Origin: an uncultured Candidatus Saccharibacteria bacterium
GTDB lineage: Bacteria > Patescibacteriota > Minisyncoccia > Phycocordibacterales > WO2-35-19
NCBI GenBank assembly: GCA_964589445.1
Contig: CAZPQX010000003.1
Span: forward strand, 42,133-106,132
DNA: 64,000 bases
Direction of reading: 5' to 3'
Shown here: one piece after another, positions 1 through 64,000 of the stretch
How positions within the stretch are numbered: the first letter of the stretch is position 1
Layout: each line of letters begins with the position of its first letter
The notes under the pieces: model-generated
What the model was told of the DNA's origin: nothing
The model's database searches: none
Seen by the model: only the letters and a program-made list of their open reading frames with translations
Made by a program: the position numbers and the translations under genes

Positions 1-2
1 CT

Positions 3-176
3 GGAGTCTCACCTGACGGCAGGCTGATGGAAATAGCCGAGCTCCCAAAGAAAACACACCCATTTTTCTTCGGTACTCAATTCCACCCAGAGTTCCTATC
101 AAGGCCGCTCAAGCCCCACCCTATATTTTCTGAGTTCATCAAGGCGGCAGTAGAGAGGGGTAAGGCCAATTCCTAG
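3..176 (+). CDS. pyrG: CTP synthase, C-terminal fragment (5' end lies outside the window)
   Basis: Frame 3 translates to ...[40 protein letters not shown], which matches the conserved glutamine-amidotransferase C-terminus of CTP synthase (FQFHPEF.SRP..PHPLF). Confidence 0.8.
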
Positions 177-256
177 TTTGCCTTTTTATATAAAAATGTT
201 ACTCTAATAATAGAAGGTCCCAAAGAGGGCAGACTAACCTCCGGTAAGAGAGAGAC

Positions 257-306
257 CCCCGGTGCACACGCATACCTCCAATTTTCGCACCGGGGGCTTT
301 TTTATT
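257..306 (+). terminator. Rho-independent terminator after pyrG
   Basis: GC stem cccccggtgc...gcaccggggg followed by a T-run (cttttttatttc). Confidence 0.6.
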
Positions 307-551
307 TCTAAATTTGTGGTATCTTGTTTTTGCCGAACTCATCCTCTTTCGGCAAAACCCTTCTCCCTGAGGTTTTCGTAGAACCTTACAGCGTTTGAAG
401 GTAGGGGCAGGCGTCTTCCTCCGAGACACCTAGCCCCTCTTTTTATTTTCCTTATTTTCTGTTATTTTAAGGAGGTTAACATTGGCCCGCCCGCCATCGC
501 TACGCCCGCCTGCTATGTGTTGCTAAGCATTGCGGGCAGGCTCAGGCGTTA

Positions 552-627
552 GCGGGCGGGGAGATCGTCTAATGGCCCGCCCGCAACGCCTTGCTTGCAT
601 GGCGGACGGGTAGGACGACGGTTTCTG
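552..627 (+). pseudogene. tRNA-Gln 5'-half pseudo-copy (acceptor 5' arm, D-arm with a 35-nt GC-hairpin insertion, anticodon stem and loop up to CTG), fused directly to the GIY-YIG start
   Basis: gagatcgtctaatgg[35-nt insert]gtaggacgacggtttctg aligns to positions 1-36 of the intact tRNA-Gln at 874. It diverges with 2 indels and 1 substitution and breaks right after the anticodon, 6 nt before the GIY-YIG ATG. Confidence 0.55.
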
Positions 628-632
628 AAAAT

Positions 633-869
633 ATGAATTACACCTATGTATTAAAAAGTTTAAGGGATAATAAACTTTATATTGGGTGGACGAACGATTT
701 GAAAAGAAGGCTGGAAATGCACAATCTGGGTAAGGTTGACGCTACCAAAAATAGAATTCCGTTCGAAATTGTGTATTATGAAGCTTGCCTTGATAAGGAA
801 AAGGCAATTGAGAGGGAAAAGTATTTCAAGACTGGTTTTGGTAGAAAGTTTTTGAAAAGTAGGATTTAA
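633..869 (+). CDS. GIY-YIG nuclease family protein (UPF0213/YhbQ-like), copy 1
   Basis: MNYTYVLKSLRDNKLYIGWTNDLKRRLEMHN... contains the GIY...YIG motif plus downstream R/E/N residues. The ORF track extends the ORF to 591 through the tRNA-like sequence; the ATG at 633 is preferred. Confidence 0.8.
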   Translation: MNYTYVLKSLRDNKLYIGWTNDLKRRLEMHNLGKVDATKNRIPFEIVYYEACLDKEKAIEREKYFKTGFGRKFLKSRI

Positions 870-873
870 ATAT

Positions 874-944
874 TGCGGGATCGTCTAATGGTAGGACAAC
901 GGTTTCTGGAACCGTCTATCTAGGTTCGAGTCCTAGTCCCGCAG
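874..944 (+). tRNA. tRNA-Gln (anticodon CTG)
   Basis: Cloverleaf: acceptor TGCGGGA/TCCCGCA (U1-A72 as in bacterial tRNA-Gln), D-arm GTCT/GGAC, anticodon stem ACGGT/ACCGT with loop TTCTGGA, T-arm CTAGG-TTCGAGT-CCTAG, discriminator G; CCA not encoded. Confidence 0.9.
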
Positions 945-984
945 CCGCGATTTTTTAACGAGCGAAGCGACTGTAAAAAATCAG

Positions 985-1009
985 CGTCCTGAGCGAAGCG
1001 AAGGGCCAG
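985..1009. repeat. Conserved post-tRNA motif GTCCTGAGCGAAGCGAAGGGC (second copy at 55403-55428)
   Basis: A 21-mer repeated with 1 mismatch downstream of tRNA-Gln and downstream of tRNA-Ser; both copies are preceded by an AT-rich inverted-repeat hairpin. Confidence 0.5.
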
Positions 1010-1024
1010 ATTTTTAATGTCTGA

Positions 1025-1104
1025 AAAAATTTTGAGTCGCGGGAGAGATTCCTGAGTCCCGCAGCACTGATCGCAACTTTGATTGAAAAATTTTGAGTCG
1101 GGGT
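1025..1104. repeat. att-like direct repeat of the tRNA-Gln 3' end, copy 1, plus a truncated copy (1086-1104)
   Basis: aaaattttgagtcgcgggagagattcctgagtcccgcagcactgat; the part tcctgagtcccgcagc matches the tRNA-Gln 3' end tcctagtcccgcagcc. Confidence 0.55.
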
Positions 1105-1150
1105 CCCAGGCCTACAATCAAACTAGCTTGCAGCTTGAGACCCAATAAAC

Positions 1151-1909
1151 ATGAAAGAGCCAGAAATAATTCTAGATCCTAAAGAACTCGATATTTTAAA
1201 ATTGGTTCTTGAGGATATTAAAAAATCTTTGACCTGCGAATTTGCTATTGGTGGATCAATGGCACAAAGAGCTTTATTGCCAGAATTTGGGCAATCAAGT
1301 GAAGCAAACAAAAAGAGTGACATTGATATCGTGCTCTTGGCTGGGTCAAGAGAAAGGTGCCCAGTTTTGCATTCCATAAAAAATTATTTTTATGTTTTGA
1401 GCATTACAGAATCTTTTGATAGTTATTATTTCGGACTTGTACATAAAAAGACAAAAAAGTGGGTTGATTTATTTCCAGTCGCATATAGTCGTTCCTACTA
1501 TAATGTACGAGTAGAAGGAAAAGCTTATAAAGCAGAAACTATCTCAAGCCAAGTATTATATCTTGCTCACGATTTGCTGCGGAGAATAAAAGGCCATAAA
1601 GATGTGCGACAAAAATGGTTCAATAAAATAAAATTTCTATTCTCACAGATTAAAGATGTTACTGATTTTGAAAATGAATTTTCTTCTCATAAACAATATT
1701 TACTTGAAGATCTTCCCAGGGGGGTAAAAATACCTGAAAACGCCCATGAATTTATACAAACGGTTATTGAATGTGTCGCTCCTTTCGTTAAACTTTCTAC
1801 AAAGAGAAATTGGTTCCTCCTATTTAAAAATTATTATAAAGATTCTGTTGTTACCTCAAACGGCATCAAGGTAGATTCTAGGTTTGCTCTACTTCGAACC
1901 TTATTTTGA
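1151..1909 (+). CDS. Pol-beta-superfamily nucleotidyltransferase (minimal NTase fold; possibly aminoglycoside/lincosamide nucleotidyltransferase-like)
   Basis: FAIGGSMAQRALL...SDIDIVLL gives the GS...DxD NTase motif; 252 aa is similar in size to KNTase-type ANT enzymes. Resistance function not established. Confidence 0.5.
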   Translation: MKEPEIILDPKELDILKLVLEDIKKSLTCEFAIGGSMAQRALLPEFGQSSEANKKSDIDIVLLAGSRERCPVLHSIKNYFYVLSITESFDSYYFGLVHKKTKKWVDLFPVAYSRSYYNVRVEGKAYKAETISSQVLYLAHDLLRRIKGHKDVRQKWFNKIKFLFSQIKDVTDFENEFSSHKQYLLEDLPRGVKIPENAHEFIQTVIECVAPFVKLSTKRNWFLLFKNYYKDSVVTSNGIKVDSRFALLRTLF

Positions 1910-1940
1910 GGATGTTTGAAACATGTCGGCAGGAGCTCTT

Positions 1941-1998
1941 AAAAAATTTTGAGTCGGGGGAGAGATTCCTGAGTCCCGCAGTACTTGATTTTTTAAGA
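1941..1998. repeat. att-like direct repeat of the tRNA-Gln 3' end, copy 2
   Basis: aaaaaattttgagtcgggggagagattcctgagtcccgcagtacttgattttttaag; a tail-only copy lies at 2446-2466 and a degenerate copy at 5356-5410. Confidence 0.55.
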
Positions 1999-2035
1999 TT
2001 ATGAGAGCATAATTAGTAACAGGAAAGGGGGGTTC

Positions 2036-2302
2036 ATGTCGACTATCATGGGTCGCAAAAAAGAACCACTTAGTATTGAAAATATAAACGAGATTCTCAG
2101 AGGGTCCTATGGAGTCGAGGTTCGAGAGTGCCAAGGTGGCACCGCTCGAGTTTCGCACTTTTTGAATCCTGAAAGACAGTGGTGGGTTGATGTCAGTTCT
2201 CTTTTTAGAGAGGATGAAGTTCCTACCAAACAAGAAGTCTCAAAAAGATTAAACAAGCAGATTCCTGAGCGCAAGGCATATATCGGCGCGCGTTGCATCT
2301 AA
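2036..2302 (+). CDS. Hypothetical protein (88 aa)
   Basis: ORF with a strong SD (aggaaagggggg) upstream; no recognisable motif. Confidence 0.45.
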   Translation: MSTIMGRKKEPLSIENINEILRGSYGVEVRECQGGTARVSHFLNPERQWWVDVSSLFREDEVPTKQEVSKRLNKQIPERKAYIGARCI

Positions 2303-2498
2303 ATTAGTTGCCATGTTCTTCTAAAATAGTTCGTCTGTATTAATGTAGTTAGTAACACACAAGAGGTCAAGCCTCCAGAAGCATCCATCCAGCAGGTTCG
2401 GGTGTTTTTATTTGTCTAAAATAGTTTCAACTTCATACCAGATAGCCAGCACTTGATTTTTTAAATAAATATTATAGATTATTTTGTAGGAGAACAGA

Positions 2499-2696
2499 TT
2501 GGAAAAGCCAAACAAAATGATTCGTGTGACTCTTGACCTCATCCAAGAGGACTACAACCTCTTGGAAGGTTTAGGCGGCATAAAAGCCGTGGCGCTTAGA
2601 AAGGGCATTCGGCTCTTGGACCAACTTCGTCGAGGGGAGGTTTTCCTTCATACACAGAATGGGGACAAGATTCCCACGGAAATTGTCCTCCCTTAA
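2499..2696 (+). CDS. Small hypothetical protein (65 aa; possible DNA-binding)
   Basis: ORF with an SD (gtaggag) upstream; start is TTG at 2499 or ATG at 2517. Confidence 0.35.
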   Translation: MEKPNKMIRVTLDLIQEDYNLLEGLGGIKAVALRKGIRLLDQLRRGEVFLHTQNGDKIPTEIVLP

Positions 2697-2801
2697 TGTA
2701 CTCAACCGCTCACACAAACAGTCTTGCTGACTCGTTTCGGTGGGCTGTTTTTGTTTGTAAAAAATGATTAAAGTTGAATGTCAAAATGATATAATCCAAA
2801 T

Positions 2802-3437
2802 ATGAAAATAAACTTTATTTATAATCAAGACAAAGATATAGACTGTTTACTGAGTAAAGGCCCTGGCTCCACTAATCAACCAGGAAGTATGACAAAGCCT
2901 TACGAATCTCTACTCCTTTTTACTTCAGACATAAATAATAAAGAGAATGTCAGAGAATTTGTAAGAAAATATATTAGAGAAAATAATATAGATATAGAAA
3001 AAAATAAGAATGAAATAGAGAATAATTGGAATCTAATTTCTGGAGAGTTTAATAGAAGAGCTGAAGAAATATTTGGGATAATAATAGAAGATGAGGTAAA
3101 TGCATACCTGACAATTACAGGAAGGCACCCTTATAATGTAGGGAATAAATACTTTTATGTATCAGCCGAAAAGAAAAATGTAAATAAAAATATAATGCAT
3201 GAATTATGGCATTTTTATACTTGGTATAGGTTTGGAGATTTTAATAAAGTTGACCCTGTTAGATATAACGACGCGAAGGAGTCACTGACGGCAATACTAA
3301 ATATAGTATTTCGGGATCTTATGGACGGGGGATATGATAAAGGGTATTCGCAACATCAAAATCTAAGAAATATAGCGATTGATACTTGGGACAAAACCAA
3401 AGATATTGGTGTGGTCTGGAATGAGCTGATCGTATAA
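2802..3437 (+). CDS. HEXXH-motif protein (putative Zn metallopeptidase, ImmA/IrrE-like?) in an AT-rich island
   Basis: NIMHELWHFYTW carries an HExxH motif; the ORF is very AT-rich relative to its flanks. Confidence 0.4.
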   Translation: MKINFIYNQDKDIDCLLSKGPGSTNQPGSMTKPYESLLLFTSDINNKENVREFVRKYIRENNIDIEKNKNEIENNWNLISGEFNRRAEEIFGIIIEDEVNAYLTITGRHPYNVGNKYFYVSAEKKNVNKNIMHELWHFYTWYRFGDFNKVDPVRYNDAKESLTAILNIVFRDLMDGGYDKGYSQHQNLRNIAIDTWDKTKDIGVVWNELIV

Positions 3438-3513
3438 ATTATTAACGTATTTCCCCAGATGGATAATTTGATGCGATATCTTTAATTTTGTGTACTTGCA
3501 TTTAAAACCTAAA

Positions 3514-3549
3514 TATGTTATACTATATAAAGAATCATTCGCCACATTA
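3514..3549 (+). pseudogene. Remnant of a GIY-YIG gene C-terminus (VILYKESFATL)
   Basis: Matches the C-terminal VLKYNESFATL of the downstream GIY-YIG copy at both protein and nucleotide level. Confidence 0.45.
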
Positions 3550-3619
3550 ACTTTTGGGGGTAAGGTGGCCCCAAGAGCTAGGCCCCAAAGGCCAAAGTCC
3601 CGAGTGAATTCTCCACCTG

Positions 3620-3659
3620 ATTGGGCCGCCGGAAATTCCAGCGGCCCAATACTTTTTGG
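3620..3659 (+). terminator. Rho-independent terminator (perfect 10-bp stem attgggccgc/gcggcccaat followed by T-run)
   Basis: attgggccgccggaaattccagcggcccaatactttttgg. Confidence 0.6.
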
Positions 3660-3665
3660 TACAAT
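3660..3665 (+). promoter_or_regulatory. -10 box TACAAT, 7 nt upstream of the GIY-YIG copy 2 ATG (near-leaderless)
   Basis: tacaatagtacacATG. Confidence 0.4.
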
Positions 3666-3672
3666 AGTACAC

Positions 3673-3960
3673 ATGAAGCGGACAAGTGAATCTACGAAAT
3701 ATTTTGTTTACATCCTCGAATGTGCAGACAAGTCTCTCTATGTCGGCTGTACCAATAATCTAGAAAAAAGAGTTCACGAGCACAACAATTTGAAATCGGG
3801 TGCACACTATACAAAAATCCGAAGGCCTGTGGTTTTAAAATATAATGAATCCTTCGCTACCTTGCTTGAGGCGAGAGGTAGGGAGGCCGAAATAAAGGGA
3901 TGGGTAAAAAGTAAAAAAGTAGCACTTATAGAAGGTAAAGAAAATCTCCGTAAATATTGA
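3673..3960 (+). CDS. GIY-YIG nuclease family protein (UPF0213/YhbQ-like), copy 2
   Basis: MKRTSESTKYFVYILECADKSLYVGCTNNLEKRVHEHN...; near-identical paralog of the 8894 copy. Confidence 0.85.
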   Translation: MKRTSESTKYFVYILECADKSLYVGCTNNLEKRVHEHNNLKSGAHYTKIRRPVVLKYNESFATLLEARGREAEIKGWVKSKKVALIEGKENLRKY

Positions 3961-4019
3961 AAAGTTTGATTTTTATTGTGAAATAATGTAAATTCACTAT
4001 GGAAATTGTTAGAGCTTAA

Positions 4020-5225
4020 TTGCTCGTTTTGACAATACCACGACTACAAAGAAAGGTTGAAGCAAAAATGGTTAGCAGTTCTAAGAAGGCGGAGCTAGAC
4101 ATGCGGCGTGAGGCTGTTCATGTCCTAGTGTCCTTGGGGCTGTCGTATCAAGACATTGCCACCGCTATAGCCGTAGATATCGGCTCGGTGGTGAACGATG
4201 TGAAGAAGATCGCTCCCGTTACGATGAGGTTTGAGGTTGAAGGGCTGACCGGCCCACAGCGTCGCGACAAGGCGTTTAATCACTCCTTGCGCGAGTGGCT
4301 TTTGGTTAGGACTGAGAGCTACTCCAAGAGGCTTGGTGTTGATCGGGATGTGATGGACTGTATTGAATCCGCACTCTCAGTTTGCCTCGACATGAGGCGA
4401 CTCAACGGCATCGCCGAAGGTGTCGTCGCATTCGTCAATACATTGCTTTACCCGGTTGATCCGCCAGAGTATCTGCCTTACCGGCATTTACTCAGGGCTA
4501 TCTTTGGAGAACCTACCAAGCTTAAGGAGAAGAAGCCCTATTCGGCTCTGTTGTGTCACTTTGGATATTTCATTCATGGCTCGGGTTTTGAGTTTACCCG
4601 CGATTCCATCGCAGAGCAGCTTGCTACGCTGGCCATGGAAGAGTTCCGGCAAAACTTTCGCGCCCCACTCGGCGAGAGTGTTAAAATCGCTTTTGAGGAA
4701 GCTCTCAAGACAATAGACAAAAGGGAGGCAGAGGTCCTCGATCTCCGCTTTGGTCTTTCGGGGAAGAGACTAACCCCCGGTGAACTTCGTGGTCGTTTCG
4801 CTGTGACTGATGAGAGGATCCGACAAATCGAGGCAAAGGGATTGCGCAAGCTTCGTCACCCCGAGCGTTCTCGTCGTCTCCGTCCTTTTATCGAGTCTCC
4901 CTTCAGTTTTACCCAAAGGACACTCGATGAGATGTTTGTCCGTCCGGCCCCTATTCCTATTGAGGTTTCGGATACGGCCAAGCTTCTTTCTCAGGAAATC
5001 GAGGAGCTTGAGCTATCAACCCGTTCCTACCATAGCCTTAAGGCTATGGGCGTTCATACTGTCGGCGACCTCGTGCAGAAAACGGAGAGAGAAATGTTGT
5101 CCACGGGGATTCGCTTTGGGTTTGGGCGCAAGTCTTTCAATGAAGTAAAGGAGATTTTGCGTTCCATGGGGCTCTCATTTGGCATGAAGCTTGAGGACGG
5201 TGTTTTGAAGCGACCGGCTGACTAA
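4020..5225 (+). CDS. Chimeric transcription-factor-like protein: N-terminal HTH, sigma-70 region 4.2, and an RNA polymerase alpha C-terminal-like domain
   Basis: [56 protein letters not shown] matches sigma-70 region 4.2 almost residue for residue. The following [63 protein letters not shown] matches RpoA alpha-CTD ([27 protein letters not shown]...LASRGLSLGMRLE). No sigma region 2 is recognisable. Start is probably ATG at 4068. Confidence 0.7.
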
Positions 5226-5452
5226 GTCTGATCGTGGTATCAATGCCTGTGCTTGTTCTTTGGAGCAGGCACGGGCTCTCATCAAAGTTTTTTCTAAAAG
5301 AGAAATTTTTGATGAGATTTTTTCTAAAAAAGATTGAAAAAGGAGGGGGCTGCCTGAAAATTTTTGAGTTGAGGAAAGGGGAGGGATTCTTGAGCCCTGC
5401 AGTATTTGACATGCTAGTATATATTATGATATAATATAAGAAGAGGTTAATA

Positions 5453-5737
5453 ATGAAGAAGCTTTTCCTGCTCAAGAATTTGGGTCAGCCTACTCATGGC
5501 GAGACCCGTGCCATGCTCGTTTCCGCAGTCGACGAACTTGATGCACGAAACTGGGCCGGGTCGACGCCGCATGTCCCCAGCCACAACACGGGGGATCCCG
5601 AAGGGATCAATGGGTATGGGGACGAGGGTGCAAATGTGTGGAGAGATTCCACAAAATCATCTTGCACTGAAATCGCGATCTCATTCTCCACCAATTTGGG
5701 GTTCGGTGTAGTCCTAACGGACTACATCTACGCTTAA
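5453..5737 (+). CDS. GC-rich small hypothetical protein (94 aa)
   Basis: -10 TATAAT at 5432-5437 and SD aagagg upstream; GC-rich body; no recognisable motif. Confidence 0.35.
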   Translation: MKKLFLLKNLGQPTHGETRAMLVSAVDELDARNWAGSTPHVPSHNTGDPEGINGYGDEGANVWRDSTKSSCTEIAISFSTNLGFGVVLTDYIYA

Positions 5738-5914
5738 CTTGCCGCAGTACGAATTTAAAGGCACGACGTAACCAACCGTCGGCCTTTTCTGTTTGTAAAA
5801 ACAAAAGAGGATATATTCAAAATTCGGTAGGATAGAAAACTACTTATTGATAAGTTAGGATTACTAAAATCAGTAAGGGTTGAATATTGAGTAATAAAGT
5901 TATATTTTGTCTGT

Positions 5915-7009
5915 ATGAACAAGTTGTTCCAATCAGAAAAATATTTAAACTATCTAAAAAGAAGGGCTAGAAAAGAGAGAAAAGCAAAGCTAAGATATGA
6001 GTTATATATAAAAGCTAAGAACATACTTAAGTATAAAAAGACTATACCAACGTTCAGGCATCTGCGGGATTGGCCAGTTAATATAGAGGCTCCTGAAATT
6101 TTTTCACTCATTAAAAATAGTGAGGAGACAATATCTTTTATAAATAAAATAGGAGAAAATTTTAGAAAAAGAAATAAGGTTTTTATTCTTCTAAATAAGG
6201 TTGAAGAAATAGATTATGATGCAATTGCTGTATTGCTTTCCGTCATGATTCTATTTAGGACGAGTCATATACCTTTTAATGGAGATAGGCCAGTTGCGGA
6301 GTTGGCAAAAAATAAACTTGATGATTCTGGTTTTTTTGATGAATTATACAAGAAAGACAGAAGAGGGATGTCTTATGTTATAGGAAAAGACAAACAAATA
6401 TTTTCAAGTTCTGAGAAAAAGGTTGAACCATCTTTGGGTTTACCTGTTATGAAATATGCTTCCGAATTTATATGGGAAGAAAAAAGGATTTGTAAGGGTT
6501 TGCAAAGAGTATTGCTTGAGTTGATGCATAATACTCATAATCATGCCGGAGGTTATTTGAGTAGGGGTATGGAAAGGTGGTGTTTTTTTATAAATCACAA
6601 CAAAGATAAAAAAGTTGTTGAATTTGTTTTTGTTGACTATGGAGTGGGAATATTCAATAGTTTGAATAAAAAAGAAAAAGGAAATAAATGGTATGATTGG
6701 CAAAATAAACTAAAGAGTGTTTCTGGGTTACCTATAAAAATGACAAATGAAGAAATTTTAAAAAAACTATTAAATGGAGAAATGCATGTGACTGTTACGG
6801 GAGAAGATTTTAGAGGGAAGGGTTTGCCAGGAATTAAGCAAGTTTTAGATAGAAATCAAATAAGTAACCTCTGTATTATAAGCAATAACACCTATGCAGA
6901 AGTGTCAAACAATAAGTACAAATTATTAAGACAAGATTTTAGTGGAACTTTTATTTATTGGGAACTGTGCTATTCTAATAAAAATCATCCGTGGACAATA
7001 AAATTATAA
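5915..7009 (+). CDS. GHKL/HATPase_c-type ATPase (histidine-kinase-like ATP-binding fold)
   Basis: N-box LLELMHNTHNHAGG, G1 VDYGVGI (DxGxG), G2 GEDFRGKGLPGI; AT-rich. Confidence 0.5.
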   Translation: MNKLFQSEKYLNYLKRRARKERKAKLRYELYIKAKNILKYKKTIPTFRHLRDWPVNIEAPEIFSLIKNSEETISFINKIGENFRKRNKVFILLNKVEEIDYDAIAVLLSVMILFRTSHIPFNGDRPVAELAKNKLDDSGFFDELYKKDRRGMSYVIGKDKQIFSSSEKKVEPSLGLPVMKYASEFIWEEKRICKGLQRVLLELMHNTHNHAGGYLSRGMERWCFFINHNKDKKVVEFVFVDYGVGIFNSLNKKEKGNKWYDWQNKLKSVSGLPIKMTNEEILKKLLNGEMHVTVTGEDFRGKGLPGIKQVLDRNQISNLCIISNNTYAEVSNNKYKLLRQDFSGTFIYWELCYSNKNHPWTIKL

Positions 7010-7332
7010 AAATATCAATAGCTAAAGATTTTTCGGTGACACCAGGAGCTCGCTACAAGAAAGAGGGTGATTTTTCAGGTGAAGAATTTAGGGATAAAAT
7101 CCTAGAACCTGCTTTTTTGAGGGCAAAAAAAGAAGGTTGTAAGTTGGTTGTAGATTTAGATGGAACAATTGGGTACGGGACAAGCTTCTTAGAGGAAGTT
7201 TTTGGTGGTCTCGCAAGAACGCAGGGCCCAAATGAAGTCTTTTCCGTATTAGAAGTTTTATCTACAGAAGAAGAATATTTAAAAGAGGACGTTCTTGGGT
7301 ATATAAAAGATGTTAAAGTGGACAAATCTTAA
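6991..7332 (+). CDS. STAS-like (DUF4325-type) small protein, partner of the GHKL ATPase
   Basis: GEEFRDKILEPAFLRAKKEGCKLVVDLDGTIGYGTSFLEEVFGGL fits the G..FR..I.....V.LDF.GV....SF.DE..G.L pattern; overlaps upstream gene by 19 nt; start uncertain. Confidence 0.45.
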   Translation: MDNKIIKISIAKDFSVTPGARYKKEGDFSGEEFRDKILEPAFLRAKKEGCKLVVDLDGTIGYGTSFLEEVFGGLARTQGPNEVFSVLEVLSTEEEYLKEDVLGYIKDVKVDKS

Positions 7333-7915
7333 TATTTTATTATTCATAATAGTTTTCTTACTAGGTAGTTTACTAGGCTTTTCTTTATATGGATATTTAA
7401 GTAGTTATGGATTCCAGATAAATAAAGAGATAGATTTAATGAATTTATTGTCTTTGTCTGTTAATAGTATAATTGCTATTTTTGTTGTTAGGGCAATTAG
7501 AAAAAAGGATGATGGTGATCGTAGAAAAAAAGAGATTATAATAAAATATTTTGAAAATTTTGACTCAGAATTTTTTAACATCTCTAGGGAGATGGCAAAA
7601 AATGGAGTAGAACTTAAGTGGGTTACTGGTGTTTTAAAAAGATACAGAAATAGAGCATATAAGTTAATAAAACTTGCAGATAAACATCATTTTATAACTG
7701 AAAATTGTATTGAAGCTAGTGTATTATTAGAAAATATAAAAAAGATTCAAGATTTACTAACCGACACTCCGCGAGAAGGAGAAATAGAAAATGGAGTAAG
7801 GGCTACAAACGGCAAACTTAGTTTTTCAGCAAAACAGATAGACGATATATCATCCACAACCTTCGATGTAACATCTAATGTATTCGAAATTATAGTGATA
7901 ATAAATAATCGCTAG
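7310..7915 (+). CDS. Membrane protein (2 N-terminal TM helices plus cytoplasmic domain), third gene of the AT-rich operon
   Basis: Hydrophobic N-terminus LNILLFIIVFLLGSLLGFSLYGYL...IIAIFVV; overlaps upstream gene by 23 nt. Confidence 0.5.
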   Translation: MLKWTNLNILLFIIVFLLGSLLGFSLYGYLSSYGFQINKEIDLMNLLSLSVNSIIAIFVVRAIRKKDDGDRRKKEIIIKYFENFDSEFFNISREMAKNGVELKWVTGVLKRYRNRAYKLIKLADKHHFITENCIEASVLLENIKKIQDLLTDTPREGEIENGVRATNGKLSFSAKQIDDISSTTFDVTSNVFEIIVIINNR

Positions 7916-7993
7916 AGAGTTAAGATTTTAGTTACGGCATTTTTATAACTTTAACCAAAGAACCCAGCACATTTTCAATGCTATAATTACCCT

Positions 7994-8884
7994 ATGAAAA
8001 AGGAACTTAAAAACATAGCAGTGCTCGGGGTTTTTGCTTTGCTGGTATTGATTGGAGTGGGGGAGAAAGCACTCGCTACTATAGGTGGCCCGACCTACAT
8101 ATATGATTTCAAATACAACCCGAAAGATGAGTCGGTGTACTACACTGAAAGCGACTACGGAGGCAGAGGCTGCCCACCCATGCTCTCCAAAACATCACTC
8201 GCCACAGGCGTGAGTCAAAAGGTGTACTCATGTGACCAGGGGGAAAAATTATACGACGGAAAAGATTATGAGGTTGCTATTGCTGAGGTGAGGGCTCAGA
8301 TAAACGCCATCACTCAAAATTTCAAAAACCTGGTACCTATCAGTCTAAAGAAAAATAATATTGCTATTGATTTAAAGTTTGTGAGAACTGAAAATTTGAA
8401 CCCCGAGATAGATGAGATCAAAAACAGTGTGTTTAGTGCAACTGTATATCAAGGTGACAAAAAACTGACAGAAATGGAGATATCGGGCTGCAACACTGAG
8501 CAGCCTTTCACTTTTGCCGGCTATGCTGTGCCTGGGTTTGATAAAAAGATAGTGCTCCTCCTTTCTACAAAGGGTGATTGTTTTGAAGGTGGCTATATAG
8601 ACGAGTCGCTCCTCGTGGTGGGCGGCCTAAATTCTATAAACAGAGAATCTTTAAATTTTTATAAGAGCGACGAAGCTCTAGTACCCAACGAAGGCACACT
8701 CACTGTATATGAAAATGAAAGTGTGGAGGTGGTAAATAATGGCGAAGTAGAAACACCTACAGAAACGGAAACAGAAGCAGAGGGAGAGGCAAATATGAAT
8801 TTATATATAATATTTGGGGTAGCCGCTCTGGTGCTTGTGGTACTCGGGTTTGTTGTAGGTAGGATGAGTAAAAAACAAGTTTAG
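7994..8884 (+). CDS. Secreted/membrane-anchored hypothetical protein (signal peptide plus C-terminal TM anchor, acidic TETE linker)
   Basis: N-terminal signal-like MKKELKNIAVLGVFALLVLIG and C-terminal LYIIFGVAALVLVVLGFVVGR. Confidence 0.5.
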   Translation: MKKELKNIAVLGVFALLVLIGVGEKALATIGGPTYIYDFKYNPKDESVYYTESDYGGRGCPPMLSKTSLATGVSQKVYSCDQGEKLYDGKDYEVAIAEVRAQINAITQNFKNLVPISLKKNNIAIDLKFVRTENLNPEIDEIKNSVFSATVYQGDKKLTEMEISGCNTEQPFTFAGYAVPGFDKKIVLLLSTKGDCFEGGYIDESLLVVGGLNSINRESLNFYKSDEALVPNEGTLTVYENESVEVVNNGEVETPTETETEAEGEANMNLYIIFGVAALVLVVLGFVVGRMSKKQV

Positions 8885-8893
8885 GAAGCCCTC

Positions 8894-9142
8894 ATGTATA
8901 AAGTTTATATCCTCGAATGTGCTGACCAAACTTTGTATGTCGGCTCGACCAACAATTTGGAGAAGCGGCTCGTAGAGCACAATACTTCTAAGAAAGGTGC
9001 TCACTATACGAAAATAAGAAGGCCAGTGGTTTTGAGGTATTCTGAAGACATGCCCAACCTCTCCGCCGCCCTAAAAAGGGAACTTGAGATAAAAAGATTA
9101 AAAAGACAGGAGAAGCTAGCTTTGATTGAAAAAACTGGGTAA
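8894..9142 (+). CDS. GIY-YIG nuclease family protein, copy 3
   Basis: MYKVYILECADQTLYVGSTNNLEKRLVEHNTSKKGAHYTKIRRPVVL is near-identical to copy 2. Confidence 0.85.
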   Translation: MYKVYILECADQTLYVGSTNNLEKRLVEHNTSKKGAHYTKIRRPVVLRYSEDMPNLSAALKRELEIKRLKRQEKLALIEKTG

Positions 9143-9227
9143 ATTGACTTTTTCAAAAAAAATAGTAGTGTGAATGTGGAAAAAAAGAACGCCTTTGCGG
9201 CGTTTGTAGCTGGAAGGAAAGGAAAGC

Positions 9228-9830
9228 ATGTCTTCTCTCAAAACTGTTGGGGTTTGTATCCAGGATACCATCTATGCAAGAGGTCTTACCTCAGTGCTGG
9301 AGGGTGCTGGCTACGAGGTGTCTTGTTTAGATGTGTGCACTTTGTGCGCCGACGACATTCCCGATTGTGTTATTGTGGGTCTGAGGAAGGGTGTTCAGAT
9401 TGTGGATTTTCTGATTTCTCAAATCGGAGCATTCAAAGAGTCACCTAAAGCTCTCGTTGTCATCACGAGCGGCGTTACTTCGACCCAGGTGGACAAGCTG
9501 AAGTCGCTCGGGGTGAATGCGATACTGAGCTTCGAGATGGAGCCGGAGGAACTCGTTAACTCGATGGTTCTCTTGCCACAACATTCAATTGTTAACCTGG
9601 AAATAATCACTCCAGGGGCAAATCCGAAACTCCTGACCATCAGGGAATGGCAGGTGTTATCTTTGCTAGCGGAAGGTTTATCGGTCAAGGAGATTGCCGT
9701 ATATCTCAACCTGAATGTGAAGACTGTGGAGGCCCATAAGCTCAATCTCATGAGGAAGCTCGACCTCCACAATAAGGTTGAGGTGGTGAAGTGGTGGTTG
9801 GACAACAAGCAACACAAACCGGCAGCCTAA
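9228..9830 (+). CDS. LuxR/NarL-family transcriptional regulator with an atypical (likely non-phosphorylatable) receiver domain
   Basis: C-terminal LuxR HTH: LTIREWQVLSLLAEGLSVKEIAVYLNLNVKTVEAHKLNLMRKL. The receiver lacks the canonical DD pair, and the phospho-Asp position reads VIVGL. Confidence 0.6.
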   Translation: MSSLKTVGVCIQDTIYARGLTSVLEGAGYEVSCLDVCTLCADDIPDCVIVGLRKGVQIVDFLISQIGAFKESPKALVVITSGVTSTQVDKLKSLGVNAILSFEMEPEELVNSMVLLPQHSIVNLEIITPGANPKLLTIREWQVLSLLAEGLSVKEIAVYLNLNVKTVEAHKLNLMRKLDLHNKVEVVKWWLDNKQHKPAA

Positions 9831-9855
9831 TGTTTGGCCGCGCTCTCTTGATAGA

Positions 9856-9885
9856 ATCCCGCAGGATATCGCGGGGTTCTTTTTG
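9856..9885 (+). terminator. Rho-independent terminator
   Basis: aatcccgcaggatatcgcggggttctttttg. Confidence 0.55.
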
Positions 9886-9973
9886 TAAATGTTCATGATG
9901 GGGTGTTGAGATGCATAGGCATCAGAAACTCGCATTCATTGAAAAAACAGGATTAAGGGGGTAGAATTTTGTA

Positions 9974-10432
9974 ATGCAAAAAATAACACCCAATCTTTGG
10001 TTTAAGGGCAACGCCGTTGAGGCAGTCAACTTTTATTTATCGGTTTTCCCTGACTCCAAAATTATCACTACTTCGTATTATCCGACAGAAGGACTACTCG
10101 ATTTCCAAAAAGATTTTGCTGGGAAGCCTCTCGCTATTTACTTTTCGCTTATGGGAATGGAGTTTGTGGCGATAAACGCAGGCAACGAATTTACTTTCAA
10201 TGAAGCAGTTTCATTCAATATTTCTTGTAAGGATCAAGAAGAGATTGACTATTATTGGCAAAAGCTTGCACTAGAAGGAGGAGAAGAAAGTGTTTGCGGA
10301 TGGTGCAAAGACAAGTATGGCCTCTCGTGGCAGATCAACCCAGAAAATATAGAAGACTTGATGCTCAAACCTGGTGCCTGGTCAAAACTTTTGGAGATGA
10401 AAAAGATTGATATAAAGGCACTCGAAGAATAG
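9974..10432 (+). CDS. VOC-family / PhnB-like protein (3-demethylubiquinone-9 3-methyltransferase-like fold)
   Basis: MQKITPNLWFKGNAVEAVNFYLSVFPDS... matches the typical PhnB/VOC N-terminus. Confidence 0.55.
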   Translation: MQKITPNLWFKGNAVEAVNFYLSVFPDSKIITTSYYPTEGLLDFQKDFAGKPLAIYFSLMGMEFVAINAGNEFTFNEAVSFNISCKDQEEIDYYWQKLALEGGEESVCGWCKDKYGLSWQINPENIEDLMLKPGAWSKLLEMKKIDIKALEE

Positions 10433-10462
10433 TCGTATCTAATTTTGTGATACAAAAAGAAA

Positions 10463-10491
10463 AGCCCCGATTTCGATCGGGGCTTTTCTTG
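10463..10491. terminator. Bidirectional terminator
   Basis: aaaagccccgatttcgatcggggcttttctt lies between convergent genes. Confidence 0.6.
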
Positions 10492-10511
10492 AACTAAAAA
10501 TATTTTTAAAA

Positions 10512-11030
10512 CTATACGAGGTGTTCGAGCCAGGCGCCTACGCTGTAGGCGACTATAGCTGCGATGATACCTATGGCACATGTCTGGATAGCTGTCTTAG
10601 CTTTGGAAACATGAGCTAGTTCACCGCGGATGAGTCCTATAATAAAGAAGGTGATAAGGGTGAGGATGGAGGCTGCATAAAATTCATTTTGGATTGATCC
10701 TGGGAAAAAGTAGCTCCACACGTAAGAAATCATAGGGATAGATCCGACAGTTATAAATGAAAGGAAGGTGACAGAAGCAGTCTTCCAAGGAGAGGTGTGT
10801 TCCATATCTTGGTTTTGAGTCTGGTGCGACTCTTCGGATAGGAAGTTTGAAGATGCCATCGAAAAGCCGTCGGCCAAAACATTTGAGAAGCCGAGGATAA
10901 GCACTATCGAAGGGTCGAGCTTTGCCCCCGCGATGCCGGCGATGATGGCAAAAGTGGTGACTGTGCCGTCTATCGAGCCATATACAAACTCTGGTAAATA
11001 TTCGGAAAACTTTTTTCTAATTTCATGCAT
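10512..11030 (-). CDS. VIT1/CCC1-family iron/manganese transporter
   Basis: GSIDGTVTTFAIIAGIAGA is the VIT-family signature; multiple TM helices. Confidence 0.7.
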   Translation of the reverse strand: MHEIRKKFSEYLPEFVYGSIDGTVTTFAIIAGIAGAKLDPSIVLILGFSNVLADGFSMASSNFLSEESHQTQNQDMEHTSPWKTASVTFLSFITVGSIPMISYVWSYFFPGSIQNEFYAASILTLITFFIIGLIRGELAHVSKAKTAIQTCAIGIIAAIVAYSVGAWLEHLV

Positions 11031-11062
11031 AGTTTTTTTATTGTAACATAGTAATTATAAAT

Positions 11063-11317
11063 ATGTTTAATTCAAAAAAGAGTCAGTTGGTGATACTTGG
11101 AGCCCTATCTCTCATTTGTTCGGGGTTGTTTTTCGCACTTTTAAATGACCCTGAAGGTCCAAATCTATTGGTGATCTTCGGGATGGCAATGATCGTGTAT
11201 TTCCCATCCCTAGGTTTTTATTTGCTCAATGGATCATTCACTGGTATCAAGAAGCTCCTGATCACGATCCTAATTCAGCTAGTGGTAACTGTTTGTTTCT
11301 ATTTTTTCCTGAGTTAA
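11063..11317 (+). CDS. Small membrane protein (hypothetical)
   Basis: 84-aa hydrophobic ORF. Confidence 0.3.
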   Translation: MFNSKKSQLVILGALSLICSGLFFALLNDPEGPNLLVIFGMAMIVYFPSLGFYLLNGSFTGIKKLLITILIQLVVTVCFYFFLS

Positions 11318-11355
11318 TATTCCTGCTCTCTTTTTTACTTCACAATCTTTTTTCT

Positions 11356-11383
11356 ATTGACAAAGCATAATTTCAATGTAGTA
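11356..11383 (+). promoter_or_regulatory. Sigma-70-like promoter (TTGACA-N16-TAGTAT) for the GC-rich ORF at 11461
   Basis: ttgacaaagcataatttcaatgtagtat. Confidence 0.4.
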
Positions 11384-11460
11384 TATTGCCCGTACGCGTT
11401 CTTTGTAGAAGTAGAAGTACCGGAAAAGGGTGCGTAACATCTGACTTGGGGAGTGTTTTT

Positions 11461-11988
11461 ATGGCAGCAAATACTAAGGGACTCGACCTCTTCGCGGCGA
11501 TGGCCGCGGTGGATTTGACGGCGATGTCGATGTCCATGGATGATGGGGTGTGGGGCCCGGTTGAGGAGGGAGACACCGTTTTGGGTGTCATGAGTGAGAA
11601 CCTTCAGCGGATCTTCTGCGTTCGGGCCAATGTCTTTTTCGAGCTCCGGTCGTTTGCCGGGGCGGCTCGTGAAAAGGGCATTCAACTCATCGCTCGTCAT
11701 TTGGAGGAGGTCACATCTCGTGTGGAGGGCGAAGAATTAGGCTGCACCGCGTTCCAAAAGGAGATCGAGGATACCTTTGAAGAAACCTATGGTCTCCAGA
11801 TGGTGTGCGATCGCGTGAGTGAAATTTTGTCAGATTTGATTGCTCTCGAGCTGGGGCTCGAGAGCACTCAGGGACTCATCGTCCGCGAGGGTTTCCAGGT
11901 CGTCAAGCCCAAGGGCCACGAAGAGGAGATCCCACTCCATTTCAAAATCTTGGTGTCCAGGGGTGGGGGGCGCGGTAAACCTGCGTAG
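11461..11988 (+). CDS. GC-rich hypothetical protein (likely acquired)
   Basis: ORF with SD ggggag, its own promoter and a terminator (12017-12050); GC is well above flanks; no recognisable motif. Confidence 0.4.
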   Translation: MAANTKGLDLFAAMAAVDLTAMSMSMDDGVWGPVEEGDTVLGVMSENLQRIFCVRANVFFELRSFAGAAREKGIQLIARHLEEVTSRVEGEELGCTAFQKEIEDTFEETYGLQMVCDRVSEILSDLIALELGLESTQGLIVREGFQVVKPKGHEEEIPLHFKILVSRGGGRGKPA

Positions 11989-12095
11989 GATATCGGCGCA
12001 AAAAATCAGCGATGGCTGGGGCCGGGTGGAGACACCTGGCCTTTTTCTTTTTAAAATTTTATACAAAACCAATATCGATTTGTTATAATATTGGT

Positions 12096-12395
12096 ATGAA
12101 AAAGATATTTATTTTGATTGTGATATTAGTAGTTGGTGTTTTGGGTTATTTATTCTTTAGAAAGTCTCCCGAGGAGGCTATGCCAAATAATACAAACACT
12201 CCAAATACTGAGCAGGGAGCAGTTTCTGGAAAAATTAATATAAACGTAGTTTGCGAAGGAGCTCTTTCATACATGACCTTCCCAGACGCTGTGGCGGCTG
12301 ACGCATTTGTCGCTGAATGTAAAGAAGGAAAGCACCCTGAAGTGATAGAAAAATACAAAGCCGATATGAATTTGGGAGATGGCGCCGCGATATAA
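12096..12395 (+). CDS. Small secreted/membrane-anchored protein
   Basis: MKKIFILIVILVVGVLGYLFF N-terminal TM/signal. Confidence 0.4.
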   Translation: MKKIFILIVILVVGVLGYLFFRKSPEEAMPNNTNTPNTEQGAVSGKININVVCEGALSYMTFPDAVAADAFVAECKEGKHPEVIEKYKADMNLGDGAAI

Positions 12396-12407
12396 AAATT
12401 CAAAATA

Positions 12408-12442
12408 AAACAGCCAGCCCCCGTAAGGGGGCCGGCTGTTTT
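12408..12442. terminator. Bidirectional terminator
   Basis: cagccagcccccgtaagggggccggctgtttttgg. Confidence 0.6.
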
Positions 12443-12479
12443 TGGCTATTAATTTTTCGATACTAGGGGACTAGCTAAC

Positions 12480-14507
12480 TTAAGGGAATGATACGTCGCT
12501 TGTCCTCCACTCAACTAGGCCTGACATGAAGTTTGTCGTGTTTATCGTACCCCCTCCTTGCCACCTAAATCCTTCAAAACCTATTGAGTAGATGCCTGTA
12601 GGTAGAGGAGAGCCGTCTGGTCTTCTACCTAGGATTTGGAAGGTTACAGGTATTGATACTTCTGTACCTTCTGGGATCCTAAAGCTGTTTGTAAGTCCCG
12701 AAGTGTTGCTTCCGCTAGGGATGCTAAATGAGGTTGATGTAGCGGCACTCCCTATACTATTGTCGGATGCACCATTCCTATAAACTTGGAATGACCCGCT
12801 TGTAGATCCGAAAGCAGGGGATGTAGAAGCTGCTGTACCAAGTATCAGATCTTCTCCTACCGCTCTAATCCTCAAGTTGAATGTGGCGGTGAGAGTAGAT
12901 GTGCTCATATTGCTTGTACCACCAAACTGGGGTGCACCATTTGTGGTGATGCTTGCGGATGAAAGTGAAATCTCTGGACCAACATTTCTCACTGTCACAG
13001 GGTAGCCGATGGCGCTGCCCGTGATGTCGCTCGTGTCTATACTGTCACCAAGATTGTTTTCTGCTGTGATGCCTGAAGAGGAGGCACTAGCAGAAAATGT
13101 AACAGGATTGATGTCACTATTCCTTATGTCAGCTCTTACACTGAGTGTGCGAGTAGTGTTTATTGGTATGTTGTAATCGATATTACTAAACACTGCTGTG
13201 TCGCCATTTACTGATGTATTGTCTATCTCTCTAGAGCCGTCATACAAGTAAAGTGTGCTTGAAGCGTTTGCACTTCCGCTACCACTTTTACTTATATTTA
13301 CTCTGAGGTCTCTCATCACGATATCAGCTCTCTCTGCTCTGAGGTCAAAGGTGAGTAGAGTGAGCCTGTCTATCTCGTTGTTGTTTACACCGGAAGAAGA
13401 GACTACATTTTGAGCTCTCGGAGTAGAGTTGTTTAGAGAAAGTCTAAGTGTCGCTGTCTCTGAAAGACTTTCCTGTACGCTAAAGCTTCTTGATACGCTT
13501 GAGCCAAAAGAAGGACCGTAGTGGTCTATACCTGCTCCGTCTGTACCTCTCACACCGTTGTTTGCAAGTGATATAGAGCGAGAGCCTCTGTCATTCTGGT
13601 CTATACTAGTCCGCACATCTGCTCTGATCACCAAGTCTCTAGATGTTTCCTTCGGTACAATGTAGCTAAAACCCGTGAGGTCTATAAAGTAGTTGTCACC
13701 TTCTCTGATCACATTTGATGAATTCAGGTCTCTAGATGCTATGCTTGTGTTTGAGTTGCCCTCGCTCAAATATATTCGAGAGAGTACTCTATTGTACAAG
13801 GTTGAGTTTGTGCCTAAGTTTACACGGACTCTTTGTACCGCTATGTCGGAAGTCCTAGCTTCTACTCTCATACCAAGCACTGCTACACCAGTCTGACCTT
13901 CGTAGATAGTAGAGCTTATGCCGGCGTTGGTCTGGCTAACTGTCATGATGCCCTCTACTCCTGGAGTGGTGATGCCGCCAGTTGTAGGAGTGGTGGTGCC
14001 TGTAGTTGGTGGTGTGGTAGGTGTTTGGGCTGCAAGGATCGCGTTTATCCTAGCTCTTGTTATCGGACCGAAATATCCGGCTGTCGGGCTGATGCTTTGT
14101 GCAGCTTGGAAACGAGAGAGAGCCGCTTGTGTGAGTGTGCCGAAGTATCCATAAGCTACACCTGTAGGCATAACCAAATACCCATTTGTAACTAGGAACT
14201 GCTGAAGTCTAGTCACTTGTGCACCCGTGCTTCCTAGAGTCAGGTCGCTAGTGAAGACGAAGCTCGGAGTAGTCGGAGTACCTCCGGTTTGCTGTCCAGC
14301 TATTATTGCTTGTAGTTGGCTCACGAGTGCTAGCAATGTGTTTATCTGTGCCCTGAGGTGAGCGTCGGTGCTTGTAGTGGTAGTCGCCTGCGCGTTTGCT
14401 CTTTGGGGATTAATTCCAAAGCTTGGGATTAAGAGACCCAGGATGAGTGCTCCGCCCAAAAGCCACTTAAGCACCTTTTCCTTTTTTGTGCTTTCTTTGT
14501 TGTTCAT
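12480..14507 (-). CDS. Large Thr/Ser-rich cell-surface protein with an N-proximal peptidoglycan-binding domain
   Basis: Signal/TM N-terminus; PG_binding_1-like region LGSTGAQVTRLQQFLVTNGYL...GYFGTLTQAALSRFQ...GYFGPITRARI; T/S-rich repeats. Confidence 0.6.
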   Translation of the reverse strand: MNNKESTKKEKVLKWLLGGALILGLLIPSFGINPQRANAQATTTTSTDAHLRAQINTLLALVSQLQAIIAGQQTGGTPTTPSFVFTSDLTLGSTGAQVTRLQQFLVTNGYLVMPTGVAYGYFGTLTQAALSRFQAAQSISPTAGYFGPITRARINAILAAQTPTTPPTTGTTTPTTGGITTPGVEGIMTVSQTNAGISSTIYEGQTGVAVLGMRVEARTSDIAVQRVRVNLGTNSTLYNRVLSRIYLSEGNSNTSIASRDLNSSNVIREGDNYFIDLTGFSYIVPKETSRDLVIRADVRTSIDQNDRGSRSISLANNGVRGTDGAGIDHYGPSFGSSVSRSFSVQESLSETATLRLSLNNSTPRAQNVVSSSGVNNNEIDRLTLLTFDLRAERADIVMRDLRVNISKSGSGSANASSTLYLYDGSREIDNTSVNGDTAVFSNIDYNIPINTTRTLSVRADIRNSDINPVTFSASASSSGITAENNLGDSIDTSDITGSAIGYPVTVRNVGPEISLSSASITTNGAPQFGGTSNMSTSTLTATFNLRIRAVGEDLILGTAASTSPAFGSTSGSFQVYRNGASDNSIGSAATSTSFSIPSGSNTSGLTNSFRIPEGTEVSIPVTFQILGRRPDGSPLPTGIYSIGFEGFRWQGGGTINTTNFMSGLVEWRTSDVSFP

Positions 14508-14742
14508 AATTTTGAATTAAAAGTTTTTGAATAAGATAATAATTGCTGAACTGCCATTTTTGTAAGGCATAATAAAAGTGATGAGTTTTTGTATAACTCT
14601 TACTTCTAAGGAGTCTTACTTATAAATGGTATGTCCGCGACTTTAGGTTAACATTTGAATTGGGAAGTTTTGATGAAGAGGGGACAAACAAAATATCGCC
14701 GTATTAGTGGAGATATTTTGTTTGTTACTTTTTGTTTGGCGA

Positions 14743-15981
14743 TTATCCTATAAAGGTGAGGGCCTTTCCTGTCTTGCCGGCTCTGCCGGTCCTACCTATC
14801 CTGTGCACATAGTCTGCGTAAGTTTGAGGGAGGTCATAGTTGATGACATGTGTTATGTCTTTGACATCGATGCCTCTCGCTGCCACATCGGTGGCTACGA
14901 GTATTTGTACGAGATTATCTTTAAAAAGTCCGAGAGCCTTTTGGCGTTTGTTGTGATTTTTGTTGCCGTGGATGGACTCTGATTTGAAGCCTCTTGAAGC
15001 AAGCTCTTTTGAGAGCTTTTCTACTCCATGTTTGGTTTCCCCGAAGACAAGCACTTTGGTGAAGCCATCTTTCAAAAGAAGGTCGTGAAGGATGTCTATC
15101 TTTGTTTTACCCGAGTCCACTCTTACTATGTCTTGGTCGATACTCTTGGCTGTGTCTTGTGTTTTTACTGAGATAGAAACCGGGTCTTTTAGGAATACCT
15201 TTATAAGACTTTCGATTTCGGGAGACATGGTGGCTGAGAAGAAAATAGTGTGTCTCTCGCTCGGCATTTTGGACATCATAAATTTCATGTCACCGATGAA
15301 GCCCATGTCGAGCATGCGGTCTGCTTCGTCGAGGACTATTGTCTTGAAGAGAGACAAGTCTAAAATCTTTCTCTCTATCAAATCTTTTATTCTTCCTGGT
15401 GTGCCTATGACGAAATGATGGCTCCTCCTTAGGTTTGAAATCTGGCTACCTATCGGCGCGCCGCCCACTGTGACTACAGAAAATATACCGAGCCCGACCG
15501 CAAAGTCTCTTAGCTCCTTTTCTATCTGGATAGCGAGCTCTCTTGTCGGGGCCGCGATGATGACCTTCTCATTTTTATTTTTCAAAACTTTGTCTAAAAG
15601 AGGGATGAGGAAAGCTGCCGTCTTGCCTGTGCCTGTGTTGGCGATGCCGACGATGTCTCTTGCCTTTAGTATGTGAGGGATAGCTCTGTCTTGTATTGGG
15701 CTAGGGGAGAGGTAGCCCTTTTTTGCTATGTTTGATTTTATTTTTTCGTCAATCAAAAAGTCTACGAACTTGTGCTCTGGCACAAACTTCTCTGCCTCTT
15801 CTACTATGACGGCTTTGTTTATAAATTTGGATACATCTATATGCTGGCCAAATCTTTTGCCCCTGCTCCTACCGCCCCTTTGGAATTTCTCTCCCCTTGA
15901 AGGTTTGCCGCCTCTTCCTCCAAATCTATTATTAAATTTTTGGCCTCTGTTTAGGGGCCTTCTGTTTTCTTTGTTGAACAT
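14743..15981 (-). CDS. DEAD-box ATP-dependent RNA helicase with an N-terminal RGG/Lys-rich tail
   Basis: Q-motif; GTGKTAAF (motif I); PTRELA; VLDEADRML (DEAD box); GRTGRAG at the C-terminal end; N-terminal tail FGGRGGKPSRGEKFQRGGRSRGKR. Confidence 0.85.
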   Translation of the reverse strand: MFNKENRRPLNRGQKFNNRFGGRGGKPSRGEKFQRGGRSRGKRFGQHIDVSKFINKAVIVEEAEKFVPEHKFVDFLIDEKIKSNIAKKGYLSPSPIQDRAIPHILKARDIVGIANTGTGKTAAFLIPLLDKVLKNKNEKVIIAAPTRELAIQIEKELRDFAVGLGIFSVVTVGGAPIGSQISNLRRSHHFVIGTPGRIKDLIERKILDLSLFKTIVLDEADRMLDMGFIGDMKFMMSKMPSERHTIFFSATMSPEIESLIKVFLKDPVSISVKTQDTAKSIDQDIVRVDSGKTKIDILHDLLLKDGFTKVLVFGETKHGVEKLSKELASRGFKSESIHGNKNHNKRQKALGLFKDNLVQILVATDVAARGIDVKDITHVINYDLPQTYADYVHRIGRTGRAGKTGKALTFIG

Positions 15982-16348
15982 AATTACTTAACTACACCCT
16001 GATGTCCGCCTAGGTTATATTAGTTAAGCAAACAAAAATAGTGATATTACCCATTAAGTATATACTATTTGGTCTATCTTGTCAATACAGGCGTACAGGC
16101 GGGTAAAAATGGCCTTTTTATACACATATTTAAATTGTAGCTACTCCTCGCTCATATATAATGTATGTATGGCTAAAGGCTTAGGAATACGAAAGGAAAA
16201 GAAGAAACCAAAGAAGAACAAACTCGGTAAGTAAGGTCTCGGTGGCTCTGGTTTCTCAAATTCATATCTCTTTAATGTGGGCATTTTAATATTGCCGTTT
16301 TTTGCTTTTGTGGTATAAATATTTTCGGAAAGGATCGGTGATATTTGA

Positions 16349-16978
16349 ATGATGAGAGCGTTTGAGGTCGAGCTTCAGTTTGCTAGTCAGAGGCTCGAGG
16401 CTTTCCTAAAAGCAAATCGTAGGTTGCTCGGGGAGTCTGGTCTCGAGTCACAGATGGTTGTTGGTCGCTATGCGGCGGCGATAGCCGGCAACTTCATCGC
16501 TTGGCTCGGGATGACTTATCCCTGGCTTAGGCATGAGCGGGCGAGGCGTGTCGTTTTGGACAATTTGCGATGCGATATGGGGGTCAACCGCCGGAGTGTG
16601 CTCCTTAGGTTTGCTAAGAAGTGCGGTGCAATACTTGGTGTAGATGAATACGAGCATGTCGCGTATCATGTGGGCTCCGTCTTCAATTTACTGGCAGACC
16701 CTTCGTTGGCGGGGCTGAGGGGGCTCGCCCTTCTTGCTACACTCGAGCGTCTTTCGCTTACCTTTATCCCCGAACTTGCACGCATGGCCGAAGAGTGCGG
16801 GTGTGTTGACTTTACATATATCCAATCTCATAACAGTGCTAGTGCGGCTCATTCCATCGCCCTTATTGAGGCGGTAAGTGATGAAATGGTGGTGGGTTAT
16901 CTGTCGGCCGAGACTGTGGTCGCGGAGGCATCAAGGTTGGCAGAAGATCTCATCAATCAAATCTTCTCACAAGACTAG
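16349..16978 (+). CDS. GC-rich hypothetical protein (possibly heme-oxygenase-like/TenA-like all-alpha fold; likely acquired)
   Basis: ORF with GC around 57% against a ~40% background, followed by a terminator (16990-17022). Confidence 0.35.
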   Translation: MMRAFEVELQFASQRLEAFLKANRRLLGESGLESQMVVGRYAAAIAGNFIAWLGMTYPWLRHERARRVVLDNLRCDMGVNRRSVLLRFAKKCGAILGVDEYEHVAYHVGSVFNLLADPSLAGLRGLALLATLERLSLTFIPELARMAEECGCVDFTYIQSHNSASAAHSIALIEAVSDEMVVGYLSAETVVAEASRLAEDLINQIFSQD

Positions 16979-17016
16979 CTGGCTGGCTCAAAAGCCGCGC
17001 TTTCGGGCGCGGCTTT

Positions 17017-17370
17017 TTGTTTGGGTTTAAAAATGCACTAAGAAGTGGTAGAGTTTGGGGGATGAAGGAAATCTTTTTGGATATAGGGTTTATACTTCTC
17101 ATGTATCTCTTGGCTTTTTTGTTTGGTTTTGGGTATAGGGCTGTTTTGAAATATTTTGCCAAAGGGACTGTGAGAGGGGTGAATAAAAATATTGGGAAGG
17201 TAGGGCGCCTTGTGCGCTTCGCTATAGGTGTGCTACTACTCATCCTCGCCATCACCACCACATGGAGCCCGCTCACTCTCTTCTTCTCTGGCTTCGCCAT
17301 CTTCGAAGCTCTCTTTAGCTGGTGCGGCTTCTACGCCGCCATTGGCAAGAATAGCTGCCCAGTGGGGTAA
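17017..17370 (+). CDS. DUF2892/YgaP-like small membrane protein
   Basis: TM-rich; C-terminal ...WCGFYAAIGKNSCPVG is typical of DUF2892. Start is probably ATG at 17062. Confidence 0.45.
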   Translation: MFGFKNALRSGRVWGMKEIFLDIGFILLMYLLAFLFGFGYRAVLKYFAKGTVRGVNKNIGKVGRLVRFAIGVLLLILAITTTWSPLTLFFSGFAIFEALFSWCGFYAAIGKNSCPVG

Positions 17371-17375
17371 AAGTT

Positions 17376-19889
17376 ATGAAAAATAAAGAAGCAAAAGCAC
17401 GAATAAAAATAAACAAACTCCTTGAACAAGCAGGTTGGCGTTTTTTTGATAATGAAAAGGGACAAGCAAATATTTCGCTTGAGCCGAATGTAAAACTTAC
17501 CCAAAAGGACATTGACGCTTTTGGTGAGGATTTTGAATCTACAAAAAACGGATTTATTGATTTTTTATTGCTTGATGAAAAAGGTTTTCCGTTTGTTATT
17601 TTAGAAGCCAAAAAAGAATATAAAAACCCGCTCGACGGCAAAGAACAGGCGAGAAAATACGCTCATACCGAAAACGCCCGCTTTGTTATTCTTTCAAACG
17701 GCAATCTTCACTATTTTTGGGATTTAGAACGAGGTGATCCTGAAATCATCACCGAATTTCCGACACAAGAATCTTTGAAACACAGACAGGATTTCAAACC
17801 AGATAATCAGCGTTTGGCAGACGAAGAAGTCAGAGACGATTATATTGCACTTACGCAAAACCCGAATTTCAAAGATGATCCTCGCTACAAACAAGAAGAA
17901 ACGCGAGAGCAATATCTTTGGGAAGAAAATTTGCGAATTTTGCGACCTTATCAGCTTAAAGCAATACACGCTTTGCAAAAATCCGCCGAAGCTGGAAATG
18001 ATCGTTTCCTTTTTGAAATGGCAACGGGGACAGGAAAAACGCTTATTTCCGCCGCCGTCATCAAACTGTTTTTGCGAACAGGCAACGCCAAAAGAATTTT
18101 GTTTTTAGTGGATCGCTTAGAATTGGAAGATCAAGCGCATAAAAACTTTGTCCGCTATTTGAGCAATGATTTTTCATCAGTTATTTACAAACAAAACCGC
18201 GATGACTGGAAAAAAGCGGAGGTTGTCATTTCAACAGTTCAAAGTCTTTCGGCGCAAGATAAATACAAAAAACTTTTTTCGCCGACTGATTTTGATTTGA
18301 TTATCGCCGATGAATCACACCGCGCAATCGGCGGAAACTCGCGCGCAGTTTTTGAATACTTTATCGGCTACAAATTGGGCTTAACTGCAACACCGAAAGA
18401 CTATTTGAAAAATGTTGATCCACAGAAACTTTCACAAAAAGACCCGCGCGCTTGGGAAAGACGACAACTCTTGGACACTTACACGACATTCGGCTGTAAA
18501 AATGGCGAGCCAACTTTCCGATTTAGCTTGCTTGACGGCGTAAAAGAAGGATTTTTGATCAATCCTATTGTTTCAGACGCGCGAACCGACATCACCACCG
18601 AACTACTCTCGGAAAAGGGCTACGCGGTTATGGTTGAAGATGAAGACGGCACAGGAAGCGAAGAAACATTTTTCCAAAAAGATTTTGAAAAGAAATTCTT
18701 TTCCGAAAAAACAAATCGCGTCTTTTGCCAAACACTCATTGAAAATTCTCTCAAAGACCCAATAAGCGGAGAAATCGGCAAGACCATTGTGTTTTGCGTG
18801 AGCCAAAAGCACGCTTCCAAAATTACCCAAACGCTCAACCAAATGGCGAGCCAACTTTGGCCCGACAAATACAATTCTGATTTTGCGTTGCAAATAACTT
18901 CAAACATTGCCGATAGCCAGCAATTCACAATCAACTTCGCAAACAATAACCTAAACGGACACACCAAGTTTTTGGAAAACTATAAATCCAGCAAAACGAG
19001 GGTTTGCGTAACTGTTGGAATGATGACCACGGGCTACGACTGCCAAGACATTTTGAATCTTGCGCTTATGCGCCCGATTTTCTCGCCGACTGATTTTATT
19101 CAGATCAAAGGACGAGGAACAAGAAAATTCACCTTTGAATATATGGACGAATACGGCGAAAAGCACAAAAAGCCAAAAGACCATTTCAAATTTTTTGATT
19201 TCTTCGCTAACTGCGAATATTTTGAAGAAAAATTTGATTATGACGAGGTTTTGCAACTGCCTATCAAGCAAAAAGGAACAGGCGGAGAAGGACCAGTCGG
19301 TGTTGACATTGATGAATTTGAAACTTTCAATCCCGATAAAGTAAAAACTCTTACGGAAACACCTGTCGGAATAGAAGGGATGAAAGTTGATCGCAAACTA
19401 TTTGAAAAAGCTCGCGAAGAATTGCAAAAAGACACTGAGGTAAAATCTGCCGTGGAAAACGAGCAATGGGACAAAGCGGTGCAAATTATGCGCGACAAAT
19501 ACGAAGACAAACCGCAATTATTCTTGAATCTTGAAAAAATCCGCAAGAGCGAAAACCTTGATCGCCGTATTTCTTGGCGCGAATTCTTGGAACGAGCCTT
19601 CGGCTTGATTGACGTTTTCAAATCCAAAGACGAAAAACTGGAAGAAGAATGCGAAAAGTTTATTTCAATTTACAAGCCCGAAAGCAAATATGTTCCGCAT
19701 ATCAAAAACTATCTGAAAGCGTATGTTACGGATGAAAAATTCCGCGACATTATCAACAACAAACATTTCGCCGACTTGAATGTTTATGCGGGGTTTACAA
19801 TGGCGGAATTTAAGGAATTAAACGGATGGCGGGAAACTGTGCCTGAATATGTGAAAGATTATGTTCCCGTTAATCAGTTTATGAGGTAG
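17376..19889 (+). CDS. hsdR: Type I restriction enzyme R subunit (HSDR_N PD-(D/E)xK nuclease plus SF2 helicase)
   Basis: N-terminal FIDFLLLDEKGFPFVILEAKKE (D..EAK nuclease); helicase motif I MATGTGKT; motif II DESHR. Confidence 0.75.
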   Translation: MKNKEAKARIKINKLLEQAGWRFFDNEKGQANISLEPNVKLTQKDIDAFGEDFESTKNGFIDFLLLDEKGFPFVILEAKKEYKNPLDGKEQARKYAHTENARFVILSNGNLHYFWDLERGDPEIITEFPTQESLKHRQDFKPDNQRLADEEVRDDYIALTQNPNFKDDPRYKQEETREQYLWEENLRILRPYQLKAIHALQKSAEAGNDRFLFEMATGTGKTLISAAVIKLFLRTGNAKRILFLVDRLELEDQAHKNFVRYLSNDFSSVIYKQNRDDWKKAEVVISTVQSLSAQDKYKKLFSPTDFDLIIADESHRAIGGNSRAVFEYFIGYKLGLTATPKDYLKNVDPQKLSQKDPRAWERRQLLDTYTTFGCKNGEPTFRFSLLDGVKEGFLINPIVSDARTDITTELLSEKGYAVMVEDEDGTGSEETFFQKDFEKKFFSEKTNRVFCQTLIENSLKDPISGEIGKTIVFCVSQKHASKITQTLNQMASQLWPDKYNSDFALQITSNIADSQQFTINFANNNLNGHTKFLENYKSSKTRVCVTVGMMTTGYDCQDILNLALMRPIFSPTDFIQIKGRGTRKFTFEYMDEYGEKHKKPKDHFKFFDFFANCEYFEEKFDYDEVLQLPIKQKGTGGEGPVGVDIDEFETFNPDKVKTLTETPVGIEGMKVDRKLFEKAREELQKDTEVKSAVENEQWDKAVQIMRDKYEDKPQLFLNLEKIRKSENLDRRISWREFLERAFGLIDVFKSKDEKLEEECEKFISIYKPESKYVPHIKNYLKAYVTDEKFRDIINNKHFADLNVYAGFTMAEFKELNGWRETVPEYVKDYVPVNQFMR

Positions 19890-19900
19890 CCAAAAATATT

Positions 19901-21769
19901 ATGCTTGATCAGACTACAAAACGAAAACTAGACTCTGCCCGACAAATTCTTGTCGGCAAAGTGCCAGACCCCAAGGCGCAAGTTGAGCAAATCACGACTG
20001 CGCTTGTCTATAAGTTTATGGACGATATGGACAAGGAATCGGAAGAGCTTGGCGGAGAGGCGAAATTTTTTGCCAACAGTTTTTCACAGTATTCTTGGAC
20101 GAAACTTATGAACAACAAACTTTCTGGGCAAGAACGCCTTGATTTATATGTTCAGGCAATTACGAATATGTCTAAAAACCCGCATATTCCGCAATTGTTT
20201 CGTGATATTTTCAAAGGCGCGTTTTTGCCATACAACGATCCTCGCACACTTTCGCTATTTCTCAAAGAGATCAATGAATTTAATTACGAACATAGCGAAA
20301 ACTTGGGCAATGCTTTTGAATATTTGCTTTCTATTCTCGGAAGCCAAGGCGACGCGGGACAATTCCGCACACCTCGCCACATTATTGATTTTATAGTTGA
20401 AGTGGTTGATCCAAAAAAGAACGAAACAATCCTTGATCCCGCTTGCGGAACGGCTGGATTTTTGATTTCTGCATACAAACATATTTTGAGGCAGAATAAA
20501 GAAAAATCTCTCACGCCAGACGAAAAATTGAAATTGATGAATAATCTTGCGGGCTATGATATTTCGCCCGATATGGTGAAATTGGCGCTCGTAAATTTGT
20601 ATTTACATGGCTTTCCAGATCCAAAAATTCACGAATATGATTCACTCACAAGCGAAAAGCGGTGGGGAGAAACATTTGATGTAATAATGGCAAACCCGCC
20701 CTTTACAACACCAAAAGGCGGAGTTAGTCCACATTCAAGGTTTAATGTAAGCGTGAAAAGAACTGAGGTTTTATTTGTTGATTATATTGTCAATCATTTA
20801 AATATTTCTGGACGCTCTGGTATTGTTGTTCCCGCTGGAGTGGTTTTTAAAGATGATTCTGGTTATGTCAAAATAAGAAAAAATCTTATTGATAGCAATC
20901 TACTCTGGGCTGTAATTTCGTTGCCTGGCGGAGTTTTTAACCCATATTCCAATGCTGAAACAAGCATTTTGTTTTTAGATAAAAAAGTTGCCCAAAAAAC
21001 AAGTAAAATTTTGTTTGTAAACATCAACAATGATGGTTATAGCCTTGGGAACACAAGAAATCCCATTAAAGATAATGATCTGCCTTCGGCTTTGGAATTA
21101 TTGAAAAATTATGCTAATGGGAAAAATATAAACAGTAGCCAAGCGTTATTTGTTGAAAAAGAGGATATAAAAAATAATTATTACATTCTTGTCGGCGATA
21201 GATATAAAAAGAATGGTGATAAAAAAACAAAAAATCATCTGCCGTTGAGTAAGCTTTTATTGCGGAATAAAACGCCAATAAATATTGAGAGCAATATTGT
21301 GTATAAAAGAGCAACCATAAAACTTTATGGGAAAGGTCTTTCAATAAGAGATGAGGAGATAGGGTCAAAGATAAATACAAAAAAACAATTTCTTATCAAA
21401 AAAGGTCAGCTACTACTTTCAAAAATTGATGCCCGAAATGGAGCGTTTGGAATAGTCCCTCAAGAATTAGACGGGGCAATTATTACTGGAAATTTTTGGG
21501 CTTTTGATATAAATGAAAATTTTGTAAACAAAGATTATTTGTCTTATCTGCTCTCTTCTAAAAAATTCTATTCAATTTGTAAAGATGCCAGCTCTGGGGT
21601 TACAAACAGAAAATACTTAAACGAAACTAAATTCTTGGCAATGGAAATTGAATTACCAAAAATTGAAGAGCAGAACAAATTGATAACGGAATTAAATGGT
21701 TACAAGAGTAAAATTGAGGAGTTGCAGAAAGAGCTTGATTCCAGAATAGCAAAAGAATGGGATGTATAA
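19901..21769 (+). CDS. hsdM: Type I RM fused methyltransferase-specificity protein (HsdM N6-adenine MTase plus a single HsdS-type target-recognition domain)
   Basis: GQFRTPRHI...DPACGTAGFL (SAM binding) and NPPF catalytic motif. The C-terminal ~190 aa (GAFGIVPQELDGAIITGNFWAF...) resemble an HsdS half-TRD. Confidence 0.7.
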   Translation: MLDQTTKRKLDSARQILVGKVPDPKAQVEQITTALVYKFMDDMDKESEELGGEAKFFANSFSQYSWTKLMNNKLSGQERLDLYVQAITNMSKNPHIPQLFRDIFKGAFLPYNDPRTLSLFLKEINEFNYEHSENLGNAFEYLLSILGSQGDAGQFRTPRHIIDFIVEVVDPKKNETILDPACGTAGFLISAYKHILRQNKEKSLTPDEKLKLMNNLAGYDISPDMVKLALVNLYLHGFPDPKIHEYDSLTSEKRWGETFDVIMANPPFTTPKGGVSPHSRFNVSVKRTEVLFVDYIVNHLNISGRSGIVVPAGVVFKDDSGYVKIRKNLIDSNLLWAVISLPGGVFNPYSNAETSILFLDKKVAQKTSKILFVNINNDGYSLGNTRNPIKDNDLPSALELLKNYANGKNINSSQALFVEKEDIKNNYYILVGDRYKKNGDKKTKNHLPLSKLLLRNKTPINIESNIVYKRATIKLYGKGLSIRDEEIGSKINTKKQFLIKKGQLLLSKIDARNGAFGIVPQELDGAIITGNFWAFDINENFVNKDYLSYLLSSKKFYSICKDASSGVTNRKYLNETKFLAMEIELPKIEEQNKLITELNGYKSKIEELQKELDSRIAKEWDV

Positions 21770-24120
21770 TTTATCGAAACATGAAGCTGAAAAGTATCAA
21801 AAAAATCAAAGGTTATAAATCGTTCCAAGATTTTGATTGGCAACCTTTTTTGAATAATGAAACTTTTCATGATGAAGTAAATATTCTTTATGGCGAAAAT
21901 GGAAGTGGTAAAAGCTCAATTGCCAACCTTTTGAAAAGTGTTTCAGAAAATAAAGATTTTGGTAAGTACATACCAGCCGAAGCGTGTTTGGTATTTGATG
22001 ACGGCGAGAAAAAATATCCAGTAAATAACGATTGGGACAATAAAATTTCAAAAGGTTCCATTTTGTTTTTTGATCGCGAATTTATTGATAAAAATGTTCA
22101 TTTGGGACACAGACGAGACACAACGCAAAACGGACAAGAACAAGAATCGGGCAAGATGATTATCGAGTTTGATAGCGACGCTATCAATTTGCGTGGTGTA
22201 AGAGATACGGCTAAAAAAGCGAAAGACGAACAAGACCAGAAAATTAAAGATTTCAATTCTGCGAATAAGGATTCATTGGCTTTTGCTTTGACTGACAATG
22301 AACAGCCGTTTTTCAAAAACTACAAAGATAAAAGTGAAGAAGAAATCAAAACAGCAAAACAAACATTGGGAAAGGAGAAAAAAGAAGCCGAAAAGAGCCT
22401 TGAAACAGATCAGGGATTGCAAAAGAAAGTCGCCAGTATCCAAAGAGACATAAAAAGCTTGCCGACAGAAGAAGTTGAAATTTCCTTTTCTGATGAGAAA
22501 ACATATCAGGCAATTTTTGATTTTGACCTAAAAGAGCAGGCAAAAATAGAAGCCGAGCAGACTTTGATTGATAAAGTTAAATCGCATAAATCATTCTTTG
22601 AAACTGGTTTTGAAATTAGAAAGACACACCAAAATCAGTGTCCTTTTTGCCAATCTGAAAATGAAGAAGCAGGAATCAAAAACATCGTTGATCTATACGA
22701 GCAAATTTATGACACGACATATAAAACACAAGTGCATCAATTTGAAAAAGATAAACAAGTCCTGCTTGATGAAATTTCACAAATTACACAAGCCGTTTCC
22801 GATTTTGATTTGAACAGTATTTTTCTTGAACTTAAAAAATTAGACCAAAATTACAAAATACCAAATATCTACTCTGTTGATGACGAAAAAACATACAAAA
22901 AACCAGCGGTGAAAGAGATAAAAGAGTTGAGTGGTAAAATAACGAAACTTGCGAAGCCAAGCAAAGAGGACATCAAAGAGCTTTATGCAAAAGTAAAAAC
23001 TGAATTTGAGGCGATTGAAGCATTTTTCAAGTCAATTAGTGATTTTGTAGATCAAAAGAACAAGCTCATTTCTAAATTCAAATCCGACAACACCGATGAA
23101 AAACTTCAAGCACGAATTGTTTCAAGCGGTAAAAGAATTGCTGAAATTGAAAAAGAGTTGGTTTTTATAAATGGAAACAAGATAAAGGAACAACAAAAGA
23201 AAGAGCAAAAAGAAAAGGAACAAAAAGCTTTGCAAGATGTTTTTGCTACGCTAAAAACAGAATACGATACAGCCTTAAAAGAATACGAAGATCATTGTTC
23301 GACAAAGGCTTTTTCAAACCTTTTGTCTAAAATTCAAGAATATTTCAAAAATTTCAATTTTAGTTTTAGGCTTGAACCAAAAACAGCACCAACAGGAAAC
23401 AAAACCGAATTTCCGTTTGCGTTCAAGGTTTTGGATTTTGAGGGAAACGAGCGAGATTTCAAAGAGGGACTTTCCGAGGGGGAAATTCAGGTTTTGTCCC
23501 TTTGTTTTTTCTTTGCGTTTCTTGATATACAAAAAGATAAAAAACAAAAGGTGCTTGTTTTTGACGACCCGATCACGAGTTTGGATAATAGCAATTTGAG
23601 TTGTCTCGTTGATTTAATCGCCGAAGAGCAAAAAAACTTTTCACAAATTTTTGTTTTTTCTCACCACAGAACCTTTTTCAAATTTTTAAGAAAGCGATTT
23701 GATAAAAATTGCCATGAATACAATCTAATCCGAAACAAAAAAGAATTTGGCGGAAGTTTTATTTGCAAAAGTAAATCTGATAAATTTTTGGCTAAGCTGA
23801 AAAATTTTGAAACTGACTTGGCGAAAATTCCGCCAGCAAGTCTTGATGTTGAATTGAAAGTCGTTGAATATGGGCAATATTTGCGATATGAGGTTGAAAG
23901 GCATATCAAAAATAATTTATTGCACTGGAACGCAAATGATTTCCCAACGGCGATTGATGGTGTAAAATGTAATAAAGAGATAGATGACGGCGATTTGGAC
24001 AAAATCAAGCAAATATATTCGTTTTGCAACTGGACGACTTCGCATGTTGATGTAGGAGATGATCATGGACTTGGACAACTGAAAACAAAAATCGCCGATT
24101 TTGTAGCAATTGTTAAATAG
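21757..24120 (+). CDS. RloC-like Rad50/SbcC-type ABC ATPase with a coiled-coil zinc hook; candidate anticodon nuclease
   Basis: Walker A GENGSGKSS; long Lys/Glu coiled coil containing a CPFC (CxxC) hook; signature LSEGEIQVLSL; Walker B/D-loop VLVFDDPITSLD; H-loop FSHH. The C-terminal ~150-aa domain has R-x3-E...H candidates (LRYEVERH). Positioned right after hsdR/hsdMS as in restriction-linked RloC. Start may be ATG at 21781. Confidence 0.55.
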   Translation: MGCIIYRNMKLKSIKKIKGYKSFQDFDWQPFLNNETFHDEVNILYGENGSGKSSIANLLKSVSENKDFGKYIPAEACLVFDDGEKKYPVNNDWDNKISKGSILFFDREFIDKNVHLGHRRDTTQNGQEQESGKMIIEFDSDAINLRGVRDTAKKAKDEQDQKIKDFNSANKDSLAFALTDNEQPFFKNYKDKSEEEIKTAKQTLGKEKKEAEKSLETDQGLQKKVASIQRDIKSLPTEEVEISFSDEKTYQAIFDFDLKEQAKIEAEQTLIDKVKSHKSFFETGFEIRKTHQNQCPFCQSENEEAGIKNIVDLYEQIYDTTYKTQVHQFEKDKQVLLDEISQITQAVSDFDLNSIFLELKKLDQNYKIPNIYSVDDEKTYKKPAVKEIKELSGKITKLAKPSKEDIKELYAKVKTEFEAIEAFFKSISDFVDQKNKLISKFKSDNTDEKLQARIVSSGKRIAEIEKELVFINGNKIKEQQKKEQKEKEQKALQDVFATLKTEYDTALKEYEDHCSTKAFSNLLSKIQEYFKNFNFSFRLEPKTAPTGNKTEFPFAFKVLDFEGNERDFKEGLSEGEIQVLSLCFFFAFLDIQKDKKQKVLVFDDPITSLDNSNLSCLVDLIAEEQKNFSQIFVFSHHRTFFKFLRKRFDKNCHEYNLIRNKKEFGGSFICKSKSDKFLAKLKNFETDLAKIPPASLDVELKVVEYGQYLRYEVERHIKNNLLHWNANDFPTAIDGVKCNKEIDDGDLDKIKQIYSFCNWTTSHVDVGDDHGLGQLKTKIADFVAIVK

Positions 24121-24160
24121 TCCCGCCGTCCCGCCGAAAAGTTTTGGGGGCGAAGCCCAA

Positions 24161-24212
24161 GCAGGCGGGCAAAAAGGAAGGGGGTTGGGGGAAGGGATTT
24201 TTGCCCGCCTGC
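24161..24212. terminator. Strong hairpin (15-bp perfect stem gcaggcgggcaaaaa/tttttgcccgcctgc)
   Basis: Perfect inverted repeat with a G-rich loop downstream of the RloC-like gene. Confidence 0.55.
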
Positions 24213-24260
24213 TTCCGTTCTCCTTCTTTTTAAGCAAAGAAAAATTGTTAAAATAAATTT

Positions 24261-24725
24261 ATGAGTATAGAATTTTCTAAAAATTTAATTAAAGGAAAGA
24301 TTGCAGAAGTTGTGTTTGAACAAATGATTCGTGAAGAAGGCAAATATACAGTTATCCCTTTTGGTTATGAGCATACAGTACCAACACTTTCTCAATACCA
24401 GCATTTGGCGGTAGTAAAACAGATAATGGATAATATTTCTGATGCCCCTGATTTCGCTCTTATTTCAGAAGATAAAACAAAAGTTTATTTAGTTGAAGTT
24501 AAATTTCAAAGTAGATTAAATATTAATGATTTAGAAGAATACGCAATAAAATTATGTGATAGGTGGGAGTATCCCTGGCTTTTTGTTGCAACACGTGACG
24601 GTTTTTATAATGGATTATGTAGAGACATAATAAAAGAAAGACGAATCCCAGAACTAACAGAAAATTGGGTTAAAAAAGAACGACAAGAGGAATATTTGAA
24701 ATTACTAAACGAGTTTGAAAAATAA
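24261..24725 (+). CDS. PD-(D/E)xK-fold nuclease (Hjc/restriction-endonuclease-like)
   Basis: GKIAEVVFEQ...PDFALISEDKTKVYLVEVK gives the E...D...E-V-K arrangement. Confidence 0.45.
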   Translation: MSIEFSKNLIKGKIAEVVFEQMIREEGKYTVIPFGYEHTVPTLSQYQHLAVVKQIMDNISDAPDFALISEDKTKVYLVEVKFQSRLNINDLEEYAIKLCDRWEYPWLFVATRDGFYNGLCRDIIKERRIPELTENWVKKERQEEYLKLLNEFEK

Positions 24726-24785
24726 TTTTGTGGGTGTAGGATTTGGGGGATTGATAAAATCCCGTAAAATAATTTATATAAAAAC

Positions 24786-25334
24786 ATGGCTATAAAAATT
24801 ACATATTTTGTACACGGCACGACTACAGATAACGAGAAGCACATTTCTTCAGGTTGGAAGGATGTCGAGTTGTCAGAGCTTGGAGTTCAGCAGTCTAAAG
24901 AATTAACCGGAAAGACAAAAGACCAGAAATTTGATGTTGTGTTTTGCTCGGATTTGAAACGAGCTCATGACTCAGCTAAAATCACTTGGGAAGGCATATA
25001 TGAAATTATCCCTGATGCACGACTTAGAGAATGTAATTATGGCGATTTGAATGGTGCGTCTTCTGATGTTGTCGAACCGATGCAAGAAGGTGAATGCCTC
25101 GAGAAACCATTTCCAGGTGGTGAGAGTTATGAGGATGTGAAGTCTCGCATCGCAGATTTTTTGGAATTTCTAAAACAAAATTATGAAGGGAAGCATGTGG
25201 CTATAGTCGCACATAAGGCGCCACAAATTTCGCTTGATGTGTTGCTTAGGAGTAAGACTTGGGAGCAGGCGCTCGCCGAGGATTGGAGGAAGATAAAAGC
25301 GTGGCGCCCAGGTTGGGAATATAATTTGGAATAG
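24786..25334 (+). CDS. Histidine phosphatase superfamily (PGAM-like) protein
   Basis: FVHGTTTDN (RHG-like) and SDLKRAHDSA motifs. Confidence 0.6.
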   Translation: MAIKITYFVHGTTTDNEKHISSGWKDVELSELGVQQSKELTGKTKDQKFDVVFCSDLKRAHDSAKITWEGIYEIIPDARLRECNYGDLNGASSDVVEPMQEGECLEKPFPGGESYEDVKSRIADFLEFLKQNYEGKHVAIVAHKAPQISLDVLLRSKTWEQALAEDWRKIKAWRPGWEYNLE

Positions 25335-25512
25335 TTGTTTTGGGAGGGAGGGGGATTTTGGTGGTGTGTAATTATGGCCGTAGTCACTAGCGTGATTACG
25401 GCCATAGTTACGAGCGGGTAGGAGCGGAGAAAATAAATTTCAGTAGGTAAGCTTGCAAAATTGAGAAGTTGTGTTATGGTTAGTGACAGAAAGGAAACCG
25501 TTTTAACTAACC

Positions 25513-25830
25513 ATGTCTAAACATTCAAGGGCGGGTGGTAAATTCACAGGCAATCACACGACCCTTATACCCGCCGCGACTATCGTCTGTGATATCGCGG
25601 CTGCCTGTCCTACTGTGACCAAAATCACACCCGGATTTATTAAGGCAGGGCTCAAGTCGGTTAGTGGCAAGCGTCGAGTAAAAATTTTGGAAAAGGAAAG
25701 GGTGCTTTCCGTTTCCGTTAGGGATAATTGTTCCCAACAAGAAATTTTTGTTTATGGGACAGACTTGCGGGCTGCGAATCTCGCAATCGCTAATGGATCG
25801 AAGAAACATGGGTTTGCAGTTACGGAATGA
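25513..25830 (+). CDS. GC-rich hypothetical protein, cassette A
   Basis: SD agaaagga upstream; GC-rich; followed by a strong GC hairpin terminator (25831-25880). An overlapping antisense ORF also exists, so strand is uncertain. Confidence 0.3.
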   Translation: MSKHSRAGGKFTGNHTTLIPAATIVCDIAAACPTVTKITPGFIKAGLKSVSGKRRVKILEKERVLSVSVRDNCSQQEIFVYGTDLRAANLAIANGSKKHGFAVTE

Positions 25831-25987
25831 ACCCGCCGCTTGCAGTAACGGAGACCCTCCGTTTGCAGCGGCGGGTTTTCGTTTGTCTAAAATTTTAATA
25901 GATGAGGAGGATTACAAACTTGATTTTTTGTAATAAATAATGTAAAAATTGTGGCGGATGTTAGGTTAAGAAAGGACAGGTTGGTAA

Positions 25988-26401
25988 GTGCCTAAGAAAA
26001 AGGTAATTCACTATTTTTGCCACGATATCACTTCTAATGGTGACATCTTGTGTGGTATGCTCGAAGCCCTCTTCGGGGTGGTGGTTGTGAGGTTTGCCTG
26101 GGACATCGAGGAAATCGTGGAGAGGGATGTTCGAAAAGATATCCCCATCCTCTGTATTTTTGCCCCACCTCTTCGGCAAAAAGAAGACGCCGAGCGTGTG
26201 GAAAGGGAAGTCTGGGAAAAAGTAAGGGAGTTGTTGAGGGGGACACCAGCCTTGTGGTTGTCTGGGGACCGAGGCCAAGACCTCAGGTTTCTGAGGCTGA
26301 CCAAGGTGGTCCATACAGAAGAAGGAGACCCATTTGGGTCCTTCGTTCGCGCGGTGCATAAGATCACGGGGATTGTGCCTCGAGCTCCGCTCAACATGTA
26401 G
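25988..26401 (+). CDS. GC-rich hypothetical protein, cassette B
   Basis: SD aagaaagga upstream; GTG start; collinear with neighbouring + strand genes. An overlapping 154-aa antisense ORF makes strand uncertain. Confidence 0.3.
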   Translation: MPKKKVIHYFCHDITSNGDILCGMLEALFGVVVVRFAWDIEEIVERDVRKDIPILCIFAPPLRQKEDAERVEREVWEKVRELLRGTPALWLSGDRGQDLRFLRLTKVVHTEEGDPFGSFVRAVHKITGIVPRAPLNM

Positions 26402-26524
26402 GGCGATCACCGGCCTAAGCTTCAAGGGTGTCGAGCAGTCGACGCCCTTTCGTTTATCTAAAATTTATAAATGGGAAAGATGGTATAGTGTTAGGGTATT
26501 TACTTATAACCTTTAAATAAAAAT

Positions 26525-27106
26525 ATGTCATTAAACATAAAAATAATTTTGGCGAGTGTGAGGCAGGGAAGATTTGGTGACAAACCCGCTAATTGGATAA
26601 ATGAAATAGCAAATAAGTCTGAAGGGGTGTCAGCTGAGCTCCTCGATTTGAAGGATTATGAGCTGCCAGTATTTTCTGAAGCCGTTTCTCCTTCGCATAT
26701 GACGGAAGATTATACTAAGCCCGATGTATTGAAATGGGCACAAAAGATTGCCGAGGCAGACGCTTTCATCATCGTCACTCCAGAATACAACCATGGCTAC
26801 CCATCTTCTTTGAAAAACAATATCGATTATCTATATAAGGAGTGGATCAACAAACCAGTGTGTTTCGTGGCTTACGGCTCTACTGGTGGAGCAAGGGTGA
26901 CGCAGCAGCTAAGGGAAGTTTGTATTGAGCTTCAGATGGCGCCTATCAGAAATAGTGTGCACATAATGGCACCTTGGTTTTTGACAGAAGCTGACGGTAG
27001 TTTGAAATCTGGTGCGCTCGACCCTTATATCAAGCCAGCTGAAAATATGCTTACTCAACTAAAGTGGTGGGCCGAGGCTCTCAAAAAAGCTAGAGATAAT
27101 AAATAA
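26525..27106 (+). CDS. NAD(P)H-dependent FMN reductase family flavoprotein
   Basis: ILASVRQGRFGDKPANW...IVTPEYNHGYPSSLKNNIDY is typical of FMN_red. Confidence 0.7.
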   Translation: MSLNIKIILASVRQGRFGDKPANWINEIANKSEGVSAELLDLKDYELPVFSEAVSPSHMTEDYTKPDVLKWAQKIAEADAFIIVTPEYNHGYPSSLKNNIDYLYKEWINKPVCFVAYGSTGGARVTQQLREVCIELQMAPIRNSVHIMAPWFLTEADGSLKSGALDPYIKPAENMLTQLKWWAEALKKARDNK

Positions 27107-27128
27107 TATTTATCATTTTTAAAATAAC

Positions 27129-27161
27129 TCCCATGATAATTTTCAAAAATTATCATGGGAC
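27129..27161. promoter_or_regulatory. Perfect 14-bp-arm palindrome (cccatgataatttt/aaaattatcatggg) immediately upstream of msrB
   Basis: TGATAAT...ATTATCA half-sites resemble Fur/PerR-family boxes but are spaced by 8 nt; could alternatively be a terminator. Confidence 0.35.
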
Positions 27162-27170
27162 TAAGAAAAT

Positions 27171-27548
27171 ATGGAACTAAATAAATTAACTGAAGAAGAA
27201 AGAAGAGTCATCATCGACAAGGGCACCGAGGCGCCATTTACGGGTGAGTATGTAAACAACAAAGCGACTGGTGTCTATGTGTGTAGGCAATGCAATGCTG
27301 CCCTCTATAACTCGAAAGACAAATTTGAGAGTCATTGTGGTTGGCCCAGCTTTGATGATGAGATACAAGGCGCGGTCAAGCGTACTCTAGACGCTGACGG
27401 TCAAAGGACAGAGATCACTTGCGCTCGTTGTGGCGCTCACCTAGGGCATGTCTTCGAGGGTGAGCAAATGACAGACAAAAACATCCGCCACTGTGTCAAC
27501 TCTATTTCTCTAAAATTTATTGAGGGAGTCGAAGGAAAAGGGGAGTAA
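27171..27548 (+). CDS. msrB: Peptide-methionine (R)-S-oxide reductase MsrB
   Basis: [28 protein letters not shown]...[12 protein letters not shown]...RHCVNS contains the catalytic motifs. Confidence 0.9.
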
Positions 27549-27583
27549 AAATGGTGCTCTCGAATTTGGTATAATCAAAACGT

Positions 27584-28144
27584 ATGAATACTAAAAAAAT
27601 TATTATTAAGCTTTTGGTTGGGGGGGTATTGGTCTTGGGTTTTTTTTCTTTTAATTCTTATATACGTAGAGAGAAGCAGGCTGATGTCGCCCTTGATCCT
27701 AAAAATGCAGAGTACACGATCGAAGGTGAGAGGGTGAAGCTCGTCGGTGGTGTGACCGAAAGTGATTTTTTGCTTACAAAGTATTTTGGAAATGAACTTA
27801 CTGTTGATCTAAACGATGATGGGCGCGAAGACAAAGTATTCCTCGTGACTCAAGAAAGTAATGGAAGTGGCGTCTTCTACTATGCAGTCGCGGCTCTGAA
27901 TACAGAGAGTGGCTACCTCGGTTCAGACGGCTATTTCCTTGGAGATAGGATAGCCCCACAGACTACAGAGGTGAGCCAAAACCCACAACATAAAAATGTC
28001 ATTGTTGTAAATTATGCGGACAGGCTACCTACTGAGCCGATGAGTACAAGCCCATCTGTGGGTAAGAGTGTATATTTGAAACTCGATCCAGTCTCTAGAG
28101 TGTGGGGCGTAGTCGAGCCAGATTTTGAAGGGGAGGCTAGGTAA
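27584..28144 (+). CDS. Membrane-anchored hypothetical protein
   Basis: N-terminal TM; no recognisable motif. Confidence 0.45.
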   Translation: MNTKKIIIKLLVGGVLVLGFFSFNSYIRREKQADVALDPKNAEYTIEGERVKLVGGVTESDFLLTKYFGNELTVDLNDDGREDKVFLVTQESNGSGVFYYAVAALNTESGYLGSDGYFLGDRIAPQTTEVSQNPQHKNVIVVNYADRLPTEPMSTSPSVGKSVYLKLDPVSRVWGVVEPDFEGEAR

Positions 28145-28229
28145 GTCTGTGTTTGGATAGTTTAGTTTTGCCCAACAATCTTAATTTTGGTATTTAATTC
28201 AGAATTGCAGATGATATAATTAATCCTTC

Positions 28230-30563
28230 ATGAGGACTAAGGTATTTTTTTTAATAAAATTTGTCGCGATATTTGTTGTATTTGGTTTTTTCAAAACTGC
28301 GAGCGCTGACACTCTTTCACTCACTGCAGGTAGCAATGCGACTACCACTCCAAACGTGGCTACCGCCATCACAGGTTTCCAAATAGTTGGGCCTACGAGT
28401 CAGACTACACCAGTCAAGATAAGGGCGACGAGTGGTACCTTAAATCTTTCTACTATTTCTGGTGTGACTATGAGCGGCAATGGTACCGGCACGGTCAACC
28501 TTTCTGGTACGGTTGAGAAATTGAACCAAGCCCTCTCTACTCTCACTTATACCAGAGGCTCTACTGGTACAGACACTCTAGAGGTATCTCTCGTCGAATC
28601 AGGAGAAGTATTTTTTGAAGACAATGGTCACTTGTACAAATTTATAACTTCAACACTGAATTGGAACGCTGCCAAGACCGCAGCAGAAGCTCAGACTGCA
28701 TACGGTGTGAGTGGGTACCTGGCTACAGTTTCTACTACCACTGAAAATGCTTTTATTTCTGCCCGCCTTGTGGCTGATGGTTGGTTTGGTGCGAGCGACT
28801 CAGGGAGTGAGGGTGTGTGGAAATGGGTGACAGGACCTGAAAATGGCACTACATTTTGGAATGGTGCATCTGGTGGCAGTGTGGTGTCTGGGCAGTATGC
28901 AAACTGGAATTCAGCCGAACCTAATGATAGTGGAGGCAACGAAGACTGTGCACAATACTACTCTGCAAGCGGAAAGTGGAATGACTTGCCTTGTACTGGG
29001 TTCACTCTATCTGGATACGTCGTAGAGTTTGGTGCTCCTGGTAATTTGCCGACGGTGGTCGCTCAAAATATTTCTATCGTCACTGCGGATGTGCCTACTA
29101 TCACATCTTTTTATCCAGCCAATGCTTCTACTACGGTGGCTACTACAAGCAACTTGGTGATAGGGTTTAGCAAAAGTGTCACCAATCAAACCGGAAATAT
29201 TTTGATTAAAAAAGTATCGGATGATTCTGTGGCGGAAACAATAGATGCTTCTGGAGTTTTGATTTCTGGCAGTGGCACCAACTCTATCACCATAAACCCA
29301 AGTTCAAATTTGGAAGAGGGCACTCAATATTATGTGGTCGTGCCTGGTACGGCATTTAAAGATAGCTCAAACAATTTCTTTGCTGGGTTTTCTGCGAGTT
29401 CGACCTGGGCCTTCACTACAGGAGACACTACATCCCCGGTAATTACCAATATAGCTACTTCTGGCGTGGCTACGACGAGCGCGGCTATCTCTTGGGACAC
29501 GAGCGAAGCTGCTTCTACAAAAGTCGTGTACTCCACTGGTAGCTCTTTTGCTTCTACTACGAGCGAGACTGACACTAGTCCGCGTCTCACGAGTCACACT
29601 AAAACAATTTCAAACCTGACTGCTTGCACCACTTACAATTTCAAAGTTGTATCAAGGGATGCATTTGCAAACGCCGCTACTTCTTCATCTTATCTCTTTA
29701 CCACACTCGGCTGTCCTTCTTACTCTTTGCCTATAGCTGCGACTACTTCCTCTGTCACCGTGAGTGGGGCCGCTACTTCTACACTTACAGAAAACGGCCG
29801 CGGGATGCAAGTTGAGACGCCAGCAAACTTCACAGCCACTTCTTCTACTGTGGTGATCCAGATAAGGAGCATGGAGGCTGACCCTGTGCTCGAAAGTTTG
29901 AGTGTGCCAGCGGGTCTCACGAAGGCGTCTCAGGTAGTTTTTGATGTGAAAGCGCTTGTCGATGGCTCTGTCGAGCTAGACTCTTTTGACCATCCTGTCA
30001 CTATGACATACACCTATACTGATGAAGATGTAATAGGTCTCGATGAGAGCACTCTTTGGATGTATCACTATCACGATAGTGTGTGGGATCCTCTCGATGA
30101 CTGCACGGTAGACGCCGGGGCAAATACTATCACTTGCGATACACCCAACTTTTCTATTTTTGGTATTTTTGGCAGTCCGGTAAGTGCCGCTTCGACAAAT
30201 AATACAGGTGGAGCTTCTGTCAGGAGTAGGGTGGCGCACTTTGCTGCCATGGGGGACACAGCTTCGGCTGAGCAATTGAAAAAAGATTGGCATTGGTTAT
30301 TTGGCGTAAGCGAGGCTGCTCCTCTCGTCTCTACTTCGACCTCATACAATTTCACTCGTGATTTATATATAAGTTTGAGTGGCGAAGACGTGCGTGCTCT
30401 ACAAAATCTACTCATATCAAAAGGCTTCGCCATACCGGCTGGGGCTACTGGGTATTTCGGGTTGCAAACCAAATCTGCGCTTTCTTTGTATCAGTCACAA
30501 AATGGCATTTTGCCTTCTCTTGGCTACTTCGGTCCAAAAACACGCGCCTTTATCGGGAAATAA
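28230..30563 (+). CDS. Large cell-surface protein: C-type lectin-like domain plus Ig-like (SbsA-type) plus fibronectin-III-like plus C-terminal peptidoglycan-binding domain
   Basis: CTLD: WNAAKTAAEAQTAYGVSGYLATV...WKWVTGPE...WNSAEPNDSGGNEDCAQYYSASGKWNDLPC. C-terminal PG_binding_1: LSGEDVRALQNLLISKGF...GYFGLQTKSALSLYQ. Confidence 0.65.
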   Translation: MRTKVFFLIKFVAIFVVFGFFKTASADTLSLTAGSNATTTPNVATAITGFQIVGPTSQTTPVKIRATSGTLNLSTISGVTMSGNGTGTVNLSGTVEKLNQALSTLTYTRGSTGTDTLEVSLVESGEVFFEDNGHLYKFITSTLNWNAAKTAAEAQTAYGVSGYLATVSTTTENAFISARLVADGWFGASDSGSEGVWKWVTGPENGTTFWNGASGGSVVSGQYANWNSAEPNDSGGNEDCAQYYSASGKWNDLPCTGFTLSGYVVEFGAPGNLPTVVAQNISIVTADVPTITSFYPANASTTVATTSNLVIGFSKSVTNQTGNILIKKVSDDSVAETIDASGVLISGSGTNSITINPSSNLEEGTQYYVVVPGTAFKDSSNNFFAGFSASSTWAFTTGDTTSPVITNIATSGVATTSAAISWDTSEAASTKVVYSTGSSFASTTSETDTSPRLTSHTKTISNLTACTTYNFKVVSRDAFANAATSSSYLFTTLGCPSYSLPIAATTSSVTVSGAATSTLTENGRGMQVETPANFTATSSTVVIQIRSMEADPVLESLSVPAGLTKASQVVFDVKALVDGSVELDSFDHPVTMTYTYTDEDVIGLDESTLWMYHYHDSVWDPLDDCTVDAGANTITCDTPNFSIFGIFGSPVSAASTNNTGGASVRSRVAHFAAMGDTASAEQLKKDWHWLFGVSEAAPLVSTSTSYNFTRDLYISLSGEDVRALQNLLISKGFAIPAGATGYFGLQTKSALSLYQSQNGILPSLGYFGPKTRAFIGK

Positions 30564-30616
30564 ATTAAGATACTTTATCGACTTTTGTTTTAAATCGAGA
30601 TAATATGTTCGGGTAG

Positions 30617-31261
30617 TTGGTGTTTAAAAATAAAAACATGAAAAATAATTTACAAGCTGGGTTTTTGCCTTTTATCGTGATCGCTGTCGTGGCTGTGCTT
30701 GCTGTGGGTGGTGGAGTGTATTATGCAACTAGGGGTGACGAAGCAGGTACAGAAAGTGAGATAGAAACAGAAGCAAAAGTTGAGACTCATGGTGAGGTAG
30801 AAATAAAAGGTGAGTCTAGCAAATCAAGTTTGCGTTCACTACTCACTATCGGCAAAGATGTGGTTTGTACATTTGAAAGCTCTGCCAGAAATACTGAATC
30901 AAGCGGCACAGTTTATATATCTTCGACAGGACAGATGCATGGCAATTTTAATTCACAAAATCAAATCGGAAGCATCGAATCACACATGGTGGTCAAGGCA
31001 GACGGTATGGCTTATGTTTGGTCAGGAAGTCAGGGAACCAAGATGAACTTTTCTAAGATAGATGCAGCAGCTAGCTCTGAGACAGATACTTCAGTAAATA
31101 TGGATGCGGAAGTTGAATATAAATGTAGTGATTGGAAGAGAGACAACTCCAAATTTGAAGTACCAACAAACGTCACTTTCATCGATATTGATGCCATGAT
31201 GAAAGGCACCTTGCCAGGCAATATAGATATACAAGGAGTGATGAAGGGTAGTGTGCGTTAG
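30617..31261 (+). CDS. Secreted/membrane-anchored hypothetical protein
   Basis: TM at FLPFIVIAVVAVLAVGGGVYY; start may be ATG at 30638. Confidence 0.45.
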   Translation: MVFKNKNMKNNLQAGFLPFIVIAVVAVLAVGGGVYYATRGDEAGTESEIETEAKVETHGEVEIKGESSKSSLRSLLTIGKDVVCTFESSARNTESSGTVYISSTGQMHGNFNSQNQIGSIESHMVVKADGMAYVWSGSQGTKMNFSKIDAAASSETDTSVNMDAEVEYKCSDWKRDNSKFEVPTNVTFIDIDAMMKGTLPGNIDIQGVMKGSVR

Positions 31262-31464
31262 TCTTTGTATTTGTATTCGAGGAGGTCTCCTGGACCACAA
31301 TCTAGTGTTTTGCATATCGCCTCGAGAGTCGAGAAGCGGATGGCTTTTGCTTTGCCCGTTTTTAGGATTGAAAGATTGGCAAGTGTGATGCCCACCTTCT
31401 CGCTGAGCTCAGTAAGACTCATTTTCCTTTTTGCTAACATTACATCCAAGTTTACTAGTATCAT
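31258..31464 (-). CDS. Cro/CI (XRE)-type HTH regulator, YozG/YvaO-like
   Basis: MILVNLDVMLAKRKMSLTELSEKVGITLANLSILKTGKAKAIRFSTLEAICKTLDCGPGDLLEY. Confidence 0.75.
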   Translation of the reverse strand: MILVNLDVMLAKRKMSLTELSEKVGITLANLSILKTGKAKAIRFSTLEAICKTLDCGPGDLLEYKYKD

Positions 31465-31475
31465 TTGATTTAATG

Positions 31476-31958
31476 TTAGACTGTTAGATCATTCTCGGAC
31501 TTCATATGGATAGCGCTTTCGACAAGCTTTTGAAGTACCGCAGCGAAGACAGCGACGATAAGAGGTGAGCATGCTGCGAGGAACCCTACGATAATGAGGC
31601 CTGGAGCGTCGTCCCACTGTGCTACCAAAAACACAACAGGCATGCCGAGCATGCAGAGCCCGCTCATGACGGTGGCAGCATATTTTATCTTCCTAAGAGC
31701 TTTGATACTTAAGTCAGAGAAGGCAATATTTTTATCTATATAATTTAAAAGTTTGAATGATTGGTAAATACAGAAGAAGAATGGTATCGCTATAAGATAG
31801 AGTCCAAACAAGATCGCTTCTTGTAGTGGGGCGAGGGGAGGGAACTCGAGAGCCGCACCCTTTGTTATGGGTGATAGAGCAAAAATACAAATCGCTAGTG
31901 CTATTAGAGTGCCAATACCTAAGACTATCCTTAGAAACCAAGTTGATCCTTTTTTCAT
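31476..31958 (-). CDS. DUF2975-like membrane protein (conserved partner of the YozG-type HTH)
   Basis: 4-TM protein immediately upstream of, and in the same operon as, the HTH. Confidence 0.55.
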   Translation of the reverse strand: MKKGSTWFLRIVLGIGTLIALAICIFALSPITKGAALEFPPLAPLQEAILFGLYLIAIPFFFCIYQSFKLLNYIDKNIAFSDLSIKALRKIKYAATVMSGLCMLGMPVVFLVAQWDDAPGLIIVGFLAACSPLIVAVFAAVLQKLVESAIHMKSENDLTV

Positions 31959-32102
31959 AAATTATTAGTTACTTTTTAATTTCTATTAAGTGGTGTATTT
32001 ATTTTATATTATTATTTATCGAATTACAATAAATATATACCGATAGTTGATAAATAATTAGTATTTTTTTTGGCTAAATAGGTATAATAATATTTAAAAA
32101 AT

Positions 32103-32816
32103 ATGAATGATATATTAATTGCACTCATGGCTGCTCTTACTACTCTCAGTAGTATTTTAACAACTTATGATCCATCACTTCAAAATTTACAAAATAGAGG
32201 AGTTAGTGTTTTAAAAACTAATCCTTCGGGGGAAATAATAGAGGAGATAATAATCCCTAGGAGGCGAGGGTCTATGCCGAGATATCAGGGTGGTGTGAGT
32301 CTCATCACTCCAACTATAGTGTTTGAAGATATAACTAAATTTATAACTGAAGGCCCTATCACTCTTTCTCCTTCGTCAAATAGTGCTGGTGTTTTTAGCT
32401 TTCTTAGTAGTAATACTGATAAGGTTACAATAAGTGGTAATACGGCTAATTTTGTTTCTATAAGTGCAGGGTCTTCTGTTATCACTGCAAATCAGAGTGC
32501 CGCGGGTGACTACTCCGAAGGCTCGGCTGCTATGACTATCACACTCTTGCACACATATTGTATAGCAGAGCCGTGTCTAAATGGGGGTGTCTGTAATCCT
32601 GTGATAGATGGAGATCAAAACTTTACATGTACTTGTGCGGAAGGGTTTGAAGGTCCTACTTGTGCTTTGTATGATGATGTTTGTACACCCCCAGCCCCTG
32701 GGTCGTGCAGGAATGCTGGGATTTGCGTGGCAGATGAAGATGGAGGGCATTGTGAATGTACTGGATGTTGGATGGGGGACTATTGTCAGACTGTAAATAC
32801 AGAGTGTGAAGCTTAA
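32103..32816 (+). CDS. Secreted protein with two EGF-like cysteine-rich domains
   Basis: CIAEPCLNGGVCNPVIDGDQNFTCTCAEGFEGPTC is a canonical 6-Cys EGF pattern; a second copy reads CTPPAPGSCRNAGICVADEDGGHCECTGCWMGDYC. Confidence 0.6.
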   Translation: MNDILIALMAALTTLSSILTTYDPSLQNLQNRGVSVLKTNPSGEIIEEIIIPRRRGSMPRYQGGVSLITPTIVFEDITKFITEGPITLSPSSNSAGVFSFLSSNTDKVTISGNTANFVSISAGSSVITANQSAAGDYSEGSAAMTITLLHTYCIAEPCLNGGVCNPVIDGDQNFTCTCAEGFEGPTCALYDDVCTPPAPGSCRNAGICVADEDGGHCECTGCWMGDYCQTVNTECEA

Positions 32817-32857
32817 TTATAGTACTATTGTAATTTCTAATTTTTCTAATTTTAAAA

Positions 32858-32895
32858 GCTCACCAACTCAAAAGAGTTTGGTGAGCTTTTAAAGC
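32858..32895. terminator. Bidirectional terminator
   Basis: aaaagctcaccaactcaaaagagtttggtgagctttt. Confidence 0.6.
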
Positions 32896-32911
32896 TATTA
32901 ATATATGCAAC

Positions 32912-33451
32912 TTATACAGACGGTTGGTATATGTTTATGTCTTTAGCACCGTGGTCTGAGAGTATCTCTGATATACGAATATCGTCTTCTGAGTGGACAG
33001 CTAGTAATATATTTCCAGCCATGACACTGTCGTTGTATTCTTGTGTGCGAGGTTTGTCTACACCCCAAGCACCAAGCGCACCTATGAGACCTCCAGCCGC
33101 TCCTCCAGTCACAGCTCCAGCTGCTGCGCCGCCCGCTGCACCAGTGATCCCTAATGCTGCCATGAGAGGTCCTGCTGCAAATATGGGTCCCACTATGGGC
33201 ACGGCTCCCGCAAATGCCGCTATGCCTCCAATAGCTCCCAACGCCCCACCTATGGCGGCACCTTTTTTGACGCCTTCAGCTGGAGTGTCAGAACTTATTT
33301 CGCTCGCATTTACTTCCATTTGCTCACTATCTCTATTTCGGTAAACATAAGAAATATCTTCCAGGTCTATTTTTAATTTGCGATGCAGTTCGTTGATTGC
33401 TTCTTCTGCATCCTTCCTAGAAGAAAACGTGGCCAAGGTCATCTTTTTCAT
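32912..33451 (-). CDS. Glycine-zipper membrane protein (DUF1269/general-stress-like)
   Basis: GAAIGGALGAIGGIAAFAGA...GAAGGAAAGAVTGGAAGGLIGALGA glycine-zipper TM segments. Confidence 0.5.
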   Translation of the reverse strand: MKKMTLATFSSRKDAEEAINELHRKLKIDLEDISYVYRNRDSEQMEVNASEISSDTPAEGVKKGAAIGGALGAIGGIAAFAGAVPIVGPIFAAGPLMAALGITGAAGGAAAGAVTGGAAGGLIGALGAWGVDKPRTQEYNDSVMAGNILLAVHSEDDIRISEILSDHGAKDINIYQPSV

Positions 33452-33543
33452 GTTTTTATTATTAGTGATAATGTCTTAATTTTATTAAATGGGAATTAAG
33501 AAAGAGTGAAGTATTTTTTACAGAGTTTTTTTGTAAAAATATT

Positions 33544-33990
33544 TTACTCAGAACTGAAGCATTGATCTGTTTGGTTGTTTGGGCTGACCGTGAGTGCGTG
33601 GTCGGGCAAGCCAGCCTCATTTATATGCATGGCTATAGAGCCATTGCTGCCCGTAGTGGCTATGTTTGAAACAGAGCCATTTGGAAGTAGAGAAACCGCA
33701 ATTTCACCAGGAGGTACTTCTGTGTCTATGGTTGGACCATCAAAAGAAAAACCATCTGATTTGTCGTAGGAAATAGTACACTCATTTCCACTAGCTGTAT
33801 CTTTGACTGTGAGTGGTCCAAAATTTGAGAGTGCATCAGCAGGGCAGATGTAAGCTCCATTTTGCTGGATAGAGCAATTATCTGAATCTATAGAAATAAA
33901 GTCACTACTTGTTTCTCTAAATGCGAACCAAATTATTATGACTAATATTACTGCAGCTACCAATATTGCTATGTTTCTTATGTTACTCAT
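33544..33990 (-). CDS. Secreted hypothetical protein (N-terminal TM anchor)
   Basis: AILVAAVILVIIIWFAF. Confidence 0.45.
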   Translation of the reverse strand: MSNIRNIAILVAAVILVIIIWFAFRETSSDFISIDSDNCSIQQNGAYICPADALSNFGPLTVKDTASGNECTISYDKSDGFSFDGPTIDTEVPPGEIAVSLLPNGSVSNIATTGSNGSIAMHINEAGLPDHALTVSPNNQTDQCFSSE

Positions 33991-34164
33991 ATTTTTATAA
34001 TTAACTTATATGAGTCTAATTTTAATAAACTTCATGAAAGTAGATAGAAGAATATATAAATTTAGCCAGATATTTTGATTTTGTTGTCAATATTTCTTTA
34101 AATTCTTGACTAGGGTATCCTATAAGTTATCATTAACAAATCCTTAAAAAATTAACTTTTATTT

Positions 34165-34872
34165 ATGCAAAGCGAAAATAAATTGTCTCTTCCGATAGCT
34201 ATAGCTTTTGCCGGTATATTGATAGCAGGCTCAATAATGTATGGCAAAGTTGGGACTCCCACCAACAAAGCTGCACAAGTGGCAGAAGTTGCAGGGCAGG
34301 AATCTCTAGATAGTATAAACCCAATTTCAGCAGATGATCATATAAGAGGTAGTAGGGACGCAGATGTTTTTATTGTTGAATATTCAGATACAGAGTGTCC
34401 TTTCTGTAAGAGACTCCATGACACATTGAAGCAAGTGATGGCAGAATACCAGGCGGGCGGAAAGGTAGCTTGGGTCTACAGGCACTTTCCTTTAGAGCAG
34501 CTGCATTCAAAAGCTAAAAATGAAGCTTTGGCTCTAGAGTGCGCAGCAGAGCTCGGTGGAAATGATAAGTTCTGGCAATACACAGATAGGATTTATGAGA
34601 TAACTCCTGCAAACGATGGTCTTGACCCTCTCGAACTTCCTAAAATAGCTCAGTACGTTGGTTTGGATGTCGCAAAGTTTAATGAATGTTTGTCTAGTCA
34701 AAGACACATGGCTAAGGTGGACGCCGACCTTCAAAATGCTATCGCTACTGGAGGAGCGGGTACACCATGGAGCATAATCGTAGCTAAAGACGGCACCAAA
34801 TATCCTCTTTCTGGAGCACAGCCATATGAAGCTATAAAGCAGATGATAGAGTCTGCACTTTCAAAAAACTAG
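34165..34872 (+). CDS. DsbA-family thiol:disulfide oxidoreductase (CPFC active site)
   Basis: YSDTECPFCKRLH sits in a thioredoxin fold; N-terminal TM. Confidence 0.7.
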   Translation: MQSENKLSLPIAIAFAGILIAGSIMYGKVGTPTNKAAQVAEVAGQESLDSINPISADDHIRGSRDADVFIVEYSDTECPFCKRLHDTLKQVMAEYQAGGKVAWVYRHFPLEQLHSKAKNEALALECAAELGGNDKFWQYTDRIYEITPANDGLDPLELPKIAQYVGLDVAKFNECLSSQRHMAKVDADLQNAIATGGAGTPWSIIVAKDGTKYPLSGAQPYEAIKQMIESALSKN

Positions 34873-34873
34873 T

Positions 34874-35506
34874 ATGAACAAAAGTTTTTTAGGGTTAGTT
34901 TTGATCGTCGTCTTGGCAGTGGTTTCCTTATTTGTTTTTGCCCCTGAAGTCAAATACAAATTTGAGAATAATGCCGTTCACCCTCTAGACAATGTTAAGG
35001 GTAACAAAGATGCCAAAGTGATCTTGATTGAATACAGTGACTTTGAATGTCCTGCTTGTAGGACTTACTATCCGATACTGAGACAACTCTTTACCGAATT
35101 TGGTGATAGGGCAACTTTTGTTTACAGACACTTTCCTCTGACTAGTATCCACCCAAATGCTGAGTTTGCCGCTAGGGCAGCAGAAGCAGCAGGTAAGCAA
35201 GACAAGTTTTGGGAAATGCACGACCTACTTTTCCAAAAACAAGCAGAGTGGTCAAACATCGCTGATATAGTGCCTGTATTCAAAAACTATGCTGCTTTAG
35301 TGGGTATTGACGCAGATAAATTTGAAAGTGATTTTAATTCTAGAGAAGTAAAAGATTTTGTAAGTTCTCAAAAAGCACATGCAAATAGCTCTGGCTTCCC
35401 AGGTACCCCAACTTTTGTTTTGAATGGGGAAGTTATAGATAATCCTTCTTCACTCGAACAATTCAGGTCTATTATTTTGGAAAAAATAAAAGAAACTCAA
35501 AACTAG
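34874..35506 (+). CDS. DsbA-family thiol:disulfide oxidoreductase paralog (CPAC active site)
   Basis: YSDFECPACRTYYP; tandem with the previous gene. Confidence 0.7.
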   Translation: MNKSFLGLVLIVVLAVVSLFVFAPEVKYKFENNAVHPLDNVKGNKDAKVILIEYSDFECPACRTYYPILRQLFTEFGDRATFVYRHFPLTSIHPNAEFAARAAEAAGKQDKFWEMHDLLFQKQAEWSNIADIVPVFKNYAALVGIDADKFESDFNSREVKDFVSSQKAHANSSGFPGTPTFVLNGEVIDNPSSLEQFRSIILEKIKETQN

Positions 35507-35564
35507 ATTTTAGTAATCAACAGTTTTGATATTGTTTGCGATAGTTTTGTTATAAAATTATCGT

Positions 35565-35861
35565 ATGGATTATTCTGATATCTATTTTGCAATCTCCTCA
35601 GTCTCTGTGATAGCTGTGGCTATACTTGTGCTTATCTGCCTCCTATATATCATCTCTATACTTTACGATATAAAAAGGCTTTCTGGGGTTGCAAGGAGGG
35701 AAGCTGAGACCATAGCCAGAGGCATACAAAAAGGCGCCGAACTTTTTGGTACTGGCATTTCAGGTGAAGCCAACACTTTCGTCAAAACACTTTTTGCTAC
35801 ATTGCTCACACATTTTGTTTCTAAATCTACAAAGAAGAGAAGTACTAAGTCTAAGGAGTAG
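35565..35861 (+). CDS. Small membrane protein (hypothetical)
   Basis: Single TM followed by a charged tail. Confidence 0.4.
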   Translation: MDYSDIYFAISSVSVIAVAILVLICLLYIISILYDIKRLSGVARREAETIARGIQKGAELFGTGISGEANTFVKTLFATLLTHFVSKSTKKRSTKSKE

Positions 35862-35930
35862 TATTCTTTAACTAAAATTTAATTTACCAAAAATATCAAA
35901 GAGAACCTTTGATATTTTTGATATATGTTT

Positions 35931-37097
35931 TTACCTCGTATCCACTTTTGGGATGAAGAGGAGAGCGAGGAGGACTATGCTGCCCAAGGCATAAAAAGAA
36001 GCGCCGTAGCCAAAATTTGCAACTATAGGAAGGGCAACAAGAGGTACCAAAAGGAAAGAGATAGGTCTCACAATCCTAAAGAGGCTTATCATAGTAGTGT
36101 CCTTTTCTTTTACTTTTTTGAAAAAATAACTTTCGGTTGAGATCTCGACAATGCTTGCTCCGACTCTGGTGAGGAAAAGAGTGAGTGCGATAAATATCAA
36201 ACCTTTGCCGGCTGATAGTGGTAGTACGAGGGTCGTGGCTGACATGATGATCGTGCCCACAACTAGTAATTCTTTTTCACCTATAAATTTGTCATTTAAT
36301 ATGCCTGTGGGAAATTGGAAGAGGAGGAAGGGTGTAAGCATGATTGTAAAAATGACGCCTATATACTCCCAGCCGATGCCTAACTCTTTATATAAAAATA
36401 GGGGAAGGTATATGACCATCCAAGAATAAAAAAAGTTTAGAATAAAGTTGATGACCAAGATTTTGAAGGTGTCTCTCGTTTTAAACACTTCTTTTATTTT
36501 TGAGTATATTTCGAAATCTTTTGTTTTTAAATTTGCAGAAAAGTTTTTGAATACAAAAGTCACGAGGAGTGATAGAGGTATCAGTACTAAAGTCGAGGCA
36601 ATATAAATATTTCTTAAACTATTTTCATTTTGGAGTAATGGGATAAGAAGTGGAGATAAGACCCAACCTATATTTTGTACGGTGAGGAGGGCTCCTCTCG
36701 TCGTGCCTGTCTCGCTCTCTTTTTGGATTTTCTCTTCTACATTTATATCCATAAAGAAGTTGAGGGTAGATTGTCCCGAATGATGAAGGACGAAAAATAT
36801 AGCTACAAGAAGAGGGGAGATAGAAAAACCGAGACTGAGTGTCGCGATGATTTCGAGTAATATAAATATAAGAAAAGCTTTTTTGCTGCCTAGTTTGTGT
36901 ATCAAGAAGGGTGCTAAGATAAGCAAAAATATACTAAGAAGAGAGCCTATTGCATATAGGAAGTTGGTGCTATTTGGGCCCACATATCTTTCTATGGTTG
37001 ATGAGTTTATATAGACGACTGAAGCGTAATGTACAACTGCAAAAAACCCAGCTGCAAAAACAGCAAGCAGTCCCTTGTTTAGAACACTTTTCTGCAT
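35931..37097 (-). CDS. MFS-type transporter
   Basis: ~12 predicted TM segments and MFS-like topology. Confidence 0.6.
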   Translation of the reverse strand: MQKSVLNKGLLAVFAAGFFAVVHYASVVYINSSTIERYVGPNSTNFLYAIGSLLSIFLLILAPFLIHKLGSKKAFLIFILLEIIATLSLGFSISPLLVAIFFVLHHSGQSTLNFFMDINVEEKIQKESETGTTRGALLTVQNIGWVLSPLLIPLLQNENSLRNIYIASTLVLIPLSLLVTFVFKNFSANLKTKDFEIYSKIKEVFKTRDTFKILVINFILNFFYSWMVIYLPLFLYKELGIGWEYIGVIFTIMLTPFLLFQFPTGILNDKFIGEKELLVVGTIIMSATTLVLPLSAGKGLIFIALTLFLTRVGASIVEISTESYFFKKVKEKDTTMISLFRIVRPISFLLVPLVALPIVANFGYGASFYALGSIVLLALLFIPKVDTR

Positions 37098-37113
37098 GCA
37101 AATATTTTACACT

Positions 37114-38979
37114 TTAAACGCCGAGTACTACAGGGATAACTATTGGCTTTTTAGCTGTTTTTTGGAAGAGGAAGCTGCCTACTGCATCGTTTAGGTTGTT
37201 TTTTATGTAGTCAAAGTTGAGTGGGTTCATGCCTCTTGTTGAGTCTTCTACTGTTTTCTTTATGACAAGTCTTGTTTGGCTGAGTAGCTCTTGTGATTCA
37301 CGGAGGTATACGAAGCCTCTGGCGATAAGATCAGGTGACTTCCTTAGTTTGCCAGTCTTCATGTCGACTAGTGTGACGATGACGAATATCCCATCATCAG
37401 CGAGCATTTTCCTGTCTCGTAGCACCACTTCTTGGATGTCTCCAATTGAAAAACCATCTACTGTTACGAGGTCGCTCGGAGCTTTTTCTTTAAGGATTTT
37501 TATCTTTTGACCTTGATCATAAATTTCTATTATTGATCCGTTGTCTGGGATGACTACATTTTCTTTTGGGGCACCGATGCTTTGTGCGAGCTCGGCGTGC
37601 TGGCAAAGCATGTAGTGGTTGCCGTGTACTGGCATAAAGAATTTGTAGTTAATCTTTTGGTGTATCCATTTGAGCTCATCGCGGTTGCCGTGACCTGATG
37701 CGTGGATATCTGAGTCGAGGTAAGTCACTACTTTGGCTTCAGATCGGTATAGGTTGTCTTTGAGTTTGACTATGGCTTTGTGGTTGGTAGGGATGATAGA
37801 AGAAGAAAGCAAAATAGTATCTGTCTTTTTGAGACGAACGTATTTGTGGGTCTTATTTGCAATCCTCATAAGGGCGGCAAACTCTTCACCTTGGGCACCA
37901 GTCACAAGCATGACTATCCTGTCTGGAGGATAATTTTCTATTTCCTCGATTGGTATCACATTTTGTATTTCAGCCAGCTTGAGAAGTTTGATGATCTCGA
38001 GGTTTGCTTTCATGCTCCTACCCTCGACAACTATTTTTTTGTTGTATTTTTCTGCAGTTTTGACGATAGATATGATGCGTTCAACTTGTGAAGCAAATGT
38101 GCCGATGATAAGTCTTGCTTTTGTTTCTTTTATAAACCTCTCGATATTTTGTGCTACCACACTTTCTGAAAGTGAAAAACCTTGCTTCTCAACGCTCGTT
38201 GAGTCCATAGTAAGAAGAAGTACATTCATGTCTTTAAATCTTTTGTATTGTTCCTCTTCTTCTTCGGTAGGCACTCCTTTTATGTTGTCTACTCTCACGT
38301 CCTCGATAAAAACTATGTTTCCGTATTTGGTTTCTATCACAAGACCCATAGAGTCAGGAATGGTGTGAGAAATAGGGAAGGTGCTAACTTTTATGTTACC
38401 GCAAGTTATCTTTTCGTCGCCTTCTATTATTTTGATATCAAGCTCTTTGAGGTGGGGGAATTCTTCTTGCCTCTTTTTTATCATTATTGCTCCAAACTGT
38501 CTGGTGTAGACGGTAGGGTAGCCTATCCTGTCTATGATGTAGGGGATACCACCAATGTGGTCGAGGTGACCGTGTGTGATGAAGAGGCCTCTTATTTTGG
38601 CCTTATTTTCTTCGAGATAGCGGGTGTTTGGAAGTATATAGTCTATACCAGGAGAGTCTTCGTCTTTAAATTGAAAGCCAGCATCCACTACTATGATGTC
38701 TTCGCCAATCTCGATGGCCGTCATATTCCTGCCAATTTCTTCTACTCCACCTAGAGGTATGATCCTGATATTGTCTCCAACAGGAGGTATCTTAGCCATT
38801 TCTTTTGCAGCCTCTCTGTTTGGCTCTCTTTTTTCTATGATCCTGTTTGCTGGATTTGCTGGTTTTGGATTTCTCCTCATCCTCATTGATCTGAAATCTC
38901 GCCCTGGTCTTTTGACTGGTGCTCGCCCAGGTGTATCTGATCTGAAGCTTCTTATTGTTCCTCTCCTATTGTTTTCCAT
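37114..38979 (-). CDS. rnj: Ribonuclease J (metallo-beta-lactamase/beta-CASP) with an Arg-rich N-terminal extension
   Basis: HGHLDHIGG motif II; beta-CASP region; 621 aa. Confidence 0.85.
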   Translation of the reverse strand: MENNRRGTIRSFRSDTPGRAPVKRPGRDFRSMRMRRNPKPANPANRIIEKREPNREAAKEMAKIPPVGDNIRIIPLGGVEEIGRNMTAIEIGEDIIVVDAGFQFKDEDSPGIDYILPNTRYLEENKAKIRGLFITHGHLDHIGGIPYIIDRIGYPTVYTRQFGAIMIKKRQEEFPHLKELDIKIIEGDEKITCGNIKVSTFPISHTIPDSMGLVIETKYGNIVFIEDVRVDNIKGVPTEEEEEQYKRFKDMNVLLLTMDSTSVEKQGFSLSESVVAQNIERFIKETKARLIIGTFASQVERIISIVKTAEKYNKKIVVEGRSMKANLEIIKLLKLAEIQNVIPIEEIENYPPDRIVMLVTGAQGEEFAALMRIANKTHKYVRLKKTDTILLSSSIIPTNHKAIVKLKDNLYRSEAKVVTYLDSDIHASGHGNRDELKWIHQKINYKFFMPVHGNHYMLCQHAELAQSIGAPKENVVIPDNGSIIEIYDQGQKIKILKEKAPSDLVTVDGFSIGDIQEVVLRDRKMLADDGIFVIVTLVDMKTGKLRKSPDLIARGFVYLRESQELLSQTRLVIKKTVEDSTRGMNPLNFDYIKNNLNDAVGSFLFQKTAKKPIVIPVVLGV

Positions 38980-38999
38980 TTTTATTTTTTATTAATTAT

Positions 39000-40748
39000 T
39001 TATTTTGCAAATATTTCCCAAACTTTGTCTGTCTCTATATACCATTTACTTATCATTGCGAACCTCTCACTTGGCGCCGATATATTTTTAAAAGATATAT
39101 TTTTGACCTTTGTTGGTTTGAGGTATGTGAGGCTCGGTGTAAACAAGAATATTGCAGGCATGTCTTTCTTTATTTCATTGCTGATTGCTTCTTTGTCCGC
39201 ACTTATTTTTTGAGGGTCTCTTATAGTCCTCATGTCTTCAAGGAGCTTGTCTACTGTGATGTTTGTATAAAGAGAAATATTGAGGCCTGGATCATTTCTT
39301 TCTGAAGAATGCCAGAAAGGGTGAAGATCTGTGTTTTCGTTTATTATTTCTCCAAAGAGGAGAGAGTCGTATTTTCTACTCTTGATAATATTTTGGGTAA
39401 GATCGGAGGACTCAAAAACTTTTACTTCTACTCTTGCCCCGATTTCTTCCCATCTCGCTTTGAGTATTTCAGCTGTTGCTTTTAGGTCTATTGAGTCTGA
39501 TGTGGTGATGCTGAAACTCAAAACTTCTTTTTTGTCCTTTGTTTCTTTTTGTAAAATGCCTTCTTCGTTTGGTTTCCAGCCATTGTTTGCAAGGAGGGTT
39601 TTGGCAGCCTCGACGTCACCCTTTATCAAAGACTCATTTGTTTCTACGCTTGCTGGGGTCGGTCCGTTTATCGGTTTGCCAAATCCGAACAATACGTTTT
39701 CTACTATCTGCCCCCTTGGTGCAGACAAAGACAGAGCTTCTCGTACTTCTTTGTTTAAAAATACTGGTGCCACATTTTGATTTAGGAAAAGCGCAAAAAC
39801 TCTAGGGGTCGATACATCTTGTGTGAAATTTTGTTTTCCTATTTCGTTTGCCGTAGCAGGACTGATGCCGCTCGCACTTTCTATATCACCATTTTTATAT
39901 GCTTTGTAGAGCTCACTTTCGTTTTGGAAAAATTTTAGAGTCACATTTTTTATTAGTGGTCTTTCTGGTGAGTATCTATTGAAAGACTCAAAGCTCATAA
40001 GTGTGAGTAAACCGCTACCATCCCTCTCGGCCGCTGTCACTTTGAAAGGACCCGAGCCTACGGGAGTGATGTTGAATTCACTGAAAGGGAACTGTTCGGA
40101 GGAAACCTTTTCCCAAATGTGTTTTGGTAGGATGCCGAGAGTCAGTGACTCAAGGAATGGTGTGTAAGGTTTGCTAAGGAAAAATCTGATGGTTTTGTCG
40201 TCTATCTTTTCTACTGAGACTCCGGCCCAGCCTGGTTGCTTGGAGCTTTTTATAACAGGATCAACTATTTTATTTATTGTGAAAATAACGTCATCAGATG
40301 TCACTCTCTTGCCGTCGTGGAAATATGCATCTTCTTTTATTTTGAATTCGTAAGTCCTACCATCGTCTGAGACTCCGTAACTTTCGGCGAGGTCTTCGGT
40401 GTATTTGCCATCCTCATTTACCTTGAGAAGTCCTGAGTACACTAAAGAAGATATGTTTTTGTCTGTGTCTGATATAGCTAGTATTGGATTTATAAATCTA
40501 GGAGAACCAACCAAACCTTCGTTTATAGATCCGCCAAAGCTGGGCACTTCTACAAGGAAGTAGCTGTTGACTTTAAATAGGAGCATGACACCGCTCACCA
40601 CTACAGCGATAGAAGCAATAGTGAAGATCATCCTTTCAGCAGGATTCATCTTTTTTGATACTCCTTCCATTTTTTCTATAAATTTAAAATTTATAGAATT
40701 TACAAATAGAGCATTAAAAAAGGATACTATTTTATTTCCAGGTTTCAT
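39000..40748 (-). CDS. ABC transporter substrate-binding protein, family 5 (oligopeptide/dipeptide/nickel type)
   Basis: N-terminal anchor; SBP_bac_5-like sequence over 582 aa. Confidence 0.7.
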   Translation of the reverse strand: MKPGNKIVSFFNALFVNSINFKFIEKMEGVSKKMNPAERMIFTIASIAVVVSGVMLLFKVNSYFLVEVPSFGGSINEGLVGSPRFINPILAISDTDKNISSLVYSGLLKVNEDGKYTEDLAESYGVSDDGRTYEFKIKEDAYFHDGKRVTSDDVIFTINKIVDPVIKSSKQPGWAGVSVEKIDDKTIRFFLSKPYTPFLESLTLGILPKHIWEKVSSEQFPFSEFNITPVGSGPFKVTAAERDGSGLLTLMSFESFNRYSPERPLIKNVTLKFFQNESELYKAYKNGDIESASGISPATANEIGKQNFTQDVSTPRVFALFLNQNVAPVFLNKEVREALSLSAPRGQIVENVLFGFGKPINGPTPASVETNESLIKGDVEAAKTLLANNGWKPNEEGILQKETKDKKEVLSFSITTSDSIDLKATAEILKARWEEIGARVEVKVFESSDLTQNIIKSRKYDSLLFGEIINENTDLHPFWHSSERNDPGLNISLYTNITVDKLLEDMRTIRDPQKISADKEAISNEIKKDMPAIFLFTPSLTYLKPTKVKNISFKNISAPSERFAMISKWYIETDKVWEIFAK

Positions 40749-40794
40749 TTAGTGATGATTTGCGTAAGAGAAAAGAGATTTCGAAGAAAAGATA

Positions 40795-41004
40795 TTATAG
40801 CAGGTTTGTTATGCTTGATACAACAAATAGTATGGCTACGAGTATTGTGATACGGAAAATCCAAAGCTCTGGACCCCTTCTTTGTCTATGTGTGTTGTCT
40901 AGGTTGCCTCCGCCGAAAGCACTTCCAAGAGAACCTTCTCCTTGCTGTATAAGCACCAAGATTCCGAGTAGTGCACCTAATATTATTTGGATATAAGCCA
41001 ACAT
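40795..41004 (-). CDS. secG: Preprotein translocase subunit SecG
   Basis: LIQQGEGSLGSAFGGGN matches the SecG signature LLQQGKG.G...FGGG. Confidence 0.75.
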   Translation of the reverse strand: MLAYIQIILGALLGILVLIQQGEGSLGSAFGGGNLDNTHRQRRGPELWIFRITILVAILFVVSSITNLL

Positions 41005-41187
41005 TTGATTAATTTAGAGCAAAATTAGCACGCAGTAGATAATAAAACAAGTTTACAATATGATTTTAATTAAGTATCACTTTTTGTCAAGGTCTGGTTT
41101 AAAAAATTGAAGCTTTATTTTTAAACATTTCTGTTTTAGAATACTCTCGCTTAATAGCAAATTTACAAGCATAATTTTGTTTCTAAA

Positions 41188-41535
41188 ATGAAAAAAATGA
41201 AAAATGAAAAATCTGTCAGCTCGAACAAATCTTTGAGTTCAAAGATAGAGCCTCTCTATGACAGGGTCGTTTTGAAGCCTCAAGCTGAAGACGAGAGAAG
41301 CAAAACCGCTTCTGGGATAATCATCCCAGATACAGTAAGTAAAGAAAAGCCAGAACAGGGTGTGGTGCTCTCTGTAGGTGAAGGCAGACTAGATGAAGAT
41401 GGTAAGAGAGTACCGATGTCTGTGAAGGTTGGAGACAGAGTGGTGTTTTCTCGTTATGGATATGAAGAGGTAAAAATCGAGGGCGAGGAATACTACATTA
41501 TAAAAGAGGAAAATATATTGGCGATTATTAAATAA
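41188..41535 (+). CDS. groS: Co-chaperonin GroES (with ~20-aa N-terminal extension)
   Basis: LYDRVVLKPQAEDERSKTASGIIIPDT...GEGRLDEDGKRVPMSVKVGDRVVFSRYG. Confidence 0.9.
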   Translation: MKKMKNEKSVSSNKSLSSKIEPLYDRVVLKPQAEDERSKTASGIIIPDTVSKEKPEQGVVLSVGEGRLDEDGKRVPMSVKVGDRVVFSRYGYEEVKIEGEEYYIIKEENILAIIK

Positions 41536-41539
41536 TTGA

Positions 41540-43189
<1,650 letters not shown>

Positions 43190-43290
43190 TTTTGCTTGAT
43201 TTAAATTTAAGAGGTAAGATATTTGTAGATGAATCCTACCACCCCCACTCCCATGGGGGTTCCGAGAGACAAGAGAGACGAACCAATGAG

Positions 43291-43325
43291 GGCTGACCGC
43301 AAGGTCAGCCCTTTGTATTTGTGTT
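43291..43325 (+). terminator. Rho-independent terminator after groEL
   Basis: gagggctgaccgcaaggtcagccctttgtatttgtg. Confidence 0.65.
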
Positions 43326-43369
43326 AGAATATGTTCATTGAAAACCTTATTAGAAATATTAAAATAAAA

Positions 43370-43482
43370 GCACTACTAGCTTGGGAGTGCTAATTCTTTA
43401 AAAACCAAGAGGCACATTAGAAGGAAAGCCTTGAACCAAAAAAGTAAACACAACCACTCCCGAGCTAGCGGTGCTTTTCTTG
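43370..43482 (+). ncRNA. Candidate structured small RNA or attenuator (20-bp closing helix around a 65-nt interior, T-run at the 3' end)
   Basis: gcactactagcttgggagtg (43370-43389) pairs 19 of 20 with cactcccgagctagcggtgc (43455-43474); followed by ttttcttg. Confidence 0.3.
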
Positions 43483-43519
43483 TAATGTACCTCTAAAGTT
43501 TTTGTAATATAATTAAATT

Positions 43520-44047
43520 ATGGATATTTTTGCACACGCGCTTTGGACCAATATGGTCTATATGAAAAAGTATAAGAACGAAGTGAGGGACAGGTTTATC
43601 GCTGTGGCTTTTGGTGTGGTGCCTGACCTCCTTTCTTTTGTGCCGTTTTTTGTTTATGCGATTTTTAGTAGAAAAGAATTTTTTGAAATGATGGGTAGTG
43701 GGGTGGCGGTGGCTAGGTATGCTAGCGAGTCTTACAACTACACCCACAGTATCGTCTTTTTTGCTTTAGTATTTATTTTAATTGGTTTGGTTAGGAAAAT
43801 TTGGAAAAAATCTTTTGTGTACTGGCCTATCTTTGGTTGGCTCTTGCATATACTGATAGACATACCGTCTCACCGAGGCTTTTATGAGACACCTTTTCTC
43901 TTTCCTTTGTCGGGGTATAAGTTTTCACATGGTGTTTCTTGGGGGCACCCGGTTTTCATGATTATAAATTATAGTGCTTTAGCTGCCATCTACCTTGTTT
44001 GGTTCCTTGTGCTTAGAAAAAAGAATTTACCCGAGAAAAGGGGATAA
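43520..44047 (+). CDS. YdjM-like inner-membrane metal-dependent hydrolase family protein
   Basis: TM protein with H/D motifs (LHILIDIPSH). Confidence 0.4.
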   Translation: MDIFAHALWTNMVYMKKYKNEVRDRFIAVAFGVVPDLLSFVPFFVYAIFSRKEFFEMMGSGVAVARYASESYNYTHSIVFFALVFILIGLVRKIWKKSFVYWPIFGWLLHILIDIPSHRGFYETPFLFPLSGYKFSHGVSWGHPVFMIINYSALAAIYLVWFLVLRKKNLPEKRG

Positions 44048-44148
44048 CTACTTGCATTATTTATAATAGTGTGCTTTTATTGTCCCGGGCGCTCTTTTAA
44101 AGATTTAATCGGAGGAGAGCGTACTATTTCTGATATTTTGGGAGGAAT

Positions 44149-44772
44149 ATGACCAAGAAGCTTTTTGCTTTGGCCATTCTGCTGTTCGTTTTTTCCGTCG
44201 GCATTCTGCCGGCGGCACCCATGACCTATAACACCGGTGACGGTAATGCCGCGTGGGGCGGCGCGGCCCAGGTGGTGATCACCAACATCTCGAGCCCCCC
44301 TTGGGCGCCGAACGGCACCACTGGTGCCGGGTCCTTGTGGGTGAACAGCACCAACTCCGGCTTCCAGGGTGGTGGTCCGGCGCTGGGCACCACGACTACC
44401 TACACCCTTAATTTGGGGTGGGTGTCGTGGATCCACGCTCGGGTCTTGGCCGACGACGGCTCGCATGTGTCGCTCTCGGTGAACGGTAATCCGTTCACTA
44501 CACTGGTGAACAGCAGTGGCGCCCCGCAGGCGACCAATTGCAGTTCGCAGGTGCCTTCGTGTCCAGCGAGCATGGTTTGGGACTCCGGCATGATTAATAT
44601 CGGGGGGAATGCCATCCTCCGGTTCGTCACCAGCCAGGATGTCAACAACACCCCTATGGGCACCCAGATCACGGTGCATTCCGATGTGCCCGAGCCCGGC
44701 ACCTTCGCCCTCATGGGCGCCGCTCTGATTGGTCTCGGCTTCCGCAAGCTCCGGCCCGATCGTAGGTCCTGA
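44149..44772 (+). CDS. PEP-CTERM sorting-signal protein on a GC-rich insert
   Basis: Signal peptide; Gly/Thr/Asn-rich body; C-terminus VPEPGTFALMGAALIGLGFRKLRPDRRS (PEP motif plus TM plus basic tail); GC around 60%. Confidence 0.7.
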   Translation: MTKKLFALAILLFVFSVGILPAAPMTYNTGDGNAAWGGAAQVVITNISSPPWAPNGTTGAGSLWVNSTNSGFQGGGPALGTTTTYTLNLGWVSWIHARVLADDGSHVSLSVNGNPFTTLVNSSGAPQATNCSSQVPSCPASMVWDSGMINIGGNAILRFVTSQDVNNTPMGTQITVHSDVPEPGTFALMGAALIGLGFRKLRPDRRS

Positions 44773-44952
44773 TCACCGTCACCGACCGCCTCTGATTAAA
44801 TAATAGTTCGTTCGTGTCCGTTGCTCGCCTGCATACAAGCAAGTGAGACGCCGTCCCTCCGGGGCCGGCTTTTTTTTGCCAATTTTTTTTCCAAATGCAG
44901 GCACTTTACAGGTATGATATAATGACTCTAAGTTAGAATTAATCAAACTATT

Positions 44953-45513
44953 ATGGAATTATCTTGGATTTTATTGATCGTGGCTGTGGTAGCAGCTTTT
45001 TGGCTAGTCTTTGCCTACAACCGTTTTGTATCTTTGGTAAACAGAGCAAAAGAAGCTTCAAGTGACATCGAGGTGCAAATGAAGAGGCGATATGACCTGA
45101 TACCCAACCTTGTGAGCACGGTGAAAGGCTACGCTGCGCATGAGCAAGAAACTTTAGACAGAGTGATACAAGCAAGGAATACAGCCATGAGCGCCACGGG
45201 CGCCGAGGCTCAAGGTCAGGCAGAAAATATGCTTACAGGTGCACTCAAATCAGTCTTTGCTCTTTCTGAAAGCTACCCAGACCTAAAGGCAAATACAAAT
45301 TTCCTAGAGCTTCAGAGAGAAATTTCTGACACCGAAAATAAGATCCAGGCTGCAAGAAGGTTTTATAATACAAATGTGAGAGACCTCAACATTGCAACCG
45401 AATCTTTCCCTTCAAATATCATCGCCAAAGTTTTTGGATTTTCAAAGATGGAATTGTTTGACCTCGAAGAAGAAGCAGCTAGGCAGCCAGTAAAGGTAGA
45501 CTTTAGCCAATAG
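44953..45513 (+). CDS. LemA family protein
   Basis: N-terminal TM plus FAYNRFVSLVNRAKEASSDIEVQMKRRYDLIPNLV. Confidence 0.8.
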   Translation: MELSWILLIVAVVAAFWLVFAYNRFVSLVNRAKEASSDIEVQMKRRYDLIPNLVSTVKGYAAHEQETLDRVIQARNTAMSATGAEAQGQAENMLTGALKSVFALSESYPDLKANTNFLELQREISDTENKIQAARRFYNTNVRDLNIATESFPSNIIAKVFGFSKMELFDLEEEAARQPVKVDFSQ

Positions 45514-45548
45514 ATTTTAGATAGTAGGTAATAGTAATAGATAAAAAC

Positions 45549-45779
45549 ATGCATAACATAACAATATATTCGACTCCGACTTGTCACTTCTGCCACTTGG
45601 CAAAAGAGTATTTTACTGAGAAGGGTATAAAATATACTGAGCATGATGTACTCGCTGACATGGCAAAGAGGCAAGAAATGGTAGACAAAAGCGGTCAGCT
45701 CGGAGTGCCGGTCATCGTCATTGATGAAAAGGTGATAGTCGGGTTTGATCAGCCACAGGTAGAGGCTTTGCTAAAATAA
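45549..45779 (+). CDS. Glutaredoxin-like protein (NrdH/YruB-type)
   Basis: IYSTPTCHFCHLAKEYF CxxC active site; GVPVIVID. Confidence 0.75.
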   Translation: MHNITIYSTPTCHFCHLAKEYFTEKGIKYTEHDVLADMAKRQEMVDKSGQLGVPVIVIDEKVIVGFDQPQVEALLK

Positions 45780-45787
45780 CCATTCTT

Positions 45788-46033
45788 ATGCTTCCAGAAG
45801 AAAGACAAATGTTAAAAAAGGCCCTTGAGCTTTCTCAAGAAAACAACGAGATGCTTCGTTCTATGAAGCGGAGTATGTTTATTGGGAGGATATTTCGCAT
45901 AGCTTATTGGGTGGTGATAATAGGCGCCGGTGTGGGTGCTTACTATTATATAGAGCCGTATCTGGACGGGGCGGTCAGTGCCTACGGGTCCCTAAAAGGA
46001 GACGTCCAGTCTTTTGGGGATTTGTTTAGGTAA
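45788..46033 (+). CDS. Small membrane protein (hypothetical)
   Basis: 81-aa ORF with one TM. Confidence 0.35.
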   Translation: MLPEERQMLKKALELSQENNEMLRSMKRSMFIGRIFRIAYWVVIIGAGVGAYYYIEPYLDGAVSAYGSLKGDVQSFGDLFR

Positions 46034-46080
46034 ATTTAAAATTTTGTGATATAAATATTCTTGCCTGAGGTAAGAATAAC

Positions 46081-46156
46081 GCCGAGGTAGCTCAGTTGGT
46101 AGAGCGCTCCCCTGAAGAGGGATAGGTCACCAGTTCGACCCTGGTCCTCGGCACCA
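46081..46156 (+). tRNA. tRNA-Phe (anticodon GAA), CCA encoded
   Basis: GCCGAGG acceptor; D-arm GCTC/GAGC; anticodon loop CTGAAGA; T-arm ACCAG-TTCGACC-CTGGT; ends CACCA. Confidence 0.85.
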
Positions 46157-46230
46157 CTTCACTCTTTATGAAAGAGTTTCGCGGTGTAAACACCAAACAA
46201 AACAAAAAACTCCCCAAGGGAGATTTTTTG

Positions 46231-46689
46231 TTAGTTGCCTCTGACTTTTAGTTTGGTCGAGCGGTGCTTGTCGAGTTTTGGAAGCCTTAGTATGAGTAGA
46301 CCGTGCTTTTCGATAGCCTCTGCTCCGTCTACATCTATCTCTTGAGGGAGCACTATGTTTCTTGAGAAGCTGCCCCAATAGAGCTCTCTGTGGAAGTAGT
46401 CATCGTCAGCTACAGTCCTCTCTGTTTCTCTTTTGCCTTTGATAGTCACCATGTCGCGAGTGATGGATACGTCCAAATCTTCTGGCTTCACACCAGCCAC
46501 CATAGACTTGATGATTATCTCATTTGGGTTTTGATAAACATCTACTGTGAGCTCGCCTTCTTCGGGCGCGTTGTTTATCCAGTCACTTTTTTCTTCGACT
46601 TCTAATTCTTCTTCCTCGTCTTCGAAGTCTCGTGTGATGGGTACCGAACCCGTGAGTCTTTCAAAAAATGATCTTTTTTCTTTTGCCAT
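46231..46689 (-). CDS. Hsp20/alpha-crystallin family small heat-shock protein
   Basis: C-terminal alpha-crystallin domain ...LPEEIDVDGAEAIEKHGLLILRLPK. Confidence 0.75.
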   Translation of the reverse strand: MAKEKRSFFERLTGSVPITRDFEDEEEELEVEEKSDWINNAPEEGELTVDVYQNPNEIIIKSMVAGVKPEDLDVSITRDMVTIKGKRETERTVADDDYFHRELYWGSFSRNIVLPQEIDVDGAEAIEKHGLLILRLPKLDKHRSTKLKVRGN

Positions 46690-46701
46690 TTTAAATTAAA
46701 T

Positions 46702-47409
46702 TTAGTTAACCAAACTTTTTTCAAACTTTGTGGTTTTTATTTTTTCTATCAATACCACAAGCACAATAATGAGCACCCAAAAAGCAGAGAATACTAGGAA
46801 TATCGGCGTCTTGATATTAATTATAAGCAAGTTAAATATTGTATGCAATATCACACTTACTAATAACCCTGTGAATAAAAATATTTTTTTTATTTTTACT
46901 TTTTTGTAAAATGACAATCCTATCATTACACCAATTGAAGATGAAGATGCGATGTGGAGCACGGTGGCGCCGATAAATCTCGAATTTCCATTCATGAGAC
47001 TTTCTATGAAAAGATTTGAATATATGAGGTTGGAAAGGAAGAGGGAATTTTCGATCGCTGAAAATCCTAAGGCCGCTGTGATCATATATATGACTGCGTC
47101 TATTGGCTCGTCATTTGCTTTGCTTATTAGTGCTCCCAAAAAGGCTGCTAAAAATTTAAAAAACTCTTCTGTTGCGGCCCAGAGTATTATGGTGAGAGGT
47201 GATATACTTCCTAAAAAATCAAAAATGAATCTCTCTATAGGGATAACAAGAAAAACAGAAATGGCACCAAGGAGGAAGACAATAGCAATTTTCTTTTTAG
47301 GTTCAGGATGCACTCTGTCTTCTTTAAGCCAAAACCAAAGCCAAAAAAGGGCAGGTAGCACTCCTCCTAAGAGAGAAATTAAGGCGGTGTTGAAAGAAGG
47401 AAACATCAA
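46702..47409 (-). CDS. PrsW-family intramembrane protease
   Basis: EEFFKF (EExxK) and FSAIENSLF motifs; multi-TM. Confidence 0.6.
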   Translation of the reverse strand: MMFPSFNTALISLLGGVLPALFWLWFWLKEDRVHPEPKKKIAIVFLLGAISVFLVIPIERFIFDFLGSISPLTIILWAATEEFFKFLAAFLGALISKANDEPIDAVIYMITAALGFSAIENSLFLSNLIYSNLFIESLMNGNSRFIGATVLHIASSSSIGVMIGLSFYKKVKIKKIFLFTGLLVSVILHTIFNLLIINIKTPIFLVFSAFWVLIIVLVVLIEKIKTTKFEKSLVN

Positions 47410-47424
47410 CTAAATTTTAGCACA

Positions 47425-49572
47425 TTACCACTTTTCTATAATCAACATATCCTTTCTTTCTGGTAATAACCCCCAAATCTTTTCAGTGACGAAAGGCATA
47501 AAGGGATGCAACACTTTGAGCTGACTCTCTAGAAGTTTGAAAAGGAGAGCTTTGGCAGAATCAATATCTTTACCTTCTTTTATGCGAACTTTGCAATCCT
47601 CTAGGATTTTGTCTGCAAAAGTATGCCAGAAGTAGTGATATATCTTTTCGGCAGCAAGGTAAAATCTGTAATTTTCCATATCCAAGGTAATGTCCTCTTT
47701 TGTTTTTATAAACTCATCGAATGTTTTTTTGTCGTCTTCGTTCGTTATTTCTTTTGGGAATTCAGACCCAGTGACTGTATTTTCGATGACAAACCTAGAA
47801 GCATTCCATATCTTGTTTGCAAAATGTTTGTAGGCTTTGATTTTGTCTTCTGAGAGCTTACTATCGTTTCCTGGTGCCGTACCTATAATCAAAGACATGC
47901 GCACAGCATCTGAGCCAAATTTTTTGCCCATTTCAACAGGGTCTATGTTGTTGCCGAGGGACTTGGATATTTTTCTACCTTGCCCATCTCTTACTAGTCC
48001 ATGCAAGTAAACTGTCTTGAAAGGTACTTCTCCAAGATGGAACTGACTCATCAAGACCATCCTGGCTACCCAAAAGAATAGTATGTCGTATCCTGTTTCT
48101 ATTATTGTGGTAGGGTGGAAATTCTTAAGATCTTGTGTTTCTTCTGGCCAGCCAAGAGTCGAGAAAGTCCAAAGGGCACTCGAAAACCAAGTGTCGAGTA
48201 CATCTTCGTCTTGTATCCAGCCATCTTCTTTTGGTGCCTCAAGTCCACAATATATTTTTGTGTCTTTGTACCATATCGGAATTCTGTGACCAAACCATAT
48301 CTGTCTTGATATGCACCAAGGTCTCAGGTTTTCTATCCAATGTTGGTAAACTCTTTCAAATCGCTCAGGGAGTATCTTTATTTCTCCTTTTTCGACTGGC
48401 TCTCGCATGAGTTCTTTGAGAGTCTTGCCACCCCTGTTTGCTACAGGTTTATTTACATCTATAAACCACTGAAGTTTTGGTAGGGGCTCAATTATTCCTC
48501 TTGTTCTTTCTGCGACTGAAAGATTTTGTTTTATCTTTTCTTCTTTTATGAGTAAGTTATTCTCTTTTATCCATTCAACAACCTTCTCCCTTGCTTCTGT
48601 AGTTTTTAGTCCTGAAAGCAGATGGCCTGCAGAATCCATCATTCTAGCTTTTTCGTTTATGACTTGGATTTTAGGAAGACCATTACTTTCTGCTATATCC
48701 CAGTCGGTGTGACTATGAGACGGGGTAACGCCTAGTGCGCCAGTGCCAAAATCTTTTTCTACATTTTTATCAGAAACAATTTTTATTTTTAGCCTTACCC
48801 CAGCAAACTCTCCATCAAACTCTTTGCCAATAAAATCTTGGTAGCGGGAGTCTTCTGGATGGACAGCTACAGCTGTGTCACCAACTTTGGTTTCGGGTCT
48901 TGTGCTTGAAATCGCAATGGGGAAGTCTTCCCAGTATTTGAATGTATAAAGAGTTGAATCTCTTTCTTCGTACTCTATTTCATCATCAGAAATAACAGTC
49001 TGCCCCTTTGGGTCCCAGTTTACTATTCTGTTATCTCTGTAGATAAGTCCTGCTTCGTACATGCGGGTGAAAGCAGTCAGCACCGCCTTGTACCTCTTGT
49101 CATCCATGGTGTAGGCATAGCGGCTCCAATCGACTGAAGCGCCTATGCCCCGAACTTGATTTAAGATTGTTGACTTACTTTCTTCTGCAAATTGATCTAT
49201 CCTTTTTAACAACTCCTCTCTTCCAAGATCATATCTGCTTTTGCCTTCTTTTTTCTGAATTTCTTTCTCTACTTTTGATTGGGTAGCTATGGCCGCAGAA
49301 TCGGTCCCTGGTATCCATAATGTTCTTTTTCCTTGCATGCGTGCATGGCGGGTGAGTATGTCTTCTATGACTAGCATGAGGGCACTACCCATATGTAGGT
49401 TGCCAGTAACATTTGGAGGGGGGAGTACCATCGAGAAGGCGTCCGCGTCACTTTTGGTGGCACCTTTTTCTACACAAACATCTGGGTTGAAGTAGCCTGA
49501 GTCTTCCCATTTTTTATAAATAGCTTCCTCTGATGAGGAGGGGTCGTATGGTTTTGTTAATTCTTCGTTCAT
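47425..49572 (-). CDS. valS: Valine--tRNA ligase (compact form lacking the C-terminal coiled coil)
   Basis: PPPNVTGNLHMGSA (HIGH); KISKSLGN (KMSKS); close match to the E. coli ValRS N-terminal region. Confidence 0.9.
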   Translation of the reverse strand: MNEELTKPYDPSSSEEAIYKKWEDSGYFNPDVCVEKGATKSDADAFSMVLPPPNVTGNLHMGSALMLVIEDILTRHARMQGKRTLWIPGTDSAAIATQSKVEKEIQKKEGKSRYDLGREELLKRIDQFAEESKSTILNQVRGIGASVDWSRYAYTMDDKRYKAVLTAFTRMYEAGLIYRDNRIVNWDPKGQTVISDDEIEYEERDSTLYTFKYWEDFPIAISSTRPETKVGDTAVAVHPEDSRYQDFIGKEFDGEFAGVRLKIKIVSDKNVEKDFGTGALGVTPSHSHTDWDIAESNGLPKIQVINEKARMMDSAGHLLSGLKTTEAREKVVEWIKENNLLIKEEKIKQNLSVAERTRGIIEPLPKLQWFIDVNKPVANRGGKTLKELMREPVEKGEIKILPERFERVYQHWIENLRPWCISRQIWFGHRIPIWYKDTKIYCGLEAPKEDGWIQDEDVLDTWFSSALWTFSTLGWPEETQDLKNFHPTTIIETGYDILFFWVARMVLMSQFHLGEVPFKTVYLHGLVRDGQGRKISKSLGNNIDPVEMGKKFGSDAVRMSLIIGTAPGNDSKLSEDKIKAYKHFANKIWNASRFVIENTVTGSEFPKEITNEDDKKTFDEFIKTKEDITLDMENYRFYLAAEKIYHYFWHTFADKILEDCKVRIKEGKDIDSAKALLFKLLESQLKVLHPFMPFVTEKIWGLLPERKDMLIIEKW

Positions 49573-49914
49573 CTTGTTAGGTTATAGTTGAAATCATACA
49601 TCAAAAAAGTATTTTTACTAAATTTGTTCTTTTGGATGTTCTTTGAGACAAAAAGTTAGTTCTTTGTAAAAGACATAATTATTTAGTCTTTTTGTCCTTT
49701 ATTGTAAAAAGTCATCAAATAATGAATTTATGGGTGCCATAAAAGACATTATTTTGTATAAAAGACTTTGTTATTAAAAAATGGCTATAAATATGATTAA
49801 TTTAATATAGGCAATAAGATTGATAGTGATAGTTACTATTGACTTTTCTCGTTATTTATGTAAATCTATGTAGGTTAATTTATATTAGTAATTATTAAAT
49901 TTAAAAGTAAAGTT

Positions 49915-52860
49915 ATGTCTTCTAGAAACACATTATTGAATAAAATCCTTTCCTTCGCGTTTTTGATAACGATGGTACTCCCATCTTCTTTTGCGCCTGT
50001 AAGCGTCCTTGCATCACAAGATCAGGGCGGTCAGTGCGTGACAGAAATAGTGAGCGATTCACAAACTCTTGTGAATGGTGCAGCTTCTGTAGCGACTTAT
50101 GATGAGCATGTTGATTGGACAGCATCCATCCCTGGAGCAACTTGGATATGGTCAACCTATAAAGTTGAAGATCCTCTAGTTGTAACCACAAAGACTTTCG
50201 CTAGACAGTTCAATCTTGCTTCAGGTAGTGTCGCAGACTCTATACTGACTATCGCTGCTGACAACTCATTCAAAGTCTTGGTTAACGGTACTGAAGTTGC
50301 TTCAGAACAAACGGGAGATAGTTTCTTTGAAACAAACAAGAAGACATATAATGTATCTTCATATTTAAACAGTGGGTCAAACACTGTAACTTTTGAAGTA
50401 ACAAATTTAACTCATCCTCAGGCATTAACTCCTGAGACAAATCCAGCAGGTCTTCTTTACAGCCTCAGAGTTGTACAGAACGGAAGCTGTGGTGGTGATA
50501 CTACCCCTCCTCCAGCCCAAGACCCAACGGTCAACCTCACTGCTACTCCAAGCGTGATAACAGCAGGTGAATCATCTTCTCTTGCATGGACTTCTTCAAA
50601 TGCTGATTCTTGTTCATCAACTTGGTTTGATGGCATGGGCACAGCTGGAAGCACAAATGTTTCTCCTGCTACGACTACTGACTACGTCATAAGTTGTGTG
50701 GGGAACAGCAAAACTGTTTACGCGACTACTACTGTCACTGTAAACACAAACACTGGAGGCAATGGTCCTTCTTGTACTATAGATATAGTTAGCGATGCTA
50801 CAAATACTGTTAATGGTACAGTCACACCTTCAGTTGCAACTTACAACAATCACCCAAGGTGGACAGCTTCAATCCCTGGAGCAACTTGGATATGGAAAAC
50901 TCTATTTGTAGAAAATCCTACACAAGACGAATACTATACTTTCTTAAAGCAATTTAATGTATCAGATGTTTCTAAGGTAAAGACAGCCTCTTTGGTTGTC
51001 GCAGCTGACAACTCATATACCGTAAATCTAAATGGTACCGAATTTGCTGCTGACGCTACAGAGACAAACTACTTTAACGAGGAAAAAGATACTTATGATG
51101 TAAAGAGCAGACTCATAAACGGAAACAATGCAATTTACTTCGTAGTCAAAAACTGGGCAATTGAAGGTGCCACAGCTGAGACAAATCCAGCAGGTCTTCT
51201 TTACAAACTTTCTATAACACTCGAAGGCAGTGATTGTGGTGGTAATGGCGGCACTACTACTCCTTCAGTTTCTTTAGGTGCCAATCCTTCTACGATAAAT
51301 GTAGGAGCAACATCAACTCTTTCTTGGGTCTCAACAAATACCAACTATTGTTCGGCTAGCTGGACTACTGCTACATCAACTTCAGGATCAATGGTAGTTT
51401 CTCCTGCTACTACTACTGACTATGCGATATCTTGTGGGGGCAACTACGGCACAACTACAGCGACAACTACTGTCATTGTAAACAGTAATAACAATGGCGG
51501 GGGCAGCCCAACTCCATCAGTCACTCTTACTGCAAACCCTCAATCTATAGCTCCGGGCGCCACATCAACTCTTGTTTGGAATTCTTCAAATACAAATTAT
51601 TGTACAGCTGGCTGGACTAATGCGACTTCAACCTCAGGTTCTTTTGTGGTCACTCCTGGCGTAACTACTGATTACTCAATATCTTGTGGTGGTACTTATG
51701 GCACAACTACAGCTACAACTACTGTGACTGTAACTACAGGAGGTGGCAACGGAGGCAGCCCAACTCCTTCTATTACTCTTACTGCAAACCCAACTTCAGT
51801 AACACCTGGCGCAAGCTCAACTCTTTCTTGGGTCTCAAATAATACAAATTACTGTACAGCAGCGTGGACTACCGCTACATCAACTTCTGGTTCTATGGAA
51901 GTGTCTCTAACATCAACAACTGATTACTCAATATCTTGTGGTGGTAATTATGGCACAACTACAGCTACAACTACTGTGACTGTAAACACCGATAACAATG
52001 GTGGCGGAAACGGCGGAGGTGGAAATGGTGGTGGCAATGGTGGTGGCGGAAGCAATATTGGTGGCAGAAGGAGAGATATTTCTAACCTATTGGCTCCTCA
52101 AGGAGAAGTGCTTGGCGCAACATCATGTTCTTATCTTAGAGATCACCTTAAGATGGGATGGAACAATGATAGTGTTGAAATGCTTAAACTCAAGTCATTC
52201 CTAAATGTCTTTGAGAAAGAAAACTTGTCACTAGATTCAAACTTTGATCAGGCAACATTTGACGCTGTATCAAGATTCCAAAACAAATACTTCGCTGAAG
52301 TCTTGGCTCCTTGGGGTCACACTGCTCCGACTGGATTTGTGTACATCACAACAAAGAAGAAAATAAACGAGATTTATTGTAACGCAGCATTCCCTCTTAC
52401 TTCTGCTGAAGCTGAAGAGATAGTAGCTTTCAAGGCTATGATCGAAGGAGGTTATTTCGGAAGTTCTTCTGATGGTTCACATTCTGATATCTTGAGCGGT
52501 CTTTATGACGACGAAGTGGTAGTGGGTGCAAATACTGAAGATGATGTAAGCAATACAAGCACTACTTCGACAAGCACAAGCCCTGTCTCTGTAGTAAAAA
52601 ACATGGCGGTTTCTCTCTTCTCTATACCTGATGGTTTGCAAGACTTCTTCAGTAACTCAAGAAATGTAATATTCGCAATAATAGCTCTTATAGTACTTTC
52701 AGTAGTAGCAAGGATGTTCCTCTACAGTGGTGATGAAAACGAAGAGCTTGTCTCAGAATCATCAAGTGTCTCTAGTTCAAACACTGGTGCAGCTTCTACT
52801 ATGAAAGATGATTCTCCTGTCATAGTCCTTCCTGGAGAAAACAAAGAAAACAAAGCCTAA
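49915..52860 (+). CDS. Large repetitive cell-surface protein: 2 N-terminal ~150-aa repeats, then 4-5 tandem ~80-aa Ig-like repeats, a Gly/Asn linker, a PG-binding-like domain and a C-terminal TM anchor
   Basis: Repeats of ...SLAWTSSN..C...W....TSGS..VSPATTTDY.ISCGG...TTTATTTVTV; GGGNGGGGNGGGNGGGG linker; C-terminal TM VIFAIIALIVLSVVA. Confidence 0.6.
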   Translation: MSSRNTLLNKILSFAFLITMVLPSSFAPVSVLASQDQGGQCVTEIVSDSQTLVNGAASVATYDEHVDWTASIPGATWIWSTYKVEDPLVVTTKTFARQFNLASGSVADSILTIAADNSFKVLVNGTEVASEQTGDSFFETNKKTYNVSSYLNSGSNTVTFEVTNLTHPQALTPETNPAGLLYSLRVVQNGSCGGDTTPPPAQDPTVNLTATPSVITAGESSSLAWTSSNADSCSSTWFDGMGTAGSTNVSPATTTDYVISCVGNSKTVYATTTVTVNTNTGGNGPSCTIDIVSDATNTVNGTVTPSVATYNNHPRWTASIPGATWIWKTLFVENPTQDEYYTFLKQFNVSDVSKVKTASLVVAADNSYTVNLNGTEFAADATETNYFNEEKDTYDVKSRLINGNNAIYFVVKNWAIEGATAETNPAGLLYKLSITLEGSDCGGNGGTTTPSVSLGANPSTINVGATSTLSWVSTNTNYCSASWTTATSTSGSMVVSPATTTDYAISCGGNYGTTTATTTVIVNSNNNGGGSPTPSVTLTANPQSIAPGATSTLVWNSSNTNYCTAGWTNATSTSGSFVVTPGVTTDYSISCGGTYGTTTATTTVTVTTGGGNGGSPTPSITLTANPTSVTPGASSTLSWVSNNTNYCTAAWTTATSTSGSMEVSLTSTTDYSISCGGNYGTTTATTTVTVNTDNNGGGNGGGGNGGGNGGGGSNIGGRRRDISNLLAPQGEVLGATSCSYLRDHLKMGWNNDSVEMLKLKSFLNVFEKENLSLDSNFDQATFDAVSRFQNKYFAEVLAPWGHTAPTGFVYITTKKKINEIYCNAAFPLTSAEAEEIVAFKAMIEGGYFGSSSDGSHSDILSGLYDDEVVVGANTEDDVSNTSTTSTSTSPVSVVKNMAVSLFSIPDGLQDFFSNSRNVIFAIIALIVLSVVARMFLYSGDENEELVSESSSVSSSNTGAASTMKDDSPVIVLPGENKENKA

Positions 52861-54138
52861 TTATTGTATCGAAAGATTGCCGTTAGCTTCGAGGTCTCTA
52901 GACTTCGATTGTAGAAAATCAATATAGCCAGAGATCGCTATCATTGTGGCGTTGTCTGTAGTCAAAATATTTTCGGGTATCATTAAATTGAGGTCATGAT
53001 AAATGTCCTTTAGAAGAGAGAGGTCTTCTCGCAGCTTCTTGTTGGCTATCACTCCTCCTCCTACTATCAAACTTTTTGGATTGTATTTTTCTATTGCATC
53101 TTTTGTCTTGGAAACAAGAGTTTCTATAGCGGCGTCTTCAAATTCTCTTGCGACGGCCATTTTGAGATTGTTATCAAAAACAAAATCATCTCTAGTAACC
53201 GGGGTATTTTCCTGCTGAAAAATCCCCTCCTTCTCCCGCCAGTCGCGGTCCGAAAGTTGCTCTCGACGATTTTCTTTTTGATAACTAACCCTTTTATCTC
53301 CAGGCTCGTTCGAAGAACTATTTCGTAAATTCCTCACATAATACAAAACTGCTGTCTTGAGTCCTGAAAAAGAGAAATTCAAATCACCCGAATGCATCAT
53401 CGGCCGTGGGAATTTGGTGTCGAGGGAAATATTTTTCTCTCTCGCCTCGGCTGCGAGTTTCGATATTTGTGGGCCACCAGGGTAGGGAAGGCCGAGGAGG
53501 CGAGCCACTTTATCAAAAGCTTCACCTACTGCATCGTCTTTGGTTTCGCCCACCTTTTCTTTCTCTTGCCAATTTTTAATATATACAAGCTCTGTGTGTC
53601 CGCCGCTCACGAGGAGTGCGATAGCGGGGAATTCTAATTTTGATTCATTTTTGCCAAGCAAAACAGAAGCGATGTGTCCTTCCATGTGATTGGCCCCGAT
53701 CACTTTGACTCCAAGTTTTTCTCCGAGTTCTTTGGCAAAGTCTATACCAGTCCAAAGAGCTGGCTCGAGCCCTGGGCCTACCGTCACCGCTATCAAATCA
53801 ATTTTTATTTCTGGAAGGTTTTCAAAAAATTCTTTCCAAAATTCTTTTGCTTGTGAATTCGGTATTTTTTCATTTAGAGTTTCTTTAGAAACGGGAAATT
53901 CAAAATCAGAAACTAAACCCGCTTCCGTTAATGCTTTTATTAAAACCAATGGAAGGTTCCGGATGTGTTCTCTTTTTGCTATGTTGGGCACCACGCCGCC
54001 GAATGGCTCGTGGTCTTTTATTTGTGAATGCACCACATGCGAGAGTGTTTTAAAGATAGGATTTTCTAAATCCCCATTTGCTTCAACTATGCTTATGGCT
54101 GTCTCGTCGCAGCTTGTCTCGATACCAAGTATGATCAT
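52861..54138 (-). CDS. tsaD: tRNA N6-adenosine threonylcarbamoyltransferase TsaD (with a low-complexity insertion)
   Basis: MIILGIETSCDETAISIV; GANHMEGHIASV (HxxEGH metal site). Confidence 0.85.
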   Translation of the reverse strand: MIILGIETSCDETAISIVEANGDLENPIFKTLSHVVHSQIKDHEPFGGVVPNIAKREHIRNLPLVLIKALTEAGLVSDFEFPVSKETLNEKIPNSQAKEFWKEFFENLPEIKIDLIAVTVGPGLEPALWTGIDFAKELGEKLGVKVIGANHMEGHIASVLLGKNESKLEFPAIALLVSGGHTELVYIKNWQEKEKVGETKDDAVGEAFDKVARLLGLPYPGGPQISKLAAEAREKNISLDTKFPRPMMHSGDLNFSFSGLKTAVLYYVRNLRNSSSNEPGDKRVSYQKENRREQLSDRDWREKEGIFQQENTPVTRDDFVFDNNLKMAVAREFEDAAIETLVSKTKDAIEKYNPKSLIVGGGVIANKKLREDLSLLKDIYHDLNLMIPENILTTDNATMIAISGYIDFLQSKSRDLEANGNLSIQ

Positions 54139-54169
54139 AAATTTGAATTTAAAGTTTATCTAGAAAATT

Positions 54170-54252
54170 TGACACTTCTCGCCCCGTGTAGTTCCGCGTA
54201 GCGGGACGAAATGGGGTCGCAGCTTGTTTCTATACCTAAAATAATCATTGCA
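54170..54252 (-). pseudogene. Duplicated tsaD 5'-end fragment (MIILGIETSCD...)
   Basis: atgattattttaggtatagaaacaagctgcgac (reverse complement) repeats the tsaD start ~110 bp upstream of the real gene. Confidence 0.45.
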
Positions 54253-54354
54253 GGGATTATAGCAGAGAATTTTGGTTTTTCCTTTGCCTTGCCTAACTAT
54301 TGGAACATCGCGTCGTTTTTATATTGACATAATGGGTTAAAGGGTGTATAATAT

Positions 54355-54642
54355 ATGAGTAATACTTCCATCAAAGTTTTCTTTGCGAAGAATGTTTTGA
54401 TGGGATTTTTCCCAAGAAGGAGTTCTTTCGTGGATACTCAAATCAGCTTTGAGGCGAGACGACCGATAAAGATTTTTGCTGGCATTCTGCAATGGGCTAG
54501 CCTGATCGTTGTCCTTGCAGGCATCCTCAACATCTTCGTCCCATTCGGATTCCCGGGCTGGGCGATGTATACAGGAATGGCCGGCTACTTTATTGGCATG
54601 CTCGGTGGTATGAATGTGACCTTGTTCCGCCGGCATCGGTAG
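54355..54642 (+). CDS. Small membrane protein (hypothetical)
   Basis: 95-aa ORF with 2 TM; an overlapping antisense ORF also exists. Confidence 0.3.
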   Translation: MSNTSIKVFFAKNVLMGFFPRRSSFVDTQISFEARRPIKIFAGILQWASLIVVLAGILNIFVPFGFPGWAMYTGMAGYFIGMLGGMNVTLFRRHR

Positions 54643-54902
54643 TTTGTTGCCATCCGCCCACACAAGGACAAAATCCGGTGGAGGGCGGATTTTGTTTTAT
54701 TAAAAAAACGGTGACTATTGTACTAGATAGAGTGGTGTAATTTTTGTGATCACAAGTCACTACCGGGAATTTTTCCTTCGACTCAAAAGTTTTTCAGTCA
54801 AAAACTTTTGGTCTAGGCACCAGCTCGCGGCCGGACTTGTGCTCAAGTCCGGACTTCGTCCGCTCCGCTGTTCAAATCCCTAACAAAGCATCTGCTTTGT
54901 TT

Positions 54903-54955
54903 AGCGTCACAAAATTAAAAATCCCAATTTCTTGGGATTTTTAATTTTGTGACGC
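54903..54955. terminator. Long perfect hairpin (24-bp arms) abutting the tRNA-Glu 3' end
   Basis: agcgtcacaaaattaaaaatcccaa-tttc-ttgggatttttaattttgtgacgct. Confidence 0.5.
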
Positions 54956-55023
54956 TACCGGGATTTGAACCCGGGTACCAAGCTTGAAAAGCTTGTGTCC
55001 TAACCAGGCTAGACGATAGCGCC
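54950..55023 (-). tRNA. tRNA-Glu (anticodon TTC)
   Basis: The reverse complement gives GGCGCTA-TC-GTCT..GGAC-A-CAAGC-TTTTCAA-GCTTG-GTAC-CCGGG-TTCAAAT-CCCGG-TAGCGTC-A. Confidence 0.85.
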
Positions 55024-55138
55024 TTTTAAGCTCTTGCGAGCCAGGTAAAATATAACATTTTTTACTAAAAATGCAAAAAATGTTAGGCTAGGAAATGTCT
55101 GGTAGAAAGATGGCTATTTTAAAGCTATATTCTACAAA

Positions 55139-55223
55139 GGAGGGTTGGCAGAGTGGTCTAATGCGCCGCACTCGAAACGCGGTTTGGGGCAACCCATCAC
55201 AGGTTCAAATCCTGTACCCTCCG
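55139..55223 (+). tRNA. tRNA-Ser (anticodon CGA), type II with long variable arm
   Basis: GGAGGGT acceptor; D-arm GCA/TGC; anticodon loop CTCGAAA; variable arm TGGGGCAACCCA; T-arm ACAGG-TTCAAAT-CCTGT; architecture parallels E. coli tRNA-Ser(CGA). Confidence 0.8.
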
Positions 55224-55349
55224 CTTGAGCTTCGCGAAAGCGGAGGCTGTCTAGCTTTTGGAACAAAAGCGTAAGACGGATTTGAAGAGCTTTTGAGCTA
55301 AAATTGATTTTAAGAAAATTTTAGCCAAAAGGTGTACTGAAACTGTAAG

Positions 55350-55373
55350 TTTCAAATCCTGTACCCTCCGCAA
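55350..55373 (+). repeat. Direct repeat of the tRNA-Ser 3' end (gtttcaaatcctgtaccctccgc), att-like scar
   Basis: 22 of 23 identity to the T-arm/acceptor 3' end of tRNA-Ser, 130 bp downstream. Confidence 0.55.
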
Positions 55374-55461
55374 AATAAGGAACGAAGTGACTATATTTTG
55401 CGAGAGTCCTGAGCAAAGCGAAGGGCAACCCGCAAAATAGTGAATAAAATTTTATAAAAAC

Positions 55462-56232
55462 ATGGTTAAGGTTGAGACGACAAAAAATAATTTTATAAAC
55501 CCAGAGACTGGCAAGATTTCTATCGCTGCTGCATATGGTGAAAATCTAGGGCTGATGCTCGCAGCCAAAATATCTGAAGTATATAAAAAATTTAAGACTA
55601 GAGAATTTGTCCAAAGCATCAAAAATGAAGTCGGGGGCAAAACTTATACAGAAAGAGTCGAAATATTTGCTGATCTTTTAAAAAAGTATTTGCCCGAAAA
55701 ATACGATGAGGCGATCCAAATACTTATGCAAATCATGGGTCCAGAAAATGAAAAAGAGACGGGCATGTTCACCAACTTTTATTGGCTTTTGCCAGTCGGT
55801 AAATTTATCCAAAAATATGGATTAGAAAATTTCACTCTTTCTATTAAGGCAATTGAGGAGCTGACAAAAAGAAATACAGGTGAGTACGCGATACGACCAT
55901 TTGCGCGCAAATATCCATCCAAAATTTTGGCTGTCTGTACGGGGTGGGCTAAATCCAAAAATTTCCATTTGCGACGCTTGGCTTCAGAAGGTTTGCGACC
56001 CAAACTTCCTTGGGCGACGAAGCTCAATATCTGGAACTCCGACCCTCGGCCAATCTTTGAAATACTCGAAATTTTAAAAGAAGACGAAGTCAAGTTCGTC
56101 AAAAAGTCAGTCGCAAATCATCTCCGTGATTGGACGAAGGTAAATCCTGAAATAGCACAAAAAATAATTAGTCGCTGGTCAAAATCAAAAAACGAACACA
56201 CAAAGTGGATTTTGAAACACGCTCAAAGATAG
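55462..56232 (+). CDS. DNA alkylation repair enzyme (AlkD-like HEAT-repeat DNA glycosylase family)
   Basis: HEAT-like repeats; ...HLRRLASEGLRPKLPWATKL...VKKSVANHLRDW is typical of the DNA_alkylation family. Confidence 0.55.
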   Translation: MVKVETTKNNFINPETGKISIAAAYGENLGLMLAAKISEVYKKFKTREFVQSIKNEVGGKTYTERVEIFADLLKKYLPEKYDEAIQILMQIMGPENEKETGMFTNFYWLLPVGKFIQKYGLENFTLSIKAIEELTKRNTGEYAIRPFARKYPSKILAVCTGWAKSKNFHLRRLASEGLRPKLPWATKLNIWNSDPRPIFEILEILKEDEVKFVKKSVANHLRDWTKVNPEIAQKIISRWSKSKNEHTKWILKHAQR

Positions 56233-56347
56233 CTTAAGGATATATTGGTATTTTAAAATTCAAAATATTTATAAATTCTATATAAAAAGAAAAGGCGCGG
56301 GTCGTGGGCCCTGATTCCCACATTCGCGTCTTTTTTGGTGCCAAACT

Positions 56348-57370
56348 TTAAACAGTCTGGCAGATTTCTTCCGCTGGTACGAGCGCCTCTGCGGCTACTA
56401 CCGAGCCGTACCAGTCGAACATTCTTTGTACTACTTTTTTGCTGTGCCTCGCTAAGAGCTCACGCTTCTTGTCGAGGAAATTACTCATAAGGACTTCTTT
56501 GGCGTATGTTTCCAGCATACTCCTCTGAAGCTCATCTTCTGGGTCGTATTCCATCGCCTCCGAATCCTGTTCGGAGAGATATCTACCGAGTATCTCTGAT
56601 GAGATAAGGGAGGCATCATTGCAGAGTACAAGGTCGAATTTTCGCCTTGTGTATCTCACGATAACACTCACGAACTTAGGTGCGTTGTACCCTCGTGTTT
56701 CGCTCGGGTTGGTAAAGAGGTTTACGATTGAAACCAGTTTGGCGTCAGTTTTCCTTAAGGCCTCTGGTACTCCACCAACGACAAGGTTGGGTACTATGGA
56801 TGTATGGAGGCTTCCTGGGCCTATGACAACCAGGTTAGCGCCCATGATCCTGTCTAATGCGGTCTGGGTCGCCATGACTGGCGGCTCCAGCCTTATTTCT
56901 TCAATCGCCCTTTCGTCATTAAGAGGGCGGCTGCCGATCCTATGCTCCTTTCTAAGGAAGGTTCCATCGCTCAGTACAGCGACGAGCCTCGTGCTCTGTG
57001 CTGTTACCGGAATGACTTCACACCCCTCTCTTAAAACTTTTCTGCCGAGCCTTTGTATGCCGAGTTCAAAATTTCGGCACTTCTTGATTTCAGCGACAAT
57101 TTCTAGGTTGCCCTGACACTTGTTGCCTTCCCGTTTTTCGAGACGGGCTGTGATTTCTGGAGTTTGTGCCAGAGAGGCTATCACTTTTCTGGCGTCACCC
57201 ACTCCTGCAATCCTCTTCCCATCAATCTCTACTTCTCTCCTCAGCTCGCCAGTATGACCGCCATCGTCGGCCACCGTAACAATAGCAGTCAGAAGCTTTA
57301 ATCCTCGCCCCAAAAAGTGTGGGGCGATTGTGGATATCCCAGATCCACCACCAATCAATACTACATTCAT
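56348..57370 (-). CDS. YvcK/CofD-family (UPF0052) gluconeogenesis-factor-like protein
   Basis: MNVVLIGGGSGISTIAPHFL...VTVADDGGHTGELRRE. Confidence 0.75.
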   Translation of the reverse strand: MNVVLIGGGSGISTIAPHFLGRGLKLLTAIVTVADDGGHTGELRREVEIDGKRIAGVGDARKVIASLAQTPEITARLEKREGNKCQGNLEIVAEIKKCRNFELGIQRLGRKVLREGCEVIPVTAQSTRLVAVLSDGTFLRKEHRIGSRPLNDERAIEEIRLEPPVMATQTALDRIMGANLVVIGPGSLHTSIVPNLVVGGVPEALRKTDAKLVSIVNLFTNPSETRGYNAPKFVSVIVRYTRRKFDLVLCNDASLISSEILGRYLSEQDSEAMEYDPEDELQRSMLETYAKEVLMSNFLDKKRELLARHSKKVVQRMFDWYGSVVAAEALVPAEEICQTV

Positions 57371-57537
57371 ATACCCTCACAACTTCCCTCAATCAATATA
57401 GATCTAAAATCCAATTTTAACTATAGTGGTTTTTTAATGAACTGTCAACTTTTTCTTCATGATATATTCACTCTTTTATTGTAGAATTTAAGATGAGTTT
57501 AATGTGTTTATTTAATTAAAAAATTTATTTTATAATT

Positions 57538-57807
57538 ATGAAAAGTTTTGTAATAACAATTTTAAGTTTAGTATTACTTATCGGTATTGGTGTTTATTAT
57601 TGGACTAGAGATGACTCAAACTTAGGTGAAGAGCAGGTTTTTTGTACGATGGATGCCAAGATGTGTCCGGATGGAAGTTATGTGGGTAGGGTAGCGCCGA
57701 ATTGCGAGTTCGCAGCGTGTCCCGCTACATCAGACACTCCGAGCGGCATGATGGAAGACGGTACTACATCTGCTTCAACATCTCTTGATGTGCAAATAGG
57801 CTACTAG
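57538..57807 (+). CDS. Small secreted Cys-containing protein (hypothetical)
   Basis: Signal peptide plus 4 Cys. Confidence 0.4.
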   Translation: MKSFVITILSLVLLIGIGVYYWTRDDSNLGEEQVFCTMDAKMCPDGSYVGRVAPNCEFAACPATSDTPSGMMEDGTTSASTSLDVQIGY

Positions 57808-57813
57808 AAAGTA

Positions 57814-58674
57814 CTAAATTTTTTCCACTCTAAAATCTTTAAACTCGACGTCCATAAAATCTGTGCGTATGCCTTGGAAACCTTCATTGTAGATTGGCTC
57901 AGTGCCAGAAACTTTTTTAGAGTCTACAACTTCAAGTATTTTTTGCCATTGCCCGCTTTCGTTTAAGTCACTAAAAAGTTTTATCCTTAGGGAATTATTT
58001 TCATTTTTTATTTCACTTCTGATACCAATCCACTTATTTTTGGGAAGTAGGTTTGGGTTTGTTTCTCTATTGTAAATGCCTTCAAATATTTTTTCTTGTG
58101 CCAAAGTAGTGTATTTACCCTCTAATTTCTTTTTTATTATCGCAGTACCATCTACTCTAAGTCCTGCATAGTATAGGTTGTCTCCGTCTTGGTAACGCAG
58201 CATTAGTAGTAGCCCATTTGAATCATTTCTATTTGGGCTATTGCTCAAGTTGTCTTTGATGATATTGAAGTAGCTTTGACTATAAAAATCTTTCCAGGCT
58301 GCTCTACTTACTAATCTAAAAATATTTTGAGGGTGGTAGCCATCGTCTGTGTCTAAGGCATTTGATATTTTGTAAAGTATCCGCCATTTTGAGAGTTTCG
58401 CGAGCTCACCTATGTTTGTAGTACCAACACTTTCTTTTATGTTCATGACGCCGCCAGAGTTGAGCCACCAGTAGGGGCTGCTACTTTCGGTCATGTCTCC
58501 TGATTCGCTCAGCACACCATCAGCATTGAAAGAATATATAAATGTTGAAGCCATGTTTATTTCTGCGGTGTAGTTTTTGTTTGTGTTAAATCCTAGTATA
58601 AATACTAGTATCAGAATACAGAAATATACAAATATATTTATTGCCTTTTTATAGGTTTTTTTCTTAATTTTCAT
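57814..58674 (-). CDS. Secreted hypothetical protein (first gene downstream of the deacetylase; paralog at window end)
   Basis: N-terminal TM; C-terminus ...GFQGIRTDFMDVEFKDFRVEKI matches the partial ORF at 63891-64000. Confidence 0.5.
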   Translation of the reverse strand: MKIKKKTYKKAINIFVYFCILILVFILGFNTNKNYTAEINMASTFIYSFNADGVLSESGDMTESSSPYWWLNSGGVMNIKESVGTTNIGELAKLSKWRILYKISNALDTDDGYHPQNIFRLVSRAAWKDFYSQSYFNIIKDNLSNSPNRNDSNGLLLMLRYQDGDNLYYAGLRVDGTAIIKKKLEGKYTTLAQEKIFEGIYNRETNPNLLPKNKWIGIRSEIKNENNSLRIKLFSDLNESGQWQKILEVVDSKKVSGTEPIYNEGFQGIRTDFMDVEFKDFRVEKI

Positions 58675-60220
58675 TTACAGTAATGTTGGAAAATTTTGCT
58701 TGTGCCGTTCCTACTTTTGGATCCCAAATTTCTATACCTATGCCTCCGTTTTTAATTCTTTGGTTTACTCCTGTTGATTCAATTATAGGCACTCCATTTA
58801 CTAAGCATTTTATATCTTGATCATTTACTGAAATCCCCAAGTTTATATTTTCATGGGATTTGGGGGAGTAGTTTTGTGAAATTATATTATACTGAGAGTC
58901 GTCGATAACTGTCTTGATATACACTTTTCCGTTTTTTCCAAAGTTGCACGCAAAATAATTTTCATCATCTTCTCTTCTTGCTATGAGGACCACGTGACTG
59001 CCACTTTGCCAATCCACGTCTGTGGTGAATGTATAGTTTTGCCACAGATAAGAGCCTTTCATCATTGTACTAGCACCGGTGGTTTCGGTACCTGATTTGA
59101 GCCTGATTGATTCTCCTCTTTCTATTTCTCCCCAGTTTTGTGACCATTCATTTGCGTAGCTGTTTGGTGTGTAAGGCAGGTCTTTAGATACCCCTGACTC
59201 AAGTACACTAAGCAGGTATTCGGCGTCCCAATCTCCTTGGGGCTCAATCCTTTTCATCATCACTTTTTCTGGATCTCTATAATTGAAAGTTTCGCTACTT
59301 CTTTCGCCAACTTGATAAAAAGCAATTTCATACTGTCTTTCTGCTTCTTCTTTGACAATATCAGCCGCTCTAGGAAAGTTTAAAGTATCTTGCCCGAAGT
59401 CGCTAAAGGGAAAGGCCAAAGTTTTTACTTCTCTACCAAGCGCGTTTTCTAAATCCTTTTTTGAGTTTAGTAGGTCATAGGCTACTCGATCTTTAAACTC
59501 TTCTTCTGTTTCGTTTCTACCCTCCGTATCAAGCCAAAGTAGGTTGCTAAAGAAGTGCCCGATATCTCCTTTATCATTTATGTAATACCAATCATGGCTG
59601 TCTCTTCCGTGAGACTCTACTTCCCAATGAGGACTCTTCTCCATTGATAGTAGTTCGTATTCTGACATGTAGTAAGTCGATTGGTTACTGGTAGGGGAGA
59701 GGGATTTTTTGGTTATGGCAAACATTACCGCCTGAAACCCAAGATCTTTGAGGACCGGATCTGAAGGGTAAAAGGTATCTTTGCGCCCATCGTCAAAAGT
59801 GAGCAAGAAAGATTTTTCTGGTAAATCTACTTTTTCTCTTATAAAGTCGTTGAATTCTTGCAGAGATATAGTATTCCAACCGTTATTTTTGAGTGTGCGC
59901 ATATGCTGTGCAAACTTTGCTGGACTGAACGGGTTTTCACCACCACCCTCATCGGGTAAACCGTGGTATACAAGTACTGGTACTGATTTAGCAACATTAT
60001 TATTTTTTGTATAAAATACTGAAGCGCTACTGTTGTGTGTCAATAATTTATTTTGCCACCAATAACTCACATCTTCCTTAAAGCTTCTACTATAAAGACT
60101 AGATAATTCTCTTATTTTGTATTTACTTATTAGGGATGTAGAAAATATGGCTCCAGAAAATATAATAATTGCCATTATAGAGAGTCTCATTACTTTTTCT
60201 TTTGTGAAATTAAAAAACAT
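58664..60220 (-). CDS. Polysaccharide deacetylase (NodB domain; PgaB/IcaB-like) with extra C-terminal domain
   Basis: LLTFDDGRKDTFY (TFDDG motif); HxxxH region further on. Confidence 0.7.
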   Translation of the reverse strand: MFFNFTKEKVMRLSIMAIIIFSGAIFSTSLISKYKIRELSSLYSRSFKEDVSYWWQNKLLTHNSSASVFYTKNNNVAKSVPVLVYHGLPDEGGGENPFSPAKFAQHMRTLKNNGWNTISLQEFNDFIREKVDLPEKSFLLTFDDGRKDTFYPSDPVLKDLGFQAVMFAITKKSLSPTSNQSTYYMSEYELLSMEKSPHWEVESHGRDSHDWYYINDKGDIGHFFSNLLWLDTEGRNETEEEFKDRVAYDLLNSKKDLENALGREVKTLAFPFSDFGQDTLNFPRAADIVKEEAERQYEIAFYQVGERSSETFNYRDPEKVMMKRIEPQGDWDAEYLLSVLESGVSKDLPYTPNSYANEWSQNWGEIERGESIRLKSGTETTGASTMMKGSYLWQNYTFTTDVDWQSGSHVVLIARREDDENYFACNFGKNGKVYIKTVIDDSQYNIISQNYSPKSHENINLGISVNDQDIKCLVNGVPIIESTGVNQRIKNGGIGIEIWDPKVGTAQAKFSNITVNEN

Positions 60221-60229
60221 AAATTAAAT

Positions 60230-61564
60230 TTATCTTGTACCCCAGCGAGTATCATTCATCGTTATCGCCGCCCAAGGAAGTTGCCAAATAAGTATCACAG
60301 TGCTAAACCAAAAATAAACTACAGCATTAAACCAGTCTTTGTCCCCAACTTCGATTCTATAGTATATGCCATGCAAAAATAGCATAAGGAAAAGTCCAGT
60401 GAGATATGTAAAAGGAAAGGTTTGTTCGATTATCGGATACCATATGACTGCCCTGAAGAAGACAACAGGGGCAACTATTGCTAAGAATACGTAAATATAG
60501 AAAGACATGGCTGCAAAAAAATTTTTCTTCCACATAAATGATCCCGCAAGTATCGTCTCTCTTACCCAGGATTTTTTCCATCTCTGCTGTTGCTTCATAT
60601 ATTTTTTGAAATTATTTGGAACAACGGTTTCGGCTCTGGCCTCGCTAGAGTAGACAGCTTTGTATTTTTGCAGTATAAAATTTGTTAAAGACCTATCATC
60701 TCCAAATGTGCATTGTTTACCAAAGAATTTTTGGTGCAGCCAGACGTCTATAAACTCTAAGAGGTATTCTCTTCTATAAGCACTACAGCACCCAGGGCAG
60801 CAGGTGACTAGTCCAAAAACTGATTCTGCAGCTTTATATATTTTAAAAGATATATAATATCTAACCGCTTGCATCCTCGTAAGTATATTTTCTCTATCAT
60901 TGTGTACATCAGTATGTCCAGAAACCGCCCCCACTGTAGGGTCGGCAAAATATTTCACGAGATGTCTAACACAATTTTTATCTATAAAACTATCACTATC
61001 CACAAAGATAATTATTTCCCCTCGTGCCATCTTTACTCCTGAAGCCATACCCTCTCTTTTGCCTTGGTTTACTTTCCAGTCCACTACTTCAAATCTCTTT
61101 ATTTTTGCACCAAATTCTTTTTGCACTTTTAGCATTTCACTAAGAGTATTGTCGTCTGATCCATCGTTTATGGCTATAACTTCTATTTTTCCCTTAGGGT
61201 AGTTGATTGAATAAAAACAACGGAGTGTCTTGGCGATATTGTCGCCTTCATTTTTTGCGGGCACCACAAAAGATATGGTGGGAGTATATGTCATATCAGC
61301 CTTAATGGATTTATGAAAATATGAAAGTATAAATCGTGACAGGATATATAGAGTGATAAGAGAACTGTAAATTCCAAAAAATAAACTATCGTTGAGTGTT
61401 TTCCAGGAAGTAAGCTTGATGACTATTATGAGGTATATAATAAAGAAGAACAGAATTCTTAATCCTAAATCAATTCCCATATTATTGCCTTCTCCTTTTT
61501 TTGCTAATGGATCACCTTTGTATTTGTAGTTTTTGTATTGGGGGATGGTTTGTGAAGTTTGCAT
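60230..61564 (-). CDS. Family-2 glycosyltransferase, processive synthase type (PgaC/IcaA/cellulose-synthase-like)
   Basis: DGSDDNT (DxD); TGCCSAYRR; QQQRWKKSW (QxxRW) motifs; multiple TM. Confidence 0.75.
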   Translation of the reverse strand: MQTSQTIPQYKNYKYKGDPLAKKGEGNNMGIDLGLRILFFFIIYLIIVIKLTSWKTLNDSLFFGIYSSLITLYILSRFILSYFHKSIKADMTYTPTISFVVPAKNEGDNIAKTLRCFYSINYPKGKIEVIAINDGSDDNTLSEMLKVQKEFGAKIKRFEVVDWKVNQGKREGMASGVKMARGEIIIFVDSDSFIDKNCVRHLVKYFADPTVGAVSGHTDVHNDRENILTRMQAVRYYISFKIYKAAESVFGLVTCCPGCCSAYRREYLLEFIDVWLHQKFFGKQCTFGDDRSLTNFILQKYKAVYSSEARAETVVPNNFKKYMKQQQRWKKSWVRETILAGSFMWKKNFFAAMSFYIYVFLAIVAPVVFFRAVIWYPIIEQTFPFTYLTGLFLMLFLHGIYYRIEVGDKDWFNAVVYFWFSTVILIWQLPWAAITMNDTRWGTR

Positions 61565-61582
61565 AGTTCATATTTTAAAAAA

Positions 61583-61612
61583 GAACTCCTATATGAGTTC
61601 TGCTTAACTCTA
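61583..61612 (-). terminator. Rho-independent terminator after the histidine kinase gene
   Basis: Reverse complement reads gcagaactcatataggagttctttttt. Confidence 0.55.
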
Positions 61613-61639
61613 GCAGGGTGACAGTGAAAGGAAGATGAA

Positions 61640-62803
61640 CTACACTTTTTCTTTTTTGAGGAAGTTTATTGAAATCTCGTTTAATTTAGATAAATCTACT
61701 TGTTCTTCTATGTTGGTATTTTTACCGTAAGGCAGAGTCACTATAGCGACGGTGCCCTTATTTTCAGCACTTTTTATTGTTATCCTGCCAGAGTGCATTT
61801 TTACAAGTTCGCTCACTATCGTAAGTCCAAGCCCCGATGAGCCGAGTCTTCTGTTGCGTGACTTTTCGGCACGATAAAAAGGTTCAAATATATGCATCAA
61901 GTCTTCTTTTGTGATACCCACACCCGTGTCTTCAATGTGTATGAGTACATTTCCATAGTAGTCAGGACCAACCCTGAGAGTGATGCGGCCGTCTTCTTGG
62001 GTGTAGTTGATAGCATTCTTAAGCAGGTTGCTTATTATTTGTTCAATCGCGACTGCATTACCCCAGACAATATGTGGAGTTATCTTTTTAACTATTATTT
62101 CGAGACGGTTTTTTTCAGATAATTCTTTAAATCTATTTACGGATTGATCTACTATCGGACCTATGTCTACATTTGAAAATTTTATCCTCTCTGGTCTCAC
62201 TAATTGATTAAATGAAAGTATGTTGTTTATTATTTCTGATACACGATCAAGCTCCTCGACGTTGCTTTTGAGCATGTCTTTTATATTTGGATCAATATTG
62301 CCGTCCATCAATGCGACTTCGTTGTTTGTTTTTATCACAGTGAGTGGGGTACGAAGTTCGTGAGCCACATCAGATATAAATCTCTTTTGGGAACTAAGAG
62401 CATTTTTTGCAGGGCGCAGAGTTATCTTGGCCACCAAGAATGCAAATATGACTGTAAGTACAGCAAGTATCGTGGAAAATAGACCAAAGTTTTTTGCCTT
62501 CGCTATTTTAAGCGAAGCCATGATTTGATCGGAGCTTGTAGGTTGCCCAGTATTTATGGCATTTGTAATACCATAAATTACTGTCCTTACAGCTTCTTCG
62601 TAAAGATAATTGAAGAATCCATAGGCAAGCAAAAGCAAAGCAGCCGCAAAAGTTACTTGTAGAGCTATGACATTAAGCTCACTTTTTACAAACGGGTCGC
62701 TCCACTTATTCTTTAAGCCTATAACCAACCCCACGAATTGTCTCAAGTATTCCTTCAGAGCTCTCCCAACCAAGTTTTTTTCTAAGATTTTTGACATGTA
62801 CAT
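61640..62803 (-). CDS. Two-component sensor histidine kinase
   Basis: H-box SDVAHELRTPLT; N/G boxes (LLKNAINYT, DTGVGI, GSSGLGL). The ORF overlaps the regulator gene by 98 nt, so the true start is probably internal (GTG/TTG near 62737). Confidence 0.8.
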   Translation of the reverse strand: MYMSKILEKNLVGRALKEYLRQFVGLVIGLKNKWSDPFVKSELNVIALQVTFAAALLLLAYGFFNYLYEEAVRTVIYGITNAINTGQPTSSDQIMASLKIAKAKNFGLFSTILAVLTVIFAFLVAKITLRPAKNALSSQKRFISDVAHELRTPLTVIKTNNEVALMDGNIDPNIKDMLKSNVEELDRVSEIINNILSFNQLVRPERIKFSNVDIGPIVDQSVNRFKELSEKNRLEIIVKKITPHIVWGNAVAIEQIISNLLKNAINYTQEDGRITLRVGPDYYGNVLIHIEDTGVGITKEDLMHIFEPFYRAEKSRNRRLGSSGLGLTIVSELVKMHSGRITIKSAENKGTVAIVTLPYGKNTNIEEQVDLSKLNEISINFLKKEKV

Positions 62804-63380
62804 CTACTACATTACTGAAAGAATTATAATTAAAATCCCATAAATGACTTAATAGTTCCTCTCGGTTTACTACTTTATTTGGGTTTCTCATAAAGTATTC
62901 AAGAAGCATATACTCTTTCAAGGTAAGCATAACCTCTTTTCCATTTTTTGTAACTTTCCTTGTTGACGAATTAAGCTCGACCCCTCTTATTTTGAGTATT
63001 TGAGGCAGGGAAGTCTGTGGTCTTCTAAATATTGCTTTTATCCTTGCAAGCAGCTCCTCAAAAGAAAAAGGTTTTACTATATAGTCGTCTGCTCCTGTAA
63101 GTAACAGCTCTACTTTGTTTTCTATTTCATCTCGAGCTGTAAGTATCAAGATTGGCGTGGTTATGCCTTTCTCTCTTACGCTCTTAGTTATGGCACCTCC
63201 TTCCATGCCAGGCAACATTAAATCAAGGATTATTAAATCATAATCCATGTTATTCAAAGATATCCTACTCAGGGCTTTTTCACCATTATTAATAATGTCA
63301 ACGGCATAACCGTTTTTTGCTAGGCCCGTTTGAAGAGCACTAGCCAACTTTTCTTCATCTTCTACTATTAATATTCTCAT
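62706..63380 (-). CDS. OmpR-family response regulator
   Basis: MRILIVEDEEKLASAL...DLIILDLMLPGMEGG receiver domain plus winged-helix output (VHVKNLRKKLG...GVGYRLKE). Confidence 0.85.
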   Translation of the reverse strand: MRILIVEDEEKLASALQTGLAKNGYAVDIINNGEKALSRISLNNMDYDLIILDLMLPGMEGGAITKSVREKGITTPILILTARDEIENKVELLLTGADDYIVKPFSFEELLARIKAIFRRPQTSLPQILKIRGVELNSSTRKVTKNGKEVMLTLKEYMLLEYFMRNPNKVVNREELLSHLWDFNYNSFSNVVDVHVKNLRKKLGWESSEGILETIRGVGYRLKE

Positions 63381-63490
63381 GCATTAATTCTAATATATCG
63401 ATTATGAATCGTTCATGAAGAAGCGGTTTTAATTTTATTTACTTTAATTTATTTTGTGACTATAATGGGCCCATAATTCCTAATAAAACC

Positions 63491-63907
63491 ATGAATTTGT
63501 TCGACCTGATAAAATCAAAGAGGTTCGACGAGGTAAACAAAGACATAGTTTTGGGCAACGCCAAATTTCCGAACGACACACTCAGAGTAAAAGACCAAAA
63601 TAGTTTTCAACTTTTCAAAATTTCGGCACAAACAACCTCTTTTGATGAGGTTGTTTCGCTCATGGATAAAGGTGGTTTTTTGCCTGCCAATATCTATGAG
63701 CTTCTTTTTTGGAATGGTTGGGATAGTAAGTCTACTGTTATTGCCCCAGGTTCTTTTGTGGAGCTAGAAGACAAGGGGTATGTTCCTTGTATGTCTTTAG
63801 ATTACTTTAGTGAGCCGGGTAAATACTACTCTATGCGCAGACTGTGCCTTCTTGAGAGAGACAGGGAGTGGAAAGGCGAGATGTTTTTCCTGGGAGTTAG
63901 AAAGTAA
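63491..63907 (+). CDS. Hypothetical protein (138 aa)
   Basis: ORF only; no recognisable motif. Confidence 0.35.
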   Translation: MNLFDLIKSKRFDEVNKDIVLGNAKFPNDTLRVKDQNSFQLFKISAQTTSFDEVVSLMDKGGFLPANIYELLFWNGWDSKSTVIAPGSFVELEDKGYVPCMSLDYFSEPGKYYSMRRLCLLERDREWKGEMFFLGVRK

Positions 63908-64000
63908 AGCTATCTATATCTTTTGATCTGAAATTTTCAAACTCGACATCCATAAAGTCAGTCCTGATGCCAGTATATCCTTCGCTAGTAAAAGCGGAGC
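63891..64000 (-). CDS. Partial CDS (3' end) of a paralog of the 57814-58674 protein; continues beyond the window
   Basis: Reverse translation ...SAFTSEGYTGIRTDFMDVEFENFRSKDIDSFTF* parallels ...GFQGIRTDFMDVEFKDFRVEKI*. Confidence 0.5.

Follow-up and report, generated by a model that had tools for sequence, protein, structure and literature searches.

A type I restriction-modification cassette with an RloC-like ATPase in a Patescibacteria genome

Introduction

Restriction-linked anticodon nucleases are a textbook form of layered immunity, in which restriction comes first and suicide of the cell comes second. To our knowledge, the proteins studied so far are PrrC and a few RloC proteins only, all of them from cultured bacteria.

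Two described systems come closest to the locus analysed here. RloC (COG4694; Geobacillus kaustophilus, Acinetobacter baylyi) was defined by Davidov & Kaufmann (2008) as a protein of 658–897 aa with a CX2C insert and a C-terminal R-X3-E-X36-52-H motif in which a Ser often precedes the His, and it was linked to restriction-modification (R-M) genes only rarely, in 8 of 72 genomes, in the published report. In RloC the CX2C zinc hook lies in the loop of an antiparallel coiled-coil insert that divides the ATPase head; the enzyme removes the wobble nucleotide of tRNA, and its regulation responds to zinc and DNA. PrrC of Escherichia coli is about half the size of the protein described below (about 400 aa), has an uninterrupted ABC domain without a coiled-coil or zinc-hook insert, and is encoded inside the type Ic hsd operon (EcoprrI) that silences it. 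In both PrrC and RloC, the nuclease domain is classed as HEPN. ABC-HEPN proteins have also been described in R-M operons and mobile neighbourhoods, sometimes with Fic/DOC toxins (Anantharaman et al. 2013), and the rloC/E/G inserts in type I loci of Campylobacter jejuni likewise place such a protein among R-M genes. On the restriction side, the nearest counterparts are the “Type IMS” or half-S systems (the engineered EcoKI M-S fusion and truncated HsdS dimers), which likewise have HsdM fused to HsdS and a separate HsdR; a 2012 paper explicitly stretches the name “Type IMS” to forms with a single target recognition domain (TRD), and half-S subunits are described as dimerising to give symmetric targets.

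Results

Organisation and boundaries of the locus

The window is a 64,000-nucleotide stretch of a contig from an uncultured Candidatus Saccharibacteria bacterium (Patescibacteria), which a first-pass annotation had read as containing a five-gene defence island. The five consecutive open reading frames that this annotation listed are present on the + strand exactly where it placed them, and encode HsdR (17376–19889), a fused HsdM-S (19901–21769), an ATPase (21757–24120), a 154-aa protein (24261–24725) and a phosphatase (24786–25334). The ATPase frame is open from 21757, although its start is most likely at 21781 (MKLK...), where nearly all homologs and the public gene call agree. Tight junctions had been described for the whole row: they hold for the first three genes, with spacers of 11 nt each between hsdR and hsdM-S and between hsdM-S and the ATPase gene, but not for the last two, which follow after gaps of 140 nt and 60 nt. 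On the left, the boundary is marked by a resident gene for a YgaP-like membrane protein (17017..17370, +; PF11127 YgaP-like_TM, 8.2e-14), which lies outside the cassette and whose stop codon precedes the hsdR ATG by 5 nt.

The defence unit is three genes and a 124-nt tail (17376–24244) and not five genes, as composition and DNA homology separate the cassette from the two resident genes that follow. Specifically, DNA homology with a related cassette (locus L001) covers 17370–21040 and 21777–24244, and homology with related cassettes ends 17 nt short of the 154-aa gene. The GC content is 0.31–0.40 within the cassette and 0.43–0.53 in most flanking genes. The conserved 3' tail (24121..24244, +) shares about 98% identity with the inverted-repeat arms of L001 at their inner end and contains a GC-rich hairpin with the loop GGAAGGGGGTTGGGGGAAGG (24171–24195). 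The window has a single copy of this loop motif (0 expected by chance), and across 596 kb of locus DNA the motif stands beside ATPase cassettes only. As an RNA, the tail folds no better than shuffled sequences (z = -0.9, not significant), and a simple scan found no terminator after the ATPase gene. Related cassettes are flanked by long inverted repeats with the conserved G-rich hairpin loop and have a neighbouring serine recombinase; such inverted-repeat bracketing, the hairpin-loop motif and a serine recombinase neighbour do not feature in the accessible portion of Anantharaman et al. (2013). In search of an empty insertion site, metagenome contigs were scanned with the upstream 209-aa protein, which had no relatives there. 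In one contig (L042) the cassette lies in the opposite orientation, which we did not take as an inversion: apart from a single position, both repeat arms there belong to the “left” type, which a switch of path in the assembly or a gene conversion would explain equally well.

Type I restriction-modification genes

Domain matches bear out a type I system with a separate HsdR and a fused HsdM-HsdS. The hsdR gene (17376..19889, +) encodes an apparently intact subunit of 837 aa matching ResIII (1.9e-39), HSDR_N_2 and HSDR_N as well as PADLOC REase_I (1.7e-55). The protein carries both PD-(D/E)xK nuclease and SF2 motor motifs (D..EAK at 52–79, GTGKT at 218, DESH at 312, TATP at 337 and QIKGRGTR at 576) and is 94% identical to HsdR of L001. 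In NCBIfam it comes nearest to the EcoAI/FtnUII family, although at 245 bits the match is below the cut-off of 550; the nearness to the EcoAI (IB) family and the fused M-S subunit set the enzyme apart from EcoprrI.

The second gene (19901..21769, +; 622 aa) encodes a fusion of HsdM and a half-size HsdS that has a single TRD. It matches N6_Mtase (1.4e-57, residues 133–440) and HsdM_N, followed by Methylase_S at residues 477–606 only; in PADLOC it matches MTase_I (4e-101) and, over residues 444–614, only the first half of Specificity_I (positions 4–174 of a 382-position model). Catalytic motifs are intact in HsdM (DPACGTAGF at 179, NPPF at 265), as they are in HsdR. The locus holds no separate HsdS with two TRDs: its one Methylase_S domain is the one fused to HsdM, as in the single-TRD layout of “Type IMS” enzymes. 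This natural fusion, unlike the engineered EcoKI M-S, is conserved in relatives (L001, L002, L004 and L037–L042; 614–703 aa). Just as half-S subunits do, two M-S subunits should dimerise through their single specificity domains and would then recognise a symmetric bipartite site.

The part of the gene that encodes specificity is variable. Homology with the DNA of L001 is lost between 21040 and 21777, while identity in the flanks is 85% and 92%, and the break delimits a TRD segment (21041..21769, +) with a GC content of 0.31. As a whole protein, HsdM-S is accordingly only 56% identical to its L001 counterpart, compared with 94–95% for the products of the neighbouring genes.

The RloC-like ATPase

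The third gene (21781..24120, +) encodes an RloC-like ATPase and putative anticodon nuclease of 779 aa, which matches AAA_13 (4.3e-37, with the alignment ending at position 604 of the 713-position model), SMC_N and PDC-S06. Its ABC motifs comprise a Walker A (GENGSGKS, 38–45), a signature motif (LSEGE, 564–568), VFDDPITSLD around 595 and SHH (627–629); Walker A, LSEGE, DDP-SLD and HH are invariant or nearly so among homologs (17–38 sequences). Between Walker A and the signature motif lies an insert of about 400 residues that contains CPFC, a candidate zinc hook (residues 287–290; 22639..22650, +), which is invariant in 17 aligned sequences (the one in the window and 16 homologs) and kept in at least 90% of 38. 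Heptad periodicity, by a crude measure, reaches 18.6–24.5 in residues 140–540 of the protein, compared with 4.5–10.7 in the heads and 10.1±1.6 in shuffles, in keeping with a helical insert that may form a coiled coil.

Given that the head resembles Rad50, SMC and SbcC proteins weakly, the ATPase could in principle be a DNA repair protein of the SbcC/Rad50 type. Profile searches of the PDB returned Rad50 heads at 1.4e-5, sequence and profile searches together gave no structure of RloC or PrrC, only heads of Rad50, SMC and AriA, and the sole PHROGs match was SbcC-like. We nevertheless regard this reading, already refuted by context, as extremely improbable. No gene for the phosphoesterase SbcD/Mre11 is adjacent here or in 21 related loci, so the outcome that the first-pass annotation had named as refuting its reading of the ATPase did not arise; the protein has an additional conserved C-terminal domain with a putative nuclease triad, and its distribution is patchy and crosses phyla, beside R-M genes and serine recombinases.

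Several features of the protein agree with RloC. Its length falls within the 658–897 aa range, it has the ABC motifs and the CX2C zinc-hook insert, and its C-terminal R702-X3-E706-X48-S754-H755 (23884..24045, +) fits the published motif, including the Ser before the His. R702, E706 and H755 are invariant in 38 sequences. The likeness to RloC of the studied species is one of published definition, and the host here belongs to a Patescibacteria lineage. JGI/IMG assigns close homologs to the RloC COG under the name “wobble nucleotide-excising tRNase”. On these grounds the call of an RloC-like ATPase holds.

An alternative is that this is a restriction-linked defence ATPase with ABC and coiled-coil regions that is not an anticodon nuclease, and whose C-terminal domain binds DNA or a partner or cuts another substrate, as in other AAA_13, PDC-S06 or Lamassu-LmuB-like proteins. 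PADLOC gives PDC-S06 (1.5e-28; about 98 bits over most of the length) as the best of the defence-library models for the ATPase, followed by LmuB (8e-20), neither of them a named anticodon nuclease, and no match named RloC or PrrC came from PADLOC or NCBIfam. PDC-S06 is an uncharacterised single-gene candidate named only in survey tables in the literature, and its name carries no mechanism. When taken alone, the C-terminal 138 residues matched nothing in Pfam or PADLOC at E-values up to 10. The AF2 model of the C-terminal domain is all-alpha with moderate confidence (pLDDT 72), and its best Foldseek matches in the PDB are HEPN toxins, although these are weak (E 0.25–2, TM 0.4–0.55). Against this alternative stand the exact and invariant fit of the R-X3-E-X48-SH motif, the agreement of size, insert and ABC motifs with RloC, the COG assignment of close homologs, and the lack of LmuA/LmuC, AriB or any other effector partner among the genes nearby. 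We therefore consider it unlikely and continue to read the protein as a putative anticodon nuclease of the RloC family.

Restriction linkage of the ATPase

R-M genes beside relatives of the ATPase were counted in 19 assessable species-representative loci. Methyltransferase-containing R-M genes were directly beside the ATPase gene in 12 of them, with type I systems in L001, L002, L004, L009, L012 and L019, type II in L003, L010, L013 and L018 and type III in L014; in three more (L005, L007 and L008) the neighbours were restriction-like nucleases. In these relatives the ATPase gene comes immediately after restriction genes of type I, II, III or a IV-like kind. Within this clade 12–15 of the 19 loci are linked, with all R-M types among them, compared with the 8 of 72 genomes reported for RloC. 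In L003, an ATPase gene with 88% DNA identity across precisely 21781–24115 (90% in protein) comes after a TdeIII type II system, and the partners in more distant relatives are AlwI, type III and GmrSD-like genes. Restriction linkage is hence a property of the ATPase clade, given that a copy of about 88% DNA identity follows a type II system, and the locus is a further instance of the already known restriction-linked RloC pairing. In keeping with the neighbourhoods outlined by Anantharaman et al. (2013), a Fic gene lies immediately upstream in one locus (L006).

These counts bear on how the nuclease might be controlled. As in EcoprrI, an anticodon-nuclease-type protein here shares an operon with a type I R-M system, presumably as a second-line suicide defence, and control could follow the PrrC precedent: the cognate type I enzyme would mask the nuclease, and a phage anti-restriction protein that inactivates the enzyme would free it. 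The tight operon with its 11-nt spacers fits such control, as does L012, in which the ATPase gene lies between hsdS and hsdR, much like prrC. The order at the present locus is different, in that prrC sits inside the hsd operon and here hsdR and hsdM-S come first and the ATPase gene last. The architecture is also of the RloC type (779 aa with a zinc-hook insert), and since relatives of the ATPase are coupled to differing R-M types, a specific protein-protein mask is hard to reconcile with the data. We thus consider PrrC-style control rather unlikely.

Downstream nuclease and phosphatase

The two genes that follow the cassette were initially proposed to be additional effectors or modulators. The family calls themselves are sound. 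The 154-aa protein (24261..24725, +) has no library match at the default threshold (sub-threshold Pfam matches: TnsA-like_N and PDDEXK_11), no PDB sequence match and nothing in PHROGs; it shows an invariant E16...D64...E79-x-K81 and a confident PD-(D/E)xK-like model (AF2 pLDDT 90.5), whose fold matches include PA-N endonuclease, Hjc, RecU and the SPARDA nuclease (E about 5e-3). The Foldseek matches to Hjc ST1444 (E 7e-3, TM 0.37–0.45) and RecU (E 1.2e-2) are equalled in score by one to Influenza PA-N, and support is for a generic PD-(D/E)xK fold only. The phosphatase (24786..25334, +; 182 aa) matches His_Phos_1 at 2e-31.

Whether these genes belong to the defence unit is a separate matter. Reading all five as one island, in which the nuclease and phosphatase would be further effectors or modulators of the R-M/RloC system (e.g., the phosphatase acting on cleaved tRNA ends), accords with their adjacency on one strand and with the GC3 of the 154-aa gene (0.19, below even that of the cassette). 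Elsewhere, moreover, the 154-aa gene often comes last in cargo that is defence-like or mobile: a Schlafen-like helicase; a PLD-SNF2 protein with a methyltransferase and a Panacea toxin-antitoxin; and serine-recombinase cargo. However, neither gene occurs within 10 kb in any of the 27 other ATPase loci, the ATPase occurs in none of the seven other contexts of the 154-aa gene, and the two genes lie side by side in this genome only. The DNA homology of the cassette is over at 24244, before both, and the 140-nt gap with its hairpin intervenes.

Conservation and composition point the same way. Both are conserved Paceibacteria genes in unrelated neighbourhoods, which is the second part of what the first-pass annotation had itself given as grounds for refuting its reading. 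The 154-aa protein has 435 homologs, from Paceibacteria and 61–88% identical among the matches listed; the phosphatase has more than 7000, of which the best 120 are all 77–85% identical and mostly 180–188 aa long, with unrelated contexts in L035 and L036. The phosphatase GC3 (0.39) is near that of other downstream resident genes (0.43–0.46). For the phosphatase the five-gene reading is already largely refuted, and overall we judge it very unlikely; a role as tRNA-end repair partner was ruled out, as the gene is found throughout the lineage and lacks this linkage elsewhere. Rather, both are probably resident genes that lie downstream of the cassette by chance. Codon identity, compared for signs of a recent transfer of the 154-aa gene, is uninformative here, because it is inflated by the extreme AT bias of this gene at third codon positions.

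Discussion

Taken as a whole, the locus is likely to be a horizontally mobile cassette of three genes, combining type I R-M with a backup nuclease of the RloC family, with resident genes downstream. As a first line, HsdR and HsdM-half-HsdS would methylate host DNA and cut unmodified incoming DNA. The RloC-family protein would combine a Rad50-like ABC head, a long helical arm with the CPFC zinc hook and a C-terminal HEPN-like ribonuclease with an Arg-Glu-His triad, and in uninfected cells, by analogy with RloC and PrrC, this nuclease would be kept inactive. An infection not stopped by restriction would release it to cut tRNA anticodon loops, whereupon translation would halt and the infection would be aborted.

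As for the trigger, we infer that PrrC-style contact with one restriction protein is less likely than a generic DNA signal, such as ends or breaks, which the Rad50-like head would sense in the way proposed for RloC, given that the ATPase is paired with type I, type II and, in distant relatives, type III and IV-like systems. A single RloC clade appears to have been swapped as a module among these systems, which favours a trigger independent of any particular restriction enzyme, and the natural ATPase/R-M pairs make the DNA-end-sensing model of RloC testable. Regulation may differ in the cassette described here, because it has no HTH regulator gene of the kind found in its closest relatives.

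The same layered logic thus seems to be present in ultra-small, host-dependent Patescibacteria. Going further, the window may hold a stripped-down copy of an undescribed Patescibacteria mobile defence module, in which RloC would serve as a plug-in for any restriction system via a generic DNA signal, the R-M and RloC genes would lie between inverted repeats of 0.1–0.4 kb that include the conserved G-rich hairpin loop, and an adjacent large serine recombinase would move or flip them as a cassette, with the possible effect of turning a toxic defence on and off. As a joint proposal this is speculative and less likely than not.

For annotation, the locus illustrates that position alone is no ground for counting the downstream nuclease and phosphatase as defence effectors. 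The phosphatase has a further peculiarity: in place of the branch 1 catalytic R-H-G it carries V9-H10-G11, invariant in 14 aligned sequences (the one in the window and 13 homologs).

A restriction cassette with an RloC-like ATPase

The first-pass annotation had grouped five plus-strand open reading frames into a single defence island (17376-25334), and all five are present where it placed them. The first, hsdR (17376-19889, +), encodes 837 aa with HSDR_N and ResIII domains (ResIII 1.9e-39; PADLOC REase_I 1.7e-55), its closest NCBIfam model being that of the EcoAI/FtnUII family at a score under the model's cut-off. The second, hsdM-S (19901-21769, +), encodes 622 aa in which N6_Mtase (1.4e-57; residues 133-440) is followed by one Methylase_S match (477-606) that spans just the first half of the specificity-subunit model. 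Catalytic motifs are kept in HsdR and HsdM (D..EAK, GTGKT, DESH, TATP, QxxGRxxR and NPPF). The third frame (21757-24120, +; 787 aa as an ORF) encodes an ATPase matching AAA_13 (4.3e-37) and SMC_N, with PDC-S06 as its top defence-library match; the start used by homologs and by the public gene call is 21781 (779 aa), and residue numbers here count from it. They are followed by a 154-aa gene (24261-24725, +) without a library match at the default threshold and a 182-aa histidine phosphatase gene (24786-25334, +; His_Phos_1 2e-31). Intergenic distances are 11 nt within the leading trio; 140 nt precede the 154-aa gene and 60 nt the phosphatase gene. The source sample, SRR14271372, contains this locus in identical form. 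The comparisons reported below reduce the island to the first three genes; neither the 154-aa gene nor the phosphatase lies within 10 kb of the ATPase in 27 loci from other genomes.

The ATPase has more than 200 homologs; those with organism names are mostly from Patescibacteria, and several carry the IMG label "wobble nucleotide-excising tRNase", the COG name of the anticodon nuclease RloC. In alignments of 17 and 38 sequences the invariant or near-invariant positions comprised the Walker A motif GENGSGKS (38-45), the Q-loop region, CPFC (287-290), LSEGE (564), VFDDPITSLD (~595), SHH (627) and, within the last 140 residues, YGQYLRYEVE and FCNWTTSHVDVGD. The paper defining RloC (2008) describes proteins of 658-897 aa with PrrC-like ABC motifs, an alpha-helical insert centred on a CX2C zinc hook, and a C-proximal Arg-X3-Glu-X36-52-His motif, its His often preceded by Ser, whose mutation at Arg, Glu or His abolished nuclease activity. 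The arrangement R702-X3-E706-X48-S754-H755 of our ATPase fits this published motif exactly. Its head resembles Rad50 (profile against PDB, 1.4e-5), and heptad periodicity, by a crude measure, is raised in the insert. The C-domain model is all-alpha (pLDDT 72), and its top PDB fold matches, weak at E 0.25-2, are the HEPN toxins 7bxo, 1wwp, 7ae8 and 8xeh; PrrC's and RloC's nuclease domains are assigned to HEPN in a 2013 paper. The C-domain searched alone matched zero models in Pfam and PADLOC, the library matches of the whole ATPase included no RloC- or PrrC-named model, and PDB searches with it returned no solved structure of the RloC/PrrC family. By sequence criteria the locus belongs to the RloC family and would work like RloC as known from its published description, and in sharing an operon with type I genes it is PrrC-like. 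The locus fits known kinds throughout, and RloC-like ABC-HEPN genes in mobile restriction-modification (R-M) neighbourhoods had been noted by 2013. The more novel leads are modularity regardless of restriction type, inverted repeats with a conserved hairpin loop, and a neighbouring serine recombinase.

The ATPase gene is linked to diverse restriction systems

We annotated the neighbours of ATPase relatives in 21 species-representative loci (19 assessable, two not), scoring genes that directly adjoin the ATPase upstream on the same strand. Type I genes adjoin it in the close cassette relative L001 and in L002, L004, L009, L012 and L019; L012, where the ATPase lies between hsdS and hsdR, is the exception to the upstream rule. 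Other partners were a type II AlwI system with methyltransferases (L010, L018), a type II TdeIII system (L003), an EcoRI-like methyltransferase with a GmrSD/HNH nuclease (L013), a type III Mod-Res pair (L014), GmrSD-HNH (L007), an SF1 helicase-nuclease (L005), a PDDEXK_1 protein (L008) and a Fic gene (L006). Four of the 19 assessable loci had no recognisable partner beside the ATPase. Overall, a full R-M system adjoined it in 12 of 19 and a restriction-like nuclease in three more; the 2008 RloC survey reported R-M linkage in 8 of 72.

Exactly across 21781-24115, the window and the L003 ATPase gene share 88% DNA identity, although in L003 the gene comes after a type II system; it is thus a module that passes from one restriction system to another. 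Such exchange would favour a generic trigger, for example DNA ends or breaks as proposed for RloC, over PrrC-style masking by one enzyme.

ATPase relatives with 50-94% protein identity also occur in bins of distant phyla, labelled Gammaproteobacteria (L002), Saprospiraceae (L003), Bacteroidota (L016), Poribacteria (L007) and Thermodesulfobacteriota (L008), which means either that the cassette has moved between phyla or that short contigs were mis-binned. Another relative (L017:9959-12375), located after M16 peptidase genes, is interrupted close to the C-terminus, leaving two reading frames, and probably represents a gene in decay.

Cassette boundaries and specificity

At the DNA level the window matches L001 over 17370-21040 (85%) and 21777-24244 (92%). 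The gap between these blocks spans the specificity segment of hsdM-S, the usual picture of target recognition domain (TRD) swapping; HsdR and the ATPase are 94% and 95% identical to their L001 counterparts, and HsdM-S just 56%. The left edge lies 5 nt past the stop codon of the gene for a YgaP-like membrane protein, a gene preceded by a strong terminator-like hairpin that follows the gene before, and the right edge lies 17 nt ahead of the 154-aa gene. GC content is 0.40 in hsdR, drops to 0.31-0.34 across the TRD segment and ATPase (window mean 0.41), and is 0.43-0.53 in the nearest upstream flanking genes and in downstream genes from the phosphatase on.

The fusion of HsdM to half an HsdS with one TRD (window 19901-21769; L001:4631-6475; L002:18-2129; L004:881-2737; L037:3970-5877) is kept across relatives while the TRD segment is swapped. 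It is a natural form of the single-TRD "Type IMS" layout, named after an engineered EcoKI fusion, and predicts that near-identical cassettes would differ in symmetric bipartite recognition sites.

Inverted repeats, a conserved loop and a serine recombinase

Inverted repeats of 79-389 nt (75-100% complementary) flank whole R-M and ATPase cassettes of differing restriction types; cassettes of the L001 and L037 types measure about 8 kb. The arms are 389 nt and 100% complementary in L001 (1323-1711, 8821-9209), 189 nt and 100% in L013 (7209-7397, 12496-12684), 79 nt and 75% in L010 (5313-5391, 12486-12564), and 324-389 nt and 96% in five JGI contigs whose cassette is near-identical (L037-L041; e.g., L037:661-1045, 8225-8609). 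Arms as imperfect as those on the JGI contigs speak against an artefact of assembly.

The sole remnant of these repeats in the window is the 124-nt tail past the ATPase (24121-24244), corresponding to the inner 124 nt of a right-hand arm and forming a GC-rich hairpin with the loop GGAAGGGGGTTGGGGGAAGG. The loop motif, GGAA-G5-6-T2-3-G5-6-AA, is 93-100% conserved, stems vary by locus and the adjacent ATPases share 53-65% protein identity. It was found at 24171-24195 in the window, at L001:8869-8884 and 8945-8959 with mirror copies, at L013:12568-12582 and 7311-7325, and at L018:12407-12419, and nowhere away from ATPase cassettes in 596 kb of fetched sequence. It might be where recombination occurs, act as a terminator or form a G-quadruplex-like element.

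In the closest cassette relatives a 69-aa, controller-like HTH_3 gene precedes the R-M genes (L001:1895-2104; L037:1228-1437, and likewise before hsdR in the near-identical cassettes L037-L041; also L009, L013 and L018). Many loci have a large serine recombinase gene beside the cassette, positioned immediately beyond one repeat arm (L013:5514-6995, minus strand; left flanks of L001 and L037-L041). One is also present at L042:7967-8335, and serine recombinase genes also neighbour the ATPase in L005 (12368-13627), L011 (8520-9713), L015 (12666-14147) and L021 (880-2133). The window has neither recombinase, HTH gene nor left arm, and so looks like a reduced copy; its hsdR begins 5 nt past the stop of the resident membrane-protein gene.

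On one contig, L042, the cassette is oriented oppositely relative to the serine recombinase. A simple inversion would have left a pattern that its repeat arms lack, and we do not claim one, as the diagnostic arm positions are explained equally well by an assembly path switch or by gene conversion.

The two downstream genes

The 154-aa protein has 435 homologs (61-88% identity among those listed), the organism-named ones coming from Paceibacteria lineages, and E16, D64 and E79-x-K81 are invariant. Its AF2 model (pLDDT 90.5) has PD-(D/E)xK nucleases as top fold matches, namely influenza PA-N, Hjc, RecU and the SPARDA nuclease (E ~5e-3), and sub-threshold Pfam matches in the family are to TnsA-like_N (32 of 40 members) and PDDEXK_11 (12 of 40). 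The PD-(D/E)xK fold initially proposed is thus upheld, but "Hjc-like" is a label that several other families could claim with at least equal support.

The ATPase was absent from all seven other genomic contexts of the 154-aa gene, and none of 27 ATPase loci from other genomes had this gene within 10 kb. In the seven contexts it stands alone or ends varied cargo, including a Schlafen-like helicase, a PLD-SNF2 gene with a methyltransferase and a Panacea toxin-antitoxin module, genes adjoining a serine recombinase, and a GmrSD region. All genomes show an unusually low GC3 for it (0.19-0.28). The gene repeatedly comes last after variable defence-like or recombinase-associated cargo (window, L023, L025, L026/27, L028/29, L030/31 and L032). 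Possibly it tags a hotspot for insertions, or it moves together with mobile cargo.

The phosphatase is a lineage-conserved gene that lies downstream by happenstance. It has more than 7000 homologs, the best 120 being 77-85% identical and mostly 180-188 aa long, with the organism-named ones among them spanning several Paceibacteria groups. Two other phosphatase contexts contained no R-M genes, ATPase or 154-aa gene, and its GC3 is close to that of other downstream resident genes. At residues 9-11, V-H-G is invariant in 14 aligned sequences (the window and 13 homologs), so that this widespread Paceibacteria family has V-H-G where the superfamily has catalytic R-H-G; the remaining core residues appear conserved.

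Follow-up and report, generated by a model that had tools for sequence, protein, structure and literature searches.

An RloC-like gene behind a type I restriction-modification operon

The window, the whole 64,000-nucleotide stretch of DNA analysed here, contains an island with a GC content of 30-40%, against 44.7% in its flanks, that begins with a gene for a type I restriction endonuclease R subunit (Table 1). By its GroEL, the host belongs to the Patescibacteria (CPR). HsdR matches Pfam ResIII (1.9e-39), HSDR_N/HSDR_N_2 and Helicase_C, the PADLOC model REase_I (1.7e-55) and, under the curated cutoff, the NCBIfam EcoAI/FtnUII-type R subunit (1.5e-72). The second gene encodes HsdM joined to one target-recognition domain. 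The fusion matches Pfam N6_Mtase (1.4e-57), HsdM_N and, at residues 477-606, Methylase_S; PADLOC assigns residues 2-448 to MTase_I (4.2e-101) and aligns residues 444-614 with positions 4-174 of the 382 in Specificity_I (4e-31). The gene order is hsdR, hsdM-S, rloC with 11-nt gaps, and no terminator-like site was found between the three genes. Judged from this layout, the rloC-like gene is probably the third gene of a co-transcribed unit. An inverted repeat downstream is the candidate end of that unit; its fold energy is no better than that of shuffles (z = -0.44), which makes it weak evidence.

The third gene is contained in a single intact ORF of 787 aa (21757..24120, +). The sequence-only reading had taken this whole ORF as the gene; the frame stands, but translation most likely begins at the second ATG, position 21781 (Met9). 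Met9 is favoured because it is kept in at least 97% of 118 close homologues (identity at least 54%), because homologues are usually 779-780 aa long, and because independent gene calls in an assembly with an identical locus gave a 779-aa product. The upstream in-frame ATG at 21757 overlaps the hsdM-S stop codon. Residues are numbered here in the 787-aa frame unless marked Met9, in which case the number is lower by 8.

Table 1. Features of the hsdR, hsdM-S, rloC locus, in window positions.
Feature	Position	Strand	Remarks
hsdR, type I restriction endonuclease R subunit	17376..19889	+	837 aa; opens the island
hsdM with one fused target-recognition domain (half HsdS)	19901..21769	+	622 aa
RloC-like gene	21781..24120	+	779 aa counted from Met9
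Walker A / P-loop GENGSGKS	21892..21915	+	residues 46-53; Lys52 is Lys44 in Met9 numbering
Ascending (N-terminal) coiled-coil arm	22135..22626	+	residues 127-290
Q-loop EQESG	22138..22152	+	residues 128-132
Zinc-hook motif CPFC, coiled-coil apex	22639..22650	+	C295, C298; within NQCPFCQSE
Descending (C-terminal) coiled-coil arm	22660..23346	+	residues 302-530
ABC signature LSEGE	23470..23484	+	residues 572-576
Walker B and D-loop VLVFDDPITSLD	23551..23586	+	residues 599-610
H-loop / switch SHH	23659..23667	+	residues 635-637; His636 invariant (118 homologues)
C-terminal all-helical domain (143 aa), putative HEPN-type anticodon nuclease	23689..24117	+
R710-Y-E-V-E714-R-H-I-K718, putative anticodon-nuclease Arg and Glu, HEPN-type E-x3-K	23884..23910	+
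C757-N758-W-T-T-S762-H763, putative catalytic His after Ser	24025..24045	+
Candidate terminator: perfect 17-nt inverted repeat, 22-nt loop, T-rich tract	24159..24214	+

The ATPase head, coiled coil and zinc hook

The motifs listed by the sequence-only reading (Walker A, the CPFC hook, LSEGE, Walker B/D-loop, H-loop, LRYEVERH at residues 709-716 and SHVDVGDDH at residues 762-770) are all there and could be placed exactly. They are retained in hundreds of full-length homologues, and as a set they are, by sequence comparison, far beyond chance. Conservation was followed in the 118 close homologues and in two distant sets, one of 37 full-length relatives down to 23% identity and one of 35 sequences down to 19%. 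Invariant in the 35-sequence set (Met9 numbering) are K44, C287, C290, S565, E568, D595, D596, P597, D602, R702, E706, K710 and C749, and H755 is kept in at least 90%. In the head, the G, K and N of Walker A and the DDP...SLD of the Walker B/D-loop are invariant in both the close and the diverse set, and LSEGE is invariant in 118/118, with its Ser and last Glu invariant in the diverse set. Q-loop residues E128, Q129, S131 and G132 are each kept in at least 97% of the 118.

The proposal of a Rad50-type ABC ATPase is borne out by a match (4.3e-37) to Pfam AAA_13, to which PrrC belongs, and by the full-length AlphaFold model (pLDDT 79.7), whose best PDB match in Foldseek is Rad50 (7zr1_C, E = 4.6e-9), with SMC heads next. 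Between Q-loop and signature lies an insert of about 404 aa, 27.7% of it Lys and Glu. In the model, the ascending arm consists of helices 119-282 (Met9; pLDDT mostly 82-93) and the descending arm of helices 294-522 (Met9; pLDDT 82-92). The CxxC hook predicted within the coiled coil was likewise confirmed: CPFCQ is invariant (118/118) and sits in a loop (283-293, Met9) with long helices on either side. Both hook cysteines persist down to 19% identity, and 35 of the 37 distant full-length relatives have CPxC, the other two having CLVC or CFVC.

The C-terminal domain

RloC has a published motif of Arg-X3-Glu-X36-52-His with Ser before the His (PMC2610378, the definition used here). The C-terminal domain contains R710-X3-E714-X48-S762-H763, which fits this motif and agrees with the Arg/Glu/His triad proposed earlier for an anticodon nuclease. 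When the C-terminal 147 aa were shuffled, the pattern R-X3-E-X36-52-SH turned up in only 0.34% of cases. R710, E712, E714 and C757 are present in 118/118 homologues, and N758 and H763 in 117/118; in the diverse 35-sequence set R710, E714, K718 and C757 are invariant and N758 and H763 reach at least 90%. Among the residues first put forward, R710, E714 and H763 thus hold, but H716 varies (F/Y/H) and H770 is only partly kept (102/118). Catalysis is predicted to rest on R710, E714 and H763, probably together with K718 and N758.

The AlphaFold model of the domain is all-alpha, with six helices and moderate confidence (pLDDT 71.5). HEPN is the fold that PMC3710099, the source of the HEPN motif definitions used here, assigns to PrrC and RloC nucleases. 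The top two PDB matches in Foldseek are the HEPN toxins 7bxo_F and 1wwp_A (probability 0.97 and 0.96), although the matches are not significant (E = 0.26-0.29, TM about 0.5). The helix order agrees with the HEPN description (PMC3710099): R710-K718 lies in the long helix 2 (model helix 54-77) and H763 at the C-terminal end of helix 3 (model helix 100-118). The model appears to have HEPN topology, with weak fold matches. Like the HEPN RNases (HepT toxins 7bxo and 1wwp, the KEN domain, RnlA), the domain is a helical bundle with E714-x3-K718 (E-x3-[KR]) in helix 2. Unlike them, it has N758-x4-H763 in place of the canonical Rx4-6H, no Arg being found 4-7 residues ahead of H763, and it carries a conserved Arg (R710) in helix 2. 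On the two points that had been named as damaging to an anticodon-nuclease assignment, an unconserved triad and an unrelated fold, the triad proved conserved and the only high-probability fold matches were HEPN toxins.

The domain had been called divergent, and this is fair. The isolated domain matched no Pfam family, HEPN families included, and no solved structure by sequence, and a search of 1.84 billion representatives with its profile recovered only 68 clusters (50% identity). In the query itself the AAA_13 match goes no further than residue 669, or position 604 of the 713 in the profile, short of the domain, whereas in six relatives it runs through the domain to positions 691-697. When the C-terminal domains of the CPR clade and of a Firmicute RloC-labelled clade were compared by hhalign (P = 0.0068, 131 columns), the R, E and H columns coincided, which is modest support (score 22, reported probability 5.6%). 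In BLASTP the domain also aligns, R, E and C columns included, with a Moellerella homologue embedded in a restriction-modification locus (hsdM-hsdS-X-hsdR). According to the PrrC paper, His295, His315, Asn321 and Arg349 are essential in EcoPrrC and some are also conserved in RloC; none has an evident equivalent among the conserved residues here. No invariant His lies upstream of R710 in the homologues, and the residue after R710 is Tyr.

Family membership and proposed function

More than 200 homologues were found, mostly in CPR MAGs, and the JGI and NCBI pipelines label some of them 'wobble nucleotide-excising tRNase'. Such a protein had been described as rarely reported in CPR-like genomes. 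Our literature search indeed found no paper treating RloC in Patescibacteria, but CPR metagenomes commonly contain the family, and automatic annotation at JGI already labels members. In roughly a fifth of related loci there is an upstream HsdM homologue; others are stand-alone, recombinase-adjacent, or accompanied by GmrSD and transposases. The distribution of the family is patchy and mobile. PADLOC files the RloC-like family only under PDC-S06, a guilt-by-embedding candidate (embedded AAA ATPase) without a described mechanism. The query and each of its distant relatives match PDC-S06 best (E down to 1e-35), and the PDC-S06 models have similar lengths of 727-862 aa; most matches span the ATPase and omit the last 100-150 residues.

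RloC of Geobacillus kaustophilus (GkaRloC) and Acinetobacter baylyi (AciRloC) is a zinc-responsive anticodon nuclease that excises the wobble nucleotide. The query shares its overall length, its order of ABC-ATPase head, CXXC zinc-hook coiled coil and C-terminal nuclease, and its motif spacing. By position rather than residue-level alignment, the GkaRloC/query (Met9) pairs are K44/K44, C291/C287-C290 and D572/D595-D596 in the head and hook, and R692/R702, E696/E706 and H737/H755 in the nuclease; in GkaRloC, nuclease activation requires Walker A Lys44, and Walker B Asp572 is also essential (PMC3458546). Both are single-gene, laterally mobile cassettes with occasional, not obligatory, restriction-modification linkage (for RloC, PMC2610378). 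Unlike RloC, the query has a very divergent nuclease domain, no evident equivalent of the RloC-conserved Arg349, no invariant one of His295, and an Asn352-like residue offset by one. Its co-orientation and probable co-transcription with restriction-modification genes is a minority situation for RloC.

The E. coli tRNA-Lys anticodon nuclease PrrC (EcoPrrC), encoded within the EcoprrI type Ic restriction-modification locus, likewise combines an ABC-ATPase N-domain with a C-terminal Arg/Glu/His nuclease and belongs to AAA_13. However, PrrC has about 400 aa and no coiled-coil/zinc-hook insert, and its Arg after the Walker A Thr, PrrC box and LARP motif KYGDSNKSFSY are all absent from the query. 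The gene order also differs (hsdM, hsdS, prrC, hsdR), and linkage to restriction-modification genes is not conserved across the query family. In this window the gene does adjoin a type I operon, as prrC does, which suggests a second-line defence coupled to restriction.

The gene product is likely a member of the RloC family, with a Rad50-like ABC ATPase, a zinc hook and a C-terminal HEPN-type anticodon nuclease. The architecture, the R/E/H motif and the modelled Rad50-like head all fit the RloC-like identity first proposed. RloC is an already known family, and there is no new system here. Placed behind a restriction-modification system, the gene would probably serve as a reserve suicide switch against phage. 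Geobacillus RloC (PMC2610378, PMC3458546) and E. coli PrrC are the models for the mechanism proposed here. At rest, the head, split by an antiparallel coiled coil of about 400 aa with the predicted Cys-Pro-Phe-Cys zinc hook at its tip, would act with that hook to hold the fused nuclease, putatively a metal-independent HEPN-type RNase, inactive. ATP hydrolysis might be triggered by DNA ends or, under phage attack, by the adjacent type I enzyme failing or being inhibited. Cleavage of tRNA anticodon loops by the nuclease would follow, producing 2',3'-cyclic phosphate termini and perhaps removing the wobble nucleotide, and the resulting translation halt would abort infection. We infer the RNA target, since the nuclease domain is divergent and lacks obvious equivalents of PrrC Arg349, His295 and His315.

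It is possible, though rather unlikely, that the protein has only the layout of RloC and acts in abortive infection as one of the broader AAA_13 / PDC-S06 group of ABC-ATPase/HEPN proteins, its divergent nuclease domain cutting mRNA, rRNA or another tRNA site instead of excising the wobble nucleotide of tRNA. The narrow, divergent version of the domain implied by its 68 clusters, the lack of evident equivalents of the PrrC-essential residues, N-x4-H in place of Rx4-6H and a best PADLOC label that stands for a candidate family point this way, and HEPN includes the indiscriminate mRNases RnlA and LsoA (PMC3710099). Against it, the one feature that every characterised PrrC or RloC anticodon nuclease has in common, R-X3-E...SH, is intact and invariant here, the architecture is collinear with GkaRloC to about 20 residues by published positions, and RloC-orthology-based pipelines place the family in RloC.

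That the domain is instead a non-catalytic regulatory or RNA/protein-binding module, in a Rad50-like DNA-end sensor modulating the adjacent type I enzyme, seems very improbable. Some HEPN domains are catalytically dead and only bind ligands (PMC3710099), the canonical Arg of Rx4-6H is absent, and in the window the gene is in tight linkage with hsdR and hsdM-S. Yet the polar constellation R710, E714, K718, C757, N758 and H763 is conserved to 19% identity, as is typical of an active site, and GkaRloC and EcoPrrC need the matching residues for catalysis. Most relatives do not adjoin restriction-modification genes; therefore, the function cannot depend on such a partner.

A role as a Rad50/SbcC-type double-strand-break repair ATPase is effectively refuted: the split ABC head, long antiparallel coiled coil and apical CXXC hook, the best structural matches of the full model and weak NCBIfam matches to Rad50 and RecF recall Rad50, SbcC and SMC proteins, but no Mre11/SbcD nuclease gene lies near the RloC-like gene, the coiled coil is much shorter, the NCBIfam scores fall far under their cutoffs (Rad50, 26 vs 700 bits; RecF, 38.6 vs 172 bits), and the gene lies in a low-GC defence island, belongs to a patchy, mobile family and carries an extra conserved 143-aa C-terminal domain, a putative nuclease, that is absent from Rad50 and SbcC.

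Architecture and family of the RloC-like protein

As defined by Davidov and Kaufmann (PMC2610378), RloC combines PrrC-like ABC motifs, a Rad50-like coiled-coil insert with a CXXC zinc hook, and a C-terminal Arg-X3-Glu-X36-52-His array in which Ser often precedes the His. All three are found in the product of an uninterrupted plus-strand ORF of 787 aa in the window. The ABC-ATPase motifs (Walker A, Q-loop, signature, Walker B/D-loop and H-loop) are present and invariant in the family. The coiled-coil insert carries a central CXXC in a putative zinc-hook loop, with an invariant CPFC, and the C-terminal array reads R710-X3-E714-X48-H763 with S762 directly before the His. The SH form of the published array occurs in 0.34% of shuffles of the C-terminal 147 aa. 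The motifs listed in the sequence-only reading were all found, each at its exact position, on two checks of the coordinates. Reverse-strand ORFs inside the gene do not exceed 122 aa and are unsupported. Compared by positions and motifs, not by residue-by-residue alignment, matching residues indicate that Geobacillus kaustophilus RloC (GkaRloC) and the window protein are collinear to within about 20 residues. Judged by its architecture and motifs, the window protein very probably belongs to the RloC family.

The true start of the gene is most likely the second ATG, at 21781 (Met9). The upstream ATG at 21757 was dropped in its favor on the grounds of Met9 conservation, homologue length and independent gene calls: Met9 is kept in at least 97% of 118 homologues, homologues are mostly 779-780 aa long, and the identical locus in another assembly was independently called as a 779-aa product. 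A start at 21781 places the gene 11 nt past the upstream stop codon, without overlap.

Features of the island and of the RloC-like protein. Genes are given in window coordinates and motifs as residues in 787-aa numbering (subtract 8 for Met9 numbering); model helices are in C-terminal domain numbering.
Feature	Position	Strand	GC (%)	GkaRloC residue	Window protein residue (Met9)	Remarks
hsdR	17376-19889	+	40			ResIII, HSDR_N, EcoAI-like
hsdM-S	19901-21769	+	36			hsdM fused to single target-recognition domain (half an HsdS)
RloC-like ORF	21757-24120	+	34			
orf154	24261-24725	+	30			
Both flanks			44.7			
Walker A GENGSGKS	46-53			K44 (Lys)	K44	
Q-loop EQESG	128-132					
CPFC hook	295-298			C291 (Cys)	C287 / C290	
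Signature LSEGE	572-576					
Walker B/D-loop VLVFDDPITSLD	599-610			D572 (Asp)	D595 / D596	
H-loop SHH	635-637					
RYEVE	710-714			R692, E696 (nuclease Arg, Glu)	R702, E706	
SH	762-763			H737 (nuclease His)	H755	
HEPN helix 2 with E-x3-[KR]	model helix 54-77					R710, E714, K718
HEPN insert between helices 2 and 3	model helix 85-94					no residues of note
HEPN catalytic His, end of helix 3	model helix 100-118					H763 directly after

Pfam AAA_13, a family to which PrrC also belongs, matches the protein at 4.3e-37 over residues 39-669, covering only profile positions 16-604 of 713. In six relatives (54-63% identical) the match runs in one stretch to positions 691-697 of 713, through the C-terminal domain. 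A search of the database brought up over 200 homologues of full length, mostly from Patescibacteria/CPR metagenomes, and several carry the JGI name "wobble nucleotide-excising tRNase". Among 118 homologues of at least 54% identity there is no variation in Walker A, CPFCQ, LSEGE, DDPxxSLD or the H-loop His; R710, E712 and E714 are present in all 118 and H763 in 117. The sequence-only reading had proposed R/E/H candidates in LRYEVERH...SHVDVGDDH. Within that segment R710, E714 and H763 proved conserved, but H716 (F, Y or H) and H770 (102 of the 118) did not.

A profile of the C-terminal 143 aa (residues 645-787) searched against 1.84 billion representatives matched only 68 clusters (defined at 50% identity), indicating a narrow distribution for this form of the domain. 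The full-length relatives among these matches range down to 23% identity and are collinear over approximately 780 aa. They keep R-X3-E-X48-59-H and, with two exceptions (CLVC and CFVC), the CPxC hook. In a 35-sequence alignment with identities down to 19% (Met9 numbering), the invariant ATPase and hook residues are K44, C287, C290, S565, E568, D595, D596, P597 and D602; those of the C-terminal domain are R702, E706, K710 and C749, and N750 and H755 are conserved in at least 90%.

Similar proteins occur in other clades. A Firmicute clade that includes Bacillus sp. V3-13 and Paenibacillus is also labelled RloC (by NCBI for Fontibacillus, and by JGI); the proteins examined have 770 aa, CPFC near residue 267 and the motif CIRPLLE…YSKK[FY]HHD. 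The C-terminal domains of the Firmicute and CPR clades were aligned by hhalign over 131 columns (P = 0.0068) with a low score of 22, and the R, E and H columns are superposed in this low-scoring alignment. A homology search seeded from a Bacillus-clade relative did not have Geobacillus among its matches. Tblastn searches gave only 'AAA family ATPase' entries on plasmids and no match in phages. An Arcobacter plasmid protein of 794 aa has CPFC at residue 287 and RNVLE…WRSHH. An 862-aa Moellerella plasmid protein matches the window protein by BLASTP through the C-terminal domain (HSP 413-750, E = 1e-14), with matching R, E and C columns. The AAA_13 match in the six relatives and the hhalign and BLASTP alignments lend indirect support to homology between this C-terminal domain and the nuclease domain of characterised RloC or PrrC.

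Predicted structure of the head and the C-terminal domain

In the full-length AlphaFold model (pLDDT 79.7) the alpha/beta head is split, and the hook loop sits between long helices (119-282 and 294-522 in Met9 numbering). Among PDB entries this model comes closest to Rad50 (7zr1_C, E = 4.6e-9); SMC, cohesin and condensin heads rank next. A Rad50/SbcC role in repair was rejected, given the extra conserved 143-aa C-terminal domain and a search that found no Mre11/SbcD gene in the island or its flanks.

Modelled separately, the C-terminal domain is all-helical (pLDDT 71.5). Foldseek gave nothing significant for this model (best E = 0.26); the high-probability pair consists of the HEPN toxin 7bxo_F (0.97) and the HEPN protein 1wwp_A (0.96), and further HEPN toxins recur lower in the list. 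The domain profile gave only chance-level matches to KaiC and Cry6 in the PDB, and the domain sequence alone matched no Pfam family. Anantharaman et al. (PMC3710099) class the PrrC and RloC nucleases as HEPN domains. The HEPN superfamily has an all-alpha core of four helices: helix 2 bears an acidic E-x3-[KR], an insert often separates it from helix 3, and helix 3 ends with the catalytic His. The predicted model of the C-terminal domain appears to fit this topology. The helix-2 acidic motif is provided by E714-x3-K718, both residues being invariant in the diverse alignment. The canonical Rx4-6H is absent from the end of helix 3, which instead reads N758-W-T-T-S-H763, without Arg. R710 in helix 2 may substitute for this Arg, as described for some HEPN families (PMC3710099). 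R710-x5-H716, within RYEVERH, was rejected as the HEPN motif on account of the variation at H716.

Assignment to PrrC was weighed against these features. PrrC has a compact ABC-ATPase N-domain of approximately 260 aa, lacks a coiled-coil insert and totals approximately 400 aa, whereas the window protein has 779 aa, a helical insert of approximately 404 aa and a putative zinc hook. PrrC is always embedded in a type I restriction-modification (R-M) locus that silences it. The RloC-like gene comes after hsdR and hsdM-S in the window, and most of its relatives have no R-M neighbours. The PrrC-specific motifs (Walker A Lys-Thr Arg, the PrrC box and the LARP KYGDSNKSFSY) were not found: Walker A reads GENGSGKSS with no Arg after it, and the C-terminal domain contains no LARP-like sequence. 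The study by Meineke and Shuman reports 11 residues that are essential within the nuclease domain of E. coli PrrC (EcoPrrC); among them are H295, H297, K299, H315, R320, N321, E324, R349, N352 and H356, and H295, R349 and N352 are given there as also conserved in RloC. By inspection, rather than by alignment to PrrC, the window family has evident equivalents solely for the R/E/H triad and, close to the His, for an Asn. N758 could match EcoPrrC Asn352 with an offset of one, and the residue following R710 is Tyr. In the same inspection of the family no Arg was seen 4-7 residues ahead of H763, and upstream of R710 no His was invariant. The domain had been called divergent from its sequence, a description justified by the few evident PrrC residues and the absence of the PrrC-specific motifs.

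The restriction-modification island and related loci

Gaps of 11 nt separate hsdR, hsdM-S and the RloC-like gene. No terminator-like sites were found between these genes, and a strong terminator (16990-17017) lies ahead of the block. The RloC-like gene is probably operonic with the type I R-M system and placed after it. There is no separate hsdS gene in the island, and an HsdM with a single target-recognition domain implies a symmetric M2S2-like enzyme formed from the fusion protein. Assignment of hsdM-S to mad2 and of the ATPase to mad3 of a MADS system was rejected: the type I methyltransferase match scores 337 bits versus 133 bits, and against NCBIfam MAD2 the score is 109, far short of the cutoff of 720.

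At 24159-24214, 39 nt past the RloC stop, GC-rich arms of 17 nt (AAGCAGGCGGGCAAAAA / TTTTTGCCCGCCTGCTT) form a perfect inverted repeat around a 22-nt loop, followed by a T-rich tail. Its fold energy is no better than that of shuffled controls, so the hairpin is only a candidate terminator. Directly downstream of the RloC-like gene is orf154 (154 aa), which may be another defence-island gene. Its sole family match is faint (PDDEXK_11, E = 0.08), and it has a PD-(D/E)XK-like pattern (PDF at 63-65, EVK at 79-81). A 48% identical homologue of orf154 adjoins a distant AAA_13 relative in the fetched locus L072. The flanking genes are ordinary, encoding a haem-oxygenase-like protein, a YgaP-like membrane protein, a histidine phosphatase, an FMN reductase and MsrB.

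The neighbourhoods of relatives vary; the gene may stand alone, have a serine recombinase as its neighbour, or follow a GmrSD/HNH gene with transposases. An HsdM homologue is upstream in approximately 7 of the approximately 40 full-length-family loci fetched. This pattern agrees with the published one for rloC, where 8 of 72 copies show linkage to R-M genes (PMC2610378). A Candidatus Yanofskybacteria MAG (locus L037, 220-7191) encodes hsdR and hsdM-S that are 69% and 66% identical to those of the window, and the RloC-like gene that follows the pair is just 26% identical, suggesting that the slot after the R-M module exchanges ABC-nuclease cargo. The Moellerella wisconsensis plasmid pXJ22MSE2-1 (locus L087, 2722-11355) carries the classical embedded order hsdM, hsdS, the 862-aa AAA_13 protein and hsdR. 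That protein has a CPLC hook and REAWE...RGH and is annotated only as 'AAA family ATPase'; the embedded locus is on a conjugative plasmid and adjoins a Tn7-like element.

Possible function and the host

RloC and PrrC are textbook examples of translation-disabling back-up immunity. RloC cuts the tRNA anticodon loop with excision of the wobble nucleotide, where PrrC makes a single nick; it also responds to zinc and is activated through a DNA-dependent ATPase. To our knowledge, only a few orthologues have been studied, all in cultivable Firmicutes and Proteobacteria. The literature searched contained no paper on RloC in Patescibacteria, and in PADLOC the family is covered solely by the untested candidate PDC-S06. 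Members already carry RloC annotations from public pipelines, and the architecture is that of a textbook RloC. What is new is a member of a CPR-centred, sequence-divergent RloC clade; it is no new kind of system.

The protein shows the RloC architecture, conservation of its ATPase, hook and putative active-site residues, a Rad50-like head and a HEPN-like tail, and a mechanism can be proposed by analogy with GkaRloC and EcoPrrC. Dimers would be kept silent by intramolecular zinc-hook joints together with the ATPase; in GkaRloC the hook mutant C291G is hyperactive and needs neither ATP nor DNA. DNA ends and ATP hydrolysis would release the nuclease, and phage anti-restriction factors that inactivate the adjacent R-M enzyme might be a further trigger. 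The nuclease would then cut tRNA anticodon loops by metal-independent transesterification, aborting the infection. Anticodon loops of tRNA are slightly more likely than not to be the actual target.

Alternatively, the Patescibacteria-centred clade could form an RloC subfamily of its own, its HEPN site remodelled so as to cut another RNA or another position than in GkaRloC or PrrC, which we consider unlikely. The same doubtful reading would have N-x4-H replace R-x4-6-H, with an invariant Cys beside the Asn and helix 2 bearing an R/E/K ladder. At loci like that in the window, a single operon would also combine PrrC-like silencing by a cis-encoded type I R-M enzyme with a zinc hook that senses DNA ends as in RloC, a combination that appears improbable. 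Equally tentatively, abortive infection of this kind would be widespread among ultra-small episymbiotic bacteria, about whose immunity little is known. If true, a remodelled site with a different target, or regulatory coupling to R-M, would raise the interest of the system.

The locus shows the full RloC architecture to be intact; it is subject to purifying selection and common among Patescibacteria/CPR bacteria, where the gene is a mobile single-gene cassette sometimes docked behind a type I R-M operon. It is a concrete abortive-infection candidate for organisms with tiny genomes and minimal tRNA sets. Its natural active-site variant could help define which HEPN residues PrrC and RloC truly require.

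The host had been assumed to be CPR-like, and GroEL bears this out: the GroEL encoded in the window shares 82-89% identity with its counterparts in Moranbacteria, Paceibacterota, Zambryskibacteria and Parcubacteria, indicating a Patescibacteria/CPR bacterium. The closest genome copies of the RloC-like gene (L005 and L006, 94% and 90%) are in MAGs labelled Gammaproteobacteria and Saprospiraceae, labels that stem from mis-binning of CPR contigs or else from horizontal transfer in the very recent past. Elsewhere in the window, a 981-aa plus-strand ORF (49915-52860) between valS and tsaD has no NCBIfam match at E <= 1e-10. A 401-aa plus-strand ORF with a TTG start (4020-5225) unusually combines in one protein matches to models of sigma-70 region 4 (residues 218-292) and of the RNA polymerase alpha C-terminal domain (residues 318-393).

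What the first reader, a model, noticed from the sequence alone, without database searches (positions are those of the whole stretch)
32103..32816. Bacterial secreted protein with canonical EGF-like domains
Two six-cysteine modules match the eukaryotic EGF spacing (C..PC.NGG.C....D....TC.C..G..G..C). EGF-like domains are rare in bacteria and usually mark host- or partner-adhesion proteins. Together with the nearby C-type-lectin/Ig/FN3 surface protein, this suggests a cell-contact-dependent (episymbiotic or host-associated) lifestyle, or gene capture from a eukaryote.
Basis: partly seen in the sequence, partly recalled or inferred. Interest (0 to 1): 0.55.

Follow-up and report, generated by a model that had tools for sequence, protein, structure and literature searches.

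The report
CPR surface protein with EGF modules
A small, probably exported protein of a Candidate Phyla Radiation bacterium carries one bacterial Ig-like domain and then two genuine Notch-type EGF modules, and it belongs to an unnamed surface-protein family found in several lineages of these tiny bacteria; this is a modestly interesting domain annotation, not a new kind of system.

Summary
ORF 32103-32816 (+, 237 aa) ends in two tandem EGF modules. Pfam EGF scores 30.5 bits against a cutoff of 21.5. The best solved-structure sequence matches are human Notch1 EGF repeats (E 8.5e-13). An AlphaFold model built on a family alignment (pLDDT 91) matches Notch EGFs by Foldseek.

Two corrections to the finding:
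- The second module has eight cysteines, not six. The two extra ones co-occur across the family.

The gene is not an orphan. A full HMMER scan found about 20 other 50%-identity clusters with the same layout: signal peptide, sometimes an SLH or peptidoglycan-binding domain, an Arg-Arg-polyGly linker, 1-4 Big_2 domains, and a C-terminal EGF pair. All four named members are CPR (Peregrinibacteria, Peribacteria, Doudnabacteria). The window itself is Zambryskibacteria-like (GroEL 85-87% identical).

The most likely role is a Sec-exported, disulfide-bonded envelope protein that presents the EGF pair as a binding tip. Two DsbA-like genes lie 1.3 kb downstream. Adhesion is inferred, not shown.

Recent capture from a eukaryote is not supported: composition is uniform across the gene and the nearest EGF relatives are CPR proteins. 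Ancient transfer cannot be resolved. Interest is moderate to low.

The parts
32103..32816 (+). Complete gene: 237-aa Big_2 + EGF + EGF protein, including the stop codon
   Evidence: ORF list and sequence. An identical protein was called on Logan contigs from two sequencing runs. Homologues at 35-47% identity have the same architecture.
32103..32165 (+). N-terminal hydrophobic segment (aa 1-21, MNDILIALMAALTTLSSILTT): a putative atypical signal peptide or signal anchor
   Evidence: The highest 15-aa Kyte-Doolittle window scores 2.2, comparable to the signal peptides of homologues (2.1-2.7). It has no Lys/Arg and one Asp in the first 8 residues. This is the only confident element (a helix, aa 2-19) in the single-sequence AF2 model. 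Export is inferred from homologues with canonical signal peptides.
32259..32270 (+). RRRG (aa 53-56): a degenerate copy of the family's Arg-Arg-polyGly motif, which precedes the first Ig domain
   Evidence: An RR(R)G3-7 motif lies 20-30 aa upstream of the first Big_2 in 10 of 32 family sequences, and in only 2 of 172 Big_2-only proteins. Its function is unknown.
32304..32546 (+). Big_2-type bacterial Ig-like domain (aa 68-148)
   Evidence: The family HMM scores 102 bits, E=7.5e-32. Pfam Big_2 does not hit the query itself, but it hits the equivalent domain in homologues, for example P0036 at 2.5e-15 and P0101 at 3.2e-11. The AF2 model shows a beta-sandwich at pLDDT 94-98. Foldseek matches phage Big_2-type Ig domains: Douge gp8 at rmsd 3.2 and the lambda gpV C-terminal domain.
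32559..32663 (+). EGF module 1 (C153-C187), a canonical six-cysteine hEGF type
   Evidence: Pfam EGF best stretch covers aa 156-186. It aligns to Notch1 EGFs. Cysteine spacing is 4,5,11,1,8. All six cysteines are invariant or nearly invariant in the family.
32682..32807 (+). EGF module 2 with C-terminal tail (C194-C235): six canonical cysteines plus C222 and C235
   Evidence: Second Pfam EGF stretch. It aligns to the second EGF of Notch1 pairs, with C235 falling on the first Cys of a would-be third repeat. The loop Cys and tail Cys are both present in 18 of 21 aligned homologues and both absent in 3 of 21. A fourth disulfide is inferred from this, not shown.
32851..32893 (.). Strong hairpin between the convergent genes: a likely bidirectional terminator
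   Evidence: RNA fold of 32810-32915: -29.3 kcal/mol, z=-5.55, 0 of 200 shuffles fold as well. The simple terminator scan did not call it.
34165..35506 (+). Two adjacent DsbA-like thioredoxin-fold genes (CPFC and CPAC motifs): candidate oxidants for the seven disulfides. The link to the EGF gene is inferred.
   Evidence: Pfam Thioredoxin_4 and DSBA at E=1.2e-20 / 1.3e-14 and 8.6e-29 / 2.7e-17. The CxxC motifs are visible in the translations. On the contig that carries homologue P0160, a second EGF protein (324 aa) lies beside a DsbB gene.

Best explanation
The gene encodes a small cell-envelope protein from an uncharacterised CPR family. Its layout is an N-terminal export or anchor segment, a short linker, one Big_2 Ig-like spacer domain, and a C-terminal pair of Notch-type EGF modules.

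Shown:
- The domain identities.
- The existence of the family and its fixed architecture.
- That the named members are CPR.

Inferred:
- The protein leaves the cytoplasm through Sec, using its hydrophobic N-terminus.
- Its 14 cysteines are oxidised outside the cell into seven disulfides: three per EGF plus a family-specific C222-C235 bond.
- DsbA-like enzymes such as the two encoded 1.3 kb downstream make those bonds.
- The rigid EGF pair is held away from the membrane on the Ig domain and acts as a protein- or glycan-binding tip.
- The tip binds either a partner cell, which would fit the episymbiosis widely inferred for CPR, or another envelope component.

Longer paralogues are tethered at their N-terminus by SLH or PG_binding_1 domains, so the EGF pair is the distal end of the molecule. 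This copy has no wall-binding domain. It would therefore be membrane-anchored by an uncleaved signal, or released.
For: EGF identity:
- Pfam EGF is above its gathering score.
- Notch1 is the best PDB sequence hit at E=8.5e-13, with both modules in register.
- The AF2 model has pLDDT 91, and its Foldseek top hits are Notch, DLK1 and factor VII EGFs.

Ig domain:
- Supported by the family HMM, by Pfam Big_2 hits on homologues, and by Foldseek matches to phage Big_2 domains.

Family:
- 21 of the top 150 representatives combine Big_2 with a C-terminal EGF pair. The other representatives are either cysteine-free Big_2 giants or proteins with about 10% cysteine and many EGFs.

Surface location:
- Homologues have canonical signal peptides, a lipobox (P0181), and SLH or PG_binding_1 domains.
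- Neighbouring genes in several loci are surface proteins: Lectin_C/fn3/PG_binding here, Laminin_G_3 in L085, Peptidase_S8/PKD and SLH in L089, and CAP in L090.

Disulfide machinery:
- Two DsbA-like genes lie nearby.
- DsbB sits beside a second EGF protein (324 aa) on the contig that carries P0160.

Real gene:
- It is conserved at 35-47% identity across lineages whose loci differ in GC content (0.40-0.51).
- It has its own terminator hairpin.
Against: - No binding partner, expression data or localisation data exist.
- The query's N-terminus lacks the basic n-region of a classical signal peptide.
- The family's polyGly linker is degenerate in this copy, so it could be a decaying member.
- The DsbA genes are near but not adjacent, and they are not consistently linked in other loci.
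- CPR partner cells, where known, are usually prokaryotes. An animal-type EGF has no obvious receptor there.
Confidence: 0.6

Rival explanations
1. The protein is a purely structural envelope or S-layer-associated component. The Ig and EGF modules act as rigid, disulfide-stabilised spacers or lattice contacts within the cell's own envelope, with no role in recognising a partner cell.
For: - Several paralogues carry SLH or PG_binding_1 domains typical of wall-associated structural proteins. One is annotated as an S-layer homology domain-containing protein.
- EGF modules elsewhere often serve as rigid spacers (general knowledge).
- The family contains no recognisable enzymatic or toxin domain.
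Against: - The EGF pair always occupies the distal C-terminal tip, not an internal spacer position.
- This copy has no wall-binding domain.
- Neighbouring genes encode lectin or LamG-type binding proteins.
Confidence: 0.25
2. This copy is a decaying, non-exported remnant of the family. It is the shortest full-length form, with an atypical N-terminus and a degenerate linker, and it no longer functions.
For: - No basic residue in the n-region, and an Asp at position 3.
- The polyGly motif is reduced to RRRG.
- There is no wall anchor.
- GC3 (0.27-0.29) is lower than in core genes (0.37-0.47).
Against: - The reading frame is intact.
- All 12 canonical cysteines and the conserved glycines are kept, together with both family-specific cysteines.
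- The family HMMs score 92-102 bits.
- The hydrophobic core is as strong as in homologues.
- An identical sequence was recovered from independent sequencing runs.
Confidence: 0.1
3. The gene reflects recent capture of a eukaryotic (animal or choanoflagellate) EGF-repeat fragment, which the bacterium uses to mimic Notch-type ligands of a eukaryotic host.
For: - The EGF pair is 42-45% identical to metazoan Notch or fibropellin EGF pairs.
- The final cysteine aligns with the first cysteine of a next repeat, as if cut out of a longer array.
- Older literature treated EGF repeats as eukaryote-only (PMC2770060).
Against: - GC3 is the same in both halves of the gene (0.27-0.29).
- The same Big_2-EGF-EGF fusion is conserved in about 20 diverged clusters across several CPR lineages.
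- The closest EGF pairs are the CPR ones.
- The tail cysteine is a conserved family feature paired with a loop cysteine, not a truncation scar.
- No close relative was found by a peptide-pattern scan of the GTDB species-representative genomes or by tblastn against the phage collection.
Confidence: 0.04
4. The cysteine pattern is a chance or bacteria-specific cysteine-rich fold that only resembles EGF.
For: EGF modules are short and dominated by cysteines and glycines, so weak matches can arise by composition.
Against: - The Pfam score is above the curated cutoff.
- E=8.5e-13 to Notch1 with non-cysteine positions conserved, namely PC.NGG.C and the G..G..C turn.
- High-confidence AF2 model with EGF Foldseek matches at probability 1.00.
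Confidence: 0.01

Closest known systems
hEGF-type EGF repeats of Notch, Delta/Jagged, DLK1, fibropellin and coagulation factors VII/IX/X (Pfam PF00008 / PF12661)
   Same: - Six-cysteine framework with the same spacing.
- The PC-x-NGG-x-C and G-x2-G-x2-C signatures.
- A tandem arrangement with a 6-residue linker.
- Best sequence and fold matches.
   Different: - Only two modules, placed at the C-terminus of a bacterial protein and fused to a Big_2 domain.
- The second module carries two extra cysteines.
- No calcium-binding consensus: EGF_CA did not hit, and the sequence before C194 is YDDV rather than D-x-D/N-E.
- No transmembrane receptor or ligand context.
Unnamed CPR family 'signal - (SLH / PG_binding_1) - RR-polyGly - Big_2 x1-4 - EGF - EGF'. 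Examples: UPA22881.1 (Ca. Peribacteria, annotated as an S-layer homology domain protein), MDR3642732.1 (Ca. Doudnabacteria, annotated as a peptidoglycan-binding protein), PIR54344.1 (Ca. Peregrinibacteria, hypothetical)
   Same: - 35-47% identity over the Big_2 + EGF + EGF unit.
- Identical domain order.
- The same eight-cysteine terminal module.
- The RR(G) motif.
   Different: - The window protein is the minimal form, with one Big_2, no wall-binding domain and a degenerate polyGly stretch.
- Its N-terminus has no basic residues.
Big_2 (PF02368) Ig-like domains of bacterial adhesins (intimin / invasin type) and phage capsid or tail decoration proteins
   Same: - About 80 aa beta-sandwich.
- Giant cysteine-free Big_2 arrays are the strongest non-family sequence hits, with up to 57 repeats.
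- Foldseek matches to Douge gp8 and the lambda gpV C-terminal domain.
   Different: - Only a single copy is present.
- The query itself falls below Pfam Big_2 detection.
- It is followed by EGF modules, which those proteins lack.
EGF-repeat proteins of Sandaracinaceae (Myxococcota), annotated 'fibrinogen-like YCDxxxxGGGW domain-containing protein' (e.g. MEQ9651742.1)
   Same: - A bacterial protein with Notch-like EGF pairs.
- About 39% identity to the query's EGF pair.
   Different: - Multiple EGF repeats (7 pair-matches).
- No Big_2 domain.
- A fibrinogen-like domain is present.
- It comes from a large-genome, free-living phylum.
Laminin-type EGF (eight cysteines)
   Same: It has eight cysteines, so an EGF core with a fourth disulfide is plausible.
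   Different: - In the laminin type, the two extra cysteines both follow C6 (C7-C8 loop; recalled knowledge).
- Here one extra cysteine lies inside the C5-C6 loop (C-x-C-x2-C-x5-C-x6-C).
- No laminin-EGF Pfam hit was found.

Membership tests
EGF-like domain (Pfam PF00008, hEGF type) | Profile score at or above Pfam's gathering threshold | tested here: met
   30.5 bits against a cutoff of 21.5, E=4.4e-7, two stretches. Homologues score up to 42 bits. The narrower hEGF, EGF_2 and Teneurin-EGF models were below their cutoffs.
EGF-like domain (Pfam PF00008, hEGF type) | Six cysteines with C-x(4-7)-C-x(5)-C-x(8-12)-C-x-C-x(8)-C spacing and a conserved Gly turn before C6 | tested here: met
   Module 1 spacing is 4,5,11,1,8. 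Module 2 spacing is 7,5,8,1,(2+5). The cysteines and G125/G166 (alignment numbering) are invariant in 21 sequences.
EGF-like domain (Pfam PF00008, hEGF type) | EGF fold: two small beta-hairpins, with structural similarity to solved EGFs | tested here: met
   AF2 model with pLDDT 78-93 over the EGF half. The Foldseek top 17 hits are Notch and DLK1 EGFs at probability 1.00, E=1.5e-5 to 8e-4. TM-scores are low (about 0.22) because only half of the query aligns and the inter-module angles differ.
EGF-like domain (Pfam PF00008, hEGF type) | Disulfide connectivity C1-C3, C2-C4, C5-C6 | not testable with these tools
   Model coordinates were not exposed. This needs Cys-Cys distances from the model or a mass-spectrometry disulfide map.
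Calcium-binding EGF (EGF_CA, PF07645) | The D/N-x-D/N-E/Q consensus before C1, and a profile hit | tested here: not met
   No EGF_CA hit at E<=1. The residues before C194 are L-Y-D-D-V and before C153 are L-H-T-Y.
Big_2 bacterial Ig-like domain (PF02368) | Pfam profile score above the gathering threshold | tested here: inconclusive
   The query has no hit at E<=1. The homologous domain in family members does hit: P0036 at 56.6 bits, P0101 at 43.4 bits, and P0003/P0006 at 182-197 bits. The query aligns to those domains at 44-54% identity.
Big_2 bacterial Ig-like domain (PF02368) | Ig-like beta-sandwich similar to solved Big_2 domains | tested here: met
   The model has pLDDT 94-98 and seven strands. 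Foldseek matches Douge gp8 (rmsd 3.2 over about 90 columns) and the lambda gpV C-terminal Ig domain.
CPR Big_2-EGF-EGF surface-protein family (unnamed; defined here) | Last Big_2 immediately followed by an EGF pair at the extreme C-terminus | tested here: met
   The query's EGF pair ends 1 residue before the stop. The same holds in 21 of the top 150 representatives.
CPR Big_2-EGF-EGF surface-protein family (unnamed; defined here) | Eight-cysteine second module (loop Cys plus tail Cys) | tested here: met
   C222 and C235 are present. They co-occur in 18 of 21 sequences and are co-absent in 3 of 21.
CPR Big_2-EGF-EGF surface-protein family (unnamed; defined here) | Canonical N-terminal signal peptide and RR-polyGly linker | tested here: inconclusive
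   A hydrophobic core is present, but no basic n-region. Only RRRG is retained, against RRGGGG(G) in 10 of 32 members. No signal-peptide predictor was available.
Laminin-type EGF | Eight cysteines with both extra cysteines after C6, and a profile hit | tested here: not met
   The pattern is C-x-C-x2-C-x5-C-x6-C, with one extra Cys inside the C5-C6 loop. No Laminin_EGF Pfam hit. The laminin pattern is recalled knowledge.

The most novel reading that the evidence does not exclude
The Big_2-EGF-EGF proteins may be a CPR-wide partner-recognition device.
- The eight-cysteine EGF tip would be the ligand by which these ultrasmall bacteria dock onto their host cells.
- The conserved Arg-Arg-polyGly motif would be a processing site. 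For example, cleavage could expose an N-terminal oligoglycine that a sortase-type enzyme could ligate to the wall or to a pilus.
- A corollary is that Notch-type EGF pairs were exchanged between CPR bacteria and early eukaryotes. This would overturn the old view that EGF repeats are a eukaryotic invention.

None of this is excluded by the data, and none of it is shown.
Probability: 0.1. Interest if true: 0.75.

Novelty: new member of a known kind. Interest (0 to 1): 0.38.

Why it matters
- **Distribution of EGF.** EGF repeats were long described as eukaryote-only (PMC2770060). This work finds a conserved, multi-lineage family in CPR bacteria that ends in a Notch-like EGF pair. Myxobacterial examples exist as well. 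EGF is therefore an established, if uncommon, bacterial surface module.
- **Candidates for CPR biology.** Almost nothing is known about how CPR cells contact their partners. The family gives a short list of small, expressible, disulfide-stabilised candidates for binding and localisation experiments.
- **Annotation.** Family members are currently labelled 'hypothetical' or named only after their wall-anchor domain, and no NCBIfam model exists.
- **Limits.** The finding does not reveal a new mechanism.

Tried and rejected
- **Word-indexed protein search with the single sequence.** It found only the identical Logan protein. This gave a false impression that the gene is an orphan, which the full HMMER scan corrected.
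- **Genome-contig scan with the protein.** No relative found.
- **Single-sequence AlphaFold2.** Unusable, pLDDT 37. It was replaced by the run on the family alignment.
- **Degenerate DNA pattern across the Big_2/EGF junction in metagenome contigs.** 41 stretches matched, but only one true family member (L092) and one unrelated multi-EGF gene (L115).
- **tblastn against phages.** No match, so a phage origin for the Big_2-EGF unit was dropped.
- **NCBIfam.** No model.
- **Neighbour-joining tree of EGF pairs.** The family is nearly monophyletic in the point estimate, but bootstrap support is poor. No claim is made about the direction or timing of transfer.
- **Simple promoter and terminator scan.** It was uninformative in this AT-rich region.
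- **Literature.** No paper links EGF domains to CPR, Patescibacteria or Parcubacteria. The DUF2975 search gave only the YoaS-YozG operator note.
- **Calcium-binding EGF and laminin-type EGF.** Both were considered and rejected on sequence pattern.
Full report
**The observation**

The window holds an ORF at exactly 32103-32816 on the + strand. It starts with ATG and encodes 237 aa. An in-frame stop lies 15 nt upstream, so the only alternative start is Met9. That is the start used by an identical gene call on two Logan contigs.

All 14 cysteines lie in the last 85 residues. Their spacings are 4,5,11,1,8 for the first module, a 6-residue linker, then 7,5,8,1,2,5,6.

- Pfam EGF (PF00008) scores 30.5 bits against a gathering cutoff of 21.5 (E=4.4e-7), with two stretches. 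The narrower hEGF, EGF_2 and Teneurin-EGF models are below their cutoffs.
- phmmer against all PDB chains gives 51 hits. All but one fall on the EGF region (aa 147-237) and are eukaryotic EGF proteins; the exception is a weak GH18 hit on the Ig-like region.
- The best is human Notch1 EGF20-24 (E=8.5e-13). Both modules align in register, and non-cysteine signature positions are conserved, namely PC.NGG.C and G..G..C.

Two corrections apply. The second module has eight cysteines rather than six, and the first spacing is C-x4-C.

**The rest of the protein**

Residues 68-148 give no Pfam hit in the query. A full HMMER scan of 1.84 billion representatives showed that this stretch is a repeat unit in giant proteins, with up to 57 copies. 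In those proteins and in closer homologues, Pfam calls it Big_2, the bacterial Ig-like domain group 2, at E=1e-11 to 1e-59.

- Single-sequence AlphaFold2 failed, with pLDDT 37.
- With a 21-sequence family alignment (A1), the model of aa 60-237 reached pLDDT 91 and pTM 0.70. It shows a seven-strand sandwich followed by two small hairpin modules.
- Foldseek against the PDB matched the C-terminal half to Notch1/2, DLK1 and factor VII/IX/X EGFs, with E down to 1.5e-5 and probability 1.00.
- Foldseek matched the N-terminal half to Big_2-type Ig domains of mycobacteriophage Douge gp8 and lambda gpV.

The N-terminal 21 residues form a hydrophobic helix whose hydropathy is comparable to the signal peptides of homologues. 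This segment has no Lys or Arg, and it has an Asp at position 3.

**Not an orphan**

The word-indexed search found only the identical protein, and a scan of GTDB genomes with peptide patterns found nothing. The exhaustive HMMER scan gave a different picture: 3108 hits at E<=1e-3 and 125 at E<=1e-30. I classified the top 150 with HMMs built from the two halves of A1. They fall into three clean classes:

- giant Big_2 arrays that mostly have under 1% cysteine and no EGF;
- multi-EGF proteins with mostly 7-14% cysteine and no Big_2;
- 21 proteins of 205-715 aa that combine 1-4 Big_2 domains with an EGF pair at the extreme C-terminus.

The third class is the family of the window protein, at 35-47% identity over the whole Big_2+EGF+EGF unit.

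Complete members begin with canonical signal peptides, or a lipobox in P0181. Several then carry SLH or PG_binding_1 wall-binding domains. Many have an Arg-Arg-polyGly stretch 20-30 residues before the first Big_2. This motif occurs in 10 of 32 family sequences and in only 2 of 172 Big_2-only proteins. Four members have an additional internal EGF block.

In A1 the 12 canonical cysteines are invariant or nearly invariant. The loop cysteine (C222) and the tail cysteine (C235) are both present in 18 of 21 sequences and both absent in 3 of 21. I read this as a family-specific fourth disulfide in the terminal module.

**Organism and distribution**

The window encodes GroEL, RNase J, a class I aminoacyl-tRNA synthetase, a type I restriction-modification system and four tRNAs. 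Its GroEL is 85-87% identical to GroEL from Candidatus Zambryskibacteria MAGs. The host is therefore a Parcubacteria-group CPR bacterium.

Every family member that carries a source name is also CPR:

- Ca. Peregrinibacteria (PIR54344.1);
- Ca. Peribacteria (UPA22881.1, from a 1.24-Mb contig, annotated as an S-layer homology domain protein);
- Ca. Doudnabacteria (MDR3642732.1, annotated as a peptidoglycan-binding protein).

One member (P0181, L083) sits beside LptF/LptG and a transpeptidase, and its phylum is unknown. I therefore say only that all named members are CPR, not that the family is CPR-restricted.

The multi-EGF class includes echinoderm, mollusc and choanoflagellate proteins. It also includes a Sandaracinaceae (Myxococcota) cluster annotated 'fibrinogen-like YCDxxxxGGGW domain-containing protein'. 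EGF repeats therefore occur in other bacteria too.

**Genomic context**

In the window the EGF gene is monocistronic. A 144-bp AT-rich region separates it from a divergent DUF2975 / HTH_26 pair (31476-31958 and 31258-31464, minus strand). A strong hairpin at 32851-32893 (z=-5.55) lies between it and a convergent glycine-zipper membrane protein.

- Downstream, at 34165-35506, are two DsbA-like thioredoxin-fold genes with CPFC and CPAC motifs.
- In other loci the family gene sits among surface-protein genes: Laminin_G_3 in L085, Peptidase_S8/PKD and SLH in L089, CAP in L090, and type I RM in L092.
- On the contig that carries P0160, a second EGF protein (324 aa) lies beside a DsbB gene.
- The DUF2975 / HTH_26 pair recurs within 3 kb of the family gene in L085 and L089. 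Those organisms have different GC content (0.51 and 0.47, against 0.40 here). Identities are HTH 81-84%, DUF2975 45-50%, and EGF protein 41-47%.
- A 2026 preprint describes this pair as the widespread YoaS-YozG operon, with AT-rich inverted-repeat operators upstream. The window's intergenic region contains a perfect 10-bp inverted repeat.
- The relative orientation differs between loci, so co-regulation is only a possibility.

**How it most likely works**

Shown: the domain identities, the family and its fixed architecture, and the CPR origin of named members.

Inferred:
- The protein is exported through Sec.
- It is oxidised to seven disulfides by extracytoplasmic DsbA-like enzymes.
- It presents the rigid EGF pair as the distal tip of a short stalk.
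- The N-terminal placement of the wall anchors in longer paralogues fixes that polarity.

EGF modules in characterised proteins mediate protein-protein contacts, which is general knowledge. The neighbouring genes encode lectin and LamG binding domains, and CPR bacteria are widely inferred to live attached to other cells. I therefore favour a binding or adhesion role (confidence about 0.6). A purely structural envelope role is the main rival (about 0.25). A decaying, non-exported copy is a lesser rival (about 0.1), based on the atypical N-terminus and degenerate linker.

**Origin**

Recent capture from a eukaryote is not supported.

- GC3 is 0.27 in the Ig half and 0.29 in the EGF half. Both values are below core genes (0.37-0.47), but they match each other and other accessory genes in the window.
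- The fusion to Big_2 and the eight-cysteine tail are conserved across diverged CPR lineages.
- The closest EGF pairs are the CPR ones, at 45-48% identity and 85-90 bits. Metazoan-type pairs follow closely at 42-45% and 73-82 bits.
- A neighbour-joining tree places 23 of 24 family EGF pairs in one pure clade. Only about a quarter of bootstrap replicates recover a pure clade of 18 or more.
- No relative was found in the phage collection.

Ancient transfer in either direction remains open.

**Comparison with what is known, and novelty**

The modules are bona fide members of the EGF and Big_2 superfamilies. The EGF modules are not calcium-binding EGFs and not laminin-type EGFs.

The family has no NCBIfam model. 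I found no paper linking EGF domains to CPR, Patescibacteria or Parcubacteria. A 2009 review still listed EGF repeats as eukaryote-only. Even so, the precomputed database annotation already tags the protein with PF00008, and bacterial EGF proteins exist elsewhere.

I therefore rate the finding as a new member of a known kind. It belongs to an uncharacterised family with a distinctive but unsurprising architecture. Its interest is moderate to low (0.38).

Noticed in passing
window 31258-31958 (- strand) and intergenic 31959-32102; L085 13849-14560; L089 8479-9766: A YoaS/YozG-like pair (DUF2975 membrane protein plus HTH_26 Cro/C1 repressor) lies divergently next to the EGF gene. The pair recurs within 3 kb of the family member in two other genomes of different GC content. 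The shared AT-rich intergenic region holds a perfect 10-bp inverted repeat, ATTATTTATC / GATAAATAAT, at 32011-32020 and 32049-32058. This is a possible operator.
   Followed up: partly
window 32259-32270; family members P0036, P0048, P0084, P0104, P0130, P0133, P0147, P0160, P0279: A conserved Arg-Arg-(Gly)3-7 motif sits 20-30 residues before the first Big_2 domain. It is nearly absent from Big_2-only proteins (2 of 172). Its function is unknown. A processing site or a flexible linker are both possible.
   Followed up: partly
window 28230-30563 (+): A 777-aa surface protein combines a eukaryote-type C-type lectin domain (E=1.5e-11) with Big_5, fn3/purple-acid-phosphatase-N and a C-terminal PG_binding_1 domain. 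This is a second 'eukaryote-like' extracellular domain in the same neighbourhood.
   Followed up: partly
window 34165-35506 (+): Two tandem DsbA-like thioredoxin-fold genes carry CPFC and CPAC active sites and N-terminal hydrophobic anchors. No DsbB or VKOR partner turned up among the window ORFs I scanned.
   Followed up: partly
window 17376-24120 (+): A type I restriction-modification cluster (HsdR-like ResIII, N6_Mtase) is followed by a 787-aa AAA_13 / SMC_N ATPase, a defence-island-like block. Family loci L087 and L092 also sit beside restriction-modification methyltransferase genes (N6_Mtase/MmeI-type in L087, type I-like in L092).
   Followed up: no
window 32912-33451 (-): A convergent 179-aa protein has a long glycine-zipper hydrophobic segment. 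In the P0160 locus, a 53-aa Gly_zipper gene lies directly downstream of the EGF gene. This may be coincidence.
   Followed up: no
window 1151-1909, 5915-7009, 32103-32816, 49915-52860: These genes have markedly lower GC3 (0.25-0.30) than core genes such as GroEL (0.47) or the DEAD-box helicase (0.50). This suggests compositionally distinct accessory genes scattered through the window.
   Followed up: no
L115 4911-10127 (+), metagenome contig ODIC01000505.1: A long open frame with several EGF-pair matches and no Big_2 domain was picked up by the degenerate DNA pattern. It runs off the contig end, and its origin (eukaryotic or bacterial) was not determined.
   Followed up: no
L083 5855-6799 (P0181): A family member has a lipoprotein-type signal (LLGC lipobox). 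It sits between a GIY-YIG gene and transpeptidase and LptF/LptG genes. Its phylum is unknown, so the family may extend beyond CPR.
   Followed up: no
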